NCBI GenBank assembly: GCA_964597895.1 | Contig: CAZQZS010000001.1 | Span: 9,238 to 73,237, forward strand | DNA from: an uncultured Candidatus Saccharibacteria bacterium | Lineage (GTDB): Bacteria; Patescibacteriota; Doudnabacteria; UBA920 | Length of the DNA: 64,000 nucleotides | Direction: 5' to 3' | Part shown: positions 1 through 64,000 of the stretch, piece after piece | How positions within the stretch are numbered: the stretch's first letter is position 1 | Layout of the letters: each line of letters begins with the position of its first letter | Translations under genes and position numbers: made by a program | Notes under the pieces: model-generated | What the model was told of the DNA's origin: nothing | Databases searched by the model: none | Seen by the model: the letters and a program-made list of their open reading frames with translations, nothing else

Positions 1-284
<284 letters not shown>

Positions 285-355
285 TCATTATAGCGATTTT
301 TTATCAAAACAAAAACCACTAAGATTAAAATAGCGGCTTTTGTATGCAGACAATC

Positions 356-565
356 TTACATGCTTGGGGCAGAATTGTCGCTACCTTTCATGCTGTTAAC
401 AGCAACGAGGATTGCAGACAAGCCAACGAGAATGTAAACGATGTTAGCAATCATGCTTTCGCCAAGGATGGCGGCAACGAGGTTAAAGTCAAATGCGCCG
501 ACGAGTCCCCAGTTGAGGCCGCCAACTACGACTAAAATCATTGCAACGGTGTTTAGTGCTTTCAA
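356..565 (-). CDS. DUF378-family small membrane protein (69 aa)
   Basis: GGLNWGLVG motif. TTG start at 565 is preceded by a GGGGGTGA RBS at 5-nt spacing. The 5' extension of the ORF track to 631 covers a TTGACA...TATACT promoter-like stretch and is probably not translated. Confidence 0.6.
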   Translation of the reverse strand: MKALNTVAMILVVVGGLNWGLVGAFDFNLVAAILGESMIANIVYILVGLSAILVAVNSMKGSDNSAPSM

Positions 566-676
566 ACTACTCACCCCCTTTCGTTCGTGGGTATTTGCTG
601 TACTTAGTATAGCAGTTTTTTGCTCTGTCAACTATTAACTTGGGGATTGCTTTTGGAGTGTTATAATTATAGTACA

Positions 677-1153
677 ATGAATGCACAAAAAATTAGGCAA
701 GCAATTTGGCGGCATCTTTACCCAATTTGGCCTCAAATAGAACATTTCTTTTTATTTATTCATGGTAATCGCCGTCAACCGTACGCTTTAGGCTGGCTAG
801 CTCAAGGTGAAACTTTGGCAACCCTCAAAACTTATTTGGCATCCAAATGGGGGTTTGGGAACCACTTCGTTGCTTGGGAAGATAAGGATCAAGTGTTGTC
901 GTGGCGTAAGTTAGACGGTTTTGAGCACCAGTATCATTTGCGAGTGTTTAGTGATGGCGAAATCCGCGGCCATTATGAATATACGCCAGAGTCTTCGGCT
1001 TTGATGCACTTTATGTCTGTGAAGAGCGAAGCCCGCACGAAAGACTTCGTAAAATTTTTGGGACCATTTCTATCTCATAAAAAAACTAGACATAGACTCC
1101 GACCAGATTTTGTATCTCGCAAAAAAACTCCAGAAGTCACCTATCAAAACTAA
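677..1153 (+). CDS. hypothetical protein (158 aa)
   Basis: ATG at 677. TATAAT at 662-667 lies only ~10 nt upstream, suggesting a leaderless or very short-leader mRNA. Followed by a terminator. Confidence 0.45.
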   Translation: MNAQKIRQAIWRHLYPIWPQIEHFFLFIHGNRRQPYALGWLAQGETLATLKTYLASKWGFGNHFVAWEDKDQVLSWRKLDGFEHQYHLRVFSDGEIRGHYEYTPESSALMHFMSVKSEARTKDFVKFLGPFLSHKKTRHRLRPDFVSRKKTPEVTYQN

Positions 1154-1180
1154 ACCCCGCATGCTGCGGGGTTTAGTTAT
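1152..1180. terminator. bidirectional rho-independent terminator
   Basis: AAACCCCGC-atgct-GCGGGGTTT hairpin flanked by A/T runs, between convergent genes. Confidence 0.6.
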
Positions 1181-1447
1181 TTAGAAATCAAATAGTTCTC
1201 CCAAGAATGATTCTTTTTTCCGTTTTTTGTGGTGGTATTGGTCTCCATGACTAGGCATGGAAGGACGATAACCATGATCTGCTTCTCGGTGGTGTTCTTG
1301 TGGTTGATGGCTAGGCTGGCCACCGGCGATGAGCTTGTCTAGCTCACCACGATCCAGCCAGACTCCGCGACAGGTGGGACAGTAGTCAATTTCTATCCCT
1401 TGTCGCTCCATCATGGCCAGAGGTGTTTGGTCGTTTGGGCATTGCAT
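1181..1447 (-). CDS. zinc-ribbon protein (TFIIB-type zf; 88 aa)
   Basis: MQCPNDQTPL...IDYCPTCRGVWLDRGELDKL: CPxx...CPTC ribbon with the GVWLD motif. ATG at 1447 chosen over the upstream TTG. Confidence 0.6.
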   Translation of the reverse strand: MQCPNDQTPLAMMERQGIEIDYCPTCRGVWLDRGELDKLIAGGQPSHQPQEHHREADHGYRPSMPSHGDQYHHKKRKKESFLGELFDF

Positions 1448-1789
1448 AGGCGCTTGGTTAATTATCTCTGCAGCCGACCTTAGCAATAAAAAAGCCGGCT
1501 ATGCCGGTTATAATTGATGCTGAGTCTTCGGTTAAAGCGCTCAATTGTTGAGACCGCTCGCTTCTTCCTCACCAGCACCCAAGGCCCAAATATACTACCA
1601 TAATTTTCATAGATTTTCTAGGTGACAAAATAGAAGTCGGCTGAGCAACTGAAGACATAAAGAAAAACCTTTCTTTCATCAATCAAACCAAACTAAAAAC
1701 CCCATTCAGGGGAATGAGGTTGTTAGTGGTAGGTATCGTCTGAACGGCTGGAAAACTTATCTGGCTTTAGTAAGGGAGCTATATAGTAT

Positions 1790-2371
1790 CTATACTATGA
1801 ACAAGAATCCATAAATCACCATTCCAGTTATTAACAAAATTAACGTGAAAATAATCACAAGCCCAGCAGTGTCTAATAGTTTTTGCCTTTTTTGGAACTC
1901 AGTAAAACTTTGCCATGGTCTACTTTCCCAAACAATTTTTCGTCCCCAATTAACAGCTTTTAATCTTTGAAACCCGCCATATACCGGTATGAATTGTTTT
2001 AGACCTTCTCTGGTTAAACCGTTAGCGATGAAAAACCATACCCCAAAAACTCCCGCACCAATAGAGTTGCTTTTGATAAATTTTTCTTGATCTGAGGTGA
2101 GTTGTAAAGAGTTAACCTTTTTTATCCCAAGCTGTTCATCCGTGGTATTAAAAATCGGCCTATCATTTTCATCCTTACCCATATAAGGTTCTAGGAAAGG
2201 TAGCCCTTTAATTACTTTAAGGTATTTCAACAGTAAGAGTGTACAAAAAACTCCCAAACCCACTAAACCTATAGCTTGAATGTATTCTCTATGCATAAAT
2301 CCATAAATAGAACCCCAAATGGAAAATCCTATAAAAGTTAGCATGATAATTATCGTTTCTCTTTTGGTCAT
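1790..2371 (-). CDS. hypothetical polytopic membrane protein (193 aa)
   Basis: Several hydrophobic segments. Terminator hairpin CCCCtgaatGGGG+T5 downstream on the minus strand (~1694-1722). Confidence 0.5.
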   Translation of the reverse strand: MTKRETIIIMLTFIGFSIWGSIYGFMHREYIQAIGLVGLGVFCTLLLLKYLKVIKGLPFLEPYMGKDENDRPIFNTTDEQLGIKKVNSLQLTSDQEKFIKSNSIGAGVFGVWFFIANGLTREGLKQFIPVYGGFQRLKAVNWGRKIVWESRPWQSFTEFQKRQKLLDTAGLVIIFTLILLITGMVIYGFLFIV

Positions 2372-2515
2372 ACGTATAATTAGTTGTTATTATTATACCC
2401 CTTTTATTTAAAGCAATAAAGTTTTCATTATTCCTTGGGGTTGCCAAAATGGAAAACCTTTCCCTCACTAATAAAACCAAATCAAAAACGCCCAAACAGG
2501 CGTTTTGTAATTTTT

Positions 2516-2589
2516 GGTAGCGCTACGGAGAATCGAACTCCGGTTACCAGGATGAAAACCTGGTGTCCTAACCACTAGACGATAGCGCC
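2516..2589 (-). tRNA. tRNA-Glu(TTC): tRNA-Glu (anticodon TTC)
   Basis: Reverse complement GGCGCTATCGTCTAGTGGTTAGGACACCAGGTTTTCATCCTGG...GGTTCGATTCTCCGTAGCGCTACCA. Cloverleaf with anticodon loop TTTTCAT, T-loop TTCGATT and encoded CCA. Confidence 0.85.
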
Positions 2590-2862
2590 TCGTCCAAATT
2601 TGGCTCACTTGCTCGCGTCCGTTCCTCGCCCTTGGCTCGGCCGGCTCGCTCGCTTGTTCACCAAATTTCTCCTCTCAAACCTTCGCTTAACCATCGGGTT
2701 CGCCACGGCGCTCCTCGCTACACTCGTCGCGCCTGCTCACCACTCGGCCCAAGCAAAAGTTTGGTATGAAATCCAGTTTAAATAACTCTCGCATTTTAAC
2801 AGATTTGGGGAGTTTTGGCAAGACTGTTGGTTGATTAAAAATATTTTGATACATTGAATATA

Positions 2863-3588
2863 ATGATCAAAAGAAATTACGGCTTGAGCGGCAAACCAGT
2901 GATTCGTTCCTATCAACTCAAACGCCGCGTAAACACGCATCAACCACAATCACAGCCACAGCCTTGGCGACTGTTGATGTCAGGCTTTTTCATTGCGGGT
3001 GCATTGACTGGAGCCGTGGTAATGATGGGCGATGATTATGCAGAGGCTGAGCAAGCAGCAGCGGAACGCCAAGAGCTGATCGCCGGGGCTTCCACCACTG
3101 AATCGTGGAGTATGCCGCTAGACTTCTCTGTCGAAGACTTAGATATCGTCACAGATATGATGCCTGTCTTAATTAATGAAGTGCGCCACGAACCAACCGC
3201 GGCAGAATTAGCCAACGAAAAGCGCAAATCTGATTTGCGAGCTTACTTTGAAAGCCGTAATAGCCCGTTCACAGACGACGCTACTTTGGATGCATTTTTG
3301 TCTGCAAACAACATGAAACTAATGATCGCTATTTCTTTTGTAGAGAGCACGATGGGGAAACGTTGTTACTATAATAACTGTAGCGGTATAGGTGGTTATC
3401 CGCCAAATTTGCGTAAGTATGATTCTTACGCTGATTGGGTTCGCGACTTTGATTCTTTGTTAGAACGGCGTTATAAGGGGATGGAGCCAGAAGATATGAT
3501 GGGCGTTTATGTTCAGCCGGGGAGTCCGAATTGGATTAATGGAGTTCGTCAGATCTTAGCAGAATTAGAAAAACAGGGGATTGAATAA
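2863..3588 (+). CDS. membrane-anchored protein with glucosaminidase/GH73-like C-terminal region (putative peptidoglycan hydrolase); start uncertain (TTG 2854, ATG 2863 or ATG 2974)
   Basis: N-terminal basic stretch plus TM (WRLLMSGFFIAGALTGAVVMM). C-terminal ...MIAISFVESTMGKRCYYNNCSGIGGYP... resembles the ESG-containing glucosaminidase signature. Weak assignment. Confidence 0.4.
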   Translation: MIKRNYGLSGKPVIRSYQLKRRVNTHQPQSQPQPWRLLMSGFFIAGALTGAVVMMGDDYAEAEQAAAERQELIAGASTTESWSMPLDFSVEDLDIVTDMMPVLINEVRHEPTAAELANEKRKSDLRAYFESRNSPFTDDATLDAFLSANNMKLMIAISFVESTMGKRCYYNNCSGIGGYPPNLRKYDSYADWVRDFDSLLERRYKGMEPEDMMGVYVQPGSPNWINGVRQILAELEKQGIE

Positions 3589-3652
3589 AAGTTTATTGTT
3601 ATTTTTTTGGCATTTATTTTTGTTTGAACACCATATGAAAAGATGAAGGTGT

Positions 3653-3724
3653 GGGGTGTGCCGCGGTCGGCAGAGCTTGCTTGTCATCAGTTCGTGACGG
3701 GTTCGATTCCCGTACACTCCACCA
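3653..3724 (+). ncRNA. 72-nt tRNA-like element, probable tRNA pseudogene/remnant
   Basis: Canonical T-arm ACGGG-TTCGATT-CCCGT. The 7-bp acceptor stem GGGGTGT/ACACTCC carries a G3:U70 pair, with discriminator A and an encoded CCA. Only ~37 nt lie between the acceptor and the T-arm, so no D-arm can form. The only 5-bp/7-nt anticodon-like hairpin (GGCAG-AGCTTGC-TTGTC) lacks U33. Confidence 0.35.
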
Positions 3725-3726
3725 CT

Positions 3727-3755
3727 TTGAAAAAGGTTCATGTGTATGATATAAT
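3727..3755 (+). promoter_or_regulatory. sigma70-type promoter TTGAAA-N17-TATAAT with extended TG (TGaTATAAT)
   Basis: -35 at 3727-3732, 17-nt spacer, TG at 3747-3748, -10 at 3750-3755. The predicted TSS (~3762) sits ~35 nt upstream of an intrinsic terminator and ~115 nt upstream of the CsoR-like gene. Confidence 0.6.
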
Positions 3756-3794
3756 GTACACGACAAGCAAGTTCTGAAGCCGTCGAGGCACGAA

Positions 3795-3824
3795 AAAACC
3801 ACCCGTAAGGGTGGTTTTGATTTG
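3795..3824 (+). terminator. rho-independent terminator (CCACCC-GTAA-GGGTGG + TTTTGATTT)
   Basis: Perfect 6-bp GC stem with a GNRA loop and a U-tract, preceded by an A6 run. Confidence 0.65.
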
Positions 3825-3878
3825 ACACAGAAAAATATTATAGTAGGATATAGATACCCCCCATAGGGGGGTTATATC

Positions 3879-4145
3879 ATGACTAAAGAACAACAAAATT
3901 TAATAAAGCGAATTAAAACAGCACAGGGTCATCTTGGCGCAATTGCCGCCATGGTCGAAAAAGACACTTACTGCATGGACATTATTAACCAGAACCATGC
4001 TGTTATAGAAGCCTTGCGTAAAGTTAATCAGTTAATTTTGGAAGGATATTTGGGTGAGTGTGCTCTTGATGCGGTCAACCATAAAAATCCAGCCAAGCGC
4101 AAAGCAGCAGTTGCTGAGTTAGTGAAGATTTATACTAAGAAATAA
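3879..4145 (+). CDS. CsoR/RcnR/FrmR-family (DUF156) metal/thiol-sensing transcriptional repressor
   Basis: GHLGAIAAMVEKDTYCMDIINQNHAVIEALRKV is the hallmark helix-2 region, including the YC(M/I)D motif. A second Cys sits in GECALDA with no His at the CsoR Y position. The stop is 1 nt from the trxB ATG. Confidence 0.8.
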   Translation: MTKEQQNLIKRIKTAQGHLGAIAAMVEKDTYCMDIINQNHAVIEALRKVNQLILEGYLGECALDAVNHKNPAKRKAAVAELVKIYTKK

Positions 4146-4146
4146 T

Positions 4147-5082
4147 ATGAACGACAAAATTTACAACACTATTATAATCGGAAGCGGTCCGGCTGGCCTC
4201 ACCGCCGCGTTATATGCCGGCCGTGCCGAATTAGAGCCATTGGTCATTGCCGGGCTGCAGCCCGGCGGACAACTTACCATCACAACTGATGTAGAAAATT
4301 TTCCAGGATTCCCAGAAGGTATTCAAGGTCCAGAGTTGATGCAGAAGATGACTGCGCAAGCTGAAAGATTTGGCGCCAAAATCGTTCAAGAGAATGTAGC
4401 TAGCGTGGATTTTTCTAGCAAACCGTACAAAATCAAGACAGATAGCAACGAATATCACGCCCATAGCGTAATCATCGCCACTGGTGCCGAAGTTAAGTGG
4501 CTAGGCCTACCCAACGAAACACGTCTTCGCGGTAAAGGCGTCACGGCCTGCGCGACTTGCGACGGCTTCTTCTTTAAGGATTTAGACATCGTGGTCATTG
4601 GCGGCGGAGATAGCGCCATGGAAGAAGCATTGTTTTTAACAAAATTCGGCAAGTCAGTTACGATTGTCCATCGTCGCGATGAATTCAAGGCTTCCAAGAT
4701 TATGCTCAAGCGGGCCCAAGAACACCCAAAGATTTCCTTCATCACTGATGTCACCGTGGTTGATATTTTGGGAGAAGATTCGTTTACCGGAATAAAGATC
4801 AAAGACAATAAGACCGGAGAAGAACGAGAGGTTGCAGCTGGGGGTTATTTTGTGGCCATTGGGCACTCGCCAGCGGTTCAAGTTTTTAAGGACGCCGGCG
4901 TAGAGCTGGATAGCAAGGGTTACATTGCTCAAAAACAGTTTACTCAAACAAATATAGAAGGCGTATTTGTAGCCGGAGATGTCCACGACCACCGCTACCG
5001 TCAAGCCATTTCTTCTGCAGGGGAGGGGTGTAAGGCAGCTCTTGATGCAGAGAAGTATCTTACGGAGTTAAATCAAGAATAG
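4147..5082 (+). CDS. trxB: thioredoxin-disulfide reductase
   Basis: GSGPAG FAD motif, CATC redox-active disulfide, GGGDSA NADPH motif, and a GDV...AAGEG C-terminal FAD region. Confidence 0.9.
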   Translation: MNDKIYNTIIIGSGPAGLTAALYAGRAELEPLVIAGLQPGGQLTITTDVENFPGFPEGIQGPELMQKMTAQAERFGAKIVQENVASVDFSSKPYKIKTDSNEYHAHSVIIATGAEVKWLGLPNETRLRGKGVTACATCDGFFFKDLDIVVIGGGDSAMEEALFLTKFGKSVTIVHRRDEFKASKIMLKRAQEHPKISFITDVTVVDILGEDSFTGIKIKDNKTGEEREVAAGGYFVAIGHSPAVQVFKDAGVELDSKGYIAQKQFTQTNIEGVFVAGDVHDHRYRQAISSAGEGCKAALDAEKYLTELNQE

Positions 5083-5088
5083 AAGTAT

Positions 5089-5194
5089 GTCATTCCTGGT
5101 CCCACCGCAGGTGGGAACCGGGAATCCACTAGACAGTCAAGATAATTTAATAGATCCCCGGTTCTCCGCGCTTTGCTCGGAGACCAGGGATGAC
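5089..5194. repeat. copy 1 (106 bp) of a dispersed repeat family with inverted termini GTCATTCCTGG ... CCAGGGATGAC
   Basis: Two internal imperfect hairpins. The conserved core AACCGGGAATCCACTAGACAG and ...GATCCCCGG... are shared with copy 2 (9238-9332). Confidence 0.6.
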
Positions 5195-5202
5195 CAAATA
5201 AT

Positions 5203-6414
5203 ATGAACAATCCCTTTGAATCAGCCAAACAGCAACTTCAGGCAGCGGCCGACGCAGCCAATTTGGACAAAAACAAAATTGCCGAATTGATGCACCCAGA
5301 TCGGTACATTGAGGTTTCTATTCCAGTGCAAATGGATGATGGCTCCCAAAAAATTTTTGAAGGTTTCCGCAGTCAGCATAACAATGCCCGGGGACCATAC
5401 AAAGGCGGTATTCGTTACCACCAAGATGTAAATTTAGACGAGGTGCGCGCTTTAAGTTTTTGGATGACTTTTAAGAATGCAGTCATTGACGTTCCTTTTG
5501 GTGGCGGTAAAGGTGGCATCATTGTAAACCCTAAGGAATTGTCTGAGGCTGAGCTAGAAAAACTGTCCCGCGGCTATATGCAAAAAATGTTTCGTAATTT
5601 TGGCCCGGAAATAGATGTTCCTGCCCCAGACGTAAACACTAACGGCCAGATTATGGGCTGGATGCGCAACGAGTACGAAAACCTCACCGGTACTGTCGCT
5701 CCAGGAGTTATTACAGGCAAAGCGATAGAAGATGGCGGCAGCGAGGGTCGCACCGAAGCAACCGGGTATGGCGGGGGGTATGTTTTGCGCGAAGCTTTGA
5801 AGGCAGGGTTAGTGTCGGATGATCGCAAGACTATCGCTGTGCAAGGGTTTGGTAATGTGGCGACTTACTTGGCCGAGTATGTCAAAGAACATGGATTCAA
5901 GGTGGTCGCTTTATCCGACAGCAAGGGCGGAGTGTATAACGAAGCTGGTATTGATATCTCTGCGGCCGAAGCACATAAAAAGGCCACAGGCTCTTTGAAT
6001 GGCTTGGAAGGTGCTACTTCTATCACCAACGAGCAGTTATTAGAACTAGATGTCGAAGTTTTGGTACCAGCGGCATTAGAAAATGTTATTACTAAAGTTA
6101 ATGCTGCAAAGATTAAAGCTAAGCTGATTTTGGAAATGGCCAATGGCCCAACGACACCTGAGGCCGACCAGATTTTGCAAGATAATGGCGTTGTGGTAAT
6201 TCCAGATATCTTGGCCAATAGCGGTGGCGTCTGCGTGAGTTATTACGAATGGTATCAGAATATGCATAATGAAAAGTGGGCCAAGCAGGATGTTTTGGCC
6301 AAGCTTGATGCGCAGATTACCAAGGCATTTGCAGATGTTCTCGCAGGCTCAAAACAGCATGCTACTTCACTTAGAACAGCAGCCTATATAGTCGCCGCCG
6401 AGCGAATTATCTGA
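5203..6414 (+). CDS. gdhA: NAD(P)-dependent glutamate dehydrogenase
   Basis: FGGGKGGI active-site glycine-rich motif (catalytic Lys) and a GFGNVA Rossmann dinucleotide-binding motif; length is typical of the Glu/Leu/Phe/Val dehydrogenase family. Confidence 0.9.
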   Translation: MNNPFESAKQQLQAAADAANLDKNKIAELMHPDRYIEVSIPVQMDDGSQKIFEGFRSQHNNARGPYKGGIRYHQDVNLDEVRALSFWMTFKNAVIDVPFGGGKGGIIVNPKELSEAELEKLSRGYMQKMFRNFGPEIDVPAPDVNTNGQIMGWMRNEYENLTGTVAPGVITGKAIEDGGSEGRTEATGYGGGYVLREALKAGLVSDDRKTIAVQGFGNVATYLAEYVKEHGFKVVALSDSKGGVYNEAGIDISAAEAHKKATGSLNGLEGATSITNEQLLELDVEVLVPAALENVITKVNAAKIKAKLILEMANGPTTPEADQILQDNGVVVIPDILANSGGVCVSYYEWYQNMHNEKWAKQDVLAKLDAQITKAFADVLAGSKQHATSLRTAAYIVAAERII

Positions 6415-6427
6415 GAAATGTAAGAAC

Positions 6428-6457
6428 AAAGCCAGTCGTTAGACTGGCTTTTGAGTT
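6428..6457. terminator. bidirectional terminator AAAGCCAGTC-gtta-GACTGGCTTT + U-tract
   Basis: 10-bp stem immediately after the gdh stop. It overlaps the 3' end of the convergent ORF 6439-6786. Confidence 0.55.
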
Positions 6458-6786
6458 GCGTCAATTGCTTGAACAATGAAGCGTATAGCAATGGTTGCTT
6501 TCTGTTGCTCTCTCTGTTCCAGGCAAACAAATTTTTGGCCAGCAAGAATAGCATACGGTATTTGACTGTCTAAGCGGTAAACGCTGGTGCAGCCAGGTTG
6601 CCTGATTTGCATCGTGGACTGCGTGCCACCTTGCATACACCATTCAAAGTAGTAGCGACTGGTTCTAAAGTGCACAAAGTCGCATTCGCCAAACTGGCCG
6701 GGGTAATATTTAACAAGATCAGGATTAGCTTCAATGTCCTCCGCGATCTTATCAAGGGTTGTTATTTGCGGGCATTCCTTGCTCAT
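6439..6786 (-). CDS. hypothetical protein (115 aa)
   Basis: GGAGGT RBS upstream of the ATG at 6786. No recognisable motif. Divergent from the second trxB-like gene. Confidence 0.45.
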   Translation of the reverse strand: MSKECPQITTLDKIAEDIEANPDLVKYYPGQFGECDFVHFRTSRYYFEWCMQGGTQSTMQIRQPGCTSVYRLDSQIPYAILAGQKFVCLEQREQQKATIAIRFIVQAIDATQKPV

Positions 6787-6836
6787 AACACTACCTCCGT
6801 GAAATTTTTTCTAGTATAGCATGTTAAAATTAATAT

Positions 6837-7751
6837 ATGTATGACGTCATTATTATCGGCGCCGGTCCAGCAGGCATGACAGCTGCCATATATACAGCGC
6901 GCAAAAAATTGAACACCTTGGTTTTAGCTAAAGAGGCCGGAGGTCAGATGGTGTGGAGTAGTGATGTCGAAAACTACACTGGCTTCAGCATGATCACTGG
7001 GGCCGACCTAACATTAAAATTTCAGGAGCACTTATCCAGTCTCAAAGAAGATTTAGAGGTCAAGCTCGGTATAGAAGTGGTTAGTATAGAAAAGAACATT
7101 ACCAGTTTTGAGGTTGGCGACAAGCAGGGTAATCAGTATTTTGCTAAGACAATTATAATTGCTTCTGGGAAAAACCCACGTCATTTGAACATTCCTGGTG
7201 AGAGTGAATTCTATGGTCATGGCGTGGCTACCTGCGCAACCTGCGACGCGCCTCTTTACAAAGGAAAAGATGTCGCAGTGATAGGTGGTGGAAATTCTGC
7301 TTTGGACGCAGTTTTGGCCTTGTCCAAAGTGGCCAAAACTGTGGCGGTTGTGAATATTAATCAAGCTTTATCTGGTGATTCAATTGTCAAAGAAAAAATT
7401 GAACATTCCGGTAATGTAAAAATATATAATAACACCAAAACTTTGTCTGTTTTAGGAGAGAAGGCCGTAACAGGTTTGGAGATTCATCAATTTGGTAAAG
7501 ACAAGGAAATATTGACAGTGTCTGGAGTGTTTGTGGAAATCGGCTATGAGCCAAGCATTGCTTTTGATCAACTTACTAAAAAGAATGAAAAAAACGAAAT
7601 TGTCGTGGACGGCAACTTGCAAACTAGCATACCTGGAATTTTTGCCGCCGGCGACATCAATGACGCCTGGGGCGAGCAAATTATTATCGCCGCCGGCGAA
7701 GGCGCCAAAGCTGCCATGGCCGTGAGCAACTACTTGAACCGACTAAAGTAG
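6837..7751 (+). CDS. second thioredoxin reductase-like FAD/NAD(P)-dependent disulfide oxidoreductase
   Basis: GAGPAG, CATC redox motif, GGGNSA, and a C-terminal GDINDAWGEQIIIAAGEG region. Paralogous to trxB at 4147. Confidence 0.8.
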   Translation: MYDVIIIGAGPAGMTAAIYTARKKLNTLVLAKEAGGQMVWSSDVENYTGFSMITGADLTLKFQEHLSSLKEDLEVKLGIEVVSIEKNITSFEVGDKQGNQYFAKTIIIASGKNPRHLNIPGESEFYGHGVATCATCDAPLYKGKDVAVIGGGNSALDAVLALSKVAKTVAVVNINQALSGDSIVKEKIEHSGNVKIYNNTKTLSVLGEKAVTGLEIHQFGKDKEILTVSGVFVEIGYEPSIAFDQLTKKNEKNEIVVDGNLQTSIPGIFAAGDINDAWGEQIIIAAGEGAKAAMAVSNYLNRLK

Positions 7752-7784
7752 TTTGCTAAGATAATTTGCTAAAGGAGGAAACTT

Positions 7785-8177
7785 ATGGATACTTTTAAGG
7801 GTTATTCGGAGAAGTATTTAGGAGATTATCTACTGCTTGGCTTAAAAGCCACAGCTTTGTGGTTATGCACTGCCATGTTTGTCAGAAAGATCCATATAAT
7901 GTCAGACGTCGCTCTGATTGGTGTATTGATTCTCGGCATAGTCGGTTTAACCAAAATGTGGAAATTAACCAGTAGGCACAGTAATCAGATTTTCCTTAGA
8001 CCTGCTTACTTGGCATTTCTTGGGGTAATGTGCGGTTGGGGTATTACTACACTTGACTGGAACGTCTTGTCTGTCGGCCTCGTGGCTATACTGCTGATCC
8101 CGATTAATTTGTTTATCGGACTTATGATTTGCTGGTTAGCTTTCGAACTTCGACCCATAGAAAAAAGGACTCAGTGA
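7785..8177 (+). CDS. hypothetical membrane protein (130 aa)
   Basis: AAAGGAGG RBS and 3-4 hydrophobic helices. Confidence 0.5.
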   Translation: MDTFKGYSEKYLGDYLLLGLKATALWLCTAMFVRKIHIMSDVALIGVLILGIVGLTKMWKLTSRHSNQIFLRPAYLAFLGVMCGWGITTLDWNVLSVGLVAILLIPINLFIGLMICWLAFELRPIEKRTQ

Positions 8178-8190
8178 GTCCTTTTAATTT
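8161..8190. terminator. bidirectional terminator A6GGACTC-agt-GAGTCCTTTT
   Basis: Hairpin with flanking A- and T-runs between convergent genes. Confidence 0.55.
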
Positions 8191-8753
8191 TAGTTATTTA
8201 CGCGTTCGACGTATGCGCCGCCTTCGCGAGTATCTACGCGCACGACATCACCTTCTTTGATGAACATTGGCGCCTGCACGCTCAGTCCAGTTTCAAGCTT
8301 GACTGGCTTGGTAACGTTACCACCGCTGTTACCGGTTACTCCTGGAGGAGCTTCTATGACTTTAAGATCAACTTTAATCGGCAGTTCTATAGAAACAGGT
8401 TTGCCGTTAAATCGCAAGATGATTACTTTTAAGCCTTCGGTCAAAAATGGTTCTTGTTCGGCTGTAATCTCTTTATCAAAATCAATCGTTTCAAAAGTTT
8501 CGTTATTCATGAAGTGGGTTCCGTCCTCATCCGCATAAAGGAAATTGGCGTTTTCGCGGGTGACGTCGGCACCTTCAACTTTTTCGCCGAATTTGAAGCT
8601 GTATTCTAAAACTTTACCAGTGATGACGTTGCGTAATTTTGCTTGCATTACCGGTTTACGTTGGGCAGTGCGCATGCGGTTAGACCAGATAACCTGGAAA
8701 GGTTCACCGTTCATAAGCACAATAGCACCTAGTTTTACATCGTTAAGATCCAT
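8190..8753 (-). CDS. efp: elongation factor P
   Basis: Full-length EF-P homology (KPGKG-equivalent loop, three-domain length, ...GDVVRVDTREGGAYVERV C-terminus). Confidence 0.9.
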   Translation of the reverse strand: MDLNDVKLGAIVLMNGEPFQVIWSNRMRTAQRKPVMQAKLRNVITGKVLEYSFKFGEKVEGADVTRENANFLYADEDGTHFMNNETFETIDFDKEITAEQEPFLTEGLKVIILRFNGKPVSIELPIKVDLKVIEAPPGVTGNSGGNVTKPVKLETGLSVQAPMFIKEGDVVRVDTREGGAYVERVNN

Positions 8754-8819
8754 CGTTTTATTACTTATATTTTTCTAAATATCTTTATCATTTCCGTTCA
8801 GGCGAGAATCAATTTTTGA

Positions 8820-8847
8820 TTCTAGGATTTAGAATTTTTAATTGCAA
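8820..8847 (-). promoter_or_regulatory. putative efp promoter TTGCAA-N17-TAGAAT (minus strand)
   Basis: Read on the minus strand directly downstream of structured element B and ~65 nt upstream of the efp ATG. Confidence 0.45.
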
Positions 8848-8851
8848 ATTT

Positions 8852-8952
8852 GCCGCCCACTTTTTCGGGGGCGCTCTCATCCGCCTTACGCCCGCCTAAC
8901 AGCGGGCTATGGCGGACTGGCGCTAGCTTACCCCCTCTTAAGTGGGTGGCGG
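8852..8952 (-). ncRNA. copy B of a ~100-nt multi-helix structured hairpin element (structured RNA or REP-like hairpin); strand of function uncertain
   Basis: Outer helix CCGCCCACTT/AAGTGGGTGG encloses nested helices GGGGG/CCCCC, GCGC/GCGC, TCCGCC/GGCGGA, CCCGC/GCGGG and loop TGTTAG. It is the reverse complement of copy A (49897-49993), with compensatory changes in three helices and identical bulges. It lies 15 nt after the rpsR stop and 4 nt before the efp promoter. Confidence 0.45.
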
Positions 8953-8967
8953 AGAAGTGAAATACAA

Positions 8968-9213
8968 TTAAGCGGCCACAAAAGGCACGAGTGCCATGTG
9001 GCGAGCCCGCTTTAGCGCGATGGTAATCATGCGCTGGTGCTTAGGGCAAGACCCAGTGCGGTTGCGGGATAAAATTTTAGAGTGTGGAGACATGAAGCGG
9101 CGCAAAGTTTGGGTGTCTTTGTAGTCTACAGTGCTAACTTTATTAGCACAGAAATAGCAGACTTTTTTGACTGGTGCCGCGTCACGGTCTCGATTGTTCT
9201 TATTGTAAGCCAT
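8968..9213 (-). CDS. rpsR: 30S ribosomal protein S18
   Basis: KKVCYFC...VDYKDTQTLRRF...IALKRARHMALVP is the canonical S18 sequence. Confidence 0.9.
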   Translation of the reverse strand: MAYNKNNRDRDAAPVKKVCYFCANKVSTVDYKDTQTLRRFMSPHSKILSRNRTGSCPKHQRMITIALKRARHMALVPFVAA

Positions 9214-9237
9214 AGTTATAATTGATAATAGTACAAT

Positions 9238-9332
9238 GTCATCCCTGGCGCCGAAGGCGACTGGGGATCCATTAGCTGTGTAGTGGATTCCCGGTTCCTC
9301 GTCCCGCTTTGCGGAACTCGGCCCAGGAATGA
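9238..9332. repeat. copy 2 (95 bp, inverted relative to copy 1) of the GTCATTCC...GGATGAC repeat family
   Basis: Plus strand reads GTCATCCCTGG...CCAGGAATGAC. Its reverse complement shares the termini and the AACCGGGAATCCACTACACAG core with copy 1. Located between ssb and rpsR. Confidence 0.6.
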
Positions 9333-9343
9333 CAAATTTGGAT

Positions 9344-9835
9344 TTAAAAAGGAATATCGTCTACATTAATGTCTTCGCCCTGCTGAATAGTAGGGAGTTC
9401 TTCTACAGGTTCTGGCTGAGACATTGCTGATCCAGCCATTGCGCCTGCGCCTGCACCGGCACCTGCGGCTGCATAGCCTCCGCTGGCACTACCGTCACCA
9501 CGACCGCCATCTAACATAATCATGTTATCAGCGATAATTTCGGTTTTGTAGTTCTTCTTTCCGGTCTGTTGGTCGTCCCAGCTGCGGGTCTGCAAGCGGC
9601 CTTCAATATAGACGCGCTGGCCCTTTTTTAGGTATTGAGCAGCAATCTCGCCGAGTTTACGCCAGAGCACCACATTGTGGTATTCAACGTTTTCTACTTT
9701 TTGGCCAGTTTGCTGGTTGGTGTAGACGAAGTTAGTAGCAAGACCAATCTGACAGACGCTGGCGCCAGAAGGTGTAGTCTTGAGTTCTGGATCACGGGTC
9801 AGACGACCGATGATCATTGCTTTGTTTAAATCCAT
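9344..9835 (-). CDS. ssb: single-stranded DNA-binding protein
   Basis: OB-fold N-terminus (MDLNKAMIIGRLTRDPEL...), a Gly/Ala-rich linker and an acidic DDIPF tail. ATG at 9835 chosen; the ORF track extends 55 codons further upstream. Confidence 0.85.
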   Translation of the reverse strand: MDLNKAMIIGRLTRDPELKTTPSGASVCQIGLATNFVYTNQQTGQKVENVEYHNVVLWRKLGEIAAQYLKKGQRVYIEGRLQTRSWDDQQTGKKNYKTEIIADNMIMLDGGRGDGSASGGYAAAGAGAGAGAMAGSAMSQPEPVEELPTIQQGEDINVDDIPF

Positions 9836-10032
9836 ATTCGTAGTTCCGGTTTCTTGGCCGCAGTTTTCTGCCCGGCAAAGCCGTGCTTGCAAACTGCTTT
9901 TGGCCGATAGCTTTGTCGTTTTACTGCGCTGCTCACTTTGCGTACTTACCAGTACGCGCCGTTCGCTGCTCGTAAAATTCCTCGCTCTCGACCAAACCAA
10001 GGAACCTTGGTTAATGGTTTAAGTTTAAATTC

Positions 10033-10503
10033 TTAAGCGACTTCTTCGTTGAGTGCTTTTTCAATTTCTTCTTCCAACTTTTCGTTGGTCACAGGCGCGG
10101 CCTTTTTGGCCGACTTAGCTTCTTTAGCAGCAGGAGCTTCGCTTGCATCTTCTGCAGGAATGCGTCGCTTGATTTTGGACTGCACGATACGGTCTTTTTC
10201 TAAGCGTTCTAGGTGCTCGTCAATGTTGACGATGATGTGTCGGATGATGTTCGCTTTTTGAGTGCGAATCTTGGCATCCAATGCAGCAAGACCTTTGCCT
10301 TCCATGTCAAAATTGATTACCCCGTAATGACCGTTACGGGTCTTACCAATTTGGTAAGCGAGTTTCTTTTTGCCCAATTGTTCGTGGGCAAGGTTCTGTC
10401 CGCCAAAATCAGCAACCATTTGCTCGATTTGGCTAGACGTGGCAGGTACCTGATCATCAGATACGCTAGAGGCGAGAATGTACATAAGTTCATATCTCGG
10501 CAT
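10033..10503 (-). CDS. rpsF: 30S ribosomal protein S6
   Basis: MPRYELMYIL... S6 N-terminus with an acidic/Lys-rich C-terminal tail. Classic rpsF-ssb-rpsR gene order. Confidence 0.9.
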   Translation of the reverse strand: MPRYELMYILASSVSDDQVPATSSQIEQMVADFGGQNLAHEQLGKKKLAYQIGKTRNGHYGVINFDMEGKGLAALDAKIRTQKANIIRHIIVNIDEHLERLEKDRIVQSKIKRRIPAEDASEAPAAKEAKSAKKAAPVTNEKLEEEIEKALNEEVA

Positions 10504-10694
10504 AAGGAATTTCTCCTTATTCCTACGCCCTATTTGGCGCAGGAAACATTAATTAATTGTACAATCTTGGCCTTGGCTAGGGGATTGCCTGGTTCTATAT
10601 TAGCAGAGCTAAATAAAAAAAGAACCAAGAAAAACCTAAATTTGAGCCAAAATTTCCTTAATTCTACCTAAAATCTTTGGTTTTGGCAAGTACC

Positions 10695-10717
10695 AAAAAA
10701 GACCCATTTGGGTCTTT
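10695..10717. terminator. bidirectional terminator A6GACCCA-ttt-GGGTCTTT
   Basis: Perfect hairpin with an A6/T-run, between the ychF stop and the rpsF upstream region. Confidence 0.6.
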
Positions 10718-11792
10718 AGACATTGAAGAGAAAGTGTACCACATCGCCGTCTTGAACGACGTATTCTTTGCCTTCGGTGCGGAGCCAGCCTTTGGCTCGG
10801 GCATTGGCATAAGACCCAGCCTCTAAAAGCTTGTCCCAAGCAATGGTCTCTGCGCGGATGAAGCCGTGTTCAAAATCTGTGTGAATTACCCCGGCAGCCT
10901 GCGGCGCTTTGGTACCGGCCGGGCAAGTCCAGGCCTTGCTTTCTTTTGGACCGGCAGTAATGAAGGTGATCAATCCCAAAGTTTTGTACGCAGAAGTAAT
11001 AATCCGATCCAGGCCGCTTTCTTTCATACCAAGTTCATTCATATATTCGGCGCGGTCTGCGTCTTCTAGTTCGGCCAACTCGCTTTCTAGTTTTGCGTCC
11101 ACGACAATGGCATTCTCCGGCAGGGAAGCGGGGATGTTTTCGAACTGATGTGTGTTCATATCAAAAGTTGAATTGAACGCATACAAGAACGGTTTGGTGG
11201 TTAGCAGTTGAACTTCTTTAGCAGCTTCTTTTTCTTCTTCGCTCAAGGTGACTGTGTTGGCCATCTGACCAGCTTCTAGCGCTGTTTTGTACCGTTCTAA
11301 AACACCTTGGCGAATCTTCGCCATCCGGTCACCAGACTTCACTTGCTTCGCATTAGACTCTAAGCGTTTTTCCACGTTGGCTAAATCAGCCAGCTGAAGC
11401 TCGATTGCAATAGTAGCCATATCACGTTCGGCGTCGACGTTGCCAGCCACGTGAATGATGTCATTGTTACTAAAAACGCGAGTCACTTCCATAATGGCGT
11501 CTACTTCGCGAATGTGAGATAAAAATTGATTCCCTAAACCTTCACCTTTGTGCGCGCCGGAAACCAAACCAGCGATATCCACGAACTCTATAGTAGTTGG
11601 AACTATCTTTTCAGATTTTTCTTGAGCTGCTAATTTAGCAAGGCGTTCATCGGGTACGGCAACAACCCCAACGTTTGGATCGATGGTGGCAAAAGGATAG
11701 TTCGCAGCTTCAACCTGCGATTTGGTGATGGCGTTAAATAAAGTGGACTTACCAACGTTTGGCAGTCCAACGATTCCGATTTGAAAGCTCAT
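10716..11792 (-). CDS. ychF: ribosome-binding ATPase YchF (Obg-family GTPase with TGS domain)
   Basis: GIVGLPNVGKSTLFNA P-loop, NVAGNVD G4-like motif, and a C-terminal TGS domain (...GKEYVVQDGDVVHFLFNV). ATG at 11792. Confidence 0.9.
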   Translation of the reverse strand: MSFQIGIVGLPNVGKSTLFNAITKSQVEAANYPFATIDPNVGVVAVPDERLAKLAAQEKSEKIVPTTIEFVDIAGLVSGAHKGEGLGNQFLSHIREVDAIMEVTRVFSNNDIIHVAGNVDAERDMATIAIELQLADLANVEKRLESNAKQVKSGDRMAKIRQGVLERYKTALEAGQMANTVTLSEEEKEAAKEVQLLTTKPFLYAFNSTFDMNTHQFENIPASLPENAIVVDAKLESELAELEDADRAEYMNELGMKESGLDRIITSAYKTLGLITFITAGPKESKAWTCPAGTKAPQAAGVIHTDFEHGFIRAETIAWDKLLEAGSYANARAKGWLRTEGKEYVVQDGDVVHFLFNV

Positions 11793-12004
11793 AACTTGAA
11801 TATTGTGCCTGAAAACGGTCGTTTTGTCCATCGTTTAAGTCTGCTACAATAATAGTGTCCGAATTCTACTTAGGAGGTAATGAATGAGAGATCATTGTCC
11901 CTACGCACGTCGATTCCGCACGAGATTTTATACCACGCCGGTACGCAGTTTCGTACCACCATGGATGCGGCGATATAAACGACGTTGTTGATCTTTATCT
12001 TACC

Positions 12005-12035
12005 GAGCCCTGCCAATCGCGGGGCTTTTCTTTTC
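12005..12035 (+). terminator. hairpin GCCCTGC-caat-GCGGGGC + TTTTCTTTTC
   Basis: Stem-loop plus U-tract directly after the 32-codon unannotated ORF (11880-11978). Confidence 0.5.
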
Positions 12036-12050
12036 ACTTATTGACATTGG

Positions 12051-12069
12051 CCCGAAAATTGAGTATAGT
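12051..12069 (+). promoter_or_regulatory. sigma70 promoter TTGACA-N17-TATAGT
   Basis: 11/12 match to consensus; -35 at 12051-12056, -10 at 12064-12069. Drives the ORF at 12147. Confidence 0.6.
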
Positions 12070-12146
12070 GTTAATTACCGCCTAGCAGTTTTTGGTGTAT
12101 CGAATAGGGGATGTGTCCAAAATTCAAAATAGGAGAAATATAGTGT

Positions 12147-12446
12147 ATGCAAACTGCTTCTGCCCAAGTCGTGAGCCTGATGGAAAGTGGTACGATCGGA
12201 TTGGCGAGCCTTAGCCCGTCGCTCAGAGAGTCTTTAAAATCGTCGCTTAAAAAAGATTGTTGTCCCGACATGAAAGACAGCGACGTCGAGAAAGTGTTTC
12301 GGAATATCCTCGGTGCAACCACGTTCGACGTTAAGTCGCACGGCATGCCCGATGACGGTTACGTCACTTTCGAGAGCGTGATCCCCGGTCACAAAAAACT
12401 TTTCGTCACTTCCCGCATGCGACTGCAGCAGTACATTCGCGCATGA
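12147..12446 (+). CDS. hypothetical protein (99 aa)
   Basis: AGGAGA RBS, own promoter and strong terminator. Local GC content (~52%) is higher than surrounding DNA. No recognisable motif. Confidence 0.55.
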   Translation: MQTASAQVVSLMESGTIGLASLSPSLRESLKSSLKKDCCPDMKDSDVEKVFRNILGATTFDVKSHGMPDDGYVTFESVIPGHKKLFVTSRMRLQQYIRA

Positions 12447-12451
12447 ACCCC

Positions 12452-12490
12452 GCGGCCCAGCTTTTACAAGCTTGGGCCGCTTTCTTTTTC
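12452..12490 (+). terminator. rho-independent terminator GCGGCCCAGCTT-ttac-AAGCTTGGGCCGC + TTTCTTTTT
   Basis: 12-bp perfect stem plus U-tract. Confidence 0.7.
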
Positions 12491-12532
12491 CACATTGCCA
12501 TTTGATATAATAAAAGAAAGTCTGGAGGGACT

Positions 12533-12877
12533 ATGGCACAAATCAGTTCAGCACCTTTTATCTATATCAAAGAGGTTTGGTCTGAGCATCAGGCCGAATT
12601 CTATGAGCGCGAAGCCGAATGGCTGTTAGCTAATCTTGGAGGGCGTCTGCGCAAGCAAACTTTTCGGAGTAGCGAAGATTTTGCTCTAAGTATTCTTGAA
12701 TACCTCTTTGCTACAAACTGGTTTCGATCGGTCCGGCGCGGGCGCTGCCAGGCAATTATCTTGGAACGCAAGCGCGGGCAAATGTTTTTCGTTATTCGTA
12801 TGCAGGATATTCCTGCGATTAGAACTTGGGCAAATCGTCGGCATCAAAGTCGGCGACACCTGAGGAGAAGCGTGTGA
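12533..12877 (+). CDS. hypothetical basic protein (114 aa)
   Basis: GGAGGG RBS and a TGaTATAAT extended -10 at 12503-12512 upstream. Arg-rich C-terminus. Confidence 0.5.
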   Translation: MAQISSAPFIYIKEVWSEHQAEFYEREAEWLLANLGGRLRKQTFRSSEDFALSILEYLFATNWFRSVRRGRCQAIILERKRGQMFFVIRMQDIPAIRTWANRRHQSRRHLRRSV

Positions 12878-12896
12878 AAACGCGCTTTTTAGTTTT
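12869..12896 (+). terminator. hairpin GCGTG-tgaaaa-CGCGC + TTTTTAGTTTTTT
   Basis: Overlaps the stop codon of the 12533 gene. Confidence 0.5.
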
Positions 12897-12976
12897 TTGC
12901 ATGATTGACAAGATAATATCAATGGCTTATTATAGTCAGTTAGTATAAAGTGAAGAAAAATTTAAAGGAGTGGATT

Positions 12977-13501
12977 ATGAGTGAAGTTGCAAGTACTTTG
13001 GCAGGCTCGCGGAGTCCGTATGAATTTGGGAAATCTTTAGAATACTCGGTCAAGCTAAAAGTTGATCGCAGTATAAGCGCGCATGATCGGTTGAGTGCTA
13101 CTTTCGTCGGCGGCCGGATTTTATCTGGCACATTCCAAGGGATTGAGCTGCTTCCGTTCAGAAGCAATTTGCCGGATGAAGTTGAGCTGGTGTTTTTTCC
13201 TGTCGAAGGGTATTGCGAAAGCGCCAAGCATGAAAGGGTGAGGCGCGGATTGGTTCAGGATATTGCTGCTCAATTTGCCTACAATGCAATAGATCCCAAC
13301 TTTGCTGACTGGCATGATAACGTTGACCTGTGGCGAGGCAAAAACGGACAATGGGAGTTTGTTAGCTTTTGGAAGAACGAAGACGAGGAATACAGCCGGG
13401 TTACTTTCGGAACTCACGGTGATAGTATTAGGATCTTCGATCGTCCGCCGGTGGCCTGCGGGATTCGACTTCCATCCATGGGTTCGACATCTTTGGTATA
13501 G
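12977..13501 (+). CDS. hypothetical protein (174 aa)
   Basis: AAAGGAG RBS and a TTGACA-N17-TATTAT promoter at 12909-12937. ATG at 12977 preferred over the track's 12950. Confidence 0.5.
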   Translation: MSEVASTLAGSRSPYEFGKSLEYSVKLKVDRSISAHDRLSATFVGGRILSGTFQGIELLPFRSNLPDEVELVFFPVEGYCESAKHERVRRGLVQDIAAQFAYNAIDPNFADWHDNVDLWRGKNGQWEFVSFWKNEDEEYSRVTFGTHGDSIRIFDRPPVACGIRLPSMGSTSLV

Positions 13502-13594
13502 CCGGGGGTGCTTGCTAGTTACTACCCACTGCATTTGCGGTGGGCTTTTTATTTCCCTTTTCAGGCATCAGTTCAAATTGCTATACTATGCAAT

Positions 13595-14974
13595 ATGAAC
13601 GTAGAACCATCCATTTTCAAAGCTTACGACATCCGCGGGATTTACCCGACTCATTTAAATGAAGAGACCGCATACGCGGTTGGTCGTGCTTTTGCGACAT
13701 TAATGATTGGAGAAAATCAGGGCCGCCAGCTAACTGTTGGCGTGTCCAGAGACATGCGTGTTTCATCTGAATCACTAAAAGCCGAGATGATTCGTGGCAT
13801 CACTGACACGGGTGTGAATGTGGTAGACATGGGTTTGCTTTCAACAGGCGCTTATTATTTTGGCGTGAGCTATTTTAATTTAGATGGTGGGGTTGAGATT
13901 ACTGCTTCCCACAATGGCAAAGAATATAATGGTTTTAAAATTGTCCGCACTCGTAGTGTGGCTATGGGAGGTAAGACAGGTATTAGCCAGATTCATGAAA
14001 TTATTTCTAAAGATACCTTTTTACCTGTCACCGATAAAAAAGGAACTGTGGAAGTCAAAGAAGGTGTAACTGATTTATCTATCGATGAGTTTTTGAAGTT
14101 TACTCCTAACCATAAAACAAAGCCTTTAAAGATAGTATTAGACCCTGCCAACGCCATGGGTATTGTCGATATGGACGCATTGTTTGCTAAGTTTGGGGAA
14201 GACTGCGAACTGATAAAAATGAATTACGAACTGGATGGCACATTTCCAAACCATGAAGCTGATCCTTCTAAGCCGGAGAACCGCGTGCAAATTTCCGAGA
14301 AGGTTAAAGAAGTTGGTGCTGACTTAGGCATTACCACGGATGGTGACGACGACCGTATTTTTATAATCGACGAAAAAGGTGATACCATCCCATCTTCTAT
14401 TTTGTACACGCTCATGGCTAAGATTGAACATGAGGAGAATCCGGGCGAACCGCTAGCTTACGAGATTCGTTTAGGTAATCTAATCGAAGAAGAATTCCCG
14501 GACGTTAAGTTGGTCCAGACCCCAGTAGGACATTCACTGATTAAAGCCGAGATGATTAAGCATCATGCTTTGTTTGGCGGTGAAATTAGCGGTCACTACT
14601 TCTTTCGTTTGCCATGGGGAACCTACGAAGCACCAATGCTTCTTGTAGTTAAATTCCTCACATGGCTGTCTACCCAAAATCAACCGTTGTCCGAGTTAGC
14701 CGCGCCTTATAAACGTTATGTTTCTTCCGGAGAGATCAACGCTTCGGTGGGGACTCGTACAGAGATTGAACGAATTATTTCAGCTGTAAGAGAGAAGTAT
14801 AAAGACGGCGATGAGATTACTATCGATGGGGTAAAAGTTTCTTACCCTGACTACTGGTTCAGCGTGCGCGCTTCCAACACAGAACCGTTAATTCGACTAG
14901 TAGTTGAAGCGAAGGACCGTGGTGTAATGGAGCAAAAACGAGACGAGCTACTTGCCATGATCAAGTCAAATTAA
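13595..14974 (+). CDS. phosphomannomutase/phosphoglucomutase (alpha-D-phosphohexomutase)
   Basis: TASHNGKEYNGFK active-site Ser loop, GITTDGDDDR metal-binding loop, and GGEISGHYFF sugar-binding loop. ATG at 13595 (MNVEPSIFKAYDIRG). Confidence 0.85.
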   Translation: MNVEPSIFKAYDIRGIYPTHLNEETAYAVGRAFATLMIGENQGRQLTVGVSRDMRVSSESLKAEMIRGITDTGVNVVDMGLLSTGAYYFGVSYFNLDGGVEITASHNGKEYNGFKIVRTRSVAMGGKTGISQIHEIISKDTFLPVTDKKGTVEVKEGVTDLSIDEFLKFTPNHKTKPLKIVLDPANAMGIVDMDALFAKFGEDCELIKMNYELDGTFPNHEADPSKPENRVQISEKVKEVGADLGITTDGDDDRIFIIDEKGDTIPSSILYTLMAKIEHEENPGEPLAYEIRLGNLIEEEFPDVKLVQTPVGHSLIKAEMIKHHALFGGEISGHYFFRLPWGTYEAPMLLVVKFLTWLSTQNQPLSELAAPYKRYVSSGEINASVGTRTEIERIISAVREKYKDGDEITIDGVKVSYPDYWFSVRASNTEPLIRLVVEAKDRGVMEQKRDELLAMIKSN

Positions 14975-15002
14975 GCCGGACCTCATTGGTCCGGTTTTTT
15001 TT
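14974..15002 (+). terminator. rho-independent terminator CCGGACC-tcatt-GGTCCGG + T8
   Basis: Perfect stem plus U8, followed by a TGaTATACT extended -10 for the next operon. Confidence 0.7.
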
Positions 15003-15027
15003 GATATACTACGCTTAAGGAGGGATT

Positions 15028-15336
15028 ATGGAGATTAGTGAAGACAGAGTAATCGAAATTATGCGCATCGGAGCTGAAGTTCCAAGTTTTCATTCAAATC
15101 TGGTCAAAATAGTTGAAACCAATCCCCAGTATTCTTTCATAGATGATTTAGGGGAAGCGGCTTTACCCGGCCTGCGAAAATTATTGGCCGAAGACTTCGA
15201 TGATCACTTGGTGGTTGTTTATCTTCTTGGTAAGCACGAATCCAATCAGCCTGATATTCCAGAAGAGAGTCGCGGGCGAGTGAAGCAGTTACGACAGATT
15301 TGGCTGGAGTTTTTCAGAGAAAAGAATTTTGTTTAA
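15028..15336 (+). CDS. hypothetical acidic protein (102 aa), first gene of a 3-gene small-protein operon
   Basis: AAGGAGGG RBS with an extended -10 upstream. No motif recognised. Confidence 0.5.
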   Translation: MEISEDRVIEIMRIGAEVPSFHSNLVKIVETNPQYSFIDDLGEAALPGLRKLLAEDFDDHLVVVYLLGKHESNQPDIPEESRGRVKQLRQIWLEFFREKNFV

Positions 15337-15348
15337 GTAGGAGGGCTT

Positions 15349-15576
15349 ATGCTTACAGAAAAGCAGATAGATAAAGCCGCAAAGTTGGAAGCCTTGACTA
15401 GTGGCTATCATCGCACTGGTTTAACTGCTAGCTGCGCGCCGCAAAGATGTCCGATAGTTGTGGCTAGTTCGGAGGAGGGCGAGAAGAAAACTGCAAAGGT
15501 GTCAATCAGTTTGGAAGAAAATCCTGTCACAGGAGAACGACGCCTTGTGCAAAAATATCGGAGGGAAGATGTATAG
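15349..15576 (+). CDS. hypothetical protein (75 aa)
   Basis: TAGGAGGG RBS. Contains a CAPQRC pair of cysteines. Confidence 0.45.
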   Translation: MLTEKQIDKAAKLEALTSGYHRTGLTASCAPQRCPIVVASSEEGEKKTAKVSISLEENPVTGERRLVQKYRREDV

Positions 15577-15796
15577 CATAGAGACATTGATGGATATGAT
15601 TTTCACCGAAGCTGCCGATGGTCCAGCACCGAAATGCATGGATAAGATGACTACTGCGGAACTTCGCGACATGCAAAGGCGAAGCGCTGAAACATACTCC
15701 AGGTTGCCGCTAGCTAAATCTGCAAAACCGAGAGTTTTGAAGGCTCGCGTACTCCTAGACGATGAATCAGGAGGAATGCGCATGCGCTTTGTCTGA
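15569..15796 (+). CDS. hypothetical protein (75 aa)
   Basis: GGAGGG RBS. The ATG at 15569 overlaps the previous stop by 8 nt, suggesting translational coupling. Confidence 0.45.
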   Translation: MYSIETLMDMIFTEAADGPAPKCMDKMTTAELRDMQRRSAETYSRLPLAKSAKPRVLKARVLLDDESGGMRMRFV

Positions 15797-15810
15797 ATCA
15801 ATCAGAAATA

Positions 15811-15844
15811 AAAACGGCCTAGCTTACAGCAGGCCGATTTTTTG
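15811..15844. terminator. bidirectional terminator AAAAA-CGGCCT-agcttacagc-AGGCCG-TTTTTTGTTT
   Basis: Serves both the + operon and the convergent trpS; the trpS stop lies in the loop. Confidence 0.7.
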
Positions 15845-16783
15845 TTTAACTTCTTCCATTGTTTTGCTGGCAATTTCGCGGGCACGCTCGGCGCCGTCTT
15901 CGAGAATTTTGTCGAGTTTCTTTTTATCTGCCAGTAGAGCAGATTTTTTCTTGCGGAAGTCTGCAAAGTAGTTTGAGACTGACTTAGCAAGTTCGGTTTT
16001 TAAATCGCTGTAGCGAATGTCGCCTGATTTTTGCGCTGCAACAAACTGTTTGTGAGTGGCTTCGTCGCCGAAGTAGGCGAGGAGATCTAACAGGTTCTGC
16101 GCCCCTTCAGGAGTGGTCACAGCCTTTTTGAGTTTTGCTTCAATTTCATTCGGTGAATCATCTATATATAAAGGTTCGTCACCGGTTTTGCTCATCTTCT
16201 TTGCCGGGTCTTTGAGACTCATTATGCGCAGCGGCTTTTTTACAAAAGGCTGAGGCTCTGGGAAAGTTTGGCTAAATTGCTTGTTGAATTTCCGAGCGAT
16301 TACGCGAGAGAGTTCGATGTGCTGAACTTGATCTTCACCAACAGGAACAAAATTGGGTTTGTACATCAAGATGTCTGCAGCCATGAGCGCGGGGTAGGTG
16401 AGGAGTCCTGCATTAACAGAATCCTTTTGTGCGCGACCCTTATCTTTATATTGGGTCATGCGTTCTAATTCTCCAATCGGTGTGATGCAGTTAAAAATCC
16501 AAGCTAGTTCGGCATGTTCTAAGACATGATTTTGAATGAAGATAACTGACTTTTTTGGATCAAGTCCTGCGGCGATATATTCAGCGGCAACTTCAATTGT
16601 ATCTTTGCGAAGTTGCTTTGGGTCGCGGGGGACAGTAAGGGCATGCAAATCCGCGACAAAAAAGTAGCATTGCAGCTTACCCTCATTTTGAATGTCTATA
16701 AATTGCTTTAACGCACCTAAGTAGTTGCCAATATGCATGCGGCCAGTGGCCTGCACGCCGGAGAGAATCGTCTCTTTTTTCAT
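15824..16783 (-). CDS. trpS: tryptophan--tRNA ligase
   Basis: Class I HIGN motif (TGRMHIGNYLG) and KMSKT (KMSKS-like) motif. No T-box leader; the upstream gap is only ~120 nt. Confidence 0.9.
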   Translation of the reverse strand: MKKETILSGVQATGRMHIGNYLGALKQFIDIQNEGKLQCYFFVADLHALTVPRDPKQLRKDTIEVAAEYIAAGLDPKKSVIFIQNHVLEHAELAWIFNCITPIGELERMTQYKDKGRAQKDSVNAGLLTYPALMAADILMYKPNFVPVGEDQVQHIELSRVIARKFNKQFSQTFPEPQPFVKKPLRIMSLKDPAKKMSKTGDEPLYIDDSPNEIEAKLKKAVTTPEGAQNLLDLLAYFGDEATHKQFVAAQKSGDIRYSDLKTELAKSVSNYFADFRKKKSALLADKKKLDKILEDGAERAREIASKTMEEVKQKIGLL

Positions 16784-16907
16784 AAAATCATTATACTAGA
16801 AAATATTAACATTTCCTAAGACTCAATTATGGTTAAATTAGCTAAGCATTGATTTTTTAGTCTATAATTGGTATAGTTGGAAATCAATTTAGAGGAGGGG
16901 AGAATAT

Positions 16908-17282
16908 ATGTCACAGGTTGTCGTGGACAATATTATCAAAGGTAGTCTGGAGGATTTGGCGGTTTTAATGGCAGTGTATGGAATCAAGGCCGCATCGGAT
17001 GGCCAGGATTCAGTAAACAATAGGCGAGGCAGAATCTTACGAAAGAAGGTTGAGTCTGCCAAAGCTCAGCTTGAGGATGACCGGGATTCTCATGCTCGGT
17101 ATCAAAGAAGTTTGGGCGCGAACCGAATACACTCTGCTGAGGAAGAGGTTTCAGAAAATGAAGCCTATGCCATGGCTCGGGCGGAACTTGATTTAGAACT
17201 TGAAAGGGTTCGCATGTGGCGAAAAGAAGGACTCGACTACAAACAGTGCGTGGCCGAGATGCACAAATTCTTAGAGAAGTAG
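16908..17282 (+). CDS. hypothetical protein (124 aa)
   Basis: GAGGAGGGGAG RBS, promoter-like TTGATT...TATAGT upstream, predicted helical/charged. Confidence 0.5.
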   Translation: MSQVVVDNIIKGSLEDLAVLMAVYGIKAASDGQDSVNNRRGRILRKKVESAKAQLEDDRDSHARYQRSLGANRIHSAEEEVSENEAYAMARAELDLELERVRMWRKEGLDYKQCVAEMHKFLEK

Positions 17283-17293
17283 GAGGACAGAAT

Positions 17294-17644
17294 ATGTTAG
17301 TTGGTTGCCCAAATTTTATAGAGTGTGCAAGGTTCGTTTCACTGAATGAAGATGGGGTTATTGAAGAGCATGACTATCTACTCAAAGGTAAGTTCAATCG
17401 GCTTCCAGGGTTATTTACAAGCAAGAAGTGTAAATTTTCCAATATGGAATATCCGGATTTGAGCAAGATTCAAAAAGCTTGCGATATTTGCGGTCGAATG
17501 CTAATTCCTCGTCATGATCAATCTTTACCTCAACACTATCCTGACTCAAAGACAACTTTTTCTCCGGAGGGTTATTGTGGTTCCGGTGTTGGATCTGGTC
17601 GTGGTAAAGTCAAGCAACGAACCAATGCAAGGCACTACCCATAA
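17294..17644 (+). CDS. hypothetical Cys-rich protein (116 aa), possible zinc-ribbon
   Basis: TAGGAGGA RBS. CPNFIEC ... CKF ... CDIC cysteine pairs. ATG at 17294 preferred over the track's 17216. Confidence 0.45.
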   Translation: MLVGCPNFIECARFVSLNEDGVIEEHDYLLKGKFNRLPGLFTSKKCKFSNMEYPDLSKIQKACDICGRMLIPRHDQSLPQHYPDSKTTFSPEGYCGSGVGSGRGKVKQRTNARHYP

Positions 17645-17645
17645 C

Positions 17646-17690
17646 CAAAAAAGCGGCGAACGAATAATATCGTTCGACCGCTTCTTTTTT
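17646..17690. terminator. bidirectional terminator A6GCGGcGAACG-ataatat-CGTTCGaCCGCTTcT6
   Basis: Long hairpin flanked by A6 and T6. Confidence 0.7.
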
Positions 17691-17698
17691 ATGCGTGT

Positions 17699-17772
17699 GT
17701 CATTCCGGGTCCGCTAAGGCGGGCGAAGAATCTCACGGAGATCCTTCGGTCGCATTGCTCCCTCAGGATGAC
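17699..17772. repeat. copy 3 (74 bp, shorter and more divergent) of the GTCATTCC...GGATGAC repeat family
   Basis: GTCATTCCGGG-[hairpin TCCGC/GCGGG]-AAGAATC-tcac-...GATCC...CCCTCAGGATGAC. Same orientation as copy 1. Confidence 0.5.
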
Positions 17773-17800
17773 AAAGAAATTTCCAGGAATGATAATTGTT

Positions 17801-19684
17801 TTAAACCTCGATTACCACTGGAAGAATCATTGGACGACGCTGTGTCTTTTGGAACAGGTATTCGCCGATGTCATCGCGGATTTTTTGGCGGAGGTCAGCC
17901 CAGTTAGGCTCACCAGTTTTATTGCCATTGCCTTCAATGATCTTTCGAATTTCGTGTTTTACTTCACGAACGAGTTCGTCGTTGTTTTTCATATACACGA
18001 AACCGCGAGAGAGAATTTCTGGTTGGTTAATCATTTTGTTGGTGTGACGGTCTAAGGTTGCAATAATCACGAACATACCGTCTTGAGCCATAGCTTGGCG
18101 GTCGCGAATTACAACTTCACCAACATCGCCAATACCGAGACCGTCAACGAACACGTAGCCAGAAGGCACTTTTTCGTTTAAGACTTTAGCTTCGCCACGC
18201 TGATTGATTTCCATAATTGAACCGTTTTCAAGTAGGAAACAATTCTCTTCGGGGATACCAATGCTTTGTGCAAGCTTAGCGTGAGCTGCAAGCATGTGTA
18301 GTTCGCCATGAATCGGCACGAAGAATTTTGGCTTTACCAGCTGCATCATCAGTTTGAGCTCTTCTTGCTGGCCGTGACCACCAGTGTGAATGTCCAAAAT
18401 TTTGTTGTAAATAACGTTGGCGCCGAGGCGGGTGAGGTTATCTAGAACAGTGACGATTGAGCGTTCGTTGCCAGGGATAGTGGAAGCAGAGATTACTACT
18501 GTGTCACCCTTCTTGATTTTTACGAAACGATGCTCGCCGCGTGACATGCGTGCCAATTGTGAAGATTCTTCACCTTGACCGCCAGTGGAGAGAACCAAAA
18601 TTTGGTTGTCGGGATACCGGCTGGCTTGCTCGGATTTGATAATAATCTTTGGCTGGATTTTTATGTAACCCATGCTGACAGCAGTTTCTAAGGTAGAAAC
18701 AATGCTGCGGCCAGTTACAATAACTTTACGATTGTACTTTGCGGCTAAATCAAATACCTGTTGAATACGGGCGATTAAGCTGGAGAAGCTTGTAAAGACA
18801 ATACGGCCTTTAGCATCTTGAAAAATGCGGTCAATAGTACGTCCGATTTCGCGTTCAGACTGAGAATAACCAGGCTTAATAGCGTTAGTTGAATCGCTCA
18901 TCAAAGCGAGCACGCCTTGGCTGCCAAAGCTGGCAATTTTGTGGAATTCAGTTTGTACTTCGTTTACAGGAGTGTGGTCAAATTTCCAGTCACCAGTGTG
19001 AATCACCTGCCCAATTGGAGTGTTGATAGACAAACCGACTGAATCCGGAATATTATGGTTTACCGCAAAGAAGCGTACCTGGAAAGCGCCGGCAGGAACT
19101 GTGTCATCCAAACCAACAACGTTAAGTTTGGCACGGCCAACCAGATTAAACTCCTCAAGGCGCTTCTTAATCATGCTGGCAGACAACTTCATGGTATAGA
19201 TTGGAGGATCACCCAGCTTGGCTAGCAAGTAGGGAATAGCCCCAATGTGGTCCATGTGTCCGTGCGTTACGAATAAGCCACGAATATTCTTTTTCTTATC
19301 TTCCAAATATTTGGTTTCCGGAATGATGTAGTCAATACCAGGGGTGGTGTCGTCAGGAAAGGCAAATCCAGCGTCAACGATAATGATATCGTCGCCGAAT
19401 TCATAGGCCATCATATTGGCTCCGACTTCCTCCAAACCGCCAAGTGGAATCACGCGCAAGGTATTGCGCGATACGGTATAAACACTGTTGGAACCTGAAG
19501 CAACGCGTTCTAAAGGTTTGATTTTGCTTTCAGTTGGCATAATTGGCAAGCCGCGACTGCGGCCACCACCAGTACGCCCGCTGCGAGCTGGAGTTGCAGA
19601 CTTGCGCGCCGCTGGGCGGCTGGTTGGTCTGCTGGGTTGGGCTTTGCGGCTTGAGGCCTGTGAGCTAGTTGTTTTCTTAATCAT
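17801..19684 (-). CDS. rnj: ribonuclease J (beta-CASP metallo-beta-lactamase RNase) with a ~55-aa Arg/Pro/Ser-rich N-terminal extension
   Basis: HGHMDHIGA (HxHxDH) zinc motif, beta-CASP region, and C-terminal domain. Total length 627 aa. Confidence 0.9.
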   Translation of the reverse strand: MIKKTTSSQASSRKAQPSRPTSRPAARKSATPARSGRTGGGRSRGLPIMPTESKIKPLERVASGSNSVYTVSRNTLRVIPLGGLEEVGANMMAYEFGDDIIIVDAGFAFPDDTTPGIDYIIPETKYLEDKKKNIRGLFVTHGHMDHIGAIPYLLAKLGDPPIYTMKLSASMIKKRLEEFNLVGRAKLNVVGLDDTVPAGAFQVRFFAVNHNIPDSVGLSINTPIGQVIHTGDWKFDHTPVNEVQTEFHKIASFGSQGVLALMSDSTNAIKPGYSQSEREIGRTIDRIFQDAKGRIVFTSFSSLIARIQQVFDLAAKYNRKVIVTGRSIVSTLETAVSMGYIKIQPKIIIKSEQASRYPDNQILVLSTGGQGEESSQLARMSRGEHRFVKIKKGDTVVISASTIPGNERSIVTVLDNLTRLGANVIYNKILDIHTGGHGQQEELKLMMQLVKPKFFVPIHGELHMLAAHAKLAQSIGIPEENCFLLENGSIMEINQRGEAKVLNEKVPSGYVFVDGLGIGDVGEVVIRDRQAMAQDGMFVIIATLDRHTNKMINQPEILSRGFVYMKNNDELVREVKHEIRKIIEGNGNKTGEPNWADLRQKIRDDIGEYLFQKTQRRPMILPVVIEV

Positions 19685-20169
19685 AGTTTGAATTCAAAGA
19701 CGAAAGCCTGCGCATTGTTCTGCATTAGACTGCCCTAAAAAAGTTTGTTGAGCAGTAGCATTAAGTACAGAATTTTACACATCCGGAATGCGCCTAGTAG
19801 TTCGAGGCGCTCAGTAAAAACTTTCGTCTTATAGTTAATTTTTGTGTTATGTCAGAACTTTTTTGAACATATTTTCTTAAGATAGAATATATTCCGGAAA
19901 AGTTCAGTAGAACCCAAAGATTTTCTAATTGGCAAAAAACAAATGTCCCAATGAAAAATAGGGGATTCTGGAATCAGTGAAGTGGCTTCCGGGGCCGCCT
20001 TCGCTAATTGATTGCTGCAAAATTTTGCAGGCAATTAACACATGAATGATTACTTCAGAGAAATAACAACTCATCTGTTAATTGAATATTTGAACAAAAT
20101 CATTATATCAAGCAGGTGCTAGTTTGTCAATCAATTTTAACGAAACTTTGCTTATTTATGCTGGTTTTA

Positions 20170-20188
20170 TTTGGTGCCGAGGGAGGGA
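20170..20188. repeat. 19-bp direct repeat TTTGGTGCCGAGGGAGGGA duplicating the 3' end (acceptor/T-stem) of tRNA-Leu 195 bp away
   Basis: Identical to 20384-20402. Followed by a degenerate T-arm-like sequence (GGAGAACTCC) that cannot form a canonical T-loop. Confidence 0.5.
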
Positions 20189-20385
20189 GTTCTCCTCATC
20201 CGTGCTCATGGCGGAGGACTTGACCACCTCACGCTGTGCACAATTCCACTTTGGCAAGCTCAGTGTCATTTCGCACGACGCTGCGGCGGCCCCCGACGCT
20301 TCCAACCTGCCACTGGCAGCTTGGAAGCTGTTTTCAAGTCCCTCAACATAAAACAACAGCCAACCATGAATGGTTAGCTGTTGTT

Positions 20386-20472
20386 TGGTGCCGAGGGAGG
20401 GACTTGAACCCTCACGACCTTGCGATCATACGCACCTGAAGCGTATGTGTCTGCCAATTCCACCACCCCGGC
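20386..20472 (-). tRNA. tRNA-Leu(CAG): tRNA-Leu (anticodon CAG), class II with a long variable arm
   Basis: Reverse complement GCCGGGGTGGTGGAATTGGCAGACACATACGC-TTCAGGT-GCGTATGATCGCAAGGTCGTGAGGGTTCAAGTCCCTCCCTCGGCACCA. Anticodon loop TTCAGGT; encoded CCA. Confidence 0.85.
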
Positions 20473-20495
20473 CTGCGCCCCATTATACCGATTAA

Positions 20496-22142
20496 TTACC
20501 CACTCTTCAAGACGCGCTTAGTGTCTAAGTACCAGTCGCGCAGATTAAAATAGCGGACAGTTTCATCGTGCATTTTAGTTACTGTAAAGCCTTGGATTTT
20601 ATCGTTAAGCGCATATGTATATACCGACTGCACCAAGAAGATCGCCGGCAAATCTTGTTTCATGATGTTATGGAGTTCTAGATATTTTGCATCGCGTTCT
20701 TCCTTCTCCGTTGTGGCGCGTGCTTCGCTGATTAACTTATCCACGGTTTGATTGGAATAGCTGGATAAGTTTAATCCAGGCGCTTTGGTCTGACTGGAAT
20801 GCCAGAATACGAATGGGTCCGGATCGGCACCCAGCTTGTGCGCAAACAAGAGCATGTCGTAGTCGCGGGTCTGAATGTTCTGTTCGTTTAGTTCTCGCGT
20901 TGGTTTTGTAACTAATTCAATTTCCACTCCGAGTTCGCGCCATTGTTCTTTGAGCATTTCTGCAGCGCGCCTGTTTACCCAATTTTCGTTAGTCACCAGC
21001 TTAAACTTTAATTGCTGGTTGCCCTTTTGTCTGACAGTGCCATTCTCTGGGTACAACCAGCCAGCTTGTTCAAGCAAATTCTTGGCAGCCTCAAAATCCT
21101 GAGCTGCATCGTGTTCAGGAAGATTTGCAACCTGCTGGGAAAGTATCGGACTTTCAATTAACAGTCCTTGACCTTCAAATACTTCAGATAAAATTGCTTC
21201 TTTGTTGCTAGCTAAGTTGAGCGCCTGTCTGACCTTTGATTCACCCAAGCTCTTTACTGTGGTGTTAAAAAATAGCGCCTGATATTGGGGAAGCGGAATC
21301 TGGTGAACATTTAGGTTCTTAGTAGATTTTTCTATACTGACGCGGTTTTCAAACTGGTTATATCCAAAACCGTCAATCTGGTTGCCATGCAAGGCTTTTA
21401 GCAAACTCCCAGCGTCTTCAAAGAAAATAATTTCTAGATTGTCCAAGTAGCTTGGACGAGAGTGAAAATTTGCAAACGACTCCAGCAGGATACTTTGCAC
21501 GCCGCCGCTGGTCAACTGCTCAACTTGTTTAATTTTGTATGGCCCGTTACCGATTGGTTGAATGTTGCCTTGCGACAAAACAAATTCTTGAGGAGGTACT
21601 TTATTCCATATAACCTCGCTGATGATCGGTAAGGTTAGGTTGTTTAAGAATGGACCAGACGCAGCTTTCAGGTTGAACACAACCGTGCGTTCATCCGCGG
21701 CCTCTACGGTGGTAGATAGCCAGTCAGCGCGTCTCGGGCTGTTGTATTCGGGATTCTGTAAAGTCTTGATTGTAAACACAACGTCATTAGCAGTTACGGC
21801 AACGCCATTATGCCACTGGGCTGGCCTGAGTTTTACGGTGTAGGTCTTCTTGTCTTCTGAAATCTCAGGAAAATTTTCTGCTAAATCAGGAACAACATTA
21901 CCATTTTCATCATAACGGTATAAGCCAGCATAGATTAAGTTAACCAACGCACGGTCGGTACTGCTGGTCGCGTAGAGTGGATTAATGAATCTTGGTTCGC
22001 CAATAATTCCTTCTCTATAGGTTCCGCCTTCGCCGGGGACTACTGCAGTGTAGGCTTGCAGGAAATTTTTGGCTGCAAACACCGAACTTATCAATGCAAC
22101 AATTACCAGGATCAGCCAAAACCGCTTTTCGGTTTTTCCCAT
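20496..22142 (-). CDS. ABC transporter substrate-binding protein, family 5 (oligopeptide/dipeptide/nickel-type), lipid- or signal-anchored
   Basis: N-terminal MGKTEKRFWLILVIVALISSVFAA signal/anchor. ~550-aa SBP_bac_5-like body. ATG at 22142 chosen. Confidence 0.7.
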   Translation of the reverse strand: MGKTEKRFWLILVIVALISSVFAAKNFLQAYTAVVPGEGGTYREGIIGEPRFINPLYATSSTDRALVNLIYAGLYRYDENGNVVPDLAENFPEISEDKKTYTVKLRPAQWHNGVAVTANDVVFTIKTLQNPEYNSPRRADWLSTTVEAADERTVVFNLKAASGPFLNNLTLPIISEVIWNKVPPQEFVLSQGNIQPIGNGPYKIKQVEQLTSGGVQSILLESFANFHSRPSYLDNLEIIFFEDAGSLLKALHGNQIDGFGYNQFENRVSIEKSTKNLNVHQIPLPQYQALFFNTTVKSLGESKVRQALNLASNKEAILSEVFEGQGLLIESPILSQQVANLPEHDAAQDFEAAKNLLEQAGWLYPENGTVRQKGNQQLKFKLVTNENWVNRRAAEMLKEQWRELGVEIELVTKPTRELNEQNIQTRDYDMLLFAHKLGADPDPFVFWHSSQTKAPGLNLSSYSNQTVDKLISEARATTEKEERDAKYLELHNIMKQDLPAIFLVQSVYTYALNDKIQGFTVTKMHDETVRYFNLRDWYLDTKRVLKSG

Positions 22143-22272
22143 TAATGAAAAAACTCTCCGCAATACGGAAAGTCGGATTTGTGGCAACAGCCGCATACCT
22201 TCAAGGATGCGTTTACTTTGCACAGTCAAATTGTTACTAAATCCATTCACTTGTTTTATGTACGAGACAGTA

Positions 22273-22500
22273 CTAGCGATTTAGCAGTACGATAGTCAGG
22301 CTGAGACCAGCGAATAAAACACCCAGCACGATAGTCGCATAGAATAGCCATTTATCGCTGCCGCGTCGTGTGGTAACTACGCCACCACCACCAAAAATAT
22401 TTGATAAACCGGAAGATTTGTTTTGCAAGGCCACGCTGATAACCAAAAGTACCATTACCACCATATCTATGATTGTCAGAATATACGCCAAATTTCTCAT
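22273..22500 (-). CDS. secG: preprotein translocase subunit SecG
   Basis: Two TM helices flanking LQNKSSGLSNIFGGGG, the SecG glycine-rich signature. Confidence 0.8.
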   Translation of the reverse strand: MRNLAYILTIIDMVVMVLLVISVALQNKSSGLSNIFGGGGVVTTRRGSDKWLFYATIVLGVLFAGLSLTIVLLNR

Positions 22501-22608
22501 ATATTTTGTCTCAGAAAGTTAAAAATTAAGCTTGGTTATTATAGTAATTATGGAGCCTTGTGTCAATCTAGAGTTTGTTCTATAATGTTCTAATTGCAGG
22601 AGGAACTT

Positions 22609-23010
22609 ATGAAGAAGATTTTGAAATGCTTGGTTAGTTTGTTTCCGGACAGCTTAGTTATTGGACGATATTGTAAGGTGGGATCAATCTATGGGGACTT
22701 AGAAAGCTACTCTTACATGGGAGAGATTCCAGGCTTACGAAATTGGTTGGCGAAGTGGGTATTTTGGGAAGAAGAAATTGTTAGGCGAGGATACCGAGCA
22801 ATTTCTCTGGATAACTTTATTCTGTACGGAGGGGGATATGTTAAGAATCCACCCCAAGTACAGCTGCGGCTTTTAGGTGAAGAGCCTAAATACCATGCCA
22901 GAATCCGGCAAGAGCAGCTCGCCTTAGGTAAGCCTGAGGGCTGTAAGGTAAGGCAACACTTTGACGGTTCATTTACAGGATCGTATACAGTCCCTTCAAC
23001 TGAAGAGTAA
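22609..23010 (+). CDS. hypothetical protein (133 aa)
   Basis: GGAGG RBS before the ATG at 22609. W/Y-rich, no motif. Confidence 0.45.
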   Translation: MKKILKCLVSLFPDSLVIGRYCKVGSIYGDLESYSYMGEIPGLRNWLAKWVFWEEEIVRRGYRAISLDNFILYGGGYVKNPPQVQLRLLGEEPKYHARIRQEQLALGKPEGCKVRQHFDGSFTGSYTVPSTEE

Positions 23011-23045
23011 CAACTCAGTTGCGATGGGTGTGTTGCTCGCTATCG

Positions 23046-24905
23046 TTAGACTAATTGGCTTTTTATGCTTTGAGCTTTAGCTTTTCCAACTAGCTTAATC
23101 AGCTCTTCAATCGGCGCGCGTTTGATTTGATCAACCGTGCCGATTTTTTGTTTGAGTAACTTTTTAGTTTTTGGGCCAATTCCAGGGATTGTGTCTAAAG
23201 CAGATTTTACAGCTTGCTTGCTGCGCAGTGATTTATGGAAAGTAATACCAAAACGATGCGCTTCGTCGCGAAGCCTCTGGAGCATTTGCAAAACTGGGTT
23301 GTCGTGGCTTAAGATAATGGGCTGAGATTTTCCTGGTACGAAAATTTCTTCTATCCGCTTGGCAAGGCCGATTACCGGAATGTTCAACTTGGCTTGTTTT
23401 AAAACTTTCACGGCCACGCCCAACTGACCTTTTCCTCCATCAATTACTAAGAGGTCTGGTCTGGGCCAAGCGTCTGCTTTATTTTTTGGGTTCACTCTTG
23501 CCAGCCGGCGTTCTAACATTTCTCGCATCATCAGGAAATCATCAGGACTTTGCTTGCGGGTAATTTTAAATTTGCGATATTCACTTTTGATTGCTTGACC
23601 ATCTTTAATGACCACCATACTACCCACAGGATTTGTGCCTTGGGTGTTGCTGATGTCATAACCTTCTATGCGGCGGGGAAGCGCCGGCAGCTTGAGCAAT
23701 TTTTTTAGGCTACTTAAAATTTCTTGGGTTAAGTCAGCATTGCTGGCTTGGCTGCGTTGCCACTTGAGCAGATGCTCTTTTGCATTGGTTACTCCCATTT
23801 GCACAAGCTTCTGCTTCTCTCCTCGGCTTGGGGCCGCGACTTTTACCGCTTGCTTGCTTCTGGTGCGCAGTAGCTGCTCTAGTAATGCATGGTTGGGCAG
23901 CTCAACTTGAACAGAAATCTCTGTGGGAAGATCAGTTGCTTGCGCATAATACATTTCCGTGAAAGTTTGCAGTACCTGAGCGGCTCTCTGGTTTTCCGGG
24001 ATGGCCAGCATGTTGTTGTAAATAAAATTTTCTTTATCCTTAAGTTTGCCTTCCCGAACCTTAAATAGATTTACAGCCGCCGAAAGATTGTCGGTGAAAA
24101 CAGAAATGATGTCCCAAGAAACTTTCCGAGCCAAGACCGTAAGTTGTTTTTCTTCTAGAACGCTAATAGCCATAAATTCATCTCTCAGTCTCGCCGCTTT
24201 CTCGAATTGTTTGCGTTTGGATGCATTCTTCATCTCTGACCGTAGCTGTTTTTTAATGGGCGCAGTTTGCCCGGACAAGAACAGGGAAATTTTCTGTAAA
24301 TGCTGCTCGTATTCTTCCAGGCTCATCAATCCAATGCAGACGCCAGGACAGCGGTGCAAAAAATAATAGAAGCAGGGGCGCTTGCCGACTTCTTTGTTGG
24401 CGCAAAAATGAAAGACGCGCCTAACTAAATCCAAAGTTTGTCCAATCTTTTTGGTAGAGGAGTACGGTCCAAAGAAGCGATCTCTGCTATCAGACTTTTT
24501 TTCTACTTTTCTGACGTAACTAATCTGCGGAATCTGGGTGCTGTGACTGATGTTTATAAATGCATAATTTTTATCATCGCGCAGCATGATATTATACGGC
24601 GGCATATACTCTTTGATGAGAGTATTTTCCAAAAACAGGCTTTCCAGTTCGCTTTGGACAACGATGTAGTCAAAATCTACCGCTTCTGCCATCAAGAAGG
24701 GAAGTTGAGGGCGATTATCAGACTTTCCGAAGTACTGTGATAGCCGAGATTTTAGCCGCTTGGCCTTACCCACATATAAAACAACTCCTTTATCATCAAG
24801 GAATTTATAAACACCGGGTTTTTGCGGGACGTCTTTAAGTTTTTCTCTTAATTGACTCATACCCTTATTATAGCTAGAATACGCCCTAGAATAAACGGAG
24901 GGCAT
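23046..24905 (-). CDS. uvrC: excinuclease ABC subunit C
   Basis: N-terminal GIY-YIG (PGVYKFLDDKGVVLYVGKAKRLKSRLSQYF), a UvrBC-interaction region, RNase H-like endonuclease and C-terminal (HhH)2. Confidence 0.9.
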   Translation of the reverse strand: MPSVYSRAYSSYNKGMSQLREKLKDVPQKPGVYKFLDDKGVVLYVGKAKRLKSRLSQYFGKSDNRPQLPFLMAEAVDFDYIVVQSELESLFLENTLIKEYMPPYNIMLRDDKNYAFINISHSTQIPQISYVRKVEKKSDSRDRFFGPYSSTKKIGQTLDLVRRVFHFCANKEVGKRPCFYYFLHRCPGVCIGLMSLEEYEQHLQKISLFLSGQTAPIKKQLRSEMKNASKRKQFEKAARLRDEFMAISVLEEKQLTVLARKVSWDIISVFTDNLSAAVNLFKVREGKLKDKENFIYNNMLAIPENQRAAQVLQTFTEMYYAQATDLPTEISVQVELPNHALLEQLLRTRSKQAVKVAAPSRGEKQKLVQMGVTNAKEHLLKWQRSQASNADLTQEILSSLKKLLKLPALPRRIEGYDISNTQGTNPVGSMVVIKDGQAIKSEYRKFKITRKQSPDDFLMMREMLERRLARVNPKNKADAWPRPDLLVIDGGKGQLGVAVKVLKQAKLNIPVIGLAKRIEEIFVPGKSQPIILSHDNPVLQMLQRLRDEAHRFGITFHKSLRSKQAVKSALDTIPGIGPKTKKLLKQKIGTVDQIKRAPIEELIKLVGKAKAQSIKSQLV

Positions 24906-25412
24906 ATGTCAGAAAAAATCAGTAAGGTGCAACAGTGGTTGATCCGTGAACTTAAATATGGATTAACGCCGAATTTAGTTTTTCATTCATTCCTGTTTGG
25001 TGTGCTTACAGTGATAGCGAGCCGAAACATTTATGATTACTTGTTAGGATGGGGTACGATCCTGGGATGGTCTATCATCCTAGCCTGGATGGGGTTACTT
25101 TTGTTTCTGTTATTCCACATCCAAAAGGCTGATCAGTACCTGACTGCACAGAATGAGACCTCTGGTCTGGTTCGTAAATGCCTAGAGCAGGTTGAGCTAT
25201 TTCGCCCAAATTTACAGAGCGGTAAGGTGTATACTTTGACAGAAGGGTATTACACCTATGATGTTGCGAAGTCTGTAGCAAGGCTTCTGGAAAACTCTTT
25301 AGGTCTCGGCCGTGTTGATCCCAGCCCAATCAACTATACTGGAGGAAAATATTTTGTGAAAATTCAATTGCACTGTGATGGTAAACTTCCGCAACAAGAG
25401 CTTACGGGGTAG
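24906..25412 (+). CDS. hypothetical membrane protein (168 aa)
   Basis: GGAGGG RBS before the ATG at 24906. Three predicted TM helices. Confidence 0.45.
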
Positions 25413-25477
25413 GCTCTTGTTTTTTGTTCAAAATTCTGCTAGCGTTATTAAAGTTTGATATTACATCTTATAGAACC

Positions 25478-28360
25478 ATGCCCAAGAAGATTACTAAAAA
25501 AACCGCTGATTCAAGCACAAATTCTGAGCACAAAATTGTGATTCGTGGCGCGCGGGTACATAACCTAAAAAATGTAGATTTAGATTTACCACGTCATAAA
25601 TTGATCGTGATGACGGGCTTGTCCGGAAGCGGCAAGTCTTCATTAGCTTTTGATACCATTTATGCCGAAGGCCAGCGCCGCTACGTTGAGTCTTTATCCG
25701 CTTACGCCCGTCAGTTCATTGGCTTGATGGATAAGCCAGACGTGGATAAGATCGAAGGCTTGTCACCGGCAATTTCCATTGACCAAAAATCAGCTTCGCA
25801 CAACCCTCGTTCTACTGTTGGTACAGTTACAGAAATCTATGACTACATGCGCTTGCTGTACGCGCGCATTGGCATCCCACATTGTCCGGTTTGTGGTCTT
25901 AAAGTAGAAGGGCAAACGCTTCAAGCCATGGTAGATAACTTGCTCTCTATTCCAAGCGGTTCTCGCGTCATGCTTCTTGCGCAAGTCATCAAGGATCAGA
26001 AAGGCGAGCATAAGTTAGTTTTTGAACAACTAAAAAAGTCAGGCTTTTCCCGTGTGCGCGTTGATGGGCAAATGATGGATTTATCAGAAGCCATGAGTTT
26101 AACTTTGGATAAGCAAAAGAAGCACACTATTGAGGTGATTGTTGATCGTCTGGCTATTAATTCGGACGATCGCGCAAGGCTTTCAGAGAGTTTGGAAAAG
26201 ACTTTGGATTACGGCGATGGCGCAGCTTTAGTTTTAGTGATGAAAGAAGATACGGTTAAAGAAGAGATTCCTTTGTCGCAAAAGTTTGCCTGTCCTAAAG
26301 GGCATGCGATTAGCTTAACTGAGCTTGACCCTCGGGAATTTTCGTTTAATAGCCCTCATGGAGCTTGTCCGGACTGTAAGGGGCTTGGCACCAAGCTGAC
26401 AGTGGAGCCAGATTTGGTGATTCCCAATCCAAAACTCACTTTGGCCGAAGGAGCAATCCGTCCCTGGAGCAAAACCACTTCGCGCGTGTCATGGTATTCG
26501 CGGGTGTTGGAATCAATCGCCGATCAATACGGTTTCTCTGTTAGCGTGCCTGTTAAGGACCTGCCTAAAAAAGCGATAGACATTATCCTTTATGGCACCG
26601 ACGGTAAAAAAGTTACTATGCCGACCGAAGGCGGCCGCACCTATCAAGCAAATTTTGAAGGAGTGCTGGCTCAATTAGAACGACGCTGGCGAGAAACTGA
26701 ATCAGAATATATGCGCAGTGAGATAGAAAATTACATGCGCATCCGTAAGTGTGCAACTTGTGGCGGCAAACGCCTCAAGCCAGAAGTTTTATCGGTAACC
26801 GTTGGCGGTGAGGGGATTGTAGATGTGTCCAGTAAATCAATTGAAGACGCAGCAGAGTTTTTCGACAAGTTGCCTAAACAGTTGAATGCCAAAGAAATGG
26901 CAATCGCCAAACTGATTTTGAAAGAGATTACCGCGCGTCTGCAATTTTTGCTAGATGTCGGTTTGTCGTATTTGTCTTTGGATCGCGGTGCCGATACATT
27001 AAGCGGCGGTGAAGCACAGCGTATCCGCCTGGCAACTCAGATTGGCTCCGGCCTCACCGGCGTCCTTTATATTTTGGATGAACCTTCAATTGGACTTCAC
27101 CAGCGCGATAACACCCGGCTGTTGGCTACTCTTAAAAATCTTCGTGATTTAGGTAATACCGTAATCGTAGTGGAGCACGACGAAGAAACCATCCGCGAAG
27201 CAGACCATGTGGTAGACATTGGCCCAGGAGCTGGTAAGCACGGCGGAGAAGTGGTGTCTCAAGGAACTCCGGCGCAAATTGAAAAAGATCCTAAGTCAGT
27301 AACTGGCCAATACCTCGCTGGTAAAGAAGAGATTGTCATTCCAAAGCGTCGCCGTAGCGGGAACGGTAAGAAGCTGCAGATTGTAGGGGCTACGGAAAAT
27401 AATCTTCAAAACGTGAACATCGATATCCCGCTTGGCAAGTTCGTTTGTATCACCGGCGTGTCTGGCAGCGGTAAATCCACATTGCTTAATGATATTTTGG
27501 CAAAAGCCTTGTCAAAGTATTTCTGGAACAGCAAAGATGAACCTGGTGAACACAAAAAGCTTCTGGGTATAGATCACATCGACAAGATGATTAATATTGA
27601 CCAGTCGCCGATTGGCCGCACTCCGCGCAGTAACCCAGCTACTTACACTGGCATCTTCACTTACATCCGTGATCTTTTTGCTGACACTCGCGAAGCTAAG
27701 ATGAAAGGCTACAAGGCTGGTCGCTTCAGCTTCAACGTTAAAGGTGGTCGCTGTGAAAAGTGTCAGGGTGATGGTGTTATTAAAGTAGAAATGAATTTCT
27801 TGCCGGACGTGTATATCACTTGTGAAGAATGTAACGGCAAGCGTTACAACCGCGAAGCTTTGGAAATTCATTATAACGGCAGGACTATTTCTGATGTATT
27901 AGAAATGACCGTTGATGAAGCTAAGCAGTTTTACGCTAATGTTCCTCCAGTCAAGCGCAAGCTTGATACATTGTCGGAAGTCGGTTTGGGCTACATGCAC
28001 CTTGGCCAGAATGCTACAACTTTGAGCGGCGGCGAAGCACAGCGCATCAAATTGGCTACTGAATTATCACGGGCTTCAACCGGCCGTACATTGTACATTT
28101 TGGATGAACCGACGACTGGCCTGCACTTTGCCGATGTAAAACGACTTATTCATGTGCTCAATCAGTTGGTAGAAAAAGGCAACACCGTAATGGTGATCGA
28201 ACACAATTTGGATATGATTAAGACTTCTGATTGGATTATTGATCTTGGCCCAGAAGGCGGAGACAAAGGTGGCCGCATAGTGGCCTCTGGCACGCCCGAG
28301 GATGTAGCCAAAGTCAAAGGCAGTTATACTGGTCAGTACCTAAAGAAAATGCTGAAATAA
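25478..28360 (+). CDS. uvrA: excinuclease ABC subunit A
   Basis: Two ABC ATPase modules ([12 protein letters not shown]... and [13 protein letters not shown]...), signature LSGGEAQRI twice, and zinc-finger cysteines. ATG at 25478 (an upstream in-frame TTG at 25424 is possible). Confidence 0.92.
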
Positions 28361-28400
28361 AAAAAGTAGCCCCGCTTCGCAATTTGCAAAGCGGGGTGTT
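28361..28400. terminator. terminator A7-GTAG-CCCCGCTTCGCAA-t-TTGCAAAGCGGGG
   Basis: 13-bp stem after the uvrA stop, convergent with a minus-strand small gene. Confidence 0.6.
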
Positions 28401-28401
28401 C

Positions 28402-28629
28402 TTATAAAAGCGGGAAATGACCGCTGATCAAGCCAGTAATGAATGCCGAAGGTGCTTCTAACTCATGATTGTCGGCAGGACTGTCAGTCTGAGATATTTG
28501 CTCATTTTGAGAGATAAGCACATCTAGCAAGACTTCTTTGCAGACAGATGACTTACTCATTTCAGGGTTTTCCAATACTTGTTTGACGACTTTGAATTTG
28601 GTCAGACGCTGCTCAGCTGAAGTTTTCAT
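28402..28629 (-). CDS. hypothetical small protein (75 aa)
   Basis: AGGAGG RBS on the minus strand. Last gene of the XRE/membrane/small-protein trio. Confidence 0.45.
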   Translation of the reverse strand: MKTSAEQRLTKFKVVKQVLENPEMSKSSVCKEVLLDVLISQNEQISQTDSPADNHELEAPSAFITGLISGHFPLL

Positions 28630-28650
28630 CGGTCCTCCTAAGGTTGAAAT

Positions 28651-29019
28651 TTATTTCCGATAATTTAAGTATATCAGGGAGGTGATTTTGGACAAGTTTA
28701 TGCCCATCAAGGAGATTAATAACCAGTAATCTAATTGATGCGTAACAAAGATTTGATAGATTACTCCGAGTGAAAGGATGATTGTGCCCGTCATCATAGC
28801 CACACGATTGGCCACGCGGCGGTGGTGCAGATCGCGCTCGTCTTCGGCTTTACCTTCGCCGACTACAGACATGGCCACAACATATAAACCCAGAGCAACG
28901 CTAATGCCCAGCATAGTACCCATACCCATTGTTTCGTTGGATTGATTTTGAGATACCAGATATCCAGAAACTATGGCGAGGAACACAAGCAGGGATAAGT
29001 AATAGAAAATTAATTTCAT
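28651..29019 (-). CDS. hypothetical membrane protein (122 aa; three TM helices), possibly a DUF2178-like partner of the XRE regulator
   Basis: Immediately downstream of the XRE HTH gene (18-nt gap). This HTH-plus-small-membrane-protein pairing is common in Gram-positives. Confidence 0.45.
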   Translation of the reverse strand: MKLIFYYLSLLVFLAIVSGYLVSQNQSNETMGMGTMLGISVALGLYVVAMSVVGEGKAEDERDLHHRRVANRVAMMTGTIILSLGVIYQIFVTHQLDYWLLISLMGINLSKITSLIYLNYRK

Positions 29020-29036
29020 AAGTTTAGTTTAGCAAA

Positions 29037-29231
29037 TTATTGGCGAGAAAATATTTTTTCTATAGGGAGCTTGAAGTGTTCGGCTATTTGCATCGCCAGG
29101 AGCAGTGACGGCACATAGTTTCCTTTTTCTATGGCGATGACGGTTTGGCGAGACACACCTAAAGTTGCCGCCAAGTCTTCTTGGGTGATATTCTGTTCGG
29201 TACGCAGTTTTTTAATTTGATTCTCTATCAT
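29037..29231 (-). CDS. XRE-family (Cro/C1-type) helix-turn-helix transcriptional regulator (64 aa)
   Basis: LRTEQNITQEDLAATLGVSRQTVIAIEKGNYVPSLLLAMQIAEHF is a canonical HTH_3 sequence. Confidence 0.75.
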   Translation of the reverse strand: MIENQIKKLRTEQNITQEDLAATLGVSRQTVIAIEKGNYVPSLLLAMQIAEHFKLPIEKIFSRQ

Positions 29232-29355
29232 GTATGTAGTTGATTAAAGCATCTGGCTTTGTCAGTGTGAGACAACATAGGAAAAGGGAGGCAGATTCGC
29301 GTAGCGAATCATAGGAAGGAAAAACCTCCTCCTGGGTTTTTACCTCAAAATGGTT

Positions 29356-30411
29356 TTAGCCGAATGTAAAAGTAAAGATTTCAATACCGCTTTCTGGCAG
29401 CTCAATCTCTAAAGTATGATTGCCTCCCTGGGCTGCTTCGTAAAGAGGGTAGAGATCAGAAGATCCCACCGTCACACCTTTTAGGAGCTGGCCGTCAATA
29501 TAGACCTTGATTGTTACCGGTTTTAAGCTTTGCGCCACCATAAAGACTTTGGCTGCCGTAAAGTTTAGGCGCAGCCGGCCGTAACCATTGGTATGGACCA
29601 CTGCCTCCTGGTCAAAGCGCCAACGTCCTTCTAAAGCAAACTGGTTTTTGCTTAAGCGCTTGGGAAATGCGTAAATTTGCTCTTGGGGTAGCGGTTGCTC
29701 AGTCCCGCCAAAATTCTTTAGACGCAAACTTCCCAAATAAATTTCTGGGGTTCCGGCTTGATTTGATTCTGCCACTGGCGGGGGAGTAAACTCTCCTTCT
29801 AGTCCAAGTAAAGTACGGATAGCTTTCTCGGTCTGTTCATATTGTCCTTCTCCAAAATGTGTGTAGACAATTTCGCCGTTTTTATCTATTAGGTAGTGGG
29901 CAGGCCAAAACTGATTTTGGAAAGCGCGCCAAGTTGCATAATTGTTATCCTGCGCAACAGGATAATTAATACCGTAACGCTTAACCGCAGTTTCAACATT
30001 GCTGGCAACTCGTTCAAAAGCGAATTCCGGCGTATGAATACCCAAGACTACAAAGCCTTGATCCTTGTAAGTGTCATACCAGTCGGTAACATAGGGGAGA
30101 GTCCTGATGCAGTTAATGCAGGAGTAAGTCCAGAAGTCTACCAAGACGACCTTTCCCTGTAATTCCGCGAGCGTTACGGGATCGCTGTTGAACCATTTTT
30201 GCAAACCCGTCAGCTCGGGTGCAGGGCCGAGATTACGGAAGTGAGGTTCTTTTGGGGAGGCTGGAGCCTGCTCATTACCGGCTTTTGGTTCTTTAGCGCC
30301 AAAAGATAGATTCAAAAATGTTCCGTCGGGGTTCCGGTATTGCAAAAACAGGCCGCCGCCGATGAGCAGTACAACCAGGATTAAGATATAGGGAAGAATT
30401 TTTTTGAACAT
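29356..30411 (-). CDS. extracytoplasmic thioredoxin-fold thiol-disulfide oxidoreductase (TlpA/ResA/DipZ-like) with an additional C-terminal beta-rich domain
   Basis: N-terminal TM anchor. VLVDFWTYSCINCIRTLPYV contains a CxxC (CINC) in a redoxin context. Overlaps ccdA by 1 nt, indicating an operon. Confidence 0.65.
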   Translation of the reverse strand: MFKKILPYILILVVLLIGGGLFLQYRNPDGTFLNLSFGAKEPKAGNEQAPASPKEPHFRNLGPAPELTGLQKWFNSDPVTLAELQGKVVLVDFWTYSCINCIRTLPYVTDWYDTYKDQGFVVLGIHTPEFAFERVASNVETAVKRYGINYPVAQDNNYATWRAFQNQFWPAHYLIDKNGEIVYTHFGEGQYEQTEKAIRTLLGLEGEFTPPPVAESNQAGTPEIYLGSLRLKNFGGTEQPLPQEQIYAFPKRLSKNQFALEGRWRFDQEAVVHTNGYGRLRLNFTAAKVFMVAQSLKPVTIKVYIDGQLLKGVTVGSSDLYPLYEAAQGGNHTLEIELPESGIEIFTFTFG

Positions 30412-31157
30412 TACCGATTCGGATTGATGAACTTAGTTTCTAGGCTGCCAAAATCATAAATTTCCAAAATTTTGGCTTGTAGGACTGTATCATAGCCGAA
30501 ATAGATAGCAACTGCCATCAAAATAATGGCCACGCCAAAAAATTGTTGGATACGGACCGTGTACGGAGCAATGGCGCGCACTTTTGTGGCAGCTAGCTGC
30601 CCACCATAAGCAATGACTAGCATTGGCAGCGCTGCTCCAATTGCGTAGGCGCCTAACAGCACGGAGGCGGCTGCGAGGTCTGTTCGTGTTGCAATTAAAG
30701 TTAAAATTGAACCCAGGACAGGTCCAGCACAGGGCGTCCAGATTATTCCTAGAATTACCCCCAAGACCAGACCGCCAAAATTGCCATTGCCAGCTGCTCG
30801 GCTCCAGCCAGTGGCTTTAGTAGAAAATCCACTTAAGTAAGCAGTGAGTTTCTCAAACGGAGTTGGCCAAATCATCAACAATCCGAAGATCCCTAACAGC
30901 ACCACAGCGATGTGCCTTAGATTATTAGGATCTATTTCTAAGGCCGTTGTAATGTAGGACAGGGTTAAGCCAAGAACAGCAAAAGTTAAAGCAAAACCTC
31001 CGGCAATAAACAGCGGCCGAGTTTTACTGCCGCCAATGGAACTCCCTAATAGTATGGGAAGTAGCGGTAGAATACATGGCGCGCCGATTGTGAGCACGCC
31101 AGCGATAATTGCGAAGATGATTTCAAGCATAGGATTAAAGGCCGTTTGCACGGCCAA
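30411..31157 (-). CDS. ccdA: cytochrome c-type biogenesis / disulfide-reductant transporter CcdA (DsbD transmembrane domain family)
   Basis: Six TM helices with the two conserved cysteines (GAPCILPLLP and WTPCAGPVLG). Confidence 0.8.
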   Translation of the reverse strand: MAVQTAFNPMLEIIFAIIAGVLTIGAPCILPLLPILLGSSIGGSKTRPLFIAGGFALTFAVLGLTLSYITTALEIDPNNLRHIAVVLLGIFGLLMIWPTPFEKLTAYLSGFSTKATGWSRAAGNGNFGGLVLGVILGIIWTPCAGPVLGSILTLIATRTDLAAASVLLGAYAIGAALPMLVIAYGGQLAATKVRAIAPYTVRIQQFFGVAIILMAVAIYFGYDTVLQAKILEIYDFGSLETKFINPNR

Positions 31158-31162
31158 AATAA

Positions 31163-31711
31163 TTATTTAATGTTTTTGAGCAGGGTATCAATATCGCCGC
31201 TGACCCACTTGGTGACCAGATTTCCGCTGCCATCAATTTGGACAAAGGTGTGCTGGGTAGTAACTCCGTACTTTGTTTTTAGTTCAGTGTTTGAGTCGTA
31301 ATCAGTTTTTAATACCGTGACGCCTGCAGGGATTTTATCCATACTGGATTTGAACGCGCTATCAGCGGTTCGGCAGAACGGACACCAAGGCGCATGGAAG
31401 AATAGAACTACCTTGTTACCAGCGTCTTGTTCGGATGAAACTGTGCTGGCTGAATAATCTTTATAACTGCCAGATTTTTCCATCATCACATCACTGGATT
31501 CCAATTTGTCTTCTGACATCATTTTCTGGTCATCTTTTGCCATCATGGCTCCATTTGTGTCATCAGGAGTATCATCCTTTGCTTCCATCATGGCACCGCC
31601 AGTGGATTGTGTTGACGCGACTTCAGAATTAGGTCGGTTATTGACCACAACTGCGGCCCCGATGATTAGGATTAATGCGGCTAGGCCAATCCAAATATAT
31701 TTTTGATTCAT
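31163..31711 (-). CDS. membrane-anchored thioredoxin-like protein (WCPFC active site)
   Basis: N-terminal TM helix, low-complexity linker, and a thioredoxin fold with VVLFFHAPWCPFCR. Confidence 0.65.
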   Translation of the reverse strand: MNQKYIWIGLAALILIIGAAVVVNNRPNSEVASTQSTGGAMMEAKDDTPDDTNGAMMAKDDQKMMSEDKLESSDVMMEKSGSYKDYSASTVSSEQDAGNKVVLFFHAPWCPFCRTADSAFKSSMDKIPAGVTVLKTDYDSNTELKTKYGVTTQHTFVQIDGSGNLVTKWVSGDIDTLLKNIK

Positions 31712-31832
31712 AAAACTCCTTTATTAATTGTTTTAAGTATAACTGCTATCAGTATAATGTCAAGTAGACTTTACATTGATTTATACACAGACTTTATTTA
31801 TAGTAAACTTTAGTTAAATAAGGAGGAAAATC

Positions 31833-32390
31833 ATGACGGAAAAGAAACCCTTCTATATTAAGATTGTCGGGGCCAAGATTAGGACATACCCCAACCGTTC
31901 CAAAATTCCCGAACTAGACCCGGTTGAGATAGCCGACCAGCACTTTGTAGATTTCAATTCTGCTTACGCCTTTGCCGACAAAACCTGTCGTAGGCTCAAG
32001 CAAGAAAGAAACTGGCACTGCTGCGACATTACGGTTGTAGAGCATGTGCCTGTCAAGAAAGCCATATATGGACTGCACTGGCAGCAGCTAAAGCTCATCA
32101 TTGACCCGTTTTTTAGGAGCAACTGGACTTTGATCATTAACAATCCGTTGTTAATCCAAGCTCAAAGCAAGCTTGCTCTTAATAACTATGCTCTTTTGGT
32201 AAACATCCTTTGCAGTTTTCTTAGAGCACATTGCCAGGATTTTGTTAGCTACGAAAAGGATGTGCGCCGCAGTGATCTTCAAAGTTACCAGCTGGCGCTG
32301 CACAGCTACCTTGTTGAATATTATAAAAACCATCCAACTTCTTCTGGGTGTGTACAAGATGTAAGCGACCCGGCCGAAATGGGGAAGTAA
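31833..32390 (+). CDS. hypothetical protein (185 aa)
   Basis: TAAGGAGGAAAATC-ATG strong RBS. Several Cys/His, no recognised motif. Confidence 0.5.
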   Translation: MTEKKPFYIKIVGAKIRTYPNRSKIPELDPVEIADQHFVDFNSAYAFADKTCRRLKQERNWHCCDITVVEHVPVKKAIYGLHWQQLKLIIDPFFRSNWTLIINNPLLIQAQSKLALNNYALLVNILCSFLRAHCQDFVSYEKDVRRSDLQSYQLALHSYLVEYYKNHPTSSGCVQDVSDPAEMGK

Positions 32391-32396
32391 AGTTTT

Positions 32397-32423
32397 TAGC
32401 ACTCTACTTGACAGAGTGCTAAT
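32397..32423 (+). promoter_or_regulatory. CIRCE operator (HrcA binding site) TTAGCACTC-N9-GAGTGCTAA with embedded TTGACA -35
   Basis: Perfect 9-9 inverted repeat with a 9-nt spacer directly upstream of hrcA. A TTGACA -35 box sits inside the spacer, with a TATATC-like -10 17 nt downstream. Confidence 0.9.
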
Positions 32424-32463
32424 TTTTTTATATCTTGAAAATACAGCGCATTAACCAATTATA

Positions 32464-33222
32464 GTGATGCCTACAAAATCAGAAATTACGCCAAGACAAG
32501 CCAAAGTTTTGGCTTGTATCGTAAAGTTAAACAGCGAGACAGGCAAGCCCGTGGCTTCCAAAGAACTAATTGATAAAGGCTTTTTTGATGTCAGCGGCGC
32601 AACCTTGCGCAACGAAATGCAGGCCTTGGAGGAAGCAGGGTTGATTACCCATCCGCACACTTCTAGCGGACGCATTCCCACTGACGAAGGCTTTCGTTAC
32701 TTTGTTAACCAGCTCATGGGCCATGTGGAGCTGTCTATGAAAGAACGGCAAGCGCTCAAGAAGGAGATACTTAAGCTGCAGGCTGTGAACGCCGAGATCG
32801 GCCGCCGCCTGGCAAAGATGCTATCTGTGCATTCATCACAAGCGTCATTCGCAATTTTGCCAGAAGAAGTTTCTTCCGTGGGCATCTCCAACATTTTGGA
32901 GAGCGATCAGCTGCCAGTAGAGGATGCCAAAGAGATTGCGAAATTTTTTGACAACCTGGATGACTATGCTGAGCAAATTATTTCTGACTATGCCGACAAA
33001 GAGCCGCAGACATTCATTGGTAAGGAGTTAACCCTTTCTAAAGGCAGTGATTATTCCATGATTGTCTCTGGCGTTAAATTACCGTCAGGAAAGAAAGGCG
33101 TAATCGGTTTAGTTGGCCCAAAAAGCATGAAGTATCCCAAGAATATTTCTTTGATGGAATACATTACCAAGTTTTTGGGAGGCGGCGGAGCCGCAATACT
33201 ATTAATTTCAATTACCAGATAG
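32464..33222 (+). CDS. hrcA: heat-inducible transcription repressor HrcA
   Basis: N-terminal winged-helix (TPRQAKVLACIVKLNSETGKPVASKEL) and a C-terminal HrcA dimerisation/GAF-like region. Followed by grpE-dnaK. Confidence 0.9.
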   Translation: MMPTKSEITPRQAKVLACIVKLNSETGKPVASKELIDKGFFDVSGATLRNEMQALEEAGLITHPHTSSGRIPTDEGFRYFVNQLMGHVELSMKERQALKKEILKLQAVNAEIGRRLAKMLSVHSSQASFAILPEEVSSVGISNILESDQLPVEDAKEIAKFFDNLDDYAEQIISDYADKEPQTFIGKELTLSKGSDYSMIVSGVKLPSGKKGVIGLVGPKSMKYPKNISLMEYITKFLGGGGAAILLISITR

Positions 33223-33717
33223 ATGGACAACGAACAAGAAGACAAGTTGGAGTTTGATGAAGCTGGCACGGCTCGCCAGCTTCAGGAAGCTAAAGAAGAG
33301 GCTCGTACCAATTTAGCCGGTTGGCAGCGTTCGCAAGCAGATTTTGAAAACTACAAGAAGCGCGAAGAAGCTAAGCAGAAAGAAATCTTAGAATTTGCCA
33401 AAGAAGTTACCATCGTAAAGCTGTTGCCGACTTTGGACAGTCTCCAGCAAGGCCTCAAGCATGTGCCGCAAAATGTTGATGAAGCTTGGCTACGCGGTGT
33501 CAACGGCACACTGGCTCAGCTAGATAAAGTTTTAGCCGAAATGGGAGTAAAGAAGATTGAAGCTTTGGGGAAACAGTTTAATCCGAATTTTCACGAAGCT
33601 GTCCGCGAAGTACCTGGAGAAGAAGATGGGGTAATCGTAGAAGATTTACAAACCGGGTACGAATTAAATGGCAAGGTCATCCGGCCAAGCCAGGTAGTAA
33701 TAAGTAAAAAAGTATAA
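33223..33717 (+). CDS. grpE: nucleotide exchange factor GrpE
   Basis: Long paired-helix region and a C-terminal beta-domain (...GYELNGKVIRPSQVVISK). Confidence 0.9.
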   Translation: MDNEQEDKLEFDEAGTARQLQEAKEEARTNLAGWQRSQADFENYKKREEAKQKEILEFAKEVTIVKLLPTLDSLQQGLKHVPQNVDEAWLRGVNGTLAQLDKVLAEMGVKKIEALGKQFNPNFHEAVREVPGEEDGVIVEDLQTGYELNGKVIRPSQVVISKKV

Positions 33718-33879
33718 TATGAAAATTGCTCATAACCCTTGGGAAAGACCTGATCAACAAACAGCGAAACTTTCACCCAGTGCTCAGAAGAAAAATATTA
33801 TATTAAGATTATCTTTATTGGGGTTAGTCGTATTGTTTAGTATTCTATACGCAATTTTTAGTTAGAAAGGAATTATTTT

Positions 33880-35766
33880 ATGTCAAAAATTATTGGAATC
33901 GACTTAGGAACAAGTAACAGTGCTGCTAGCGCGATTGAAGGCGGCAAGCCTGTGATTATTCCAGCCGCTGAAGGAACTTCTGTAGGCGGTAAAGCTTTTC
34001 CGTCTTACGTGGCGTTCACTAAAGACGGCCAGCTGTTGGTAGGTGAGCCAGCTCGCCGCCAGGCAGTAACGAATCCAGAGAACACTGTCTTTGAAGCCAA
34101 GCGAAAGATGGGAACTTCTTTCCGTTATAACATCAACGGCAAAGAATATTCTCCGGAACAGATTAGCGCGTTCATCTTACAGAAGATTAAGCGTGACGCC
34201 GAAGCCTATCTTGGCGACAAAGTAGAGAAAGCAGTTATCACTGTGCCTGCGTATTTTGATGATGCTCAGCGCCAAGCTACTAAGCAAGCTGGTGAAATCG
34301 CAGGTCTAGAGGTAGTCCGTGTGATCAACGAGCCAACTGCAGCAGCCTTCGCGTACGGCATTGATAAGAGCGGCGCGCAGGATCAAAAGATTTTAGTGTT
34401 CGACCTCGGCGGCGGTACTTTGGACGTGACCATTATGGAATTCTCAGAAACCGAAGAAGACGGCAAACAGCAAGCTACTTTTGAAGTTAAAGCCACTTCC
34501 GGTGACACTGCACTCGGCGGAAAGGATATGGACCAGGCTTTGATTGATTACATTTTGGCTGAATTCAAGTCTCAGAGCGGCATTGATATTAGCTCCGACA
34601 AGATGGCTATGAATCGTGTGCGTGAAGCTGCTGAAAAAGCTAAGATTGAACTTTCTACAACACTAGAAACCGACATTATTTTGCCATTCATTGCGCAGAA
34701 TGAATCTGGTTCACAAAACTTAGAAATGAAGCTCACCCGCGCCAAGCTGGAAGATTTGGTAAAACCGATTGTCTCCCGCATGCGCGCGCCAGTTGAACAA
34801 GCAATTAAGGATGCTGGTTTAACACCTCAAGCAATCGATAAGATTATTTTGATTGGCGGTCCAACCCGTATGCCAGTTGTTCAAAAGTTTGTGGAAGATT
34901 ATGTTGGCAAGCAAGTTGAACGAGGCGTTGACCCAATGGAGGCTGTGGCAAAGGGCGCAGCTGTTCAGGCAGGCGTGCTTGGCGGCGACGTGCAGGGCAA
35001 AGAAATTTTGCTCCTCGACGTAACCCCTTTGACTCTTGGTTTAGAGACTTTGGGTGGCGTGCGCACTCCGCTAATCGATCGCAACACTACAATCCCAACT
35101 TCAAAATCCCAAGTCTTTTCTACTGCGGCAGACAACCAAACTTCTGTACAGGTTCATGTTTTGCAAGGGGAGCGCGAGTTCGCAGCTGACAACAAATCCC
35201 TGGGAACCTTTAATTTGGACGGTATTCCGCCAGCACCACGCGGCGTCCCACAAGTGGAAGTAACTTTTGACATTGATGCTAATGGTATTCTCAAAGTTAC
35301 TGCCAAGGATAAAGCCAGTGGCAAGGATGCGCACATTACCATTCAGGGTTCAACCAACCTTTCTAAAGAAGATGTGGAAAGAATGAAGCAAGAAGCTGAA
35401 GCGCACGCTTCAGAAGACCGCAAGCGCCGCGAAACCGTAGACGCGCGTAACGAAGCCGATACTTTGATTGCTGTTTCCGAGAAAACTTTAACTGACGCTG
35501 GTGATAAAGCCAATGCCGAAGATAAAGCCGCTGTAGAAACCGCCATTGCCGAGCTTAAAGAAATTAAAGATAAAGATGATGTAGATGCAATCAAGGCCAA
35601 GATTCAAGCTCTCTCTACAGCTATTCAAAAAGTAGGAGCCGCGATGTATGAAAAACAACCTGGCGATGTGGGTACAGTTGATCCAACCGAAAAAGAAATC
35701 CCAAGCGATGACAAACCAGTTGATGCTGAGTTCAAAGAAGTCCCGAAAGACGAACAGTCTAAGTAA
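33880..35766 (+). CDS. dnaK: molecular chaperone DnaK (Hsp70)
   Basis: [18 protein letters not shown] and IDANGIL signatures across full-length Hsp70 with an acidic C-terminal tail. Confidence 0.95.
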
Positions 35767-35775
35767 AATGAAAAG

Positions 35776-35806
35776 CAGGGCACGGGATAGTGCCCTGCTT
35801 GAGGGT
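35776..35806 (+). terminator. hairpin AGCAGGGCAC-gggata-GTGCCCTGCT after dnaK (U-tract poor)
   Basis: 10-bp GC-rich stem 8 nt after the dnaK stop. Confidence 0.45.
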
Positions 35807-35908
35807 ATTCCGCTCTATGGTAGGACCTGTGATTCATTTGAATTTCTGTTTATCAGTTTAAGTTGAGCGGCGGTTGGGTCAGAGAGATGTTTTGTAGAAT
35901 TTCAGTTT

Positions 35909-36088
35909 CTACGAACCTAAGGGCCCCTTTCCCTTGTTTAGGATCACCTCCACAGGGGTGTGCCTGGCGCTTGGGAGTAGCGAGATGCGAGGTTTTTGCG
36001 GGGAGAGTATGGCCGACTGATTGAATCGTCTGGCCAATCGCATCTTTTCTTCCTTAGTTAGAGTCATTTGACCCATGACTTTTATCAT
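35909..36088 (-). CDS. possible small basic protein (59 aa), not in the ORF track
   Basis: Minus-strand ATG at 36088 is preceded by a perfect AGGAGG at 11-nt spacing and a TTTACT-N16-TAAGAT promoter-like sequence. Product: MIKVMGQMTLTKEEKMRLARRFNQSAILSPQKPRISLLPSARHTPVEVILNKGKGPLGS. Confidence 0.3.
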   Translation of the reverse strand: MIKVMGQMTLTKEEKMRLARRFNQSAILSPQKPRISLLPSARHTPVEVILNKGKGPLGS

Positions 36089-36157
36089 AATATTGGAGAC
36101 CTCCTAAGTTTTTTGAGAAGCACCTTTATCTTATCTGAAATTATTAAAAAGTAAAAT

Positions 36158-36454
36158 ATGGCCCAAAATAAAGCCCCTGGACAGCCAGTTCAGATTAAAG
36201 CCAGCGATGAAAAATTAGCTGGTAAGTATGCTAACATGATGCAAGTGTCACATACTCGCGAAGAGTTCGTTTTGGATTTTGTGAATTTAATTCCGCCTTC
36301 TGGACAATTGGTGTCCCGGGTGTTAATTAGTCCGGCTCATGCCAAGCGCATTGTGGCTGCTCTAACTGACAACATTAAGAAGTATGAAACTCAGTTTCAA
36401 AAGATTGCTGAAGAAGGAGCCGATAAGCCAAATTTTGGTTTCAAAACCGAATAA
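36158..36454 (+). CDS. DUF3467-family protein (98 aa)
   Basis: ...YANMMQVSHTREEFVLDFVNLIPPSGQLVSRVLISPAHAKRIVAALTDNIKKYETQF matches the conserved DUF3467 pattern. Confidence 0.7.
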   Translation: MAQNKAPGQPVQIKASDEKLAGKYANMMQVSHTREEFVLDFVNLIPPSGQLVSRVLISPAHAKRIVAALTDNIKKYETQFQKIAEEGADKPNFGFKTE

Positions 36455-36458
36455 TCAA

Positions 36459-36481
36459 ACAGCCCTGAATTTCAGGGCTGT
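36459..36481 (+). terminator. hairpin CAGCCCTG-aattt-CAGGGCTG (no U-tract)
   Basis: Perfect 8-bp stem after the DUF3467 gene stop. Confidence 0.4.
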
Positions 36482-36674
36482 AGCTAAAACAAAACGGAAG
36501 CAAGGTAGCTGAACTGTTGTCGAAACAAGTGGGGCAGGCATCTTTAGGTAAGCTAAATGGGGTTTATGTGTGTCTGTGCGGGGCTAGCTAGCTTCCATCC
36601 CTCTTACTAATTTCTATAATTATAGTTTAGCATTCAATAGATCATTTTCAAGAAGGATCAGTGGAAAACTTTAC

Positions 36675-37826
36675 ATGACAGGCAATTATTACGACATTTT
36701 AGGTGTTAGCAAGACAGCCAGCGCTGATGAAATCAAAAAGGCATACCGGAAGTTAGCTCATAAATACCATCCGGACAAAGGTGAGGGTAATGACGCAAAG
36801 TTTAAGGAAGTCAATGAAGCCTATCAGGTTTTATCGAACGCCGAAAAGCGTGGTCAATACGATCAGTATGGTCAAACTTTTGAGCAGGCCCAGCGCAATG
36901 GTCAAGGTTTTGGTGGCGCCGGCGGTCCTTTTGGAGCCGGTGGTTTTGATTTTTCTGGTTTTGGCGGCCAAGGAGGAGTAGAGTTTGATTTGGGCGATAT
37001 CTTTGGCGATATCTTTGGTTCGCAGCGCAGCCGGCAAGCGCGCCGAGAGCGCGGCATTGATTTAGAAATGCCGTTAACAATTTCATTTGAAGAAGCCGTG
37101 TTCGGAGTGGAAAAGAGTATTACTTTGGAAAAGAAGGATGCTTGTCCAACTTGCGAGGGCAGCGGTGCCAAGGCGGGAACAAAGGTGATTACCTGTCCGG
37201 TTTGTCATGGCCAAGGGCAGATTCGCACCCAGCGCCGGACTATTTTGGGCAACATTGCTACCTCCACGACTTGTGATCGCTGTGATGGTTCTGGGAAGAT
37301 TCCCGAAGTGCCGTGCGAGAAGTGCAGCGGTGCTGGCATATTGCGTCAGGAGAAAACTATTGAGGTAAAGATCCCTGCCGGCATAGATAATGGCCAGCGC
37401 GTGGCAATTCGCGGAGAAGGGGAAGTTGGTTACCGCGGTTCCAAATCAGGGGATCTGTATTTGGCTATTAAGGTTAAGCCGCACAAGGACTTTCAAAGAC
37501 AAGGTTTTAATTTGCTCAAAGATTTGCCTCTGAGCTTTACGCAGGCAGCGCTTGGGGCAAAGATTAATGTAGACACCTTAGACGGCAAGATAGAACTGAA
37601 AATTCCGGCTGGTACCCAGCCTGGCAAAGTATTCCGGGTGGCTGGCAAAGGTGTGCCAGTAATCAATTCAGCCAAACGCGGAGACTTGTACATTACCGCC
37701 CGCGTTGTTGTGCCAAACAAGCTCACAAAAGAAGAAACTGAGCTTATTAAAAAGCTCGCTGAATTAAGCGGCGAGAGCGTAGAGGTTAATAAAAGTTTTT
37801 GGGACAATATTAAAGATAGTTTTTAA
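36675..37826 (+). CDS. dnaJ: molecular chaperone DnaJ
   Basis: J-domain with HPD (KYHPDKG), a G/F-rich region, four CxxCxGxG zinc-finger repeats, and a C-terminal substrate-binding domain. Confidence 0.92.
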
Positions 37827-37828
37827 GT

Positions 37829-37855
37829 TAAACCCCGCCTCAAGCGGGGTTTATG
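37829..37855. terminator. terminator AACCCCGC-ctcaa-GCGGGGTT
   Basis: 8-bp GC stem immediately after the dnaJ stop. Confidence 0.6.
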
Positions 37856-37888
37856 GTATAATAGATAAAACTTCAATTAGAAACAAAC

Positions 37889-38437
37889 GTGGAATTTTTT
37901 AGCAATCTTAGTGGTTTAGCGCAGTCCTTCAACTGGCATTCGCCGTCGTGGGATTTGTTTATTTTGCTATTTTGGGTGGTAGCTAGTGCGATTTACGCGT
38001 TCAGCGCCGGCAGTGGCCGGATTTTAACTATCCTGGTGAGCGTTTATATGGCTCAGCTGTTGGTGATAGAAATGCCGTTTTTGGCCGAAGCAGTATCTGA
38101 TCGTGCCAATATCGCTACCGGAACCCTACAGCAGCTTGCGGCGTTTGGCGTCTTGTTCATTTTGCTGTTTATATTTTTGAGCCGCTACGCATTTAAGACT
38201 TCCATTGATGGCCGAAGATTTACTGCCATTGGTTTTGGTTTAGTGTTTGCTTTTTTGCAAATCGGGTTGCTGATCAATATTATTATTGGTTATCTTCCGC
38301 AAGATATTCAAGACAATTTTTCACCTTTGATTAGCATGCTGTTCCTGCATCCGAATAGTAATTTTGTGTGGCTGATTTTGCCAGTAGTATTTTTGATTCT
38401 GCTCGGCAGGTTTATTTCTGAGCGCAGCGAGATGTAG
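37889..38437 (+). CDS. membrane protein, possibly CvpA family (GTG start)
   Basis: Four predicted TM helices in a CvpA-like arrangement. GTG at 37889 per the ORF track. Weak assignment. Confidence 0.4.
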   Translation: MEFFSNLSGLAQSFNWHSPSWDLFILLFWVVASAIYAFSAGSGRILTILVSVYMAQLLVIEMPFLAEAVSDRANIATGTLQQLAAFGVLFILLFIFLSRYAFKTSIDGRRFTAIGFGLVFAFLQIGLLINIIIGYLPQDIQDNFSPLISMLFLHPNSNFVWLILPVVFLILLGRFISERSEM

Positions 38438-39298
38438 CTAGTTTTCCCAACGGGCAAAGATGCCGGTTGATATCATTCGACCGGTTTTTTGTTTGAGCGT
38501 TAATTCGCCAGCAGAAATTTTTCCGCTTCGCTCAGACATAACATCTTCCACAATGTTTTGCAGGGCCAAAGCTGATGAGTTAGTTGCATAACCATTGATA
38601 AGTAAAAATTTGGCGTTAGGAGAGAGAATCTGCTCGCAAGATTCTAAAAGTTTGGGTACATCGCGGTTAAACTTCCAAGTTTTGCCAGTAGGCGAATGAC
38701 CGAAGGCAGGCGGGTCCATAATAATGCCATCGTAAGTTTGGCCTCGTTTAAGCTCGCGCTGTACAAACTTTAGCGCATCGTCCAAAATCCAGCGGATGCT
38801 TTCTTCTGGCAACTTGTTAAGCATTTGATTCTCTTTTGCCCAGGCAATTGCCGGCTTACTAGCGTCAACGTGAGTGACTAAATGTCCCATGCGCGTGAGC
38901 ACCATGGTTGCTGCACCAGTGTAAGCAAACAAATTTAAAATTCGCAGCTGAGGTTGGTTTTTGGTCAAATCCATCATCCATTCCCAGTTAGCAGCTTGCT
39001 CTGCAAAAATCCCAGTGTGCTTAAAAGGCGTTAGCTTTGCCAAAAATTTTATGTCAGGACGAAAATAAACTTCCCACTGTTCTTGCAGACCTGGTTTTTT
39101 ATTCCAGCGCCCGCGTTCTCCTGAGGATAGGAATTCAGCATCCACATTGTCCCACTCAGCTTGGGAAAGCGACGGTTGCCAAATGATTTGCGGGTCAGGC
39201 CGCTTTAAGCGAATGTTGCCCCAGCGTTCTAGCCGAAAACCATGACCAGTGTCTAGCAGTTCAAAGTCTAAAAATTCGTTAAATGTTTCCATTGTCAT
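38438..39298 (-). CDS. class I SAM-dependent RNA methyltransferase (RlmI/YccW/YwbD-like catalytic domain)
   Basis: LFAYTGAAT (motif I-like) and IIMDPPAFGHSP (motif IV DPPxF) are typical of m5C rRNA MTases of the RlmI family. Confidence 0.6.
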   Translation of the reverse strand: MTMETFNEFLDFELLDTGHGFRLERWGNIRLKRPDPQIIWQPSLSQAEWDNVDAEFLSSGERGRWNKKPGLQEQWEVYFRPDIKFLAKLTPFKHTGIFAEQAANWEWMMDLTKNQPQLRILNLFAYTGAATMVLTRMGHLVTHVDASKPAIAWAKENQMLNKLPEESIRWILDDALKFVQRELKRGQTYDGIIMDPPAFGHSPTGKTWKFNRDVPKLLESCEQILSPNAKFLLINGYATNSSALALQNIVEDVMSERSGKISAGELTLKQKTGRMISTGIFARWEN

Positions 39299-39310
39299 GA
39301 GATAATCTTA

Positions 39311-39339
39311 ACATAAAAACCGCCAAATGGCGGTTCTTT
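39311..39339 (-). terminator. terminator AACCGCC-attt-GGCGGTT + TTTATGTT (minus strand) following tRNA-Lys
   Basis: Hairpin plus U-run read on the minus strand directly 3' of the tRNA. Confidence 0.55.
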
Positions 39340-39415
39340 TGGTGGGTCCGGTGGGGCTCGAACCCACGACAAATGGCTTAAAAGGCCACTGCTCTACCAG
39401 CTGAGCTACGGACCC
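39340..39415 (-). tRNA. tRNA-Lys(TTT): tRNA-Lys (anticodon TTT)
   Basis: Reverse complement GGGTCCGTAGCTCAGCTGGTAGAGCAGTGGC-CTTTTAA-GCCATTTGTCGTGGGTTCGAGCCCCACCGGACCCACCA. Anticodon loop CTTTTAA; encoded CCA. Confidence 0.88.
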
Positions 39416-39504
39416 GAGTTTAGTTATAAATACTAACAAATTTTACAACATTTCTGGGTTTTATTCAAGCCTTGGGATGCTATAATTTAACCAAAGCTGA
39501 AGTC

Positions 39505-40731
39505 ATGATACAAAAACAAATTGTTATATTGGGAGCAGGGTTTGGCGGAATTGCCGCGGCAAAACACTTGTCTGGGCTAAATCCGAAGCTGCAAGTTACA
39601 ATCATTGATCAATATCCGCACCACACTATCCATGGACAGCTTTACGAAGTTGCCACCAGTCCTGATGAGATGGTTGATTTAACCGAGCTGAAGCGCAGCG
39701 TGGAGCTTCCGCTTAAAAACATTTTTTCTGGTGATAAAGTGAAAGTTTTGATTGGCAAGGTTGAGCAAGTGGACTTAGTCGCTCAGACTTTATTGGCGGG
39801 CGGTAAAACAATTCGTTATGATTTTTTAATCTCTGCCTTAGGGGCTGGACCGAATTTTTTTTCTATTCCTGGCGCAAAAGAATATTCTCTACCGTTTGGA
39901 TCAAGCTATGATGCATTGCGAATTCGTTCGGCGGTAGAGAGCAGCGTGGCTTTGGCAAAAAATAGCCTCAAACACGATAATGTCAAAGTGCTCATAGCTG
40001 GCGGGGGAGTTGGCGGAGTTGAGATTGCAGCAGAACTTCATGGCATGTTGGATTATTTGTCATGGCGGGAAAATTACCCGCGTCATAAAATGCAGGTGAC
40101 TATTGTAGAACGCAATGACAAAATTTTGGCGATGTTTCCCGAACCGGTAATAAATAAAGCGACGCAAAGACTTGCTGAGCTAGGAGTAGAGCTACAGCTA
40201 GCAACAGCCATTCAAAGCATTAATCAACATACAGTTCTTACGGATAAAGGTGAGTTGGCTTATGATGTGTTAGTTTGGTCGGCAGGTGTGCGAGCCAATC
40301 TTTTGCCGACTAAGCAAGAGCTGCCTCTCAAAAAAGGCGATCGGATTGAGGTTGATGAGCATTTCCGGCTTAAGCAGTTTCCTAACGTATTTATTTTAGG
40401 CGATCAATGTTGCCGTTTGGATAGCAGTGGTAATCCGTTGCCAGGAACCGCTTCACAAGCTATAGATCAGGCGGAATTCGTAGCCAAAGCTGTAGCGGCT
40501 CAGTCTCAGAATCAACAGGTGCCGAATTATGCTTGCAAATCATTTCCATACTTAATTCCGCTTGGTCCAAAGTGGGCAATATTCAGCAGCAGCCACCGCA
40601 TCATTACCGGCTACCTCGGCTATTTAATTAGACAACTGGTTTGGTTAAGGTATTATGCTTCTGTGATTGGTTGGCGGGCTGGAATTCACCAGCTTTGGCG
40701 CACCGAGGAAATATATGGAAGGAATGATTAA
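39505..40731 (+). CDS. type II NADH dehydrogenase (NDH-2) / FAD-dependent pyridine nucleotide-disulfide oxidoreductase
   Basis: Two Rossmann GxGxxG motifs (IVILGAGFGGIAAA and LIAGGGVGGVEIAAE). ATG at 39505. Confidence 0.7.
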   Translation: MIQKQIVILGAGFGGIAAAKHLSGLNPKLQVTIIDQYPHHTIHGQLYEVATSPDEMVDLTELKRSVELPLKNIFSGDKVKVLIGKVEQVDLVAQTLLAGGKTIRYDFLISALGAGPNFFSIPGAKEYSLPFGSSYDALRIRSAVESSVALAKNSLKHDNVKVLIAGGGVGGVEIAAELHGMLDYLSWRENYPRHKMQVTIVERNDKILAMFPEPVINKATQRLAELGVELQLATAIQSINQHTVLTDKGELAYDVLVWSAGVRANLLPTKQELPLKKGDRIEVDEHFRLKQFPNVFILGDQCCRLDSSGNPLPGTASQAIDQAEFVAKAVAAQSQNQQVPNYACKSFPYLIPLGPKWAIFSSSHRIITGYLGYLIRQLVWLRYYASVIGWRAGIHQLWRTEEIYGRND

Positions 40732-41402
40732 TGTCTAGCTATTATCGTTTAATCAAACAACTTCGCTATGGATCGCAGTTTGCGATTTTGCTGGCGGTAT
40801 TTGTATTCTCTTTGGCAGCTTACTCCTATTTTGTGGGCACGCCTTATTTTGACGTTTTTGAGCAATGGGCTCAGCAAAATTACTGGAACTTAGTAATCTT
40901 TTTAGTGGTGCTCAAAATTATAGGGATTATCTGGCCGCCGTTGCCTGGAGTAGTTCCTCTGATCGGTGCTATCCCAGTGATTGGCTGGTTTCCAGCCTTT
41001 TTGATTGATACCATTGGTTATATGATTGGTTCGGTCATCGCATATTATTTGGCGAATCATTATGGCACTGATGTAATTAGAAAATTATTCGGACAGGCTG
41101 GGGTGGCAGAGGTGGAGAAGTTTAAAATCAGGCCGGAGCGTGAATTAGAGGCTATTGTGTTAATGAAGATTTTTGGCGGCGGTATCGGCGAGTTTATCAG
41201 TTATGCGGCAGGGCTAACCAAAGTGAAGCTAAAGAATTTTATTCTTGGTAGTATCATTGCCAGCGTGGTTGTAGGCATCCCGTTGTTTTACTATTTTAAT
41301 TTTGCCTTATCGCAAAATAATTTATTGTTTTCGTTAGTTCCTTTAGGGGTGGGCGTTTTGTTATTTTACATTATGCGCCGCCGTTACTTTGATTGGCAAT
41401 AA
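40731..41402 (+). CDS. DedA/TVP38-TMEM64 (VTT-domain) family membrane protein
   Basis: PPLPGVVPLIGAIPVIGWFPAFLIDTIGYMIGSVIAYYLANHYG is typical of the VTT re-entrant loop region. Start overlaps the ndh stop (TAATG). Confidence 0.55.
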   Translation: MSSYYRLIKQLRYGSQFAILLAVFVFSLAAYSYFVGTPYFDVFEQWAQQNYWNLVIFLVVLKIIGIIWPPLPGVVPLIGAIPVIGWFPAFLIDTIGYMIGSVIAYYLANHYGTDVIRKLFGQAGVAEVEKFKIRPERELEAIVLMKIFGGGIGEFISYAAGLTKVKLKNFILGSIIASVVVGIPLFYYFNFALSQNNLLFSLVPLGVGVLLFYIMRRRYFDWQ

Positions 41403-41438
41403 AAAACCGCACTTCGATTAACTCAGTGCGGTTTTTTC
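41401..41438. terminator. bidirectional terminator A6CCGCACT-tcgattaactc-AGTGCGGT6
   Basis: Shared by the VTT gene and convergent topA; the topA stop lies in the loop. Confidence 0.7.
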
Positions 41439-43736
41439 TTCATCGGTTTGAGATTTTCTTGTTGCCTTCTTGGCAACTTTTTTCTTTGCTGTTTTGCGTG
41501 CTGGTTTCTTGTCACCCTTCGGAGTTGGGGGATTGTCTTTCCAATTCTGGAATAATTCCATGAGTTCCGCTTCTGATTCAGGCTTCTTGTTCATGATCAA
41601 AGTGCAGTCTGGCCAGCGGGTGCAAGCGTAGAATGGTTTGCCGCGACCGCGGCCTTTCTTTTCCACAATATCGCCAGGCTTGTCTTTGCGGTCCTCTGTT
41701 TCCAGACATAGCGGACACTTAAAGCCAGTTTTATTCCAGATTTTAGAAATGCCTTTGCAGTTCGGATAATCACTGCACCCAAGGAAGAATCCAAACCGGC
41801 CGCGTTTTACGTTCATTGGCTTGCCGCAAATCGGACATTTTTCGTCTTTGGTCTTTTCTTCTAGGGCCTTAATCTGCGCGGCTTCTTCTGGCATTGGCAG
41901 AGTTACTTTACTGCCTTCTTCCGGACAGGCCAAGAATTTACCCATGCGTCCATACTTGATAAGCATTGGTTTGCTGCAGTGCGGGCATGGTGTTGTAGAA
42001 ACTTCTACCTGCTTTTCTACTTCTTTTTCTTTTTCTATAAGGTGCTTTTTGAAAGGAGTATAGAAGTGTTCAATGACAGGAACCCATTTGAGCTTGCCTT
42101 CAGCGATGTCATCAAGCTCGCCTTCGATTTGGGAAGTAAAGTTAATATCTACGATTTCTGGGAAATGCTCTACCAGCATGTCGGTGACAAGATTGCCTTC
42201 ATCTGTTGGGGCATACTTCTTGTCTTCTTTGGTGACATAACCTCGTTCTTGAATCGTAGTCAGAGTTGGCGCATAAGTTGAAGGACGTCCAATACCATGC
42301 GCTTCTAACGCTTTTACTAGTGTCGCATCTGTGTAGCGTGGAGGCGGTTCGGTAAAGTGTTGAATTGGGGACAGCTCATGAAGTTTTAGGGTTTCGCCGA
42401 CTTTCAGCTCTGGCAAAGCGCCTTCTACTTCGTCTTCACTCTTTTCGTCTGTGCCTTCGGTGTAAGCTCGGACAAATCCATCAAATTTAATCACTTGGCC
42501 ATTAGCACGGAAGGTGTAATCTTTAGCAGTGATATCAACCGCGGTCTGGTCAAAGATGGCTTGCTGCATTTGGGAGGCGATAGTGCGTTTCCAGATTAAA
42601 TCATAAAGCCGTCCGGCATTGCGATCTAGCTTCAACTTCATGTCTTGAGGTAGTGCAGCAAGATTGGTTGGGCGAATCGCTTCGTGTGCTTCCTGTGCAC
42701 CTTTGCTCTTGTTAGAAAAATGACGCGCTTCTTTGAGGCCATAGTTTTTGCCGAACTCCTGTTCAATTACTTGCTGCGCTTGAGCTAAGGCAGATTGCGC
42801 TAAATTCAAGCTGTCGGTTCTCATGTAGGTAATGTGACCGTGTTCGTACAAACTTTGCGCCACAGCCATGGTTTGCTTGGCACTAAAGCCTAATTTTCTT
42901 GCGGCTTCCTGCTGCAGGGTTGAGGTTGTGAATGGGGGAGAAGGATTACGTTTTACTTCTTTTTTGGTTATCTCAGCAACTTTGTATTCAGCACCATCTA
43001 AATCAGAGGTAATCTGTTTTGCATCAGCTTCATTGTTAATTCCCATCTTGCCAACGGCCTTGTCTTTGATTTTAGTGAGCTTGGAATTAAATTGCAGTTT
43101 ATCCTGAAGTTTGGAAAGCAGGGCTTCAATGCTCCAGTATTCTTCGGCTTTGAAAGCGTTAATTTCGCGCTCGCGCTCTACGATTAAGCGTACTGCTACA
43201 GACTGCACGCGTCCGGCGGACAAGCCGTACCGGATTTTGCGCCACAAGAATGGCGACAGTTCGTAGCCTACTAATCGGTCCAGCACGCGGCGCGCTTGCT
43301 GAGCATCCACTAAATTTAGATCAATGTCGCGTGGGTTCTCTAACGCTTTATCAATAGCAGTCTTCGTGATTTCATGAAAAACGATGCGCTTAATCCGCTT
43401 ATCTTCTTTCCCGTCAACAATTTGTTTTTCGTTGCCCAAGCCTAAAGCTTGCACTAAGTGCCAGGAAATAGCCTCTCCTTCGCGGTCTTCATCAGTCGCC
43501 AGTATAATAGAGGAAGCCGATTTGGCCATCTTTTTGAGTTTGGCGATAACTTCTTTGGCTTTTGGGGGAATGGTGTAGTTTGGCTCAAAGTCGTTCTCAA
43601 CATCAATAGAGAGCTTAGATTTTGGCAGATCTCGGACATGGCCAAAACTGGCTTCTACTTCGTAGCCAGAGCCTAAAAATTTTGAAATTGTTTTCGCCTT
43701 GGTTGGCGACTCTACTATAATTAACTGTTTAGACAT
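41418..43736 (-). CDS. topA: DNA topoisomerase I with C-terminal zinc-ribbon repeats and a Lys-rich tail
   Basis: TOPRIM N-terminus (LIIVESPTKAKTI), the active-site Tyr region, and multiple C4 zinc ribbons (CPHCSKPM..., CPICGKPM..., CPLC...). Confidence 0.92.
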   Translation of the reverse strand: MSKQLIIVESPTKAKTISKFLGSGYEVEASFGHVRDLPKSKLSIDVENDFEPNYTIPPKAKEVIAKLKKMAKSASSIILATDEDREGEAISWHLVQALGLGNEKQIVDGKEDKRIKRIVFHEITKTAIDKALENPRDIDLNLVDAQQARRVLDRLVGYELSPFLWRKIRYGLSAGRVQSVAVRLIVEREREINAFKAEEYWSIEALLSKLQDKLQFNSKLTKIKDKAVGKMGINNEADAKQITSDLDGAEYKVAEITKKEVKRNPSPPFTTSTLQQEAARKLGFSAKQTMAVAQSLYEHGHITYMRTDSLNLAQSALAQAQQVIEQEFGKNYGLKEARHFSNKSKGAQEAHEAIRPTNLAALPQDMKLKLDRNAGRLYDLIWKRTIASQMQQAIFDQTAVDITAKDYTFRANGQVIKFDGFVRAYTEGTDEKSEDEVEGALPELKVGETLKLHELSPIQHFTEPPPRYTDATLVKALEAHGIGRPSTYAPTLTTIQERGYVTKEDKKYAPTDEGNLVTDMLVEHFPEIVDINFTSQIEGELDDIAEGKLKWVPVIEHFYTPFKKHLIEKEKEVEKQVEVSTTPCPHCSKPMLIKYGRMGKFLACPEEGSKVTLPMPEEAAQIKALEEKTKDEKCPICGKPMNVKRGRFGFFLGCSDYPNCKGISKIWNKTGFKCPLCLETEDRKDKPGDIVEKKGRGRGKPFYACTRWPDCTLIMNKKPESEAELMELFQNWKDNPPTPKGDKKPARKTAKKKVAKKATRKSQTDEEKTALS

Positions 43737-43850
43737 AAAAATTTGAATTGATACAAATGGGAGTTTAGCTGAGGCTTGGCTGCTTTGTCAAATTTTAACT
43801 GTGGACAGCACAAGAAATCGTCTTTATAATATACGCAAAAGGAGGTGGGT

Positions 43851-44090
43851 ATGAAGCGGACATCCGATTATCAGTGGGTTTGGAGATTCATTGCCGGCGC
43901 TTTCGTTTTTGGTTTGGCATTGACGCTCCAGTTTTTGGACAGCATGCACGTTGTCTTTCCATCCGTATTTCGATTAGAAGAGTCCATGTTTGACCGGGTA
44001 CTACAAGAGTCGTATTTGTTGATCGGATTGCTTGTGGGGGCAATTTTGATTGATTTGTGTATCGGTCGTTTCAGTCGAACTTCCAGGTAG
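43851..44090 (+). CDS. hypothetical small membrane protein (79 aa)
   Basis: AAAGGAGG RBS before the ATG at 43851. Two TM helices. Confidence 0.45.
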   Translation: MKRTSDYQWVWRFIAGAFVFGLALTLQFLDSMHVVFPSVFRLEESMFDRVLQESYLLIGLLVGAILIDLCIGRFSRTSR

Positions 44091-44091
44091 C

Positions 44092-45315
44092 CTAACGCGG
44101 CGTGATCACATTTGTGATTGCGCCGATTTTATTTAAGATTTTTTGTTTCTCAAGTTCATTTGCCAATCTTGGCTGCCCATAATTTTCTATAATCACTGGG
44201 ATCAGCTCAATTTGTTTAAGAGTAGCTGGCTTTGGCGTGCCTTGCAACTCCGTTGTGCACACAAGATTGATTTGCTCGGTGCGAGACAACGGCGTGGGGG
44301 AGTTGGGATGAAGCCCAGGATGGCACAGTCCCGGCTTGGTTAATTTGATTTTTAACATTAATCCTTCGCGCGTGTCTTGGCTCCACATTTGGTCAAAAAC
44401 AAAATTTCCTAACGAGTAAAAAATTTGCTTGCCTTTATATTCTTCTATGGTTTGAATCCAGTGCGGATGGGAGCCAATCACTAGATCCGCACCATTGTCT
44501 ATGGCGGCTCGGGCAAAATTAGTCTGTTGATAATTTGGCTCGCGAATATATTCTGTTCCGGCATGCATTGTCACCACGATAAAATCGCTACGTTGCTTTA
44601 GAGACTGGATTGATGCTGCGAGCGCTTCTGTGTCTTTGATATTGGCAGTGTTTTGGCTATCCAGCGTTCCATCGGAATCTATCGCGCCATAAGTTGCGCC
44701 GATGAAACCGACGCGAGCTCCTTTGATAGAAAAGACTTGTCCCATCCAGGCTTCGGTTTGGTTTTCACCGGCCCCCACAGCAACAATTCCAACCTCTTGC
44801 AGTGCAGTTTTTGTGTAGCTTAATCCTGCTTTGCCTTGATTCAAAATATGGTTATTGGCCAAGTTTAATACTTTGAAATTATATTGGGCAAGGCCCGGAA
44901 GAGCCCAGGTAGGAGCGTTAAAAATAAAACCGCTCTCAAACAAGTATTGATCAGAACCGCTAAAGGGCGATTCTAAATTGCCAAAATTAAAATCAACATC
45001 CCAGCGCAGCTCGTTTTCTAGCGAACGGAAAGGCCAATAGGCGTCTTTTTGATTAGCATGCATCTTATTGGCAACTTCTCGTGAAAGCATGATATCTCCT
45101 ACGGCATTGAATGTGACTTCTGTGTCAATATTTTCTAGGCTGCCTTGCTGGTCAAGAGTCCATTGGTAGTATTCTTCCAAAGAGCCACTGGAAACCCCGC
45201 CGTAGAGAGGCGATGATGTGGCTGTTGGGTTTAGTATTTGCACAGATAAAATTGCTGCAGCCGATAAGCCGAAGATTGCTACAGCGCCGATAAAAATTTT
45301 GGGATAAAAGTTCAT
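44092..45315 (-). CDS. CapA/PgsA-family metallophosphatase (poly-gamma-glutamate synthesis-type)
   Basis: N-terminal anchor, and the VGDIMLSREV and NLANNH(I)LN metallophosphoesterase motifs of the PGA_cap family. Confidence 0.7.
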   Translation of the reverse strand: MNFYPKIFIGAVAIFGLSAAAILSVQILNPTATSSPLYGGVSSGSLEEYYQWTLDQQGSLENIDTEVTFNAVGDIMLSREVANKMHANQKDAYWPFRSLENELRWDVDFNFGNLESPFSGSDQYLFESGFIFNAPTWALPGLAQYNFKVLNLANNHILNQGKAGLSYTKTALQEVGIVAVGAGENQTEAWMGQVFSIKGARVGFIGATYGAIDSDGTLDSQNTANIKDTEALAASIQSLKQRSDFIVVTMHAGTEYIREPNYQQTNFARAAIDNGADLVIGSHPHWIQTIEEYKGKQIFYSLGNFVFDQMWSQDTREGLMLKIKLTKPGLCHPGLHPNSPTPLSRTEQINLVCTTELQGTPKPATLKQIELIPVIIENYGQPRLANELEKQKILNKIGAITNVITPR

Positions 45316-46430
45316 GAGATAATTTGATAAAACTGGGGGTGGATTTGCGTTATTTTGGCTTTGAGTTCCAAAGTGCTTAAAGCAGATTGAAGTTCAGTGG
45401 TGCTTAGCTGGGTTGCCTCTAGAAGCTGTTCAAAGCTTTGCTGTTCAGTTTGCATATATTTTAACACAGACTGCTCAACGGCACTGAACTCAGCTCTATT
45501 ATTGCTCGGCTTAGGCTCTATGCCGAGCTCCTCTAAAATCACAGAGCTGTCGGTGGTTATGGTCGCGCCATTATAAATTAAAAGGTGGGTGCCGCTGCTT
45601 TGCAAAGAAAATATTGACCCAGGTACTGCCAGAACTTGCCGGTTGTATTCTAATGCCAAATCAGCGGTGATTAATGCGCCGCTCTTCTGTGCTGCTTCGG
45701 CAATTAGTACGACCTTGCTTAAGCCAGCAATGATTCTGTTGCGGGCTACAAAGTGAAATTTTTGCGGCGGCGTTCCTGGCGCGTACTCAGACAGTAGTAA
45801 TCCATTATTTTGTAGGATGTCCTGAGCGAGTCTAAAATTTTCCTTCGGAAAGATATTGTCGTCGTCTATGCCGCTGCCTAGTACAGCAATTGTGCTTAGG
45901 TTATTTTGCAGCGCGGCTTGGTGTGCCTCGGCGTCAATGCCATAGGCTAGTCCCGAGACTATGCAAGGCTCTGCACCAGACAATCCGCCAACTAGTTTTT
46001 GCACGGCCAACTTCCCGTAGCTTGTGGCGCGCCTGCTACCAACAATTGCAAGCGTGGTAGCGACTCTCAGTAGGTTAAGATTGCCGCGGCAATATATTAT
46101 CAACGGGGCATCAGGAATCTGTCTGAGTAGGACAGGGTAGCTATCGGACAAGCAATCAATGGCGGTGACTTGGAACCGTTTTAAAGTTTCCTCAAATTCT
46201 TTAATGGTATGCACTCGGCAGTTGTCAAGGAATTTCTGTGCTTGGCTGCGGTTAAGTCTAAGCTCTGCTGATATTTGCTGCGCACTTACTGCGTTTAAAG
46301 AACCCTCTCGTTCAGACAAAGACATTAAGGAATCTATTGTCGCCCTGCTGGGGTGTCCGATTGATAGAGATAATATATAGAGAAGATAGGTTTGCCTGTT
46401 CATAGCAATATTTTGGCAAACCTTGGTCAA
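45312..46430 (-). CDS. dprA: DNA-processing protein DprA (Smf)
   Basis: Rossmann-like DprA core (IVGSRRATSYG ... SGLAYGIDAEAH ... GALITA) plus a C-terminal winged-helix. The stop overlaps the capA ATG (ATGA). Confidence 0.8.
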   Translation of the reverse strand: MTKVCQNIAMNRQTYLLYILSLSIGHPSRATIDSLMSLSEREGSLNAVSAQQISAELRLNRSQAQKFLDNCRVHTIKEFEETLKRFQVTAIDCLSDSYPVLLRQIPDAPLIIYCRGNLNLLRVATTLAIVGSRRATSYGKLAVQKLVGGLSGAEPCIVSGLAYGIDAEAHQAALQNNLSTIAVLGSGIDDDNIFPKENFRLAQDILQNNGLLLSEYAPGTPPQKFHFVARNRIIAGLSKVVLIAEAAQKSGALITADLALEYNRQVLAVPGSIFSLQSSGTHLLIYNGATITTDSSVILEELGIEPKPSNNRAEFSAVEQSVLKYMQTEQQSFEQLLEATQLSTTELQSALSTLELKAKITQIHPQFYQIIS

Positions 46431-46476
46431 AATAGATTCAATTTTGGGTAATTTTTGCCTTAATTTCCTCTAAATA

Positions 46477-46505
46477 TTGACAAAACCACACTTTTAGGGT
46501 ATACT
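46477..46505 (+). promoter_or_regulatory. sigma70 promoter TTGACA-N17-TATACT (11/12 consensus) facing a 430-bp gene-free interval
   Basis: -35 at 46477-46482, -10 at 46500-46505. No plus-strand CDS follows before the terminator at 46913-46940. Confidence 0.6.
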
Positions 46506-46748
46506 TCCAGCACGAAAAGTTTTGATGATTTGTCTTCAGCACCCTACTTGTAAGTCGCGATAGCGGGGATCATCCCTCCTATTTCTCCGCCAGTAGCGGT
46601 TAAGTAGAGACTTCGCAGCGATTGCTGTGTGCCTCTCACTTGCAGGTGGGGTAGTGAAGATAAAAACTATCAAACCATCTTCTACTGTTTGTTCATGAGG
46701 CTTCGCCGCTTTGCGGCTGCAGATTCATTCTCAAACAGTAGCAGATGG

Positions 46749-46917
46749 TTTTTATCTTCTGGGGAGTGAGGGTTTTGGAATACAGTTTCGGAATAGCTTC
46801 CAGGTATCACTGTGCCTTTTATCTTCTGGGAAATATGGGTTTTGAAAATGCGGATGCAGATTGGTTCGTAAACAAAAGTAGGATTTTTATCTTCTGAGAG
46901 GATGGGAAAACTAAAAC
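46749..46917. repeat. three ~33-bp direct repeats (period ~68 bp) TTTTATCTTCTG[G/A]G...GGG[T/A]TTT[G/C][G/A]AA, plus an inverted partial copy GAAGATAAAAA at 46650-46662
   Basis: R1 46749-46780, R2 46816-46848, R3 46885-46917. First 12 nt identical, remainder degenerate. The repeats fall in different reading frames. Confidence 0.5.
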
Positions 46918-46940
46918 CGGCCTGGGCCGGTTTTAGTTTT
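46913..46940. terminator. bidirectional terminator AAAACCGGCC-tg-GGCCGGTTTT
   Basis: 10-bp perfect stem with A4/T4 flanks. Overlaps the pth stop. Confidence 0.7.
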
Positions 46941-47472
46941 GGAGGAATATTTCTATGAGCTTATTTGTTTCGGGAAAGATTCTTTCTTGTAAAGTTTTAA
47001 GTTCTTCATCGGTGAATCTTTGCAGAACGAATTCATCGGTTGGCAGCGGGGAGTCGGGCTCGCGGGATTCTACGCCAATGCGGATGCGCGCAAAGTCTTT
47101 GCTGCCCAATTCGTCAATGATATTCTGAACGCCGTTGTGGCCGGCGGCGCTGTTGCCGTGCGCTTCGCGCAGGGTTCCAAAAGGTAAATCTTTTTCGTCA
47201 TGAATTACTAATAAATCGTATTTGCAGTCAACTTTATAGAAGGAACTAATTTCCTTTACCACTTCGCCAGAGAGGTTCATAAAACTTTGCGGTTTGACTA
47301 AGAATATTTTTTCGCCCCCATTATGGTATTCGCAGATTTGCGCATCAAACTTGCTTTGGCAGGCGATCACATCCCGGTCTTTCATAAAATAATCCAAAGC
47401 CAAAAACCCCGCGTTGTGACGAGTGAACTCATATTTGTTTCCTGGGTTTCCTAAGCCTACGACGATTTTCAT
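46933..47472 (-). CDS. pth: peptidyl-tRNA hydrolase
   Basis: MKIVVGLGNPGNKYEFTRHNAGF is the signature Pth N-terminus (catalytic His). ATG at 47472; the ORF track extends 57 codons upstream. Confidence 0.88.
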   Translation of the reverse strand: MKIVVGLGNPGNKYEFTRHNAGFLALDYFMKDRDVIACQSKFDAQICEYHNGGEKIFLVKPQSFMNLSGEVVKEISSFYKVDCKYDLLVIHDEKDLPFGTLREAHGNSAAGHNGVQNIIDELGSKDFARIRIGVESREPDSPLPTDEFVLQRFTDEELKTLQERIFPETNKLIEIFLQN

Positions 47473-47544
47473 AGTGGTAGTATAGCAAATTTCTTGACAC
47501 GGGCTCGTATTCAAATAATAATGAAACAAATTAGAGGAGGTGTT

Positions 47545-48036
47545 ATGCATCCAGGTAAAACTGCACCGAGCGAGTACGTGAAGTTTGTCGATAAGATCGT
47601 GGTGTTCTATCTTGCCGAGGACATGGAAACATATCTCTGGCAATTAATCCCGCGAACCGAAATTGCGTATATCGACCGAGAGCGATACTTGTTTTACGTT
47701 AACTGGCCTTTGGACAATTATGTCCATGGCGGTTGGTGGGGCAAGAAAGTTAGCGAACGATTGATGTCCATTTACAATTCCGTCATCGGTTGGCTTGTGA
47801 GGGTAAGTAAGACTTATCATTTGCAAGCATGGAGTAGAGAACGTGCCGCGTGCGTCCGATCGATTCGTCGTCGACTACTTCGGTTGATAGGCCGTTATTC
47901 CAATGGTGCCATGATCACGCCGATTTTTCGCAAGTATCTCGACAGCTTCTTATCGGCCATTAGTCACAATGTTTCAGTGGTATTCCAAACAGCTTCTGAA
48001 CCGGAAATATTGCCTGATTCAGTCTTTGTTTGTTAA
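47545..48036 (+). CDS. hypothetical protein (163 aa)
   Basis: GGAGG RBS before the ATG at 47545. W-rich, no motif. Confidence 0.5.
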   Translation: MHPGKTAPSEYVKFVDKIVVFYLAEDMETYLWQLIPRTEIAYIDRERYLFYVNWPLDNYVHGGWWGKKVSERLMSIYNSVIGWLVRVSKTYHLQAWSRERAACVRSIRRRLLRLIGRYSNGAMITPIFRKYLDSFLSAISHNVSVVFQTASEPEILPDSVFVC

Positions 48037-48098
48037 TCTTTCGGCTCGGATTATTCCGGGCTTTTATGTTATACTCAGAGTGTCATTAATTTTTTTAT

Positions 48099-48515
48099 AT
48101 GTTGAATGAACGAAGAAATATAGATATGGGTTCTGACATCTCCGATATGGTTGAGGGGATGAAGGATGAACATATTAACGAAAGCCAAGAGCATGTCCGC
48201 GAAGGGATTGACCAAGCCCGCGATCTTATTAATTCCGAAGTGCTAGATTTTAACACGAAGTTTCCAGTAATCGATATCACTAATCATGAACAGATGCTGG
48301 CAATCCAAGACTATATTATGGGAGTGTACAAGAATGATTCTGAGGCTGGTAGGGAGTTGTTAAAATTATTGAATGCTGAAACAGCTAGGCAGTTGCCGGC
48401 TGTGCAAAATCAAGAGCAAGTTGATTTCGTTAATCAAGTTGCTAGTCAGCTTGAAGGTATGACCGGTGAAGATCTGGATGCTGGTATAGAGAAGGCACGG
48501 AGCGCGCATTCTTAA
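48099..48515 (+). CDS. hypothetical acidic protein (up to 138 aa; start uncertain)
   Basis: Strongly acidic composition. No SD at any candidate start (48099, 48106 or 48126). Terminator follows. Confidence 0.4.
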   Translation: MLNERRNIDMGSDISDMVEGMKDEHINESQEHVREGIDQARDLINSEVLDFNTKFPVIDITNHEQMLAIQDYIMGVYKNDSEAGRELLKLLNAETARQLPAVQNQEQVDFVNQVASQLEGMTGEDLDAGIEKARSAHS

Positions 48516-48520
48516 GTAAT

Positions 48521-48560
48521 TTAAAACCGCTTTGCGACAAGCTTGAGGCGGTTTTTAGTT
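48521..48560. terminator. terminator-like hairpin AAAACCGC...GCGGTTTTT with a large loop
   Basis: Between convergent genes. The stem ends are perfect but the loop is 17 nt. Confidence 0.5.
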
Positions 48561-49881
48561 AGGCTTTTTTCGTGAGGTGAATTTTAATGGGTGTTCCCCA
48601 GAAGCCAAGTTTTTGTATTATTTGCTTTTCTAGATATCGGCGATATTGCGTGGAGATTGCTGCTGGGTGGTTGACGATCAATTCAAACATTGGAGCGAAG
48701 TTGCCAATTTGGTTTAAGCCGTAAACCTTTGGGGCTTTCTGATCCAGCATGCGGCGTGGTGGGTTTTTTTCTAAGGTGTATGCCAAGAGTCTATCCAAAT
48801 CTTCTTGGGTAATAACCTTAGCCCGAGCATCGTAAATTGGCTTGAGTGCCTTTAAGGCTTCTGTTAGGCCATCGCCAGTTTTCGCAGACACAAAGAATAC
48901 TGGAGCAAACCACAGAAAAGGGAAGTGCTGAGAGACATAATCCTGAAGCTGTTTTTCGTCGCCGTCAAACTGATCCATTTTATTCACGACAATCACCACG
49001 CCGCGGCCCAAGTCTAGGATTTCTCCGGCAATTGCCTGGTCTTGCTTGGTAATAGGCTCCACTGCGTCAATGACGAACATCACTACCTCGCTTTTGCGGA
49101 TTGATTTAAAAGTTTGGAAAACAGAATAGACATCAGGTTGGGCTTGGCGGTAAGACTTCTTTTTTAAACCAGCTGTATCTATCAGGGTAAAGTCAGTGCC
49201 TTCAAAGTTTATCTCCACATCAATTGCAGTGCGTGTGGTTCCAGGGATATCCGAAACTACGACGCGTTCTTCGCCCAAGATTTTGTTGACTAAACTGGAT
49301 TTGCCAACGTTAGGTTTGCCTACAATGGCTACAGGAATCCCAACTGGTTTTTCAGGCTTAGGGATTTTTAATTTTTTGAGCTGTGCGGCAACCTCATCTA
49401 GTAATTCGCCGATGCCGCGGCCGGTTTGCGCCGAAACAGGGAAGATAAGTTTAATGCCTAACCTTTTCCATTCTTCACCGAATTCGCGCAAAGCTTTTGG
49501 CGAGTCAAGCTTGTTGACTGCGAGCACCACAGGCTTAGAGGTTTTGCGAAATTTAATTAAGGCTTTTCTGTCTGTGGTGTTGCTATCGGTTTTGCTGTCT
49601 GCAACGAATAGAATTAAATCAGCTTCGTTTAAAGCTTGATCAATTTGGGTTTCCAGTTCGGCCTCCAACTCTTGTTTGTGTCCATAGGTTAGCCCGGCTG
49701 TATCTACCAATGTAAAATCCACTCCATTCCAGGAAGTGTCTATGTACTGACGGTCGCGCGTAGTGCCTGCTACATCAGAAGTAACAGCAGCGCGCGTGCC
49801 AGCGATCTTATTTAGCAGGGTGGATTTTCCAACATTTGGTTCACCTACTATGGCAACTATAGGTAATCTATTATTTTTCAT
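48559..49881 (-). CDS. der: ribosome-biogenesis GTPase Der (EngA) with two G domains and a KH-like domain
   Basis: Two P-loops (GEPNVGKSTLLN and GKPNVGKSSLVN), two DTAG motifs, and a C-terminal KH-like domain. Confidence 0.92.
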   Translation of the reverse strand: MKNNRLPIVAIVGEPNVGKSTLLNKIAGTRAAVTSDVAGTTRDRQYIDTSWNGVDFTLVDTAGLTYGHKQELEAELETQIDQALNEADLILFVADSKTDSNTTDRKALIKFRKTSKPVVLAVNKLDSPKALREFGEEWKRLGIKLIFPVSAQTGRGIGELLDEVAAQLKKLKIPKPEKPVGIPVAIVGKPNVGKSSLVNKILGEERVVVSDIPGTTRTAIDVEINFEGTDFTLIDTAGLKKKSYRQAQPDVYSVFQTFKSIRKSEVVMFVIDAVEPITKQDQAIAGEILDLGRGVVIVVNKMDQFDGDEKQLQDYVSQHFPFLWFAPVFFVSAKTGDGLTEALKALKPIYDARAKVITQEDLDRLLAYTLEKNPPRRMLDQKAPKVYGLNQIGNFAPMFELIVNHPAAISTQYRRYLEKQIIQKLGFWGTPIKIHLTKKA

Positions 49882-49896
49882 AGAAGTTTATTATCG

Positions 49897-49993
49897 CTAC
49901 CCACTTTAGAGGGAGTAAGCTAGCGCCAGCCGGCCATAGCTCGCTGTCAGGCGAGCGAAAGGCCGGTGAGAGCGCTCCCGGAGAAGTGGGTGG
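49897..49993 (+). ncRNA. copy A of the ~97-nt multi-helix structured hairpin element (structured RNA or REP-like hairpin)
   Basis: P1 CTACCCACTT/AAGTGGGTGG. Nested helices GGGA/TCCC, GCGC/GCGC, (G)CCGGCC/GGCCGG(T), GCTCGC/GCGAGC. Hexaloop TGTCAG. Conserved bulge GTAAGCTA and internal loops CAG/TGAGA and ATA/CGAAA. Two G-T pairs favour the plus sense. Sits between the LCP gene stop and the der ATG. Confidence 0.45.
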
Positions 49994-50016
49994 CTTAACT
50001 GAATTCTGAAATATAT

Positions 50017-51459
50017 TTAATTAGAATCTCCCAAAATAACTATCACATCAACTTTGGTTGGGTCAATTTTAATTCCAGGTGGAGCGAGCGAAACCTCGCT
50101 GGCGTTCAACCGGTTTTTGATTAATTCAATTGTGGCAGCTTTTTGGTTTACAGGATAGACCACATTCTGCTGCAAGGCTTTGCCAGTGTAAATCACTTTA
50201 TAAACTGTTAAGCCATTGGATGTTAATTCTTGTTCTGCCTGTTTGTAAAGTTGTTGTGAAACTGAGCTGTCAGCTAACCAGACAACGGCTTTTTCGGCCA
50301 GGATAGCACCGCTGTCAAAGCTTTCTTTAAAGAAGGAGATGATGTCTTCGGTTCTTTTTCCTGCGCAAGTTGTTAAAACAAACGCGCCGCTTTCTTCCAA
50401 AATTTTAGGACAGATTAGGCCCGTGGCAGGGTCCAGGCTCAGGCTGACCACTTGTTCTGAACCAAAGTCTTTGGTTAGCGTGTAAAGCCGGATCAGTTCA
50501 CCAGGGGTGAGGTTAGTATGGAAATGATCGCCGATAATTGTGAATAGCTCGTTAATCTTACCGGCATCGCCGACAATATTTAATGACACCAGTTTGGTTT
50601 TTGCTGCTTGGATAATCTTTTGTTGCCGCGCGCTACGAGCAAAATCGCTACCTTCAGCTCCAGCAGCATGGCGTGAGCGTGCAAAAATGAGGGCCCGTTC
50701 GCCATTCATGGTTTCCATACCTTCCGTGAAGGTTACGGGAGGTAAGTATCCTTGCGAATCATTCGGGAAAGTATAATCCGTGAAGGTTCTGTCAATTTGC
50801 ACATCAACGCCCCCAAGCAAATTGATCGTCTTTTCAAATCCGTCAAAGTCAATAACTGCAAAGTAAGGGATTTCCAAACCAGACATTTTTTCTACAACAG
50901 CTATAGATGCTTCACCAGCTTTGTTCCAGTCATTGGTGTCGCTGTAAGTTTGTGCAAAGACTGCGTTAATGCGACCTTGGCCAAATTCCTTTGTGTTCAC
51001 TAAATAGTCGCGAGGTATGGAAATCAGAGTCGCTTTGTTTTCATTTGGCTTGAGCTGCGCCACCATGATGGTGTCAGAAAGATATGGTCCGTCGTGTCCA
51101 GGACCGCCGATGCCGAGGAGGAGCACATTAACCTGACCTTCGTTTTCACCAATTAGCTTGCTGCCACTGCCTAGGCTGAGCAGATCAGAGATGCGGCTGG
51201 TCAGGCTTTGACTATTGCCTACGAAGATTTTATCGGCCAAGCTAGTGGATCGCATCAGCACAAATCCGCCGAGGCCGAGCGCCATTAAAATCATCACAGC
51301 TATGATGATTTTTAGGATGCGGCGGCTTTTGCGTTTTGGCGGCTGAGGCTCAGATGATTGGGTTGGGAGGCGGTCGTCGCTCCAATTGCCAAATCTTACT
51401 GGGCCAGATGGGCTGCTGGAAACGCTTTGGCTGTTGATTCTAGGGGAACGTACTTCCAT
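50017..51459 (-). CDS. LytR-CpsA-Psr (LCP) family cell-envelope phosphotransferase with a disordered N-terminus, TM anchor and LytR_C-like C-terminal domain
   Basis: LCP core (...VNVLLLGIGGPGHDGPYLSDTIMVAQL...SIPRD) after a single TM helix. Confidence 0.8.
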   Translation of the reverse strand: MEVRSPRINSQSVSSSPSGPVRFGNWSDDRLPTQSSEPQPPKRKSRRILKIIIAVMILMALGLGGFVLMRSTSLADKIFVGNSQSLTSRISDLLSLGSGSKLIGENEGQVNVLLLGIGGPGHDGPYLSDTIMVAQLKPNENKATLISIPRDYLVNTKEFGQGRINAVFAQTYSDTNDWNKAGEASIAVVEKMSGLEIPYFAVIDFDGFEKTINLLGGVDVQIDRTFTDYTFPNDSQGYLPPVTFTEGMETMNGERALIFARSRHAAGAEGSDFARSARQQKIIQAAKTKLVSLNIVGDAGKINELFTIIGDHFHTNLTPGELIRLYTLTKDFGSEQVVSLSLDPATGLICPKILEESGAFVLTTCAGKRTEDIISFFKESFDSGAILAEKAVVWLADSSVSQQLYKQAEQELTSNGLTVYKVIYTGKALQQNVVYPVNQKAATIELIKNRLNASEVSLAPPGIKIDPTKVDVIVILGDSN

Positions 51460-51649
51460 TTTTGTACTCCAAAGCTGTAAAATGACTTTGCTATTATATC
51501 GGAAATAGAGATCAAAGTTAAGAGTAGATTTTGATAAAAAAACGTAATTATTTCTACTTGCACCCAGTTTGTGGCAGTGTTATAGTTCAAATGTTATTTG
51601 TAATAATATGCAGTATCGGGCAGAGACGCGGTACTGTTAGAAACAAAAT

Positions 51650-52258
51650 ATGTCAGAACAAAAAATTGTCATAGAATCTGCTGGCGAAAACGAGCAACAG
51701 CCTGCTGCCGGTTCTTTCCTTTGGGAGCTTGTCCGCATAGTTATCATCGCTTTCGTGTTGATGGTTGGATTTAGAATCTTTGTTGCTGAGCCGTTTGTAG
51801 TTTCAGGTTCATCAATGGTTCCGAATTTTCATAATAAGGAGTATTTGGTAGTCGACAAGGTTAGTTATCGCTTTAATGAGCCAAAAAGAGGTGATGTGAT
51901 TATTTTTAAATACCCGAAAGATACTTCTCAGTATTTTATTAAGCGCATTATTGGCCTGCCAGGCGAAAAAGTTCAGATTGATGATGGCAGGGTAATGGTG
52001 TTCAATGCAGAGTACCCCGACGGCATTACTATTACGGAACCCTACCTGACTAGTAACGATGCTACTTTTGGTAAAACTGATATCGTCAGCTTGGGGAGTG
52101 ATGAGTATTATGTTTTAGGAGACAATCGACTTGCCTCTAGCGATTCGCGTGTTTGGGGTATATTGCCGAAGCATAATATTGTAGGAAAGGCATGGTTGCG
52201 CGCATTTCCGATTTCCGAATTTGGGTTCCCAAAGTTTCCCGAACCTGTCTTAAACTAA
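51650..52258 (+). CDS. lepB: signal peptidase I
   Basis: GSSMVP (catalytic Ser box), KRIIGLPGE (Lys box), and the GDNRLASSDSR box of S26 peptidases. Confidence 0.88.
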   Translation: MSEQKIVIESAGENEQQPAAGSFLWELVRIVIIAFVLMVGFRIFVAEPFVVSGSSMVPNFHNKEYLVVDKVSYRFNEPKRGDVIIFKYPKDTSQYFIKRIIGLPGEKVQIDDGRVMVFNAEYPDGITITEPYLTSNDATFGKTDIVSLGSDEYYVLGDNRLASSDSRVWGILPKHNIVGKAWLRAFPISEFGFPKFPEPVLN

Positions 52259-52305
52259 AACTCAGTTTCATTCATCAATAAACTTCATTTAACCACTAAC
52301 TGACA

Positions 52306-53589
52306 ATGCCAAAGACCGCTACGAAAAAATCCGCTAGTGTTACCAAGCCGGGCAGCATGAACGGCTTGCGAGATATTTATACTCAATCTAATCCTCATTG
52401 GCATGCGATACTTAAGCGTTTACGCAAGACTGGCAAGTCGTATGGGTTCTTGCCAGTAGAGACACCGATTGTTGAAGAAGAAAAGATTTACACTGATTTG
52501 TTTCGCGATCAGCCCCAAGTACTGGAGCGGACAATTTTTACTCAGTTGGGCACAAAATCTGTAGCTTTGCGTTCCAGTGTCTTACCTTCGGTGTTGCGCT
52601 ATTATGTCCAGCAAAAATTGTTTGATGAACAGCCGATGTCTAAATGGTTTTATGCCGGCAACATCATTGAGCAGGACGAGCGCCAGGCCGCCCATCTTAA
52701 CTACCAATTTGGTTTTGAAGTGCTGGGTGATTTTAACCATCTTTCTGAGGCCCAGGTCATCTGTGCAGTATGGGAGTTTTTGCAATCTTTGGGCTTACAA
52801 AATTTACAACTAGAAATTAACATGGTTGGCGACGGCTCTAATAGCGGTTATCAGAGCGTACTAAAAGATTATCTTAAGAGCAAAGACTTTGATTTGTGCG
52901 ACGACTGTGTGGCTCATTGCAGCGGAAGAGTGTTTAATGTTTTGCGGTGCAATAATTTGAACTGTCAATTGGTTGTTGCCGAAGCACCCAGCGTGTTGGA
53001 TTACCTAGATGAGCAATCCAAAACTTATTTCACCAATGTTTTGGAAGCTTTGGATGAATTAGGTATTCCGTATCAGCTCAACCAGTATTATGCTGGCCCG
53101 ACAGGGACTTCTAGGACTAATTTTGTTATTCGGTATGGCGCAGATAAAGATCAGTTAGTTCTGGGCGAGGGCGGTCATCACGAGTTATTACTCAAAAATA
53201 TTGCCGGAAAAGTTTTACCAGCTTTCGGATTTGTTGGCAACTTGTCTGCGATTGCGAGAACTATGGAATTATGTGGTGTTGAGCCCGAGCCAGATTACAG
53301 CAACGAAGTTTTCTTGGTGCCGCTGGGCGAATTAGCTTCCAAGAAGAGCTTGCGTTTATTCCGCGATTTGGTTCAACATAATATAAAAGTTCACGACCAT
53401 TTTGGCGTGGAAGGGGTTAAAAACCAGCTCAAAGCTGCCCAAGAGTTTAAGGCGCCAGTTGCCTTGATCATGGGTCAAAAAGAAGCCTTGGACGAAATGG
53501 TGATTCTCCGCGATGTAAAATCAGGCATGCAGGAAATCTTTCCTTACGAAAAAATTATTGACGAAGTAAAAAAACGTCTAGGACGGTAA
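52306..53589 (+). CDS. histidyl-tRNA synthetase-like paralog with a degenerate motif 2 (possibly non-catalytic / HisZ-like) but retaining the C-terminal anticodon-binding-like domain
   Basis: Class II HisRS fold with GLRDIY (motif 1 region). Motif 2 reads NIIEQDERQAAHLNYQFGFEVLG, lacking the conserved FRxE...RxREFxQ arginines. The C-terminal alpha/beta domain is present. Confidence 0.7.
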   Translation: MPKTATKKSASVTKPGSMNGLRDIYTQSNPHWHAILKRLRKTGKSYGFLPVETPIVEEEKIYTDLFRDQPQVLERTIFTQLGTKSVALRSSVLPSVLRYYVQQKLFDEQPMSKWFYAGNIIEQDERQAAHLNYQFGFEVLGDFNHLSEAQVICAVWEFLQSLGLQNLQLEINMVGDGSNSGYQSVLKDYLKSKDFDLCDDCVAHCSGRVFNVLRCNNLNCQLVVAEAPSVLDYLDEQSKTYFTNVLEALDELGIPYQLNQYYAGPTGTSRTNFVIRYGADKDQLVLGEGGHHELLLKNIAGKVLPAFGFVGNLSAIARTMELCGVEPEPDYSNEVFLVPLGELASKKSLRLFRDLVQHNIKVHDHFGVEGVKNQLKAAQEFKAPVALIMGQKEALDEMVILRDVKSGMQEIFPYEKIIDEVKKRLGR

Positions 53590-53733
53590 CAGGAAGTAAT
53601 AACTAAGAAGTAAATAGTAAAAAGTGGTAGAGCTTTGAATCCTGTAGCCCCTTACTTTCTACTTATCACTATTTACTACGCACAATTTTAAAATACCAAT
53701 ATACCATCATTACTTATTAAGCTATAAAATATT

Positions 53734-54075
53734 ATGGACACTCAAAATTGCGTATTTTGCAAAATCGCGAGGCATGAGCAAGTCGCCGAAATGCTCTACG
53801 AGACTGATACGCACTACGTAGTGCGCGACATTATGCCTAAAGCGCCGATTCACTTCTTGGTTATTCCTAAAGAGCATATTGAATCGGTTAATCATCTGCC
53901 GGAGGATAAGTCGGGTTTGGTTGGAGAGATGATTGTGACTGCTAAGAACCAAGCCGCTTTGCAGGGGATTGGCAGCACTGGGTATAAGTTAGTGTTCAAT
54001 GTTGGTAAAGATGGTGGACAGGTCATCCCGCATTTACATCTGCATGTCCTTGGCGGTAAGCAAATGGAAGAATAA
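53734..54075 (+). CDS. HIT-family (histidine triad) nucleotide hydrolase
   Basis: HxHxHxx motif HLHLHVLGG and the PKAPIHFLVIPKEHI region. TATAAAAT lies immediately upstream of the ATG, so the mRNA may be leaderless. Confidence 0.85.
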   Translation: MDTQNCVFCKIARHEQVAEMLYETDTHYVVRDIMPKAPIHFLVIPKEHIESVNHLPEDKSGLVGEMIVTAKNQAALQGIGSTGYKLVFNVGKDGGQVIPHLHLHVLGGKQMEE

Positions 54076-54099
54076 TCATAAACCACACTGTTTGAAAAA

Positions 54100-54126
54100 T
54101 AACCCGGGCTTTGCCCGGGTTTTAGT
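54100..54126 (+). terminator. terminator AACCCGGGC-tttg-CCCGGGTT + TTTAGTTT
   Basis: Perfect 9-bp stem plus U-tract. Confidence 0.7.
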
Positions 54127-54233
54127 TTGACCAGTTCGGCAAAATAAGGTATAATTACGACATATTTAAAGTCGGGTGCCTTCAAATTTAACCATTTGAG
54201 GCAGTGTACACTATAGAATTGAGGTGAATTTCA

Positions 54234-54473
54234 TTGGTAGAAGTTAAGAAGAAAGAAAATGAATCCTTTGACAGCTTGCTCCGCCGGTTCAATCGCAAGA
54301 TTCAACAGAGCGGTGTTTTAGTGCGTGCGCGTAAGACGAGATTTTTTGAACCAACCAAGAGCCGCAATCTGCAGCGCACGAATGCTATCCGTCGCAGCGA
54401 ACTGCGCGAATTACGTGAAGAAATGAAGCGCACTGGCCGTCCGGTCAAAGCCGCTAAGAAAGGGCAGCGCTAA
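54234..54473 (+). CDS. rpsU: 30S ribosomal protein S21 (TTG start)
   Basis: ESFDSLLRRFNRKIQQSGVLVRARKTRFFEPTKSRNLQRTNAIRR is the canonical S21 sequence. GAGGTGA RBS. Confidence 0.85.
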   Translation: MVEVKKKENESFDSLLRRFNRKIQQSGVLVRARKTRFFEPTKSRNLQRTNAIRRSELRELREEMKRTGRPVKAAKKGQR

Positions 54474-54916
54474 TGGAACTTTCCATGCAGGTAATAGAAG
54501 CGAAGTTAACCGAGGCTCTAAAAGCCAAGGATCAAATTGCAGTTGATACACTTCGTGGACTAAAAACCAGAATTACTAACGAGCAAATTAACAAAGGTGA
54601 CGCTTTGGCCAGCGATGAAGTATTAGCGTTGGTTAAATCCGAAGCCAAGCGCCGCAAAGAGGCTGTGGATGCATTTACGGCCGGCGGCCGTAGCGAAGCA
54701 GCAGCAAAAGAAACCGCAGAATTGGATGTGTTGAGCCAGTTTTTGCCTGAGCAGATGAGCGAAGAGCAAGTGGCTAGTAAAATAGATGAAGCAATTAGCG
54801 CAAATGGCTGGACCCAAGCAGACTTCGGAAAAGCTATGGGCGCACTGAAAGCAGAATTTGGCAATAATGCGGATGGCGCGCTAGTCGCGAAAGTACTGAA
54901 AGCCAAGCTTTCATAA
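54473..54916 (+). CDS. yqeY: GatB/YqeY-domain protein
   Basis: Conserved rpsU-yqeY linkage and a YqeY-like helical sequence (…VDTLRGLKTRITNEQI…). Confidence 0.8.
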   Translation: MELSMQVIEAKLTEALKAKDQIAVDTLRGLKTRITNEQINKGDALASDEVLALVKSEAKRRKEAVDAFTAGGRSEAAAKETAELDVLSQFLPEQMSEEQVASKIDEAISANGWTQADFGKAMGALKAEFGNNADGALVAKVLKAKLS

Positions 54917-54942
54917 AATTCTAAATTTAAAACAAACATTTA

Positions 54943-56190
54943 ATGCCAAGAGAACAATACATAGTCGGTCTTGATATCGGAACCCAGAACATTAGGGTTG
55001 TTCAAGGCAAAGTAGAAGAAAACGGCCACGTAAATATCATTGGCGCCAGCTCAGTTCCCGCAGTGGGGCTGCGCCGCGGCGTTATCGTTGATATTGACGA
55101 GGCCGTTTCTTCTATTTCTAATGCTTTAGAGCGGGTTGAGCGCATGACAGGCGTACCAGTTGGCGCAGCTAATGTTGCGGTGGGCGGCAATCACATCGCC
55201 TGCGTTGATTCTAAAGGAGTGATCGCAGTATCAAGAGCTGACGGCGAAATCAGCGAAAATGACGTTGTGCGCGTGATTGACGCATCGCAGGCCATTTCCA
55301 TTCCGCCCAATAGAGAAATTATTCACGTCATTCCAAAAACCTTTACTTTAGACGGACAAGCTGGCATTAAGGATCCCTTAGGGATGACTGGTATCCGTCT
55401 TGAGGTTGAAACCATCCTTATTCACGGTGCAACTCCGTTCATAAAGAATTTACAGAAAGCTATTTTGCAGGCTGGCGTGGAGATTAATCAGCTAGTATTG
55501 TCGCCGCTTGCGGCAGCGAGTGCAGTCCTGTCTAAGCGCCAAAAGGAGCTGGGTGTGGCTGTGGTGGATTTGGGAGCGGGGACTACTAGCCTGGCCGTGT
55601 TTGAAGAAAATAACTTACTGCACACAGCGATCGTTCCTGTTGGCTCCATGCATATCACCAACGACATCGCTATCGGTCTGCGCTGTACAATTGACACTGC
55701 CGAAAAGGTTAAGCTGATGTATGGCCAAGCTTCTGCCAAGCTAATGGACAAGCTGGCCGAGGTAGATTTAAACCGGCTTGATCCAGAAGAAACCGCTGTT
55801 GTCCCTCAAACTTTAGTGGGCGACATCATTGAGGCTCGCCTAGAAGAAATTTTTGACATGGTTGTTCGCGAGATGAAATTAATTGACCGTGACGGCAAAC
55901 TCCCGGCCGGCATTATTTTGACTGGCGGTGGCAGCGCTTTGCCAGGAGTGGTAGAATATGCCAAACATCGCTTTCGGCTGCCGGTGGCGATTGGTGTCCC
56001 TACCGAGATGGATACAGTGATTGATCAAGTCATTGATCCGTCATTTGCAACTGTCGTCGGCCTTTCCCTCTGGGGTGGTGGCCATTCTACTGGCGGCATG
56101 AATTTCAACTTTTTGGGCCCAATTCAAGGGTTGTTAAATCACAAATTTGTGCTAAAATTGAAGCAATGGGTTAAGTCATTTATGCCTTAA
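54943..56190 (+). CDS. ftsA: cell division protein FtsA
   Basis: Actin-like ATPase (VGLDIGTQNIRVV..., DLGAGTTSLAVFE, ILTGGGSALPG), followed by ftsZ. Confidence 0.9.
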   Translation: MPREQYIVGLDIGTQNIRVVQGKVEENGHVNIIGASSVPAVGLRRGVIVDIDEAVSSISNALERVERMTGVPVGAANVAVGGNHIACVDSKGVIAVSRADGEISENDVVRVIDASQAISIPPNREIIHVIPKTFTLDGQAGIKDPLGMTGIRLEVETILIHGATPFIKNLQKAILQAGVEINQLVLSPLAAASAVLSKRQKELGVAVVDLGAGTTSLAVFEENNLLHTAIVPVGSMHITNDIAIGLRCTIDTAEKVKLMYGQASAKLMDKLAEVDLNRLDPEETAVVPQTLVGDIIEARLEEIFDMVVREMKLIDRDGKLPAGIILTGGGSALPGVVEYAKHRFRLPVAIGVPTEMDTVIDQVIDPSFATVVGLSLWGGGHSTGGMNFNFLGPIQGLLNHKFVLKLKQWVKSFMP

Positions 56191-56390
56191 TCGCAGCCGA
56201 ATCGCTCAAAAATAAAACGAAAACGCAAAAATAACAACTGACACTTCAGGTGTCGTCGTAAGTGCGACAACAGGATCGCTTAGAGGCTTTGACTTACACC
56301 TCAGAATTACCTGGTCGTATTGATACCTTCCAACTCTCGTTATTTTGCGTTTTATTATTTATACTTAGGAATAAAATTTAACCAGCTCAC

Positions 56391-57593
56391 ATGAAAAAAG
56401 CCATGGAAGTTAAACCAAAAATTGAGACTTTTGCCCGTATCAAAGTTCTTGGTATTGGCGGCGGCGGCACTTCAGCAGTTAGCCGTATGTCTGAATGGGG
56501 GATCAAGGGTGTTGAGTTTGTATCAGTTAATACCGATGCCCAAGCTTTGCATAATAATCAAGCCGACCGTAAGGTACATATCGGTAAATCAATTACTAAA
56601 GGTCTCGGCAGTGGTATGAATCCCGAATTGGGTCGTCAAGCTGCCGAAGAAAGCCAAGAAGAAATTGAGGACGCGATTGCTAATGCTGACATGATTTTTA
56701 TCACTTGTGGTTTAGGTGGTGGTACCGGTACTGGCGCTGCGCCAATCGTTGCCGAGCTCGCTAAGAACCGCGACATTTTGACTATCGCGGTCGTTACTAA
56801 ACCATTCACCTTTGAAGGAAGCAAGCGCCGTGAGGTGGCTGAGACTGGTTACGATAATCTAAAAGATAAAGTGGACGCGATTATTTCTATCCAGAACGAT
56901 CGTATTTTACAAATTATTGATAAAAAGACTTCCATCATGGACGCCTTTAAGACCGTAGATGAAGTCTTGCGCCAAGGTATTGCTGGTATCTCAGATTTGA
57001 TTACCACCCATGGTTTGGTGAATGCAGACTTTGCCGACGTGCGCACGATTATGCAGAACGCAGGTACCGCTATGATGGGTATCGGTTCTGCGTCTGGTGA
57101 AAACCGTGCGGAGCTGGCTGCAAAGGCTGCAGTAAATTCCCCGTTGCTGGACATGACTATTGATGGAGCTAGCGGCGTTCTATTTAACATCACTGGCGGC
57201 GGCGATCTTGGAATGTTTGAAATTGACGAAGCCGCTAAGGTTATCACCAAGAATGTTGATCCAGATGCAACCGTCAAGTTTGGTACCGTAGTGGACGAAA
57301 GCATGGGCGATGAAATCCGCATCACTGTTATTGCAACAGGGTTTGATGAAAATAATCGTCGTGCCGCGCCGATTTCTTTCTCGCCGGTAGAAGATAGGGA
57401 ATACACTCAGAAGCCTGCTCCTGCACCAGCTATTAACCCTATTTTTGAGGATGAGGTAGCCGAGGTGGAACCTACAGTGCGTCGTCCGCTGTTTAAGCCA
57501 AAACCAGTGGAACCGGTTCAGTCTATGAGCGACGATACGGCAACAGACGATGAGCTGGATATTCCTGCGTTTATACGTAAGAAAATGAAATAA
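56391..57593 (+). CDS. ftsZ: cell division protein FtsZ
   Basis: Tubulin signature GGGTGTGAAPIVAEL, T7 loop (NVDFADVRT), and a C-terminal conserved peptide (DDELDIPAFIRKK). Confidence 0.95.
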   Translation: MKKAMEVKPKIETFARIKVLGIGGGGTSAVSRMSEWGIKGVEFVSVNTDAQALHNNQADRKVHIGKSITKGLGSGMNPELGRQAAEESQEEIEDAIANADMIFITCGLGGGTGTGAAPIVAELAKNRDILTIAVVTKPFTFEGSKRREVAETGYDNLKDKVDAIISIQNDRILQIIDKKTSIMDAFKTVDEVLRQGIAGISDLITTHGLVNADFADVRTIMQNAGTAMMGIGSASGENRAELAAKAAVNSPLLDMTIDGASGVLFNITGGGDLGMFEIDEAAKVITKNVDPDATVKFGTVVDESMGDEIRITVIATGFDENNRRAAPISFSPVEDREYTQKPAPAPAINPIFEDEVAEVEPTVRRPLFKPKPVEPVQSMSDDTATDDELDIPAFIRKKMK

Positions 57594-57597
57594 TCTA

Positions 57598-57625
57598 CAC
57601 CCCGCCACCAGGCGGGGTTTTTGTT
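57598..57625 (+). terminator. terminator CCCCGCC-acca-GGCGGGG + TTTTTGTT
   Basis: Perfect 7-bp GC stem plus U-tract after ftsZ. Confidence 0.7.
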
Positions 57626-57744
57626 AATTGAAATCTGGTTTTGGAAAAACGGGGTAGGGAAGTGGAAAACTCTGGCTTTATTTCAAAAAGTATGCTATAA
57701 TAATAAAGTAATAAGACTCTGCGAAACAAAAACAAAGTTCAGCT

Positions 57745-58116
57745 ATGTCCGAAAAACCATATTCATCCTATATTAAGGATCATAAGAGTATGATCCTGAG
57801 AGATTATTTGGCCGTTGACCGCACTATTCTAACCAATGAGACTGCATTTATGGCTTATGTCCGCACCTCATTGGCACTCCTAGCAGCCGGCGTGTCTTTG
57901 ATCAAATTTTTTAATGACCCTGTCATGCATGTATTGGGTTGGGCGTTTATGGGGGTTGGTACAGTTCTAGCTATGTATGGCTATAATCGCTACCGTCAGG
58001 TGGATAACTTAATGCACCAGGTCAAGGGCGACATAATGAATGAACACATTAAGGGCACAAAAAAGGCCAAAGAAGTGTCCAGTTGGGCTCTCAAGCTGTT
58101 CCGCAAACAAAACTAA
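57745..58116 (+). CDS. DUF202 (YidH-family) membrane protein
   Basis: LRDYLAVDRTILTNETAFMAYVRTSLALLAAGVSL is the conserved DUF202 pattern. Two TM helices. Confidence 0.7.
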   Translation: MSEKPYSSYIKDHKSMILRDYLAVDRTILTNETAFMAYVRTSLALLAAGVSLIKFFNDPVMHVLGWAFMGVGTVLAMYGYNRYRQVDNLMHQVKGDIMNEHIKGTKKAKEVSSWALKLFRKQN

Positions 58117-58137
58117 ACGCCGTCAGGCGTTTTTGTT
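58115..58137 (+). terminator. terminator ACGCC-gtca-GGCGT + TTTTGTT
   Basis: Hairpin immediately after the stop. Confidence 0.6.
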
Positions 58138-58290
58138 ATACTAAAAATACCATACGGATTAGCCCAAGGAGGAATGTAACAGCCAACAATTATAATTTTC
58201 CAGCAGAAGAGCATGCTTCGGTTGCGGATAGCGCCTATATCATTGAAGTACAGGTGGAAGCTCTAAGAGAGTACTGTTTGTCCCATTTTT

Positions 58291-58602
58291 TTGCGCATAA
58301 TCACTGAAGGTACCGATCGTGAATCTTTAGAGTCTGAACTATTGCCCAAATTTGGGTATGTAGCTCAGATAAGTCACGGAGAGCTGACTACATCCAAACC
58401 GTTCTTGTTGTTAGTTTTGAATGAAGGGGCTTTGATTGATGGTTTGATTGTGGAGTTCAAGGACTGCGCAGAAATTGAGATTCAACTTGTGATTGAGGAA
58501 ATTATCAACGTTGCTGGACGAGTAATTGATTTTATTGCTCGGATGACCGAATGGGAGCTCATTGGAGATCTGAATACTGAGTGTTATTTTATTGAACACT
58601 AG
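58291..58602 (+). CDS. hypothetical protein (103 aa), TTG start without obvious RBS
   Basis: ORF only; followed by a good terminator. Low support. Confidence 0.3.
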   Translation: MRIITEGTDRESLESELLPKFGYVAQISHGELTTSKPFLLLVLNEGALIDGLIVEFKDCAEIEIQLVIEEIINVAGRVIDFIARMTEWELIGDLNTECYFIEH

Positions 58603-58632
58603 CCACGTTTCTAGCGCGTGGCTTTTTGTTTT
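58600..58632 (+). terminator. terminator AGCCACG-tttctagcg-CGTGGCT + TTTTGTTTT
   Basis: 7-bp stem plus U-tract. Confidence 0.65.
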
Positions 58633-58658
58633 GCTGATTGTCTTGATATAATTTCTGT

Positions 58659-59873
58659 ATGACAAGAATTGAGCCAAGAACATTAAAAGGCTTTCGCGAT
58701 TATTCTGCTAATGAGCAGTTTGCGCGGCAAGCCATGTTTGCCAAAATTCAAACTGTGTTTGAGCAGTTTGGCTTTTCGCCATTGTCTACTCCAGCTTTGG
58801 AATATAAAGAGATTTTGATGGGAAAATATGGCGACGACGAAAAATTGGTTTACTCTTTTAAAGATAATGGCGATCGTGATGTTGCGATGCGTTACGATTT
58901 GACAGTTCCTTTAGCACGCTACGTGGCGCAGAATCAAGGCTCCTTGCAGTGGCCGTTCAAGCGCTATCAGATTGCGCCAGTGTGGAGGGCAGACAACCCT
59001 CAAAAAGGCAGGCTCCGCGAGTTTTATCAGTGTGATGTAGATGTTGTTGGTAGTGATGCAGAACTGGCAGACGCCGAGGTGATAGCCTGTGCCGCCAAAG
59101 CTGTAGAGGCGGTTGGGGTAACTAACTATAAAATTTTAATCAATGATCGAAGTATTCTTTCTGCGTTTTCTGAGGATGCGATTCGAATTTTAGATAAAGT
59201 CCAAAAAATTGGTGTAGATGGGATGGTCGCAGAGATGCGCGAGCGGGGAGTGAGTAGTACCGAAATAGAGCAAGCGAAAAGTTTGATCGGTGGTTCTAAA
59301 CCAACAATACCGCAACGACTCTCAAGGGTGATCAGCCTGCTTCAGCAGTTTGGTCTGAAAGGTCAAATAGAATTTGACCCCAGTATAGCTCGGGGGCTGG
59401 ATTATTATTCCGGGACAGTTTTTGAAACTGTCCTCCCGGAGAAGCCTGAGTATGGCAGTATTTGCAGCGGTGGCCGTTATGACGGGCTGGTTAATAATTT
59501 TTCCGAAACCCCATTGCCAGCCGTTGGGGCTAGTATTGGCATAGATCGTTTGTATGGAGCGTTGGATGAGCTTGGATTATTACCAAGACCAGAAGTTAAT
59601 TCGGTTCTGATTGTAAACGTAGAGGCTGAACTGACCGCTGATTATGTTCAGCTGGCTGCGGAGCTGCGAGTGAATGGTTTGGCGGCAGAAGTTTATTATG
59701 AAGCCGCGAAGCTTGATAAGCAATTTAAATATGCCGAGCGAAAAGGGATAAATTGGGCTGTCATCATTGGCAGCGCCGAAAAATCCAATAATAAAGTTCA
59801 GCTTAAGAACCTCTCAACTCGGGAGCAGCAGGAATTGAATAAATCAGAGTTACTGGATAAATTGGCTTCTTAA
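58659..59873 (+). CDS. hisS: histidine--tRNA ligase (canonical)
   Basis: GFRDY (motif 1 region), intact motif 2 (FKRYQIAPVWRADNPQKGRLREFYQCDVDVVG), motif 3 region (GGRYDGL), and a C-terminal anticodon-binding domain. Confidence 0.9.
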   Translation: MTRIEPRTLKGFRDYSANEQFARQAMFAKIQTVFEQFGFSPLSTPALEYKEILMGKYGDDEKLVYSFKDNGDRDVAMRYDLTVPLARYVAQNQGSLQWPFKRYQIAPVWRADNPQKGRLREFYQCDVDVVGSDAELADAEVIACAAKAVEAVGVTNYKILINDRSILSAFSEDAIRILDKVQKIGVDGMVAEMRERGVSSTEIEQAKSLIGGSKPTIPQRLSRVISLLQQFGLKGQIEFDPSIARGLDYYSGTVFETVLPEKPEYGSICSGGRYDGLVNNFSETPLPAVGASIGIDRLYGALDELGLLPRPEVNSVLIVNVEAELTADYVQLAAELRVNGLAAEVYYEAAKLDKQFKYAERKGINWAVIIGSAEKSNNKVQLKNLSTREQQELNKSELLDKLAS

Positions 59874-59918
59874 TTTTTTCTGGAACAAAATTTGAACAGC
59901 CGGAATTACAATTAGTTC

Positions 59919-61370
59919 ATGGCTGTTTTTATTTTGCCTGGTTTGTGTGTAGGGTTTTTGGCTGGATTGGTTACAGGGTTATCAGTTGCCTTGCCCGGCT
60001 TGGTGGTGGCCGGTCTATTGGCAGGGTTTTTGTCTGCCGTAATCTTAGCTTGGCGCTATGAAATTAAACTGCTGTTCGTAGTTTCGTTATTTTTTATTGG
60101 CCTCAGTTTTGGCGCGATGAGCTGGGTTAACGCTCAGAGCGTTAGCCAATATAGCCAGCTATATAATCAGGAGGTTGTTATCAAGGCTAAGGTTTTATCT
60201 GAGCCAGAAACAACCTCTGGCGGCAATCAGGCCGTTTATTTACAACCAGAAAATTTTTCCCAGCTGGTACGAGTTAGCTTGTTTAATTATGCCTACGTCA
60301 AGCAAGAACAAACTGTATTAGCTACCGGCGTTCTGAAACAGCCAGAAAATTTTAGCGGCTTTAATTATGTGAAGTATTTGCAGTATCGGGGTGTACACGC
60401 AGAATTAAAACGCGCAAGAATTTATGTTATTGATGCTAAACAAAATTGGCACGAGGAGCAACTGCGTGAATTACGCAATCGCATTATCCGTCTTGCCGAA
60501 CAGCGGTTATCTGCGACTGGCTCGGCGATTGTTTTAGGTGTACTAGTCGGGCAGAGGGATAAATTGCCAGATGGTCTCCATGAATCTTATCAACGGGTTG
60601 GCCTAATCCATATTTTAGTTGTCTCTGGTTACAACCTCACTATCTTGGCCAGCGGCGTAGGGGTGATGGGTTATGTGCTGGGCAGAAGATTAGCCGACGC
60701 GACCGCATTAACCATGATTTGGTTGTTTGTAATTTTAGTTGGAGCGGAAAGTTCGGTGGTTCGTGCTGGTATCATGGCGAGCGTACTGATTATCTCACGT
60801 TCAATGGGCAGAGTTACCGGCTCATATTTGCTGCTGCTCTACGCAGTGACTGCGATGGCTGCGATAAATCCATTACGTCTATTTTATGACATCGGTTTAC
60901 AGCTAAGCGTTGCCGCAACTTTTGGAGTGTTGACTGCTAATCACCTTAGAAGGGTTCTTAATAGAACTGGCAGCTGGGGCGAGCTTATCTGGAGTAGTGG
61001 CGGCGCAATTCTCGCTACGGCGCCGCTAATTGCTTTATATTTTGGTACTTTGAGTCTGATGGCTCCCGTAGCTAATCTGTTAATTTTACCCATGATTCCT
61101 GCCTTGATGCTGTTCGGCGGCCTTTCTCTCTTACCGCTCATGGGTCAGTGGTTTGCTGTCATTGGCGAACTGCTAGTAAGTTTGCAAATCAACATAGTCC
61201 GCAGGTTAGCAGAATTGCCTTTCAGTCAGATAAATTTTACCCTATCAATTGAAGGATTATTAGCGTATTATGCCTTCATTCTGGCTATGCTATCTTTGTT
61301 CTATAACTATAAAAATACTAGGTTGAAAAAAACTGCCCAAACTGATACGATGACTAAAATAATAATCTAA
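59919..61370 (+). CDS. comEC: ComEC/Rec2-family DNA internalisation channel protein (no C-terminal beta-lactamase domain)
   Basis: N-terminal TM helices (DUF4131-like) and the competence-domain core (LIHILVVSGYNLTILASGVGV...VRAGIMASVLI...). Confidence 0.75.
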   Translation: MAVFILPGLCVGFLAGLVTGLSVALPGLVVAGLLAGFLSAVILAWRYEIKLLFVVSLFFIGLSFGAMSWVNAQSVSQYSQLYNQEVVIKAKVLSEPETTSGGNQAVYLQPENFSQLVRVSLFNYAYVKQEQTVLATGVLKQPENFSGFNYVKYLQYRGVHAELKRARIYVIDAKQNWHEEQLRELRNRIIRLAEQRLSATGSAIVLGVLVGQRDKLPDGLHESYQRVGLIHILVVSGYNLTILASGVGVMGYVLGRRLADATALTMIWLFVILVGAESSVVRAGIMASVLIISRSMGRVTGSYLLLLYAVTAMAAINPLRLFYDIGLQLSVAATFGVLTANHLRRVLNRTGSWGELIWSSGGAILATAPLIALYFGTLSLMAPVANLLILPMIPALMLFGGLSLLPLMGQWFAVIGELLVSLQINIVRRLAELPFSQINFTLSIEGLLAYYAFILAMLSLFYNYKNTRLKKTAQTDTMTKIII

Positions 61371-61374
61371 ATAC

Positions 61375-62052
61375 ATGAATAAAAACATCGCTTACATAAT
61401 CATTGGTGTGATTATTGTGGCTGTAGTTGCATGGCTGCTACTTCGGAACAATGATAATACTGAGCAATTAAATTCTAACCAAACAACTAATTCCATGAAT
61501 CAAACCGATACCCCAACTCAAACCGAAACTACCCCGCCGACAGCCACTGAAACCATTGAAGGCAACATGGTGGTAATGGAGGTAAAAGATTTTGGTACCA
61601 TCAAAATTCAGCTGAACACCCAAGCAGCTCCACAGACTTCTGCTAACTTTTTAAAACTTGTCCAAGAAAAATTCTATGATGGTTTAACTTTCCACCGGAT
61701 TGCCAAGAACTTTGTAATCCAAGGCGGTGATCCTAAAGGTGATGGCACCGGCGGTCCTGGCTACACTGTTCCTGCAGAAATCGGCCTTAAGCACACTAAG
61801 GGCGCGATTGCTATGGCAAGATTAGGCGATCAGGCTAATCCTACCAAAGCTTCATCGGGTAGCCAGTTCTATATTGCTCTAAATGATTTACCAATGCTTG
61901 ATGGCGAATACACAGTATTTGGCCAAGTCGTAGAGGGGATGGATGTTGTAGAAAAGATTGGTGCTGTGCCAATTGAAGCTGGTCCGTTCGGTGGCGAAGA
62001 TGGCCCGCCCCAGAGCCCAGTAGTGATTACATCAGTAACAATTTCTAAATAA
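61375..62052 (+). CDS. membrane-anchored cyclophilin-type peptidyl-prolyl cis-trans isomerase
   Basis: TM anchor plus T/P-rich linker, then a cyclophilin core (FHRIAKNFVIQGGDP...GPGY...SQFYIAL). Confidence 0.85.
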   Translation: MNKNIAYIIIGVIIVAVVAWLLLRNNDNTEQLNSNQTTNSMNQTDTPTQTETTPPTATETIEGNMVVMEVKDFGTIKIQLNTQAAPQTSANFLKLVQEKFYDGLTFHRIAKNFVIQGGDPKGDGTGGPGYTVPAEIGLKHTKGAIAMARLGDQANPTKASSGSQFYIALNDLPMLDGEYTVFGQVVEGMDVVEKIGAVPIEAGPFGGEDGPPQSPVVITSVTISK

Positions 62053-62053
62053 T

Positions 62054-62566
62054 ATGAGTCACGAAGAAACAATTGAACGAACTTTGGTTTTACTAAAGCC
62101 TGACGCAGTTGATCGTGGTTTAGTAGGGGAGATTACCACCCGTTTTGAACGCGTGGGTCTAAAGATTGTCGGTATGAAGATGCTGGTCCCGTCTCATGAC
62201 CACGCTTCAGGCCACTACACTGAGGACTTGGCTATTCGTCGCGGCGAGCATGTTCGCAACTTAATGATTGATATGCTGATTTCCGGTCCAATCATCGCCA
62301 TGGTTCTAGAGGGCATTGAAGCTGTGGAGTTAGTGCGCAAGATGATTGGCAGCACCGAACCCAAAGCTTCAGCTCCTGGCACTATCCGAGGCGATTATTC
62401 TCATGTTTCTTTTAAGCACGTGGACAAGCACAACTCCAAGCTGTATAATCTGATTCACGGTTCGTCTAGTGTAGAAGAAGCTAATCAAGAAATTTCTGTG
62501 TGGTTTGATGCAACCGAATTGGTTGAGCACGAACCAACGTACACAAAGAATACTTTAAATAAGTAA
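62054..62566 (+). CDS. ndk: nucleoside-diphosphate kinase
   Basis: RTLVLLKPDAV, GxxTxxRGD (GTIRGDY), and NLIHGSSS (active-site His). Confidence 0.9.
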   Translation: MSHEETIERTLVLLKPDAVDRGLVGEITTRFERVGLKIVGMKMLVPSHDHASGHYTEDLAIRRGEHVRNLMIDMLISGPIIAMVLEGIEAVELVRKMIGSTEPKASAPGTIRGDYSHVSFKHVDKHNSKLYNLIHGSSSVEEANQEISVWFDATELVEHEPTYTKNTLNK

Positions 62567-62568
62567 AA

Positions 62569-62597
62569 TAAATCCCGCTATGCGGGTTTTATTTTTT
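62569..62597. terminator. bidirectional terminator AATCCCGC-tat-GCGGGTTTT + ATTTTTT
   Basis: Between the ndk stop and the convergent rel gene stop. Confidence 0.7.
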
Positions 62598-64000
62598 GCG
62601 GAAGAAAGTCGGCAGTGGAGGAATGCGCGAGGAAATGTCTTGCAGCTTGAGCTCGCGCACTCGCTGGAAAATGCCTTTATCGTTTTCTTGGAGGTATTTG
62701 CGAATCAGTGATCGCGCGTGACTGGTCTTAGCCACTACTAACCAATCACGCGAAGGCGTGGCTGCCTTTTTAGATTTCAAAATTTCTACCACATCGCCTT
62801 GAGCGAGCTCATCGGTAATTTTTGCAATCTTGCCGTTGATTTTGGCACCCATCATTTGGTAGCCCAAATCAGAATGAACAGCAAAGGCAAAGTCAATCAC
62901 GCTGGCACCGACCGGCAAATCTTTTACGTCGCCCTTGGGAGTCAGCACAAAGATACGGTCTTTAAAGAAATCTATTTTTAACCCTTCCAAGAATTCTTCT
63001 GGGTGGGCGGCCATCTCTTCTTGCCAAGCGCGTAGCTCTGCGAACCAGGTTTCGCCTTTGTTTAACTCTTTTGGCTTGCCCTTTTCTTCATAGAACCAGT
63101 GGGCGGCAATACCGCGTTCAGCGGTCTCGTGCATCAAGTCGGTGCGGATTTGCACCTCAAATACTTCTCCGGACTTATCAAACACGGTGGTGTGAATGCT
63201 CTGATAGCCATTTGGTTTTGGGGTAGCGATAAAATCTTTTACTCGTCCGGGTACCGGATTGAAGTGTTTGTGAATGATGCCTAAGGCTGCGTAACAATCC
63301 CCAGTGGAGCGGGTGATAATCCGGAGCGCGTGCAGATCGTAAATTTTGGTAATGTCGTTTTCGTAGCGCTGCAGCTTTTTATACAAAGAATAAATGCGCT
63401 TGGTGCGGCCGGTTATATCTTCAAATTTTATTCCTTCTAGTTTTAAGATCTGCGACAATTCCTTTTGCATCTCTTTAATGTTCTTGTCGCGCTTTGCAAG
63501 TTCTGTTTCTAGGGCAGCTTTAGTTTCGTTATATTCTTTTGGCGAAACAATTTGAAAAGCCAAATCTTCCAGCTCATCTTTCCATGAACCGATACCGAGG
63601 CGGCCGGCAATCGGAGCGTACATTTCTAAAGTTTCCGAAGCGATCTTTTGCTGCTTGTCTTCTGGTAGCGCGCCCAGGGTGCGCATGTTGTGTAGCCGGT
63701 CTGCGAGCTTGATGAGCATTACCCTTACGTCTTGCGAAGTGGCAATGAACATTTTTCGCAGGTTTTCTACATAGTACTCATCTTTGCTGTTGCGCAGGCG
63801 CACGTGGCCGAGCTTGGTGACGCCATCTACCAGACCCGCGACTTCATCGCCAAACTCTTTTATTAACTGCTCGTGAGTGGTTTGAGTGTCTTCGGTTATA
63901 TCATGTAGAATGGTTGCGCAAATGGTCGCGGCGTCCGGAAAGATTTGCCCCAAAATAGTTGCTGCAGAAATCGGGTGCATAATAAAATCTTCGCCGCTTT
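62589..64000 (-). CDS. rel: RelA/SpoT-family (p)ppGpp synthetase/hydrolase, C-terminal ~470 codons; N-terminus beyond window end
   Basis: HD hydrolase motif (ILHDITEDT), synthetase domain (...GRVKDFIATPKPNGYQSIHTTV...), and a TGS-like region. The HD domain starts upstream of the ATG at 63980, so the gene is truncated by the window. Confidence 0.85.
   Translation of the reverse strand, partial: SGEDFIMHPISAATILGQIFPDAATICATILHDITEDTQTTHEQLIKEFGDEVAGLVDGVTKLGHVRLRNSKDEYYVENLRKMFIATSQDVRVMLIKLADRLHNMRTLGALPEDKQQKIASETLEMYAPIAGRLGIGSWKDELEDLAFQIVSPKEYNETKAALETELAKRDKNIKEMQKELSQILKLEGIKFEDITGRTKRIYSLYKKLQRYENDITKIYDLHALRIITRSTGDCYAALGIIHKHFNPVPGRVKDFIATPKPNGYQSIHTTVFDKSGEVFEVQIRTDLMHETAERGIAAHWFYEEKGKPKELNKGETWFAELRAWQEEMAAHPEEFLEGLKIDFFKDRIFVLTPKGDVKDLPVGASVIDFAFAVHSDLGYQMMGAKINGKIAKITDELAQGDVVEILKSKKAATPSRDWLVVAKTSHARSLIRKYLQENDKGIFQRVRELKLQDISSRIPPLPTFFRKK

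Follow-up and report, generated by a model that had tools for sequence, protein, structure and literature searches.

Paired palindromic repeats with features of NTS/Ssn-related motifs between the genes of a Patescibacteria genome

The 64-kb window analyzed here, that is, the whole stretch of Patescibacteria DNA under study, harbors three copies of a dispersed palindromic repeat, and two further copies lie just past its right end in a close relative. In each element one hairpin module occurs twice, in opposite orientations, and what an initial annotation of the window had taken for inverted termini are the outer ends of two such modules. We regard it as probable that these loci represent a lineage-specific, non-coding palindromic repeat following the grammar of the NTS/Ssn motifs, which has recently been inserting between genes of this Patescibacteria genome. 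Judging from its sequence and architecture, this mobile palindromic DNA repeat appears to be a long-stem, paired variant of the hairpin family of NTS and Ssn-related motifs (dRS3/NIME-like), and the elements probably belong to the Ssn system. They behave like a REPIN, as a non-autonomous hairpin doublet without target duplication. The initial annotation had overlooked that the termini are two inverted copies of a single module, which carries the signature of NTS and Ssn-related motifs.

Copies and architecture of the element

The terminal motif GTCATYCCNGG has five matches in the 64-kb window, where shuffled sequences lead one to expect 0.10, and all of them are at the termini of copies 1 to 3 (both ends of copies 1 and 2 and the left end of copy 3). 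For the complete module, GTCATYCCNGG-N(8-38)-CNGGGRATC, the window has four matches where 0.00 are expected. No further convincing module was found in the window with a looser grammar (GTCAT, a stem of at least 5 bp, then C). One candidate fourth copy, a GTCATTCC...GGGATGAC pair at 55327-55388, was rejected as a chance match because it is located inside a coding gene. The initial annotation had reported three copies with conserved inverted termini, a core common to the two long ones, a GATCCCC tract and a shorter, more divergent third copy, and all of this was confirmed, together with the flanking genes, apart from the end of copy 2, which is 9333 and not 9332 (Table 1). The core common to copies 1 and 2, GGAACCGGGAATCCACTA(G/C)ACAG, is a 23-nt match with 96% identity.

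Table 1. Repeat copies, their parts and the neighboring features (window coordinates unless another contig is named)
Feature	Position	Strand	Description
Copy 1	5089-5194	+	106 bp; between trxB stop (5082) and gdh start (5203)
Copy 1, L module	5089-5126	+	GTC-ATTCCTGG-(TCCCACC GCA GGTGGGA)-ACCGGGAAT-C
Copy 1, tail and AT-rich linker	5127-5152		
Copy 1, R module	5153-5194	-	inverted; read on the - strand: GTC-ATCCCTGG-(inner hairpin)-ACCGGGGAT-C
Copy 2	9238-9333	-	96 bp, inverted; between ssb stop (9344) and rpsR start (9213)
Copy 2, R module	9238-9269		
Copy 2, L module	9286-9333		
Copy 3	17699-17772	+	74 bp, short and degenerate; retains GTCATTCC...GAATC and GATCC...AGGATGAC
Copy 4	L157 13669-13773; L160 3121-3225		full-length
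Copy 5	L157 14004-14103; L160 3456-3555		full-length
trxB (thioredoxin reductase)	4147-5082	+	Pyr_redox_2, 1.7e-54; upstream of copy 1
gdh (Glu/Leu/Phe/Val dehydrogenase)	5203-6414	+	downstream of copy 1
rpsR (S18)	8968-9213	-	downstream of copy 2
ssb	9344-9835	-	upstream of copy 2; coordinates per the 163-aa gene call in relatives
Terminator-like hairpin	17648-17690		bidirectional, T/A runs; between the 16908-17644 operon and copy 3
RNase J gene	17801-19684	-	copy 3 lies in its 3' flank

Copies 4 and 5 are located approximately 1.7 and 2 kb past the right end of the window, in a relative that is 99% identical. They fill successive intergenic gaps around an ORF for a predicted membrane protein of 75 aa, between fpg and a 114-aa ORF. 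Separated by 230 bp, with the small ORF between them, they are the nearest neighbors among the five copies, all of which are single units and do not form arrays. Five copies in about 74 kb (the window plus the stretch beyond its right end in the relative) would extrapolate to tens of copies per genome.

Four of the five copies occupy almost the entire spacer between co-directional genes and are oriented with transcription, beginning 1-10 nt past a stop codon and finishing 8-24 nt ahead of the next start; copy 2 does so within an S6-SSB-S18 operon. No predicted intrinsic terminator overlaps an element among the five. Co-orientation with transcription, which the initial annotation had claimed for the three copies of the window, holds for copies 1 and 2 and does not hold for copy 3, which is placed between the RNase J stop (17801) and the bidirectional terminator. 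If it is transcribed, copy 3 is most likely antisense, from the RNase J gene, and co-orientation is therefore found in only four of five copies, which is not significant.

A module, read from the outside inward, begins with (T)GTC and the outer stem AT(T/C)CCTGG, continues through an inner stem-loop that varies, and closes with the return arm CCGGG(A/G)AT, then C and the tail CA(C/T)TA. The alignment of the five copies gives the consensus (T)GTCATTCCTGG-(variable hairpin)-ACCGGGAATCCACTA - AT-rich linker - TAATGGATCCCCGG-(variable hairpin)-CCAGGGATGAC(A), with modules of 32-48 nt and full elements of 96-106 bp. The L modules pair ATTCC with GGAAT and the R modules ATCCC with GGGAT, and this is invariant in all four full-length copies. 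Because the difference between L and R, from T-A to C-G, is compensatory, it favors hairpins at the level of the module. The inner stem-loops, of 12-31 nt, are wholly different in sequence from one module to another and still self-complementary, as had been described for the inner segments. Between the L modules of copies 2 and 5 the difference is a paired insertion, which lengthens the stem by one T·G pair.

Folded as single-stranded DNA, the copy 1 and copy 2 modules reach -8 to -14 kcal/mol, and their z values range from -2.4 to -5.3 (L and R modules of copy 1: -12.5 kcal/mol, z -4.3, and -13.9 kcal/mol, z -5.3, respectively). Whole elements fold better than shuffles on both strands (z -3.2 to -5.1). 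The modules of copy 3 are weak when folded alone (z -1.0 and -0.45), and the whole element forms one long hairpin (z -3.2). There is an alternative topology in which the two ends of an element pair with each other, as a four-way structure or a long hairpin; since the modules are inverted, both topologies are possible by construction. At stem position 6, in the forward reading, a T·G wobble is present in every intact module except the copy 5 R module, which has A in place of the T. With the modules inverted, each strand has one T·G wobble and one A·C mismatch, and thus neither transcript is favored.

Gain and loss among relatives

Exact protein matches put the window in a Patescibacteria lineage close to "Candidatus Doudnabacteria", names found in the 90%-identity EF-P cluster. 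The comparison included near-identical relatives with 98-99% DNA identity (L001, L128, L157, L122, L137, L138 and L160), an intermediate relative with 83-95% identity (L002, from GCA_964594755.1) and outgroups whose EF-P is 87-90% identical (L139-L149). At the trxB-gdh site the two genes overlap (ATGA) in the outgroups, while the window and its near-identical relatives have the 106-bp element, which is also present in L002 with 5 substitutions. At the ssb-rpsR site the spacer measures 16-20 nt in the outgroups and 20 nt, empty, in L002, against a 96-bp element in the window and the near-identical relatives. Copy 1 was identified in L001 and L002 and copy 2 in L001, L137 and L138; L122 and L128 have copy 3 in identical form. 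Searching about 115 kb from the outgroups turned up no element. The two intercistronic copies were inserted recently. Since L002 has copy 1 and an empty site for copy 2, the insertion of copy 1 preceded the divergence from L002, and that of copy 2 came later. No consistent direct repeat or target-site duplication flanks the five copies, nor is there one at the two sites where filled and empty states can be compared; the latter have only an ambiguous microhomology of 3-4 nt (TATG at the first site, ATT at the second) and a few extra AT-rich bases.

Copy 1 differs from its L002 counterpart at 5 of 106 positions (4.7%), and the other intergenic DNA of the block at 4 of 88 (4.5%), while third codon positions in the block diverge by 11-13.5%. 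Among the substitutions in the L002 copy, one disrupts pairing in the inner stem of the L module and another, in the outer R stem, is wobble-compatible. No inference on selection is drawn from the divergence of copy 1, because the block is a recombination mosaic. The csoR-like gene (3879-4145) and a 115-aa ORF (6439-6786) each have a single difference from L002 (0.3-0.4%), against 4-9% in the neighboring trxB, gdh and a second trxB-like gene and 12-20% outside the block, a mosaic that suggests recent recombination patches.

Other variable sequences are present in the region. Genes for large serine recombinases (Resolvase and Recombinase domains) with small cargo were found in L001 (3120-8421 and 18235-20225), L139 (15537-17036) and L146 (434-2053); these insertions are strain-variable integrative elements at differing points of an otherwise syntenic region. 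Downstream of efp, L002 has a short lone hairpin with the same lead-in, GTCATTCCGTGAATGCGGAAC (14255-14285), which may be a leftover single module, and a decayed version of it is located at about 8785-8815 of the window. A different palindromic repeat of 100 nt, the first family of the initial annotation, occurs in the window at 8852-8951 (+) and 49895-49994 (-), in L002 at 14316-14418 and in L160 at 3930-3960. It has conserved ends, GCCGCCCACTT...AAGTGGGTGGCGG, and no Rfam match, and its inner hairpin in L002 is an unrelated, self-complementary sequence. It is not found in this form in the rpsR-efp spacers of the outgroups, which have long inverted repeats of their own (L139 9860-10005, L149 9875-10005).

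Relationship to NTS and Ssn-related motifs

The Neisseria Transformation Sequence (NTS), CGTCATTCCCGCGMAVGCGGGAATCYRG, encompasses the dRS3 repeat ATTCCC-N8-GGGAAT, and its hairpin is bound and cut by SsnA, a single-domain GIY-YIG nuclease of 94 aa, only as single-stranded DNA and on one strand only (Chenal et al. 2025, PMC11893778). The GTC ahead of the palindrome matters for cleavage by SsnA, and the C just after the palindrome is the most critical position for binding (PMC11893778). Ssn-related motifs (SRM) are hairpins of 20-50 nt that flank ssn genes in many phyla; the published family comes mostly from Pseudomonadati and Patescibacteria are not mentioned, and the spread of Ssn-type hairpins to new loci is only hypothesized in that paper (PMC11893778).

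The elements described here have the corresponding features. GTCAT starts all six modules of the window and all four modules of copies 4 and 5. The base ahead of GTC is T or C in nine of the ten modules, which fits HGTCWY, and is G in the R module of copy 1. The C directly 3' of the palindrome is present in all intact modules (GGGAAT-C or GGGGAT-C) and also in copy 3 (GAAT-C and AGGAT-C). The L module has in common with NTS GTCATTCC, GGGAATC and the following Y and R of the NTS consensus, and NTS and SRM have the same GTC followed by a palindrome that begins with ATTCC/ATCCC and ends with GGAAT/GGGAT, then C. They are likewise dispersed, intergenic hairpins of 20-50 nt. However, NTS and SRM have a loop of 3-5 nt where the present elements have a variable second stem-loop, and the latter are fixed inverted L+R pairs with a conserved CCAYTA tail in a Patescibacteria host. 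Because the long inner hairpin replaces the short loop, the published SRM search string had no match in the window and relatives, and NTS, with up to 3 mismatches, had none either. There was also no match to dRS3 (ATTCCC-N8-GGGAAT) with up to 1 mismatch; in comparison with dRS3, the arms of the L module are ATTCCTGG/CCGGGAAT, 18-28 nt apart. The resemblance to NTS and SRM rests on about 17 conserved positions of flank and stem, and it may reflect convergence on a GC-rich hairpin instead of kinship. NIMEs, which are dRS3-RS-dRS3 units (PMC1797815), likewise have a short low-GC spacer between two GC-rich palindromic ATTCC...GGAAT repeats and are intergenic and strain-variable. They form long arrays beside surface-protein genes, whereas the elements found here are single units in housekeeping operons.

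No Ssn-like GIY-YIG gene was detected in the 64-kb window or in about 60 kb of DNA from close relatives, much of which overlaps the window; the sole GIY-YIG domain found there belongs to UvrC (23046-24905). A scan of species-representative genomes with a degenerate module pattern returned at least 119 loci from many phyla, and the genome of this organism is outside the matches listed. Among those listed are Alphaproteobacteria (Methylocystis, Bradyrhizobium), Kiritimatiellia, Chloroflexota, Endomicrobium and Fibrobacter, and most of the listed modules fold as full hairpins with variable inner parts. Over the 120 distinct modules listed, the free stem position covaries (TA 56, CG 43, CA 12, TG 9; Fisher p = 4.6e-13). 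The SRM string is matched by 8 of these 120 modules, 6 of them with the shortest inner parts, and since the modules that match are nearly all short, the long ones can be seen as a length variant of SRM. A reverse module follows within 170 nt downstream in 34 of the 118 forward modules listed, against 8 upstream, and the convergent pairs among the matches listed measure 77-149 nt in total, typically about 105 nt. This indicates that the paired architecture is a general feature of the superfamily.

At two of these loci a single-domain GIY-YIG gene adjoins the module: one of 94 aa in a Rhodospirillales MAG (L064, 5040-5660; PF01541, E = 4e-14) and one of 91 aa in a Fibrobacter sp. MAG (L079, 5400-5960; PF01541, E = 5e-18). 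Both were found by tblastn. In the Fibrobacter locus the gene has hairpins upstream and, in inverted orientation, downstream, which is the published SRM-ssn-SRM layout. The hairpins of the two loci are of the GTCATYCCCGG...CCGGGRATC type, and the downstream repeats of the Fibrobacter locus are of the inverted GATCCTCGC...GCGAGGATGAC type, similar to the copy 3 R module. With the two Ssn-like proteins as queries, a profile search gave at least 7985 matches, most of them in Alphaproteobacteria. In a metagenome scan, the strict L-module pattern had only 5 homologous chance matches, in GC-rich coding DNA. A viral scan had 7 chance matches, 6 of them in one homologous region, apparently coding, that related viral contigs share, and 1 unrelated.

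The element would be functional when its DNA is single-stranded and extrudes as a hairpin, as at a replication fork or in incoming transforming DNA, and the inversion of the modules would let each DNA strand show one 'forward' module. Small single-domain GIY-YIG nucleases (Ssn) bind such hairpins in other bacteria and cut 5' of GTC. We infer that an Ssn-type enzyme, which may be encoded elsewhere in the genome or may once have been, acts on these elements and drives their spread or turnover, and the mechanism of insertion is part of the same inference. Effects on the flanking genes would be incidental, and the elements would be tolerated between co-transcribed genes because they carry no terminator. 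To our knowledge, Ssn enzymes are nucleases and not transposases, and we know of no mechanism through which they could copy a hairpin pair. The window also encodes a ComEC-type 'Competence' protein (59919-61370, +; PF03772 with DUF4131), which indicates a DNA-uptake channel and is relevant because the Neisseria Ssn/NTS systems act on incoming single-stranded DNA.

Alternative explanations and implications

The copies could be REPIN-type elements, in which an inverted pair of REP hairpins is copied by a single-copy RAYT of the IS200/IS605 Y1 family, an explanation that we consider unlikely. RAYT enzymes act on single-stranded hairpins and leave no target duplication. The inverted doublet of hairpin modules fits this explanation, as two inverted hairpins form a larger one, and so do the exclusively intergenic location and the absence of a target-site duplication in the five copies and two filled-versus-empty comparisons. 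The REPINs and BIMEs of Pseudomonas and E. coli are likewise inverted hairpin doublets of about 100 bp, intergenic, non-autonomous and without target duplication, and they are presumed to be processed in the form of single-stranded hairpins, as proposed here. Nevertheless, the present elements have no sequence similarity to REPs and lack the conserved GTAG/CTAC tetranucleotide. A RAYT-like gene was not found by tblastn in the window, the relatives and the at least 119 loci of other phyla, a weak test with an E. coli sequence as query, and the genes that adjoin the module in other phyla are of the GIY-YIG and not the Y1 type.

A cis-acting RNA is quite unlikely. Under this explanation the transcribed hairpins would be mRNA stabilizers or processing sites that uncouple trxB from gdh and ssb from rpsR, which is close to the role in mRNA stability or processing that the initial annotation had suggested. 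It agrees with the orientation of the four copies between co-directional genes and with the lack of an intrinsic terminator, by which the element would be in the mRNA; RNase J is encoded nearby, and REP hairpins in E. coli protect upstream mRNA. Several results argue against it. First, both operon junctions are empty in the outgroups (0-20 nt), one of them also in the closer relative L002, and these operons therefore work without the elements. Furthermore, there is no Rfam match at the gathering threshold in the whole window or at E <= 5 in 4900-17900, both strands fold equally well, and either transcript would have an A·C mismatch in one module. In addition, copy 3 would be antisense in the 3' region of RNase J, and the orthologous copy of L002 has pair-breaking changes and is no better conserved than other intergenic DNA. 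Finally, the module is found in unrelated contexts across phyla among the matches listed. A dedicated role in mRNA processing is thus not supported, and of the two families that had been proposed, MITE/REP-like or structured RNA, the REP-like one stands (hairpin-forming, intergenic, gained and lost among relatives), while the structured RNA does not. Incidental effects are possible, such as protection of mRNA 3' ends or an outward -35 box of the ATGACA type. The right terminus, ATGACA, resembles such a box, with a -10-like hexamer 17 nt further on at copy 3 (17768-17796, +) and arguably at copy 2 (9238-9213, -). The elements could create outward-facing promoters, and two of the five copies show putative boxes.

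An ordinary MITE, that is, an internally deleted derivative of a DDE-type insertion sequence mobilized in trans through 11-bp terminal inverted repeats, is very unlikely: the termini (GTCATYCCTGG/CCAGGRATGAC), the size of about 100 bp and the insertion polymorphism would suit it, but no copy has a direct repeat of fixed length, no transposase or longer element with these ends is present in the window or the DNA of the relatives, and the supposed terminal repeats are the outer arms of two self-contained, internally covarying hairpins. The initial annotation had named target-site duplications and a transposase as the marks of a plain MITE. Correia elements (CREE) of Neisseria and other MITEs are likewise bounded by inverted repeats, about 100-150 bp long, located between genes and capable of being co-transcribed. 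Correia elements have 26-bp terminal inverted repeats and a TA target duplication, neither of which is seen here.

Filled and empty sites among the relatives provide direct evidence, by comparison, for the gain of these hairpin pairs at new loci. Among the matches listed, roughly 30% of the hairpins form convergent pairs of about 105 bp, which suggests a general REPIN-like 'doublet' architecture not emphasized so far. More speculatively, and with considerable doubt on our part, the inverted hairpin pair, and not the single hairpin, might be what moves in Ssn/GIY-YIG systems, which would make it the counterpart of a REPIN for a third class of hairpin-handling enzymes that are not transposases. 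If so, transposition of such elements would have its first direct evidence here, and the clean insertions exactly where stop and start codons meet in essential operons, among them a 4-nt ATGA overlap, would hint at insertion targeted to junctions. For genome annotation, the elements account for odd gaps of 100-130 nt in tightly packed operons and warn against calling them regulatory RNAs. Bacteria of the candidate phyla radiation have tiny genomes, scavenge DNA and carry ComEC; if the link to Ssn holds, a recently described system would extend to this group.

Follow-up and report, generated by a model that had tools for sequence, protein, structure and literature searches.

An interrupted hairpin separates rpsR from efp

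The window analysed here is a stretch of 64,000 nucleotides from an uncultured Candidatus Saccharibacteria bacterium, and all coordinates without a contig name refer to it. On its minus strand, rpsF (10033-10503), ssb (9344-9835) and rpsR (8968..9213), the last gene of rpsF-ssb-rpsR and encoding ribosomal protein S18, are followed by efp (8190..8753), the gene for elongation factor P. All four are open reading frames whose identities are supported by Pfam labels on the near-identical contig L003 (S6, SSB, PF01084 and EF-P, respectively), which upholds the minus-strand order rpsF-ssb-rpsR-hairpin-efp of the original prediction. In the window, the spacer between rpsR and efp measures 214 nt and holds, on the minus strand, a 99-nt element with 66% G+C that forms a hairpin (8852..8950, running from G8950 to C8852), hereafter referred to as copy B. 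Its architecture comprises four coaxial helices, which are split by conserved internal loops and one bulge. The RNA fold of copy B reaches -60.8 kcal/mol, compared with -37.4 +/- 3.3 kcal/mol for 200 shuffled sequences, none of which was as stable (z = -7.06; 0/200). The hairpin foreseen after rpsR was therefore real as judged by its fold, with its extent corrected from 8852-8952 to 8852-8950. Its distance from rpsR had been put at 15 nt, which holds if counted from 8952, but the first paired base is 17 nt after the stop codon TAA (8970-8968), beyond a 17-nt minus-strand spacer (8951..8967). Within this spacer, ACTTCTCC resembles ACTTCCC, with which the 23-nt rpsR-efp spacer of the relative L010 starts.

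The 3' flank of copy B (AAAUUUGCAAUU, also given as AAAUUUGCAA and AAATTTGCAATT) contains no U-tract, just as had been claimed. Equally in agreement with the original prediction, a promoter-like TTGCAA-N17-TAGAAT sequence on the minus strand (8819..8847; TTGCAA at 8847-8842, TAGAAT at 8824-8819) starts 4 nt 3' of the hairpin and lies 66 nt before the ATG of efp. It matches the consensus at 9 of 12 positions, and the surrounding 5 kb contain 12 such matches compared with 6.2 +/- 2.5 in shuffled sequence, so that as a promoter the site is plausible albeit statistically weak. The same -10 hexamer occurs in the presumed promoter of rpsF, a promoter-like TTGCCA-N17-TAGAAT sequence on the minus strand (10689-10661). 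Intergenic DNA, which makes up 15% of the window, contains 11 of the 38 TAGAAT occurrences, an enrichment of about twofold. A small perfect hairpin read from the sequence, AGAATCAA-AAA-TTGATTCT (8805..8823, minus strand), overlaps the TAGAAT hexamer before efp.

The window also contains ordinary intrinsic terminators. A canonical bidirectional one (AAAAGGACTC-loop-GAGTCCTTTT, 8163..8185) lies directly 3' of efp, and further ones, with short GC stems and flanks of A/U runs, were found at 12005-12027 and 1151-1175. The ordinary terminators of the window are hairpins of 16-25 nt accompanied by U runs, and a terminator scan of the window did not list the repeat element among them.

Copies of the element at other loci and in related genomes

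The name "copy B" in the original prediction implied a second copy, and this proved right: copy A, at 49896..49994 on the plus strand, is 85% identical to copy B and scores 117 bits with the covariance model R1 (121.6 bits for copy B). Copy A sits between der (48559-49881) and a LytR-CpsA-Psr (LCP) gene (50017-51459), both on the minus strand, separated from the start codon of der by 14 nt and from the LCP stop codon by 22 nt, and is antisense to both genes. Its 3' flank is likewise devoid of a U-tract (UUAACUGAAU), and no plus-strand promoter for copy A was found when the 9/12 criterion was applied. This flank carries a TAGAATC heptamer (50022..50028, plus strand), which lies inside the last LCP codons and, just as in copy B, is found 28-34 nt beyond the hairpin end. 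The 3' flanks of A and B match at 16 of 34 positions (p ~0.04), a likeness driven by this single shared heptamer; a joint arrival of promoter and hairpin is a lead that we take as suggestive only.

Beyond the window, an exact-pattern scan of 185,579 species genomes, one per GTDB species, returned a single true match, located in a metagenome-assembled genome of an uncultured Candidatus Saccharibacteria (L001; CAZQMO010000002.1). This copy shares the strand of its two neighbours, tRNA-Leu(tag), which ends 27 nt upstream, and ftsH, which starts ~80 nt downstream, and again its 3' flank has no U-tract (UAAAUGGCUA). An identical copy of the element is present on contig L063, whose FtsH is 96% identical to that of L001. 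A distant relative, L009, found via relatives of EF-P, carries a shortened 82-nt homolog at its rpsR-efp junction. This homolog retains both basal helices, the internal loop and the GUAAGC bulge, while the apical hairpin is missing, and it is followed by UAUUUUU, unlike copies A, B and L001. It scored 38 bits (E = 1.5e-7) with R1, which had not seen L009, whereas its 61 bits with model R2 are not independent, as L009 was part of the R2 training alignment. Homologous copies in other loci and genomes score 107-122 bits. With respect to the flanking genes, copies B, L001 and L009 are co-oriented, and copy A is opposite.

The family as defined here is based on four independent loci and five distinct sequences, from ~300 kb of related genomes, and its members have 61-66% G+C compared with ~44% G+C for the genome. 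Searches with the covariance models R1 and R2 revealed no further copies in these ~300 kb of related loci, degenerate ones included; the window, searched with filters off, holds two copies per 64 kb and no more, and ~190 kb from other sampled relatives held none. Judged from these homologs, the hairpin is a member of a small structured repeat family found in a few related ultra-small Saccharibacteria-type bacteria.

Known families offered no match. Rfam 15 (4227 families), searched with the whole window at the gathering score, identified three tRNAs only, none of them at the element, and a search at E <= 10 over 8700-9100 added three chance-level matches (E = 4-6) to unrelated families. SRP RNA, 6S RNA, riboswitch and ribozyme identities were rejected on the basis of the Rfam searches. 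Comparisons by blastn gave no match to plasmids and phages, nor, at a word size of 11, to 5,426 complete E. coli genomes. The one match in a scan of JGI metagenomes (L002) was dismissed as chance, since it lies inside a high-GC coding region and forms no hairpin, and so were 44 loci from two IMG/VR scans, all of them in coding sequence and none recognised by the covariance model. A full-text literature search returned, among the best matches listed, no described hairpin, structured-RNA motif or MITE of Saccharibacteria or Patescibacteria. A family of ~99-nt, GC-rich structured repeats, present in a few Saccharibacteria-type (CPR/Patescibacteria) lineages, thus appears to be previously undescribed.

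We also looked for signs of mobility and of a shared expression signal. No convincing consistent direct repeat or target-site duplication flanks copies B, A, L001 and L009; at copy A an extended unit is bordered by ATC at either end, which has no counterpart at copy B. Neither a conserved terminal repeat sequence among the copies compared nor a mobilising enzyme among the ORFs of the window was found: no transposase was seen among these ORFs, and a Pfam scan of ten hypothetical ones gave no match. No convincing upstream promoter common to the copies was detected either.

Covariation and strand asymmetry of the fold

For the analysis of covariation we used an alignment of six matches with five distinct sequences, which was fitted to the model and hence leans towards structure. 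In this alignment, standard pairs account for 98.8% of the cells, and 13 of the 34 base pairs have changes on both sides. When the 3' partners were slid by 1-3 columns as a control, at most two doubly changed pairs and 41-52% pairing were obtained, and none of 500 column shuffles reached the observed values of pairing or covariation. Copies A and B differ at 15 positions: eight of these differences belong to four doubly compensated pairs, two produce a wobble or restore a mismatched pair and five fall in loops, and no pair is broken by any of them. The pattern of change in the element is compensatory and not codon-like. A chance or purely local inverted repeat is ruled out, to near certainty, by the fold (z = -7), the homologs at 107-122 bits and the covariation controls.

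A, B and L001 do not differ in any of the unpaired segments, namely the bulge within GUAAGCUAGCGCCAG, AUAGC and UGAGAGCGC. The ends of the element pair over 10-12 bp, and this terminal helix varies freely, with compensation, between lineages (GCCACCCAC, GCUACCUGU and GCUGCAUGC), the best-conserved parts of the element being internal. Such a combination of a variable terminal helix and invariant loops is typically seen in structured RNAs or in sites that are read through their loops, and is the opposite of what transposase-bound repeats usually display, since conservation normally peaks at ends bound by a transposase. A conserved 3x3 internal loop places AGA opposite GRA and looks as if it could form tandem sheared G-A pairs, which are a frequent protein-binding motif.

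Three G-U pairs are conserved, and these single out one of the two strands as the one that folds as RNA. Calculated with RNA parameters, the stability of the aligned strand exceeds that of its complement by 9-12 kcal/mol in A, L001 and L009 and by 1.4 kcal/mol in B, whereas with DNA parameters this strand asymmetry is largely gone; the antisense fold of copy A still reaches -49.5 kcal/mol. L001 and L063 share an identical stretch of 233 nt, which comprises the tRNA, the 27-nt spacer, the element and 20 nt beyond it, while they differ by ~8% in the leader and 5' coding region of ftsH. Because the element is identical in these two genomes while the ftsH leader and 5' coding sequence diverge, the comparison argues for constraint and against a decaying insertion. 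The fold of one strand is kept by selection, and most likely the element acts as RNA.

Gene junctions are filled differently among relatives

The LCP-der junction measures 135 nt in the window, where it holds copy A in antisense orientation, compared with 7 nt in L061 and 3 nt in L062, whose Der proteins are 90% and 82% identical, respectively. An insertion into a formerly coupled gene pair would be the parsimonious explanation. The Logan contig L060 (Der 99% identical) begins inside copy A, a break of the kind that assemblers make at repeats or strain variation.

At the rpsR-efp junction, the 214 nt of the window with copy B compare with 15 nt in L015 and 23 nt in L010 and L011; because this spacer is only 15-23 nt long in these three relatives, efp is part of the ribosomal-protein operon there. 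Elsewhere the junction is wider and filled in diverse ways: by a short AT-rich terminator-type hairpin with a U-rich tail in L012 (218 nt), by an unrelated hairpin of ~100 nt in L014 (127 nt), by a different structured element in L005-L008 (193 nt) and, in L009 (121 nt), by the 82-nt homolog, located 26 nt from the efp ATG. L004 encodes an S18 protein identical to that of the window, and its DNA is 96.6% identical from 11780 down to 8969, yet it is unrelated exactly from the rpsR stop codon on, where it has another GC-rich hairpin; as this contig stops 58 nt after rpsR, a copy of the element may lie further downstream. Neither the L004 tail nor the 98 nt downstream of copy B have relatives among the related loci compared. 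Where L001 carries the element after tRNA-Leu, L064 has a short terminator-like hairpin instead. The comparison of the rpsR-efp region in related genomes had been proposed as a check on copy B. As the site is variable, with spacers of 15-23 nt in some relatives and a homolog in L009, the element does not resemble a conserved operon end. Across both sites, members of the family appear to occupy junctions that are tight in relatives, to vary between close strains and to take either orientation to the flanking genes.

The remaining spacers of the operon hold structured repeats of their own. The rpsF-ssb spacer contains a ~92-nt hairpin (GGTCGAGAGC...CTATCGGCC, 9902-9993) of a second repeat family, which recurs in the rpsR-efp spacer of L005-L008. 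The ssb-rpsR spacer contains a ~100-nt four-way-junction element (GTCATTCCTGG...CCAGGGATGAC, 9238-9333) of a third family, with a further member at 5089-5194 and a variant one at 17699-17793. All three spacers of rpsF-ssb-rpsR-efp measure 130-214 nt in the window versus 14-33 nt in L010. Structured inserts have accumulated in the operon junctions of this lineage generally, which supports the reading of copy B as a repeat element.

Relation to known intergenic repeats

The element is closest to ERIC in its behaviour and Correia-like in its possible promoter and RNase III link, and by sequence it is a member of neither. ERIC (enterobacterial repetitive intergenic consensus) sequences are imperfect palindromes that are intergenic and transcribed, lie in either orientation, are conserved across genera, vary between strains and have short forms with internal deletions. 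The element and ERIC have in common that they are intergenic imperfect palindromes of ~100-130 nt with both orientations and an occupancy that varies by strain, as well as conservation across lineages and shorter internal-deletion forms, represented here by the 82-nt L009 form without its apical hairpin. The two differ in that the element has no similarity to the ERIC consensus (as judged with the E. coli genomes), belongs to another host phylum, is GC-rich in a genome of 44% G+C, has an apparently low copy number (2 per 64 kb) and possesses conserved G-U pairs and invariant internal loops. ERIC at the 3' ends of genes alters mRNA levels via RNase E (PMC10969869).

Correia repeat enclosed elements (CREE) of Neisseria can supply promoters at their ends and can be cleaved or protected by RNase III (PMC2649163; PMC10969869). 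They resemble the element as small, strain-polymorphic hairpin repeats next to genes that form hairpins in mRNA, and the TAGAAT at equal offset after both window copies of the element adds to this likeness, although the link consists of one heptamer. CREE end in conserved inverted repeats of 26 bp, duplicate a TA target and carry an IHF site, whereas the terminal stems of the element vary between lineages and no duplication was found. RNase III processing hairpins of the phage T7 type and REP 3' stabilisers resemble the element as long, interrupted intercistronic hairpins without a U-tract, with a 3' hairpin that protects the upstream mRNA, and may serve as a functional analogy for the role proposed for copy B. 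REPs are 20-40 nt long, high in copy number and RAYT-associated, and T7 sites are not repeated host elements. The element does not qualify as a REP/RAYT sequence: it is 99 nt long, its 5' ends read GCCA, GCTA or GCTG as opposed to the GTAG type, and no Y1-transposase match was obtained for ten hypothetical ORFs of the window.

MITEs are described as non-coding, AT-rich, multicopy sequences of <500 bp with a stem-loop transcript, conserved TIRs, a target-site duplication and a parent IS (PMC10969869). The element is short and non-coding and forms a stable stem-loop (99 nt, z = -7), but it is not AT-rich (61-66% G+C). With regard to copy number and polymorphism, two copies are present in 64 kb, relatives are tight at both sites and L004 diverges at the stop codon. 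The generic hallmark of a structured RNA, compensatory pairs above controls, was observed in 13/34 pairs for five distinct sequences in the model-fitted alignment. We assign the element to the known broad kind of structured intergenic repeat elements, as a new family.

A proposed role for copy B and alternative explanations

Taking these observations together, we propose that copy B is a new ERIC/Correia-like member of a structured intergenic repeat family that probably works as an intercistronic RNA hairpin, as a 3'-end barrier or processing site, with efp being served by the adjacent promoter-like site; we consider the chances of this explanation as a whole to be about even. According to this proposal, transcription of rpsF-ssb-rpsR would extend into copy B, which as the last part of the message would adopt a very stable interrupted hairpin. 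By analogy to REP, ERIC, Correia and T7 elements, this hairpin could block 3' exonucleases or offer a double-strand-specific, RNase III-type cleavage site. The ribosomal-protein message would thereby obtain a defined, protected 3' end, and efp would be uncoupled from it. In the lineage of the window, efp would probably be served by TTGCAA-N17-TAGAAT, a site that may have arrived with the hairpin. A gene for RNase III is present in the related genome L064, and none was found within the 64-kb window. In L009, efp is presumably transcribed through the element, because the 26 nt between the homolog and the ATG are too short for a promoter. Together with the tight junctions of other relatives, this suggests that the element is an intercistronic structure in a message able to continue into efp. 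Of the functions envisaged in the original prediction, namely an operon-end terminator or insulator or a 3'UTR stability or processing element, the most likely local effect of copy B, and a plausible one, is at the level of RNA, as a 3'-UTR, processing or insulating element, while an unusual terminator is unlikely given the repeat family, the situation in L009, the tight junctions and the ordinary terminators. Copy A would be unfit for a role as sense-strand RNA unless the plus strand is transcribed, and an orientation-independent or DNA-level role would fit it better.

The terminator or insulator of rpsF-ssb-rpsR that we consider improbable would be a long hairpin that stops the polymerase without a U-tract, helped by Rho or another factor. 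Its position suits such a function, 17 nt after the last ribosomal-protein gene and with a promoter-like site directly 3', and so does the fact that other hairpins fill the rpsR-efp slot in L012 (U-rich tail), L014 (~100 nt) and L004 (GC-rich), that L064 holds a short terminator-like hairpin in the slot of the L001 element and that UAUUUUU follows the L009 homolog. Like intrinsic terminators, copy B is a stable, GC-rich hairpin directly after the last gene of the unit. It differs from them in its ~99 nt with several internal loops and, as in A and L001, in the absence of a U-tract 3' of the stem, compared with the 16-25 nt plus U runs of the window's terminators. As ordinary intrinsic terminators are used elsewhere in the genome, the organism can terminate transcription without recourse to a 99-nt hairpin that lacks a U-tract. 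Moreover, efficient termination in L009 would silence efp, copy A, instead of closing a transcription unit, lies within the normally coupled LCP-der pair and in opposite orientation, and a terminator does not need invariant unpaired nucleotides.

The invariance of these nucleotides next to covarying stems would agree with a small structured RNA that functions in trans, for example with a protein partner, and that either stands alone or is processed, being cut from primary transcripts 3' of highly expressed genes such as tRNA-Leu and rpsR. The G-U pairs conserved on one strand, the asymmetry with RNA but not DNA energy parameters, the 100% conservation beside the tRNA despite diverging flanks and the possible resemblance of the AGA/GRA 3x3 loop to tandem sheared G-A pairs are all in line with such an RNA. 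It nevertheless seems unlikely to us: the flanks of the copies share neither promoter nor terminator, copy A would require plus-strand transcription antisense to der, none of the 4227 Rfam families matches, and the family is patchy, with 0 copies in the ~190 kb of other relatives and a different sequence after rpsR in the 96.6%-identical L004. A broader hypothesis, which we hold to be possible though doubtful, is that the element represents a new structured-RNA class of a Saccharibacteria clade, whose UAAGCUA bulge and tandem-GA-like loops bind a protein or RNase, which is processed near tRNA-Leu and rpsR and spreads between operon junctions, and which is one of at least three structured intergenic families that expand normally tight operons; a dedicated structured RNA with a protein partner is, in our estimation, similarly tentative. 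Finally, the element could act at the level of DNA, either as a non-autonomous mobile element folded as single-stranded DNA (REP/RAYT or IS200/IS605-like) or as a protein-binding or recombination site, any effects on RNA being incidental. This would agree with both orientations relative to transcription, with junctions that are filled differently among close relatives, with assemblies that break at the element and with other structured repeat families in neighbouring spacers of the same genome; a folded DNA strand as substrate would equally give compensatory changes. However, the terminal stems (GCCACCCAC, GCUACCUGU, GCUGCAUGC) vary more than any other part of the element, a target-site duplication could not be identified, no transposase or RAYT-like ORF was seen in the window (ten hypothetical ORFs being without a Pfam match), the strand asymmetry appears with RNA parameters only, and the identity of the L001 and L063 elements between diverged flanks suggests host-level constraint, so that we assign a low probability to a DNA-level element.

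Implications for a streamlined lineage

The existence of the family is more interesting than the claim of an unusual terminator from which the analysis started, and the covariance model makes the family searchable in other genomes. Metagenome assemblies break at these elements, which could also be used to tell strains apart. CPR/Saccharibacteria genomes, of ~1 Mb, are regarded as streamlined, with tightly packed operons. One lineage departs from this streamlining, in that its rpsF-ssb-rpsR-efp and LCP-der junctions, which measure 3-33 nt in relatives, hold GC-rich elements of 100-200 nt that belong to at least three repeat families. Should they exert their effect on mRNA, by 3'-end protection, processing or as promoters, the expression of core translation genes would have been rewired in an organism with few classical regulators.

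Structured elements in the expanded spacers of the rpsF operon

All three spacers of rpsF-ssb-rpsR-efp are longer in the window (8754-10032), at 197, 130 and 214 nt, than their counterparts of 33, 14 and 23 nt in the related contigs L010 (9204-10001) and L011. Each expanded spacer carries one structured element, different in each of the three.

Besides the 99-nt hairpin of the rpsR-efp spacer, a second family of repeats is present in the window. Its element, roughly 100 nt long, is found at three sites: in the ssb-rpsR spacer (9238-9333, minus strand), in the spacer between the thioredoxin-reductase-like and glutamate-dehydrogenase genes (5089-5194, plus strand) and, as a variant form, in a third spacer (17699-17793). 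Its predicted fold is a four-way junction, in which an 11-bp closing stem (GTCATTCCTGG/CCAGGGATGAC) holds three inner hairpins, and the strand that is antisense to the neighbouring genes gives the more stable fold, by about 7 kcal/mol. The element had no match in Rfam.

The rpsF-ssb spacer contains the third family of repeats, represented at 9902-9993 (minus strand) by a hairpin some 92 nt long (GGTCGAGAGC...CTATCGGCC). In related contigs a copy 69% identical to that of the window lies in the rpsR-efp spacer (L005 4096-4186; also L006-L008), where it is enclosed by a GGCUUC...GAAGCC stem that is also present in the efp leader of another relative, L012.

Promoter-like sites downstream of the 99-nt hairpin

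In the proposed efp promoter, the TAGAAT hexamer is overlapped by a perfect 8-bp hairpin, AGAATCAA AAA TTGATTCT (8805-8823, minus strand), which could influence use of that promoter or fold in read-through RNA. In the related contig L001 (5560-5600, minus strand) and its close relative L063 (285-309), the 99-nt element is followed after about 50 nt by an extended -10-like sequence, TGcTATATT, from which the ftsH start is about 25 nt away; a promoter-like site thus follows the hairpin in that lineage too. The records of the nearest relatives are named inconsistently by their sources, L001 as Candidatus Saccharibacteria and several close homologs as Candidatus Doudnabacteria or Patescibacteria group. 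The organism of the window is best classed as CPR/Patescibacteria, probably Saccharibacteria.

Possible insertions at tRNA genes and beside the rpsF operon

At 20170-20472 (minus strand) a second copy of a tRNA's 3' end (ctccctccctcggcacca) lies about 200 nt downstream of the first, and a GC-rich structured insert separates the two. The same repeat-plus-insert pattern, with gagtccctccttgcccacca as the repeated sequence, follows tRNA-Leu in the related contig L064 (9399-9930), and both have the appearance of small insertions, flanked by att sites, at the 3' ends of tRNAs. Upstream of another tRNA (2518-2589) lies a strand-biased, GC-rich tract of about 170 nt (2590-2760; up to 72% GC in 60 nt), similar in character to the sequence of GAGCGAGC type found downstream of the L064 tRNA-Leu.

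Several relatives carry, beside ychF and upstream of the rpsF operon, a large serine recombinase with Resolvase and Recombinase domains, accompanied by an HTH_17 gene (L004 1-468; L012 4383-6208; L014 4607-6417; L010 17265-18782). Its presence there in these relatives, and its absence from the position beside ychF in the window, suggest that an integration hotspot adjoins the rpsF operon.

Follow-up and report, generated by a model that had tools for sequence, protein, structure and literature searches.

A probable small RNA gene with an anti-Shine-Dalgarno-like loop at the dprA/pth locus

The closest described systems are small RNAs of Gram-positive bacteria that use C-rich loops to pair with Shine-Dalgarno (SD) sequences. 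They include RsaE/RoxS (RF01820), the Rsa RNAs with a UCCC motif, the hairpins of RNAIII from Staphylococcus, and the streptococcal csRNAs. Sequence analysis also found the features typical of this class at the locus described here, namely an unpaired C-rich stretch complementary to SDs (the hairpin loop UCCCUCCU) and an sRNA gene that stands alone between a sigma-70 promoter and an intrinsic terminator of its own. Its RNA, like the Gram-positive ones, could act without Hfq. Unlike them, it carries a single invariant loop of 14 nt on a conserved three-way junction rather than several short loops, and in this loop the GAUCA block of the 16S rRNA tail is found as well. It matches none of the known RNAs in sequence or structure, is confined to a small clade of Patescibacteria, and has candidate targets only.

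The locus was found in a 64-kb stretch of DNA (the window) from one Patescibacteria genome (Table 1). Its promoter matches the sigma-70 consensus at 11 of 12 positions, in agreement with the original prediction of a near-consensus TTGACA-N17-TATACT element at 46477-46505, and in a scan of 45000-48500 it shared the best rank with a site at 47494. The pattern TTGACAAA-N15-GTAYAMT could be read in the sequence of every relative. From the promoter, transcription is predicted to start near A46512; we infer the start, the 3' end or ends, and the expression of the sRNA from the DNA alone. The leader that would follow varies in length among the relatives: L083 has a 54-nt hairpin inserted there, and in L091 and L094-L097 it measures about 60-100 nt.

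The plus strand of the locus folds far better than shuffled sequences (-171.2 kcal/mol, z = -8.2). As had been noted earlier, the interval contains no plus-strand CDS of note, only reading frames of 44-50 aa, none of them conserved. The conserved promoter, the RNA covariation, the tolerance of G-U pairs on the plus strand only and the lack of conserved frames strongly support the earlier suggestion of a dedicated non-coding transcript, and the locus is very probably a structured non-coding RNA gene. We envisage a stand-alone gene from which a structured small RNA would be transcribed rightward.

Table 1. Features of the sRNA locus (positions in the window; promoter, transcript and terminator features are predictions).
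Feature	Position	Strand	Remarks
sRNA locus	dprA/pth intergenic gap	+	one Patescibacteria genome, 64-kb window
Sigma-70-type promoter	46477-46505	+	-35 TTGACA 46477-46482; 17-nt spacer; -10 TATACT 46500-46505
Short 5' leader	46512-46528	+	length varies among relatives (alignments, sequences)
Conserved core, three-way-junction RNA, ~135 nt	46529-46664	+	covariance-model alignment, RNAalifold
P1	46529-46538 with 46655-46664	+	
P2	46541-46555 with 46638-46652	+	
P3	46556-46558 with 46596-46598	+	
P4	46563-46569 with 46584-46590	+	
Invariant 14-nt sequence AUCAUCCCUCCUAU	46569-46582	+	identical in 14/14 members
J3/5 (GUUAAGU)	46599-46605	+	
P5	46606-46619 with 46624-46636	+	
Domain 2, long imperfect hairpin, then U-tract UUUUUAUCUUC	46656-46761	+	apical GCCGC-UUU-GCGGC 46705-46717
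Repeat copy 1, domain 2 U-tract and G-rich tail (UUUUAUCUUCUGGGGAGUGAGGGUUUUGGAA)	46750-46780	+	
Species-specific ~68-nt module with small hairpin and repeat copy 2 (46817-46847)	46786-46854	+	absent from L083
Orphan second copy of hairpin 3' arm, repeat copy 3 (46885-46899), tail GAGAGGAUGGGA	46849-46906	+	
Bidirectional intrinsic terminator AAAACUAAAACCGGCC-UG-GGCCGGUUUUAGUUUU	46907-46940	.	ends sRNA locus (+) and pth (-)

In 13 other Patescibacteria contigs, which represent 12 distinct sequences, a homologue of the RNA lies between pth and dprA. One near-identical strain aside, the DprA proteins of these members are 41-57% identical to that of the window, and a covariance model matched all members at 143-163 bits. 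The same model combined with nhmmer identified no homologue at 80 DprA loci from other Patescibacteria, Firmicutes, Bacteroidota and others. The 14-mer of the loop alone gave more than 120 viral matches, and the RNA was absent from the 80 viral loci with the 14-mer that were listed. A scan of metagenomes with a DNA pattern returned 4 loci only, all ordinary members. In the window and the syntenic relatives, the neighbours are der, two hypothetical proteins, pth, dprA, a gene of the PGA_cap family (capA-like) and topA.

The homology and Rfam searches and the covariation analysis that the original prediction had proposed were run; the first of these yielded the 13 contigs. The Rfam 15 search of the window at gathering thresholds returned three tRNAs only, and a search of 46350-47000 at E<=10 gave terminator-driven hits or miRNA/snoRNA noise of at most 24.6 bits, against thresholds of at least 45. 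The core of four relatives had no match at E<=1. Rfam covers 6S, SRP, tmRNA, RNase P, RsaE, CsrB/Rsm, riboswitches and CRISPR-DR, among others. ARAGORN did not find a tmRNA, and a divergent 5S, 6S, SRP or RNase P RNA was rejected because the central bubble, the GNRA-capped domain IV, P4 and the tRNA-like domain are missing and Rfam matches are lacking. Full-text literature searches found no description of this RNA, nor of any sRNA in Patescibacteria. The family appears to be previously uncatalogued, although RNAs of this general kind are known. Few regulators have been recognized in the tiny genomes of Patescibacteria (CPR). An sRNA family with strong support from promoter to terminator offers a concrete, testable handle on post-transcriptional control in these uncultured organisms.

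The conserved core and its invariant loop

In the covariance-model alignment of the 14 members, 97.6% of the cells of the core helices were paired, compared with 35-50% in controls with slid partners. Compensatory changes were present in 16 of the 47 core pairs, a covariation score that none of 500 shuffles reached, and RNAalifold independently predicted the same fold. G-U pairs, many of them in P2, are tolerated on the plus strand only, and the reverse strand of the RNA scored just 23-36 bits with the covariance model. Core identity to the window ranges from 67 to 97%, compared with 66-79% for pth DNA and 60-66% for dprA DNA, and in every comparison the core was more conserved than the flanking genes. 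Conservation extends to the junction strands (UUAAGUAG) and to the G34 A35 / U69 A70 internal loop. Neither the core nor its invariant loop had been part of the earlier description of the locus.

This core of about 135 nt would be the functional unit, with a long closing stem (P1-P2) that bears the three-way junction, and the P3-P4 arm would display the invariant C-rich sequence. A46569 closes P4, which places the unpaired apical loop at 46570-46583. In the covariation-supported consensus fold the loop (UCAUCCCUCCUAUU) is unpaired, and five of the seven P4 pairs covary while the loop itself does not change.

The loop resembles the anti-SD 3' tail of 16S rRNA, on which mRNAs dock at the ribosome (GAUCACCUCCUUA, as in E. 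coli 16S rRNA; the host's own 16S lies outside the window). Both sequences are single-stranded and share the same order of blocks, GAUCA followed by CCUCCU, the loop reading (G)AUCA-UC-CCUCCU-AU. The loop differs from the tail in that it has a 2-nt insertion (UC), is enclosed in a hairpin rather than located at a free 3' end, and is flanked by helices other than h44 or h45. The Rfam search of the locus produced no SSU rRNA match. An h45-like local hairpin before the loop was considered and rejected, because covariation joins GUCGC to the distant GCGGU (GUCAC/GUGGU in L089). Two further partners for the loop did not survive inspection either: the duplex energies with the G-rich tails of the 3' extension were no better than those of shuffles (window, L083, L086, L091), which speaks against a pseudoknot, and GAUGAU in the 5' leader of the window is not conserved in L083, as judged by eye.

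In the mechanism that we favour, the loop would base-pair with ribosome-binding sites of the GGAGG(G) type and so block or tune translation of the mRNAs. It would act in trans in the genome of the window, and also in cis where an accessory gene shares the transcript (L220, L093). The SemiSWEET gene downstream of the RNA in L093 has the sequence AGGAGGGGUGAU, which can form 12 contiguous pairs with the loop (-21.6 kcal/mol, compared with -10.7 +/- 2.5 for shuffles). In L220, a gene with the SD GGGAGGGG follows the RNA without a terminator between them. The genes of the window use SDs of the GGAGG type, with GGAGGG in 6 of 19. Together with the invariance of the unpaired loop, these observations are suggestive of anti-SD pairing.

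Other observations fit less well. The best loop matches in the 64-kb window were 9-10 contiguous pairs at ordinary SDs, with no specific conserved target among them, and the SDs of the downstream genes in L089, L090 and L221 (AGGAGGUG) fit the true 16S tail better than the loop. Moreover, generic pairing with SDs requires only CCUCC, so that the invariance of AUCAU and UAU and the elaborate three-way junction are left unexplained. Judged from sequence comparisons, anti-SD pairing is a possible mechanism that we propose tentatively. If the loop truly competes with the 16S tail or mimics it, translation initiation would be tuned in an unusually direct manner. The combined account, in which a stand-alone sRNA with an anti-SD-like loop is followed by 3' repeats that are duplicated terminator-end modules, is the best explanation we have for the locus as a whole and falls just short of being probable.

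Alternatively, the RNA might bind a protein and mimic the 3' tail of 16S rRNA, with the loop GAUCAUCCCUCCUAU as a decoy or regulator for a factor that reads GAUCACCUCC and the three-way junction as a scaffold. Era binds GAUCACCUCC. Candidate partners are the KH domain of Era, a nuclease of 3'-end maturation, bS1 or bS21, IF3, and an rRNA-cutting toxin of the MazF type. All 14 loop nucleotides are invariant, including the GAUCA-like and UAU positions not needed for SD pairing, although the closing helix covaries freely, and conserved junction strands and internal loops are typical of protein or tertiary contacts. In a single case, L097, the gene directly downstream of the RNA codes for a solitary PemK/MazF-like toxin, and no antitoxin ORF can be seen upstream of it. 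Against mimicry, none of the neighbours (der, pth, dprA, capA-like, topA) links a candidate partner to the locus, the UC insertion interrupts the similarity to the tail, and the helix before the loop is unlike h45, its GUCGC pairing with a distant strand. We consider the mimic unlikely.

Less likely still is a more elaborate variant, in which a clade-specific housekeeping RNA would use its three-way junction as a rigid scaffold to present a replica of the 16S tail (GAUCA...CCUCCU) as a decoy for SD sites or for a factor or toxin that reads the tail, with the long covarying hairpin as a second, protein-binding domain. Such a decoy could work in two modes, by competing with ribosomes for SD sites genome-wide or by titrating the factor or toxin that recognizes the tail. 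If this were true, an RNA would exert global control over how translation is initiated in the ultra-small Patescibacteria.

The long hairpin, the terminators and the three repeats

Downstream of P1, the relatives have a hairpin followed by UUUUAUYUU. In L088, L089, L090, L094, L095, L097 and L221 this is a short terminator hairpin with UUUUAUUUU, and in L220 a hairpin without U-tract. Domain 2 of the window is found at the position of this first intrinsic terminator. The original prediction of a hairpin with a 20-bp stem (46670-46690/46733-46752) around GCCGC-TTT-GCGGC was right as to the hairpin and the enclosed stem-loop, but the arms proved to be longer: they measure 27 nt (46672-46698/46725-46751), are 85% complementary, and are extended by pairing of 46656-46671 with 46744-46759. 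The base of domain 2 (46656-46664) is the same GAAGAUAAA that serves as the 3' strand of P1. Compensatory changes were found in 15 of 35 predicted pairs among four distinct sequences (window, L086, L091, L093).

After the long hairpin (46656-46759) comes UUUUUAUCUU, and the position of the hairpin is homologous to that of the canonical terminators in L089, L090, L094, L095, L097 and L221. The hairpin is a putative terminator. As such it would be unusual, and the mismatch and bulge conserved within it suggest that termination is not its only function. The first terminator hairpin would have grown into the long covarying hairpin in this sub-clade, and the 3' part from 46656 to 46940 would represent the termination end of the gene, closed by a bidirectional terminator shared with pth.

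The original prediction had already recognized this last element as a strong intrinsic terminator (46913-46940). Its arms (46907-46922/46925-46940) are 16 nt long and 100% complementary, with a CCGGCC/GGCCGG stem followed by UUUUAGUUUU, as in intrinsic terminators. The element is conserved in L083, L098 and L099 and contains the stop codon of pth (46933-46935, minus strand). A simple terminator scan did not pick it up, most likely because pairs between the A- and U-tracts lengthen the stem and leave no T-run after it.

The 64-kb window contains exactly three copies of TTTTATCTTCTGRG, at 46750, 46817 and 46885 (spacing 67 and 68 nt), and at least three matches were found in none of 100 shuffles. 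The repeats and their period of about 68 bp were correctly noticed, apart from coordinates that were 1 nt off for the first two (46749 and 46816). The reported repeat length of 33 bp requires more revision: copies 1 and 2 share 31 nt (84% identical), and copy 3 has only 15 nt in common with them before it continues into a different G-rich tail. A separate 33-nt repeat (46712-46744 and 46849-46881, 76% identical) precedes copies 1 and 3; its second unit is the orphan copy of the hairpin 3' arm. The inverted partial copy placed at 46650-46662 exists as GAAGATAAAAA, but at 46656-46666, and is complementary to all three repeats. The small hairpin of the middle module is formed by ACAGU (46782-46786) with ACUGU (46809-46813) and by GGAA (46790-46793) with UUCC (46798-46801).

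No relatives other than the close strains L098 and L099 share the three repeats of this species. L083 has two, and most relatives have a single terminator U-tract. The middle module of about 68 nt is missing from L083, and in the alignment the end-points of this deletion or insertion fall in GGGTTTTGRAA direct repeats. The repeats probably arose by duplication of terminator-end modules and have no ancient function of their own. The U-tract with its G-rich tail would have been duplicated in tandem to give three copies of TTTTATCTTCTGRG, with the 3' arm of the hairpin copied ahead of the third. With two copies in L083 and three seen here, the duplication was probably caused by unequal recombination. 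The 3' arm of the hairpin is copied in two of the three repeats; an orphan arm followed by a repeat copy and its tail also occurs in L083 and, with different sequence, in L093. Such a duplication in the distant L093 hints that it may be selected rather than accidental.

Tandem and bidirectional terminators provide a parallel, because each repeat is a U-tract (UUUUAUCUUC) where the relatives have the U-tract of a terminator, and the last hairpin serves both the sRNA and the convergent pth. The parallel is imperfect, since the first 'terminator' hairpin is about 95 nt long here with conserved internal irregularities, and neither the second nor the third U-tract comes with a strong GC hairpin. 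A pyrimidine-motif triple helix of the U-rich repeats on P1 was rejected by sequence reasoning, as the repeats run antiparallel to the purine strand. The repeats, on which the earlier description had focused, are the least conserved part of the locus. Eye-catching repeats can thus be evolutionarily labile, while an unremarkable 5' segment is the conserved functional element.

Less likely origins and roles

Like tRNA and tmRNA genes, the RNA gene could also have undergone site-specific integration and excision at its 3' end, each event leaving behind a duplicated 3' arm and U-tract; this would bear on how the repeats arose and not on what the RNA does. What is duplicated in the window, L083 and L093 is indeed exactly the 3' end of the gene (3' arm and U-tract), and the downstream slot is a hot spot for accessory genes in the relatives. 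Integration scars are nevertheless improbable: no integrase or element is found between or near the copies, the copies are merely 67-68 nt apart, and the indel between L083 and the window ends in short direct repeats, as slippage or unequal recombination predicts.

The locus might also be a riboswitch or other cis-regulatory leader. The three-way junction would then be a ligand-binding aptamer, and GAAGAUAAA, the 3' strand of P1, would pair alternately within P1 and with the terminator U-tract, thereby controlling read-through into a downstream gene that has been lost here. The junction is highly conserved, a hairpin with U-tract directly follows P1 in most members, in several of them about 8-12 bp can form between the U-tract and the 3' strand of P1, and 6 of 13 distinct members have a same-strand gene downstream, once without a terminator in between (L220). 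The remaining 7 of 13 face the convergent end of pth with no same-strand gene before it. The downstream genes are unrelated (SemiSWEET, a PemK toxin and two unknown small-protein families); among the small proteins encoded next to and downstream of the RNA, Pfam gave names to those of the SemiSWEET and PemK genes only. The helix between the 3' strand of P1 and the U-tract shows no covariation, and it would lengthen the terminator stem rather than compete with it, so that no antiterminator logic is evident. Rfam provided no riboswitch match. A leader of this kind is very unlikely.

The original prediction had also offered a CRISPR-like array, a CsrB/RsmZ-like sponge or protein-binding DNA iterons, systems that likewise have regularly spaced direct repeats (three here, with a period of about 67 nt); a copy of the repeat followed by AGGAUGG had pointed to the sponge. 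The defining features of these systems were not observed. CRISPR arrays have at least three near-identical repeats of about 23-47 nt with unique spacers of similar length, whereas only 15 nt are common to the three copies here, the 'spacers' are homologous to each other (76%, 84%), and copy number varies from 1 to 3 among the relatives with no new 'spacers'. As stated originally, there are no cas genes, at least among the neighbours of the locus in the window and the syntenic relatives. CsrA sponges carry many GGA or ANGGA motifs, preferably in the loops of hairpins; here GGA is not enriched (10, compared with 7.0 +/- 2.3 in shuffles, 137 of 1000 of which reached 10), ANGGA is absent (0 versus 1.6 in shuffles), and the repeat unit has no GGA in a loop. 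CsrB, Rsm and CRISPR-DR gave no Rfam matches at E up to 10. Iterons are 17-22 bp long and lie at an origin beside a rep gene; a housekeeping chromosomal context, a spacing of 67-68 bp and selection at the level of RNA pairing do not agree with them. All three proposals are highly improbable.

The same applies to a small protein, for which a 49-codon ORF starting at 46743 had been named as an example. The ORF, in fact of 50 codons (46745-46897), has no SD upstream and is not conserved, being reduced to 21, 22 and 11 codons of unrelated sequence in L083, L086 and L091. The window and L083 differ by an indel of 68 nt, which is not divisible by 3, and every frame is interrupted within the core in at least one member. 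The ORF is present in the window and in the close strain L099, which differs solely at unpaired positions of the small hairpin.

A structured RNA in the pth/dprA gap

DprA comparison placed the organism in Patescibacteria (best species-representative matches at most 49% identical), and a relative with 47% DprA identity is annotated as Candidatus Doudnabacteria. We compared contigs whose DprA is 41-57% identical to that of the window. All share the order der, hypothetical gene(s), pth, gap, dprA, PGA_cap-family gene and topA, and an equivalent of window 46529-46664 (the core) was always found in the gap, on the strand opposite to dprA. Core DNA was 67-97% identical to that of the window, and the flanking genes were less conserved (pth 66-79%, dprA 60-66%). 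A metagenome pattern scan identified three further distinct members. A covariance model of the core, built from 11 sequences, recovered all 14 members (13 distinct sequences and one near-identical strain) with 143-163 bits. It found one copy in the window, and matched neither 80 DprA loci of other lineages nor 80 viral loci carrying the 14-mer of the core loop by chance. Rfam 15 at gathering thresholds found three tRNAs and nothing else in the window, a search of the locus only at E<=10 gave noise alone, and ARAGORN detected no tmRNA.

The core fold derived by hand was the same as an independent RNAalifold prediction. Standard pairs occupied 97.6% of cells in the 14-member alignment, with compensatory double changes at 16 of 47 pairs. 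The covariation score was reached by none of 500 shuffles, and pairing fell to 35-50% when partners were slid by 1-3 columns as a control. Helix P4 covaried at five of its seven pairs (e.g., CGGGGA/UCUCCG versus UCAUAG/CUAUGA); despite this, the loop that it closes, AUCAUCCCUCCUAU (46569-46582), was identical in all 14 members. Frequent G-U pairs in P2, the low covariance model score of the reverse strand (only 23-36 bits), and a promoter TTGACAAA-N15-GTAYAMT readable upstream of the core in every member identify plus as the RNA strand. No reading frame was open across the core in all members.

Features of the locus and its homologues (window positions unless the contig of a relative is named)
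Feature	Position	Strand	Remark
dprA	45312-46403	minus
P1	46529-46538 with 46655-46664	plus	hand-derived fold and RNAalifold
P2	46541-46555 with 46638-46652	plus	hand-derived fold and RNAalifold
P3-P4	46556-46598	plus	arm of three-way junction
P5	46606-46636	plus	arm of three-way junction
First 3' module			3' arm, U-tract, G-rich tail (full)
Middle 3' module			small hairpin, U-tract, tail
Third 3' module			orphan 3'-arm copy, U-tract, tail
pth	46933-47472	minus
Hypothetical protein	47545-48036	plus	163 aa
Hypothetical protein	48099-48515	plus	138 aa
SemiSWEET gene	L093:1928-2060	minus	Pfam MtN3_slv (PQ-loop), 6.9e-08
Solitary PemK/MazF-like toxin	L097:832-1300	minus	1.5e-12
Uncharacterised small-protein family	L089:1748-2080; L090:1441-2103; L221:1-260		own conserved two-hairpin leader, AGGAGGUG Shine-Dalgarno
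Uncharacterised 98-aa protein	L220:1910-2206		no terminator between gene and sRNA

The 502-nt gap holds everything described in the original prediction. The promoter TTGACA-N17-TATACT (46477-46505) matches 11 of 12 consensus positions, and the proposed terminator is a hairpin at 46907-46940 with perfect 16-nt arms. Since the pth stop codon (46933-46935) lies inside it, the hairpin is bidirectional. The plus-strand folding energy was -171.2 kcal/mol (z = -8.2 versus shuffles).

Several minor features of the locus were also recorded. The P3/P4 internal loop (46559-46562, 46591-46595; AGUA/GAN in the window) has an invariant G-A on its 5' side and U-A on its 3' side; it recalls a loop-E or sarcin-ricin motif and might serve as a contact site for a protein or in tertiary structure. 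The leaders of family members differ greatly in length (about 10 to 100 nt), and one relative carries a 54-nt insertion between promoter and P1 (L083:2814-2870, minus, equivalent to window ~46511). Translation of dprA could begin at either ATG 46403 or TTG 46430, with no Shine-Dalgarno (SD) ahead of either, and the promoters of dprA and the sRNA have to lie back to back in a stretch of about 70 nt. The two hypothetical proteins between pth and der keep their position throughout the clade, and Pfam gave no match for either.

Origin of the 3' repeats

Three copies of TTTTATCTTCTGRG were indeed present (46750, 46817 and 46885), and none of 100 shuffles had three matches. The claimed length of 33 bp was on the long side: copies 1 and 2 have 31 nt in common (84% identity), copy 3 only 15 nt. 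An additional 33-nt repeat (76% identity) precedes copies 1 and 3. The inverted partial copy, GAAGATAAAAA (46656-46666), shows complementarity to each of the three repeats, and the long hairpin, imperfect and spanning 46656-46759, encloses GCCGC-TTT-GCGGC as described.

In seven relatives (L088, L089, L090, L094, L095, L097 and L221), P1 is followed directly by a plain terminator hairpin and a UUUUAUUUU-type U-tract. In the window and in L083, L086, L091 and L093, which form one sub-clade, this hairpin has grown into a ~95-nt structure and the U-tract still follows; TTTTATCTTCTGRG thus corresponds to the U-tract of the terminator together with the first part of a G-rich tail. The ~95-nt hairpin covaries (15 compensatory among 35 predicted pairs, in four distinct sequences only). 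Under its apical stem there appears to lie an irregular motif (46693-46704, 46718-46730: C-G, covarying Y-R, U-C mismatch, C-G, bulged U), which, read by eye, looks preserved in the window, L086, L091 and L093 while nearby helices covary.

The repeat array of the window closes with the strong bidirectional terminator. The RNA of L083 is almost identical to that of the window except that exactly the middle ~68 nt are absent, with GGGTTTTGRAA direct repeats at the break-points, and in the close strain L099 all differences fall on unpaired bases of the small hairpin in the middle module. Judged from these sequences, this pattern is the signature of tandem duplication/deletion through slippage or unequal recombination rather than of a functional array of great age. 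As a caveat, L093 carries a duplicated 3' arm and U-tract of its own, and 3'-end duplication is therefore either old or recurrent. The repeats that first drew attention are ordinary duplication products.

The other readings offered for them fared poorly. The 50-codon ORF at 46745 is replaced by 21, 22 and 11 unrelated codons in L083, L086 and L091; the CRISPR-like "spacers" are homologous to one another, with 15 nt alone common to the copies and housekeeping neighbours; a CsrA-type sponge finds 10 GGA (7.0 +/- 2.3 in shuffles) and no ANGGA motif; and for iterons, selection is visible at the level of RNA pairing.

Two Logan contigs with identical pth (L081, L082), both short-read assemblies, stop 15-17 nt beyond this gene, on the side of the repeat region where the terminator lies; hairpin and repeats may break assemblies.

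Downstream genes and the invariant loop

A same-strand gene before convergent pth is absent in 7 of 13 distinct members, and the other six carry unrelated cargo, including a toxin with no visible antitoxin ORF beside it (L097) and, in L220, a gene with no terminator between it and the sRNA, so that both would share one transcript. This survey argues against a riboswitch or dedicated leader and favours a stand-alone RNA gene, the downstream slot being an accessory-gene insertion hot spot in relatives.

The invariant loop is C-rich and unpaired in the consensus fold, and resembles the 3' tail of 16S rRNA, GAUCACCUCCUUA, apart from a UC insertion. The simplest reading would be an sRNA of the anti-SD type, pairing with ribosome-binding sites of the form GGAGG(G). 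The window has 19 GGAGG-led ORFs, six of them GGAGGG. In L093, the loop and the SD region of the SemiSWEET gene pair over 12 contiguous positions (-21.6 kcal/mol versus -10.7 +/- 2.5 in shuffles), and the SD of the L220 gene is GGGAGGGG. Against a simple anti-SD reading weigh the invariance of 14/14 nt and the conserved junction, which exceed the needs of SD pairing; moreover, the available sequence contained no specific conserved loop target, and no conserved pseudoknot of the loop with the 3' extension was found. An RNA that mimics the 16S tail to bind a protein is for these reasons a serious rival.

Functionally, the closest known RNAs are the Gram-positive C-rich-loop sRNAs (RsaE/RoxS, UCCC-motif RNAs, csRNAs), but the core RNA belongs to none of these groups, and full-text searches found no description of it. 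We regard it as a new family within a general kind of RNA that is already known, with a very well supported structure, an intriguing loop, a narrow distribution and a functional role that is proposed.

Two tandem small ORFs of 102 and 75 aa (window 15015-15352) have AGGAGGG-type SDs that are the best window matches to the loop complement (9-10 contiguous pairs); on such sequence matching they would be candidate sRNA targets only in the weakest sense.

Follow-up and report, generated by a model that had tools for sequence, protein, structure and literature searches.

A family of intergenic hairpins with a fixed asymmetric core in a narrow group of Saccharibacteria

Candidate Phyla Radiation (CPR) genomes are tiny and streamlined, and to our knowledge almost nothing is known of their non-coding or mobile repertoire. 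The 64-kb stretch of Saccharibacteria DNA analysed here (the window) carries, in two separate intergenic slots, two copies of an elaborate hairpin, which raises the question of whether such a structure is an RNA gene, a regulatory element of its neighbours or a DNA repeat that has been copied from place to place. On the strand on which the two copies align, hereafter the canonical strand, they match end to end over 99 nt without a gap, as the initial annotation had proposed from coordinates that were off by 1-2 nt. The parts of the element are the following (L-numbers denote loci in other genomes).

49896-49994, + strand (canonical): copy B, whole element, 99 nt; covariance model 121.7 bits
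49896-49906, + strand: copy B, P1 5' arm, 11 bp with 49984-49994; sequence varies between copies, pairing kept
49907-49929, + strand: copy B, core 5' half (J1/2 UAGA, P2, bulge, P3, J3/4 CAG); bulge, P3 and J3/4 invariant in six copies
49911-49914, + strand: copy B, P2 GGGA, within the core 5' half
49915-49922, + strand: copy B, bulge GUAAGCUA, within the core 5' half
49923-49926, + strand: copy B, P3 GCGC, 5' strand, within the core 5' half
49930-49966, + strand: copy B, variable apex of type 1, from the fold; a different hairpin (type 2) in L001, L003 and L004
49930-49935 with 49961-49966, + strand: copy B, P4, in the apex, followed by the loop AUA/GAAA
49939-49944 with 49951-49956, + strand: copy B, P5, in the apex
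49945-49950, + strand: copy B, hexaloop UGUCAG, in the apex
49967-49983, + strand: copy B, core 3' half (UGAGA, GCGC 49972-49975, UCCC 49976-49979, GGAG), from the alignment of copies
49984-49994, + strand: copy B, P1 3' arm; 6 of 11 P1 pairs changed on both sides
8852-8950, - strand (canonical): copy A, whole element, 99 nt; covariance model 122.4 bits
8917-8939, - strand: copy A, core 5' half (AAGA, GGGG, GUAAGCUA, GCGC, CAG), from the alignment with copy B
8863-8879, - strand: copy A, core 3' half (UGAGA, GCGC, CCCC, GAAA), from the alignment with copy B

Copies A and B differ at 15 positions, 10 of the 62 paired and five of the 37 unpaired nucleotides. Four pairs have changed on both sides and still pair (P5 C-G/U-A, P4 C-G/G-C, P4 U-A/C-G and P2 G-C/A-U) and two have changed on one side (C-G/U.G and A.C/A-U). 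The compensatory pattern is thus real, and the three helices and the accompanying loops are all as first described. The further claim that the loops are invariant stands for the core (the GUAAGCUA bulge, GCGC/GCGC and CAG/GAGA) but fails for the other loops, the change rate being similar in unpaired (13.5%) and paired (16%) nucleotides. Chance does not account for the resemblance: covariance-model scores of the hairpin copies are 122 bits (E ~1e-30), and a search with the 16-mer core gave four matches at three or fewer mismatches (two of them copies A and B) against 0.3 expected. The element has a G+C content of 0.65 as opposed to 0.44 for the genome and window.

As RNA, both copies fold into a single long hairpin of about -62 kcal/mol, with fold z-scores of -5.9 to -7.1 against dinucleotide shuffles, and with DNA parameters the canonical strand has the model drawn in the initial annotation as its fold of lowest energy. 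From the outside inwards, the hairpin consists of P1 (11 bp), a 4x4 internal loop, P2 (4 bp), the 8-nt bulge, P3 (GCGC/GCGC), a CAG/UGAGA loop, P4 (6 bp), an AUA/GNAA loop, P5 (6 bp) and the hexaloop. The ends of the element read GCYRYCCACUU...AAGUGGRYRGC, and across the family it is an imperfect palindrome of 99-103 nt.

Covariation was assessed on a model-guided alignment of seven sequences, an alignment that is itself fitted to the model. Standard pairs make up 96.2% of pair cells, compared with 38-43% when the 3' partners are slid by 1-3 columns, and 17 of the 31 pairs have changed on both sides. These values were not attained in any of 500 shuffles. By helix, both-sided changes affect 6 of 11 pairs in P1, 2 of 4 in P2, 4 of 6 in P4 and 5 of 6 in P5, the counts for P4 and P5 being inflated because individual columns of the type-2 apex probably have no true homologues in type 1. 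Clean covariation is found in P1, in P2 and in the three type-1 sequences by themselves, whereas P3 is invariant and covariation is therefore silent for or against it. The covariation on which the idea of a selected structure was first based thus persists after the addition of five sequences, and we conclude that the fold is real and under selection.

The six close copies do not vary evenly along their length: no column is variable among the 19 of the bulge, P3 and 5' CAG and one is among the nine of 3' NGAGA-GCGC, compared with 11 of 22 in P1 and 32 of 41 in the apex. What is conserved is thus an asymmetric core of 23 nt (the GUAAGCUA bulge, the GCGC helix and the CAG/NGAGA loop; with the adjoining P2 it reads GGGR-GUAAGCUA-GCGC-CAG / NGAGA-GCGC-YCCC), around which outer stem and apex vary freely. 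Three observations bear on whether the element acts as RNA or as DNA. The canonical strand has six G.U cells against two A.C cells (three against one without L036), it folds slightly better in four of five copies under DNA parameters, and four of five loci carry the element in sense orientation and one in antisense, all copies being intergenic. None of these is significant alone and each also fits folded single-stranded DNA; the G.U bias in particular suits an RNA role as well as a DNA one. The RNA hairpin is very stable in either orientation (about -51 to -63 kcal/mol).

How widely the element occurs was determined with an exact-motif scan of one genome per species over 185,579 species, which found it in only two genomes, UBA926 (one copy, L001) and the Saccharibacteria MAG binchicken_co242_277 (three copies, L002, L003 and L004). 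With at least two copies in the window's genome, the family ranges from one to three copies per genome. Among 14 matches to an 18-mer in JGI metagenomes, one is real (L020) and the other 13 are unrelated chance matches, and the 13 viral-contig matches to a 15-mer are all unrelated sequences. The initial annotation had looked to further copies or homologs in related genomes as a check, and such copies are indeed present in related Saccharibacteria (L001, L020, L002, L003, L004 and, in reduced form, L036). When 421 kb of sequence from about 15 genomes of Saccharibacteria was searched with a covariance model, on which the reverse strand scores 95 bits lower, nothing beyond the listed copies was recovered, so the family is narrow and low in copy number; half-element HMMs together with the covariance model over 421-620 kb of Saccharibacteria loci likewise gave no further or degenerate copies beyond the seven. 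By blastn the element matches no plasmid or phage and none of 5,426 E. coli genomes, and with the viral-contig matches unrelated we rejected a phage or plasmid origin.

Nor does the element belong to a recognised RNA class, in keeping with what had been claimed by eye: with E allowed up to 10, Rfam searches of the surroundings of copy B and of L003 gave best scores of 15-17 bits against thresholds of 43-71, and at gathering thresholds Rfam 15 reports three tRNAs as its only hits in the whole window. Other identities were rejected on inspection, SRP RNA because the element has no GNRA tetraloop or AGCA/GGAA loops, is multi-copy and has a replaceable apex, the hammerhead because GAAA lies in a two-way rather than a three-way junction, twister and hairpin ribozymes because neither matches, and the K-turn because the 4x4 J1/2 loop keeps the register of P1 and CAG/NGAGA has the wrong GA polarity. 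We found no described hairpin repeat or ncRNA of relevance from Saccharibacteria or Patescibacteria in the literature. The element is a new family, confined to a narrow Saccharibacteria (TM7) group.

The same Rfam search covered three ORF-free gaps of 700-900 nt in the window (19684-20496, 35766-36675 and 11831-12533). The first holds one tRNA and several inverted repeats, and besides that tRNA the three gaps have no match at the gathering threshold.

The genes and signals around the two window copies, with genes assigned by ORF calls and Pfam, are as follows.

50017-51459, - strand: LytR-CpsA-Psr (LCP) family gene, upstream of copy B
49995-50016, strand not assigned: AT-rich spacer from the LCP stop to copy B; like 49882-49895, without counterpart in the 3-12-nt junction of relatives
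48559-49881, - strand: der (EngA GTPase), downstream of copy B
8968-9213, - strand: rpsR (ribosomal protein S18), upstream of copy A
8819-8848, - strand: promoter-like TTGCAA-17-TAGAAT for efp, directly after copy A (consensus match only)
8190-8753, - strand: efp, downstream of copy A

Copy B lies 22 nt past the LCP stop and 14 nt ahead of the der ATG, and copy A 17 nt past the rpsR stop; the promoter-like sequence after copy A is conserved in L001 and L004. Since the - strand encodes all four neighbours, copy A runs with local transcription (sense) and copy B against it (antisense), and both the intergenic slots and the opposite orientations relative to transcription given by the initial annotation are correct. 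Its suggestion of a terminator fared less well. The hairpin resembles Rho-independent terminators in being G+C-rich and in lying right after stop codons, and the reduced L036 relative has a U-tract; yet neither copy A nor copy B has a U-tract or other terminator-like site (3' flanks UUAACUGAA and AAAUUUGCA), while ordinary short-stem terminators with a U-tract are used elsewhere in the window (for example 46907-46940, 41398-41440 and 1148-1178). The hairpin moreover exceeds the genome's own terminators three- to fourfold in length, has conserved unpaired nucleotides and is antisense in one copy. We therefore rejected a canonical terminator.

The LCP-der junction is informative about how copy B came to be there. 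In L056, L057 and L058, whose Der proteins are 90%, 82% and 78% identical to that of the window, the spacer measures 7, 3 and 12 nt, compared with 135 nt in the window, where it is made up of the hairpin and the 22 and 14 nt of AT-rich sequence, and the exact-motif scan found no copy at LCP-der in the closest relative's genome. By parsimony, copy B is a recent antisense insertion. Presence and absence are thus polymorphic across relatives at two orthologous sites, LCP-der and rpsR-efp. The flanks of five loci do not align, so homology between paralogs is limited to the hairpin. As to the other two loci, the L002 copy lies 27 nt downstream of tRNA-Leu and upstream of ftsH, and the L003 copy is flanked by a hypothetical gene and one with a nucleotidyltransferase domain. 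Copy B is also where two independent Logan assemblies break off, which is behaviour that repeats tend to cause.

These properties bear on a reading in which the copies are a small family of genes for trans-acting or protein-sequestering sRNAs, with the bulge and internal loop as binding module and the apex as variable decoration. An invariant core within covarying stems, the 95-bit deficit of the reverse strand, a G+C content well above that of the genome and the absence from Rfam would all suit such genes. A comparison of the flanks, however, revealed no promoter or terminator common to the copies, and transcription of copy B would have to start from a promoter within der. Moreover, most of the Saccharibacteria examined (421 kb, about 15 genomes) lack the element, and its apex can be replaced wholesale. 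We consider sRNA genes distinctly improbable. The other possibility raised at the outset, a REP/BIME-like DNA hairpin, fits better than an RNA gene, since copy B is inserted, homology between paralogs ends at the hairpin and no promoter or terminator is shared.

We accordingly prefer to read the element as a dispersed, non-autonomous hairpin of the REPIN/ERIC/MITE kind, peculiar to this lineage and transcribed together with the adjacent genes, a proposal to which we give even chances. The insertion evidence and the narrow, low-copy distribution favour a dispersed repeat over a new functional RNA class. Several findings count against a dispersed repeat. One to three copies per genome is very low for selfish DNA. 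The flanks of the five loci contain no direct repeat that could be a target-site duplication. P1 is an 11-bp inverted repeat, but its sequence is variable, which is unusual for ends recognised by a transposase. Finally, no transposase, RAYT or recombinase was seen in the 64-kb window or in the 8-kb loci around the other copies. As for a parent element, the P1 terminus occurs nowhere else in the window, in which no insertion sequence with matching ends was seen.

In several relatives an island upstream of ychF, absent from the window, encodes HTH_17, a large serine recombinase and sometimes a phage-type integrase (L037:4383-6208, L040:3796-7436, L041:1884-3709 and L051:2787-6417). Some relatives have, less than 10 kb from efp, genes for an RVT_1 reverse transcriptase and bAvd, as is typical of diversity-generating retroelements (L044:16992-18339, L041:12646-12873 and L052:20212-20564).

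The rpsR-efp site raises a different possibility. Orthologous spacers were retrieved via Efp homologs, and the element is retained there in the window, in L004, in L001/L020 and in GCA_034680565 (L036), where a reduced but significant relative (42.6 bits, E ~4e-8) is followed by the U-tract UAUUUUUG. Several other Saccharibacteria have unrelated hairpins or almost no spacer at this site. Among the former, the spacers of three distant Saccharibacteria (L044:9883-10003, L051:9868-10003 and L052:9860-10003) contain long two-tier hairpins of similar architecture, which share ...GAAAAC.G...GUUUUCUUA... and are unrelated in sequence to the 99-nt element. That many Saccharibacteria have some long hairpin at rpsR-efp hints at a host function at the site. 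The element might accordingly be a cis-acting RNA at the 3' ends of transcription units, serving as stabiliser, RNase III-type processing site or unconventional terminator or insulator, which would have originated as the 3' hairpin of rpsF-ssb-rpsR and occasionally been duplicated elsewhere. Such a role would account for the four of five loci in sense orientation, placed just past a stop codon or tRNA-Leu and ahead of the next gene or promoter, for the retention at rpsR-efp, with its U-tract in L036, and for the unrelated hairpins at the same site; G.U pairs favouring the sense strand and an RNase III gene in one element-bearing genome agree with it. It does less well with copy B, which is antisense and inside a normally tight LCP-der pair, and with the missing U-tracts of both window copies in a genome that has canonical terminators. 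Furthermore, the rpsR-efp spacers of L040 and L049 are only 12-23 nt long, so the hairpin is not required there, and the invariant asymmetric core is left unexplained. We regard a cis-acting RNA as possible, though somewhat unlikely.

In another locus, L045, whose Efp is 94% identical, the spacers of rpsF-ssb-rpsR-efp (2905-4990) are all about 170-200 nt long, and those of rpsF-ssb and rpsR-efp hold structured inserts that share TTGGTCGARAGC...GCTATCGRCYAA. The repeat finder did not group these inserts, and they do not belong to the hairpin family; they may be a different lineage-specific intergenic element.

The rpsR-efp copies also record how the apex has changed. Type 1 (P4, loop and P5) is present in copies A and B and in L002, type 2 (CGGC and an 11-bp stem) in L001, L003, L004 and L020, and L036 has a third, shorter form; types 1 and 2 are unrelated, and a single MAG contains both. 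The window carries type 1 at the orthologous rpsR-efp site, while both L001 and L004, the latter being the window's closest relative (Efp 99% and YchF 94% identical), carry type 2 on an otherwise nearly identical basal part, indicating that the apex has been exchanged. L004 and L020 share 95-99% nucleotide identity over about 400 nt centred on the element; elsewhere in rpsF-ssb-rpsR and in most of efp, their identity is about 75%. The tract occupies alignment columns ~1950-2400 and comprises the 3' end of rpsR, the spacer and the 5' part of efp. Between the window and L004, in turn, the 3' half of efp is 97-100% identical and the spacer about 68%. Judged from these identity profiles, the mosaics point to probable recent homologous exchange between lineages, and the high-identity tract around the element means that part of its cross-species conservation reflects recent exchange and not purifying selection. 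The case for constraint on the core is based on the paralogs. Natural transformation is a route compatible with the ComEC and DprA genes that lie nearby in these genomes.

Two further structures lie near dprA. The pth-dprA spacer (window 46528-46662, - strand) contains about 135 nt that are conserved in L057 and L058 and have a multi-helix fold, in which 7 of 45 predicted pairs have changed on both sides among only three sequences; it has no Rfam match at E up to 1 and may, as a candidate, represent an unnamed ncRNA or a leader for dprA, upstream of which it lies. Window 46656-46759 forms a second, unrelated long hairpin of about 100 nt, with a z-score of -8.2 for the - strand, that L057 and L058 lack in this spacer. 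The outer stem draws on the local sequence UUUUUAUCUUC, and three direct copies of CAGAAGAUAAAA precede the hairpin (46895, 46826 and 46761, - strand).

How does the element compare with repeats that are known from other bacteria? ERIC/IRU, BOX and Correia-type elements and MITEs are imperfect palindromes of about 100-150 bp that lie in transcribed intergenic regions. They can face either way, are polymorphic for insertion among related genomes and form folded RNA when transcribed with their neighbours. The present element is likewise an intergenic imperfect palindrome found in either orientation, with insertion polymorphism at LCP-der, but it has no similarity to E. coli genomes, plasmids or phages and, unlike MITEs, has no target-site duplication, no conserved terminal inverted repeat sequence and no parent IS in the window. 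REPINs, hairpin doublets with conserved parts in which compensatory changes are common (PMC3116915), are alike in being extragenic, non-autonomous hairpins of about 100 nt that occur in either orientation, form subfamilies within a genome and combine conserved blocks with parts conserved only in pairing (PMC3116915). In REPINs, however, the conserved blocks are two terminal inverted REPs, whereas here the termini vary (11 of 22 positions in P1) and the conserved core is internal and asymmetric, with an 8-nt bulge, CAG facing NGAGA and halves that are not inverted copies of each other. REPINs also reach tens to hundreds of copies, compared with one to three per genome here, and are mobilised by RAYT transposases, none of which was seen in the window or the 8-kb loci.

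Another architectural parallel is the integron attC site, in which structure is conserved over sequence and which has an internal loop, extrahelical bases that mark one strand and a variable terminal hairpin. The element could by analogy be a recombination site that is used as folded single-stranded DNA, of the attC or Xer-on-hairpin type, and read by a tyrosine recombinase through its structure and extrahelical bases. The match extends to an outer stem in which only the inner pairs (CUU/AAG) are conserved, an internal loop, a helix with a conserved bulge on one strand and the variable terminal hairpin. But it lacks the R''/R' consensus (RYYYAAC...GTTRRRY), there is no cassette array, integrase or other integron context nearby, and it sits among genes of core housekeeping function (rpsR, efp, der, ftsH and tRNA-Leu), so that we think a recombination site of this type highly improbable. 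REPIN layout, target-site duplication, U-tract, attC consensus and Rfam all being unmatched, the element fits no named family.

As a dispersed repeat, the element would be a palindrome of 99-103 nt, of which copies, each a self-contained unit, have been placed between genes within a narrow clade of Saccharibacteria. A single strand in folded form, most likely the canonical one, would be recognised through the asymmetric core by a protein encoded elsewhere, which might be a single-strand transposase or recombinase acting on DNA or a factor that binds or processes RNA, and recognition by this protein would be what selection preserves in fold and core. Once inserted, the element would be co-transcribed with its neighbours and yield a very stable RNA hairpin in either orientation, which, by analogy with REP, ERIC and BOX elements, may act as an intercistronic barrier or protect 3' ends. 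We also entertain, as an unlikely idea, that the core is the recognition module of an undescribed CPR hairpin-handling system, either for structure-reading mobilisation of single-stranded DNA or in the form of a protein-binding RNA class that spreads as a mobile module.

The element thus provides a cleanly delimited family of hairpins that covary strongly and keep an asymmetric core unchanged, one of which was recently inserted between two essential genes that are normally tightly linked. It accounts for assembly breaks in these MAGs and offers a handle on how small repeats spread in transposase-poor genomes, and on whether they do so by way of natural competence and recombination. Binding of the core by a specific protein, if it occurs, would point to a new mobilisation or RNA-handling activity.
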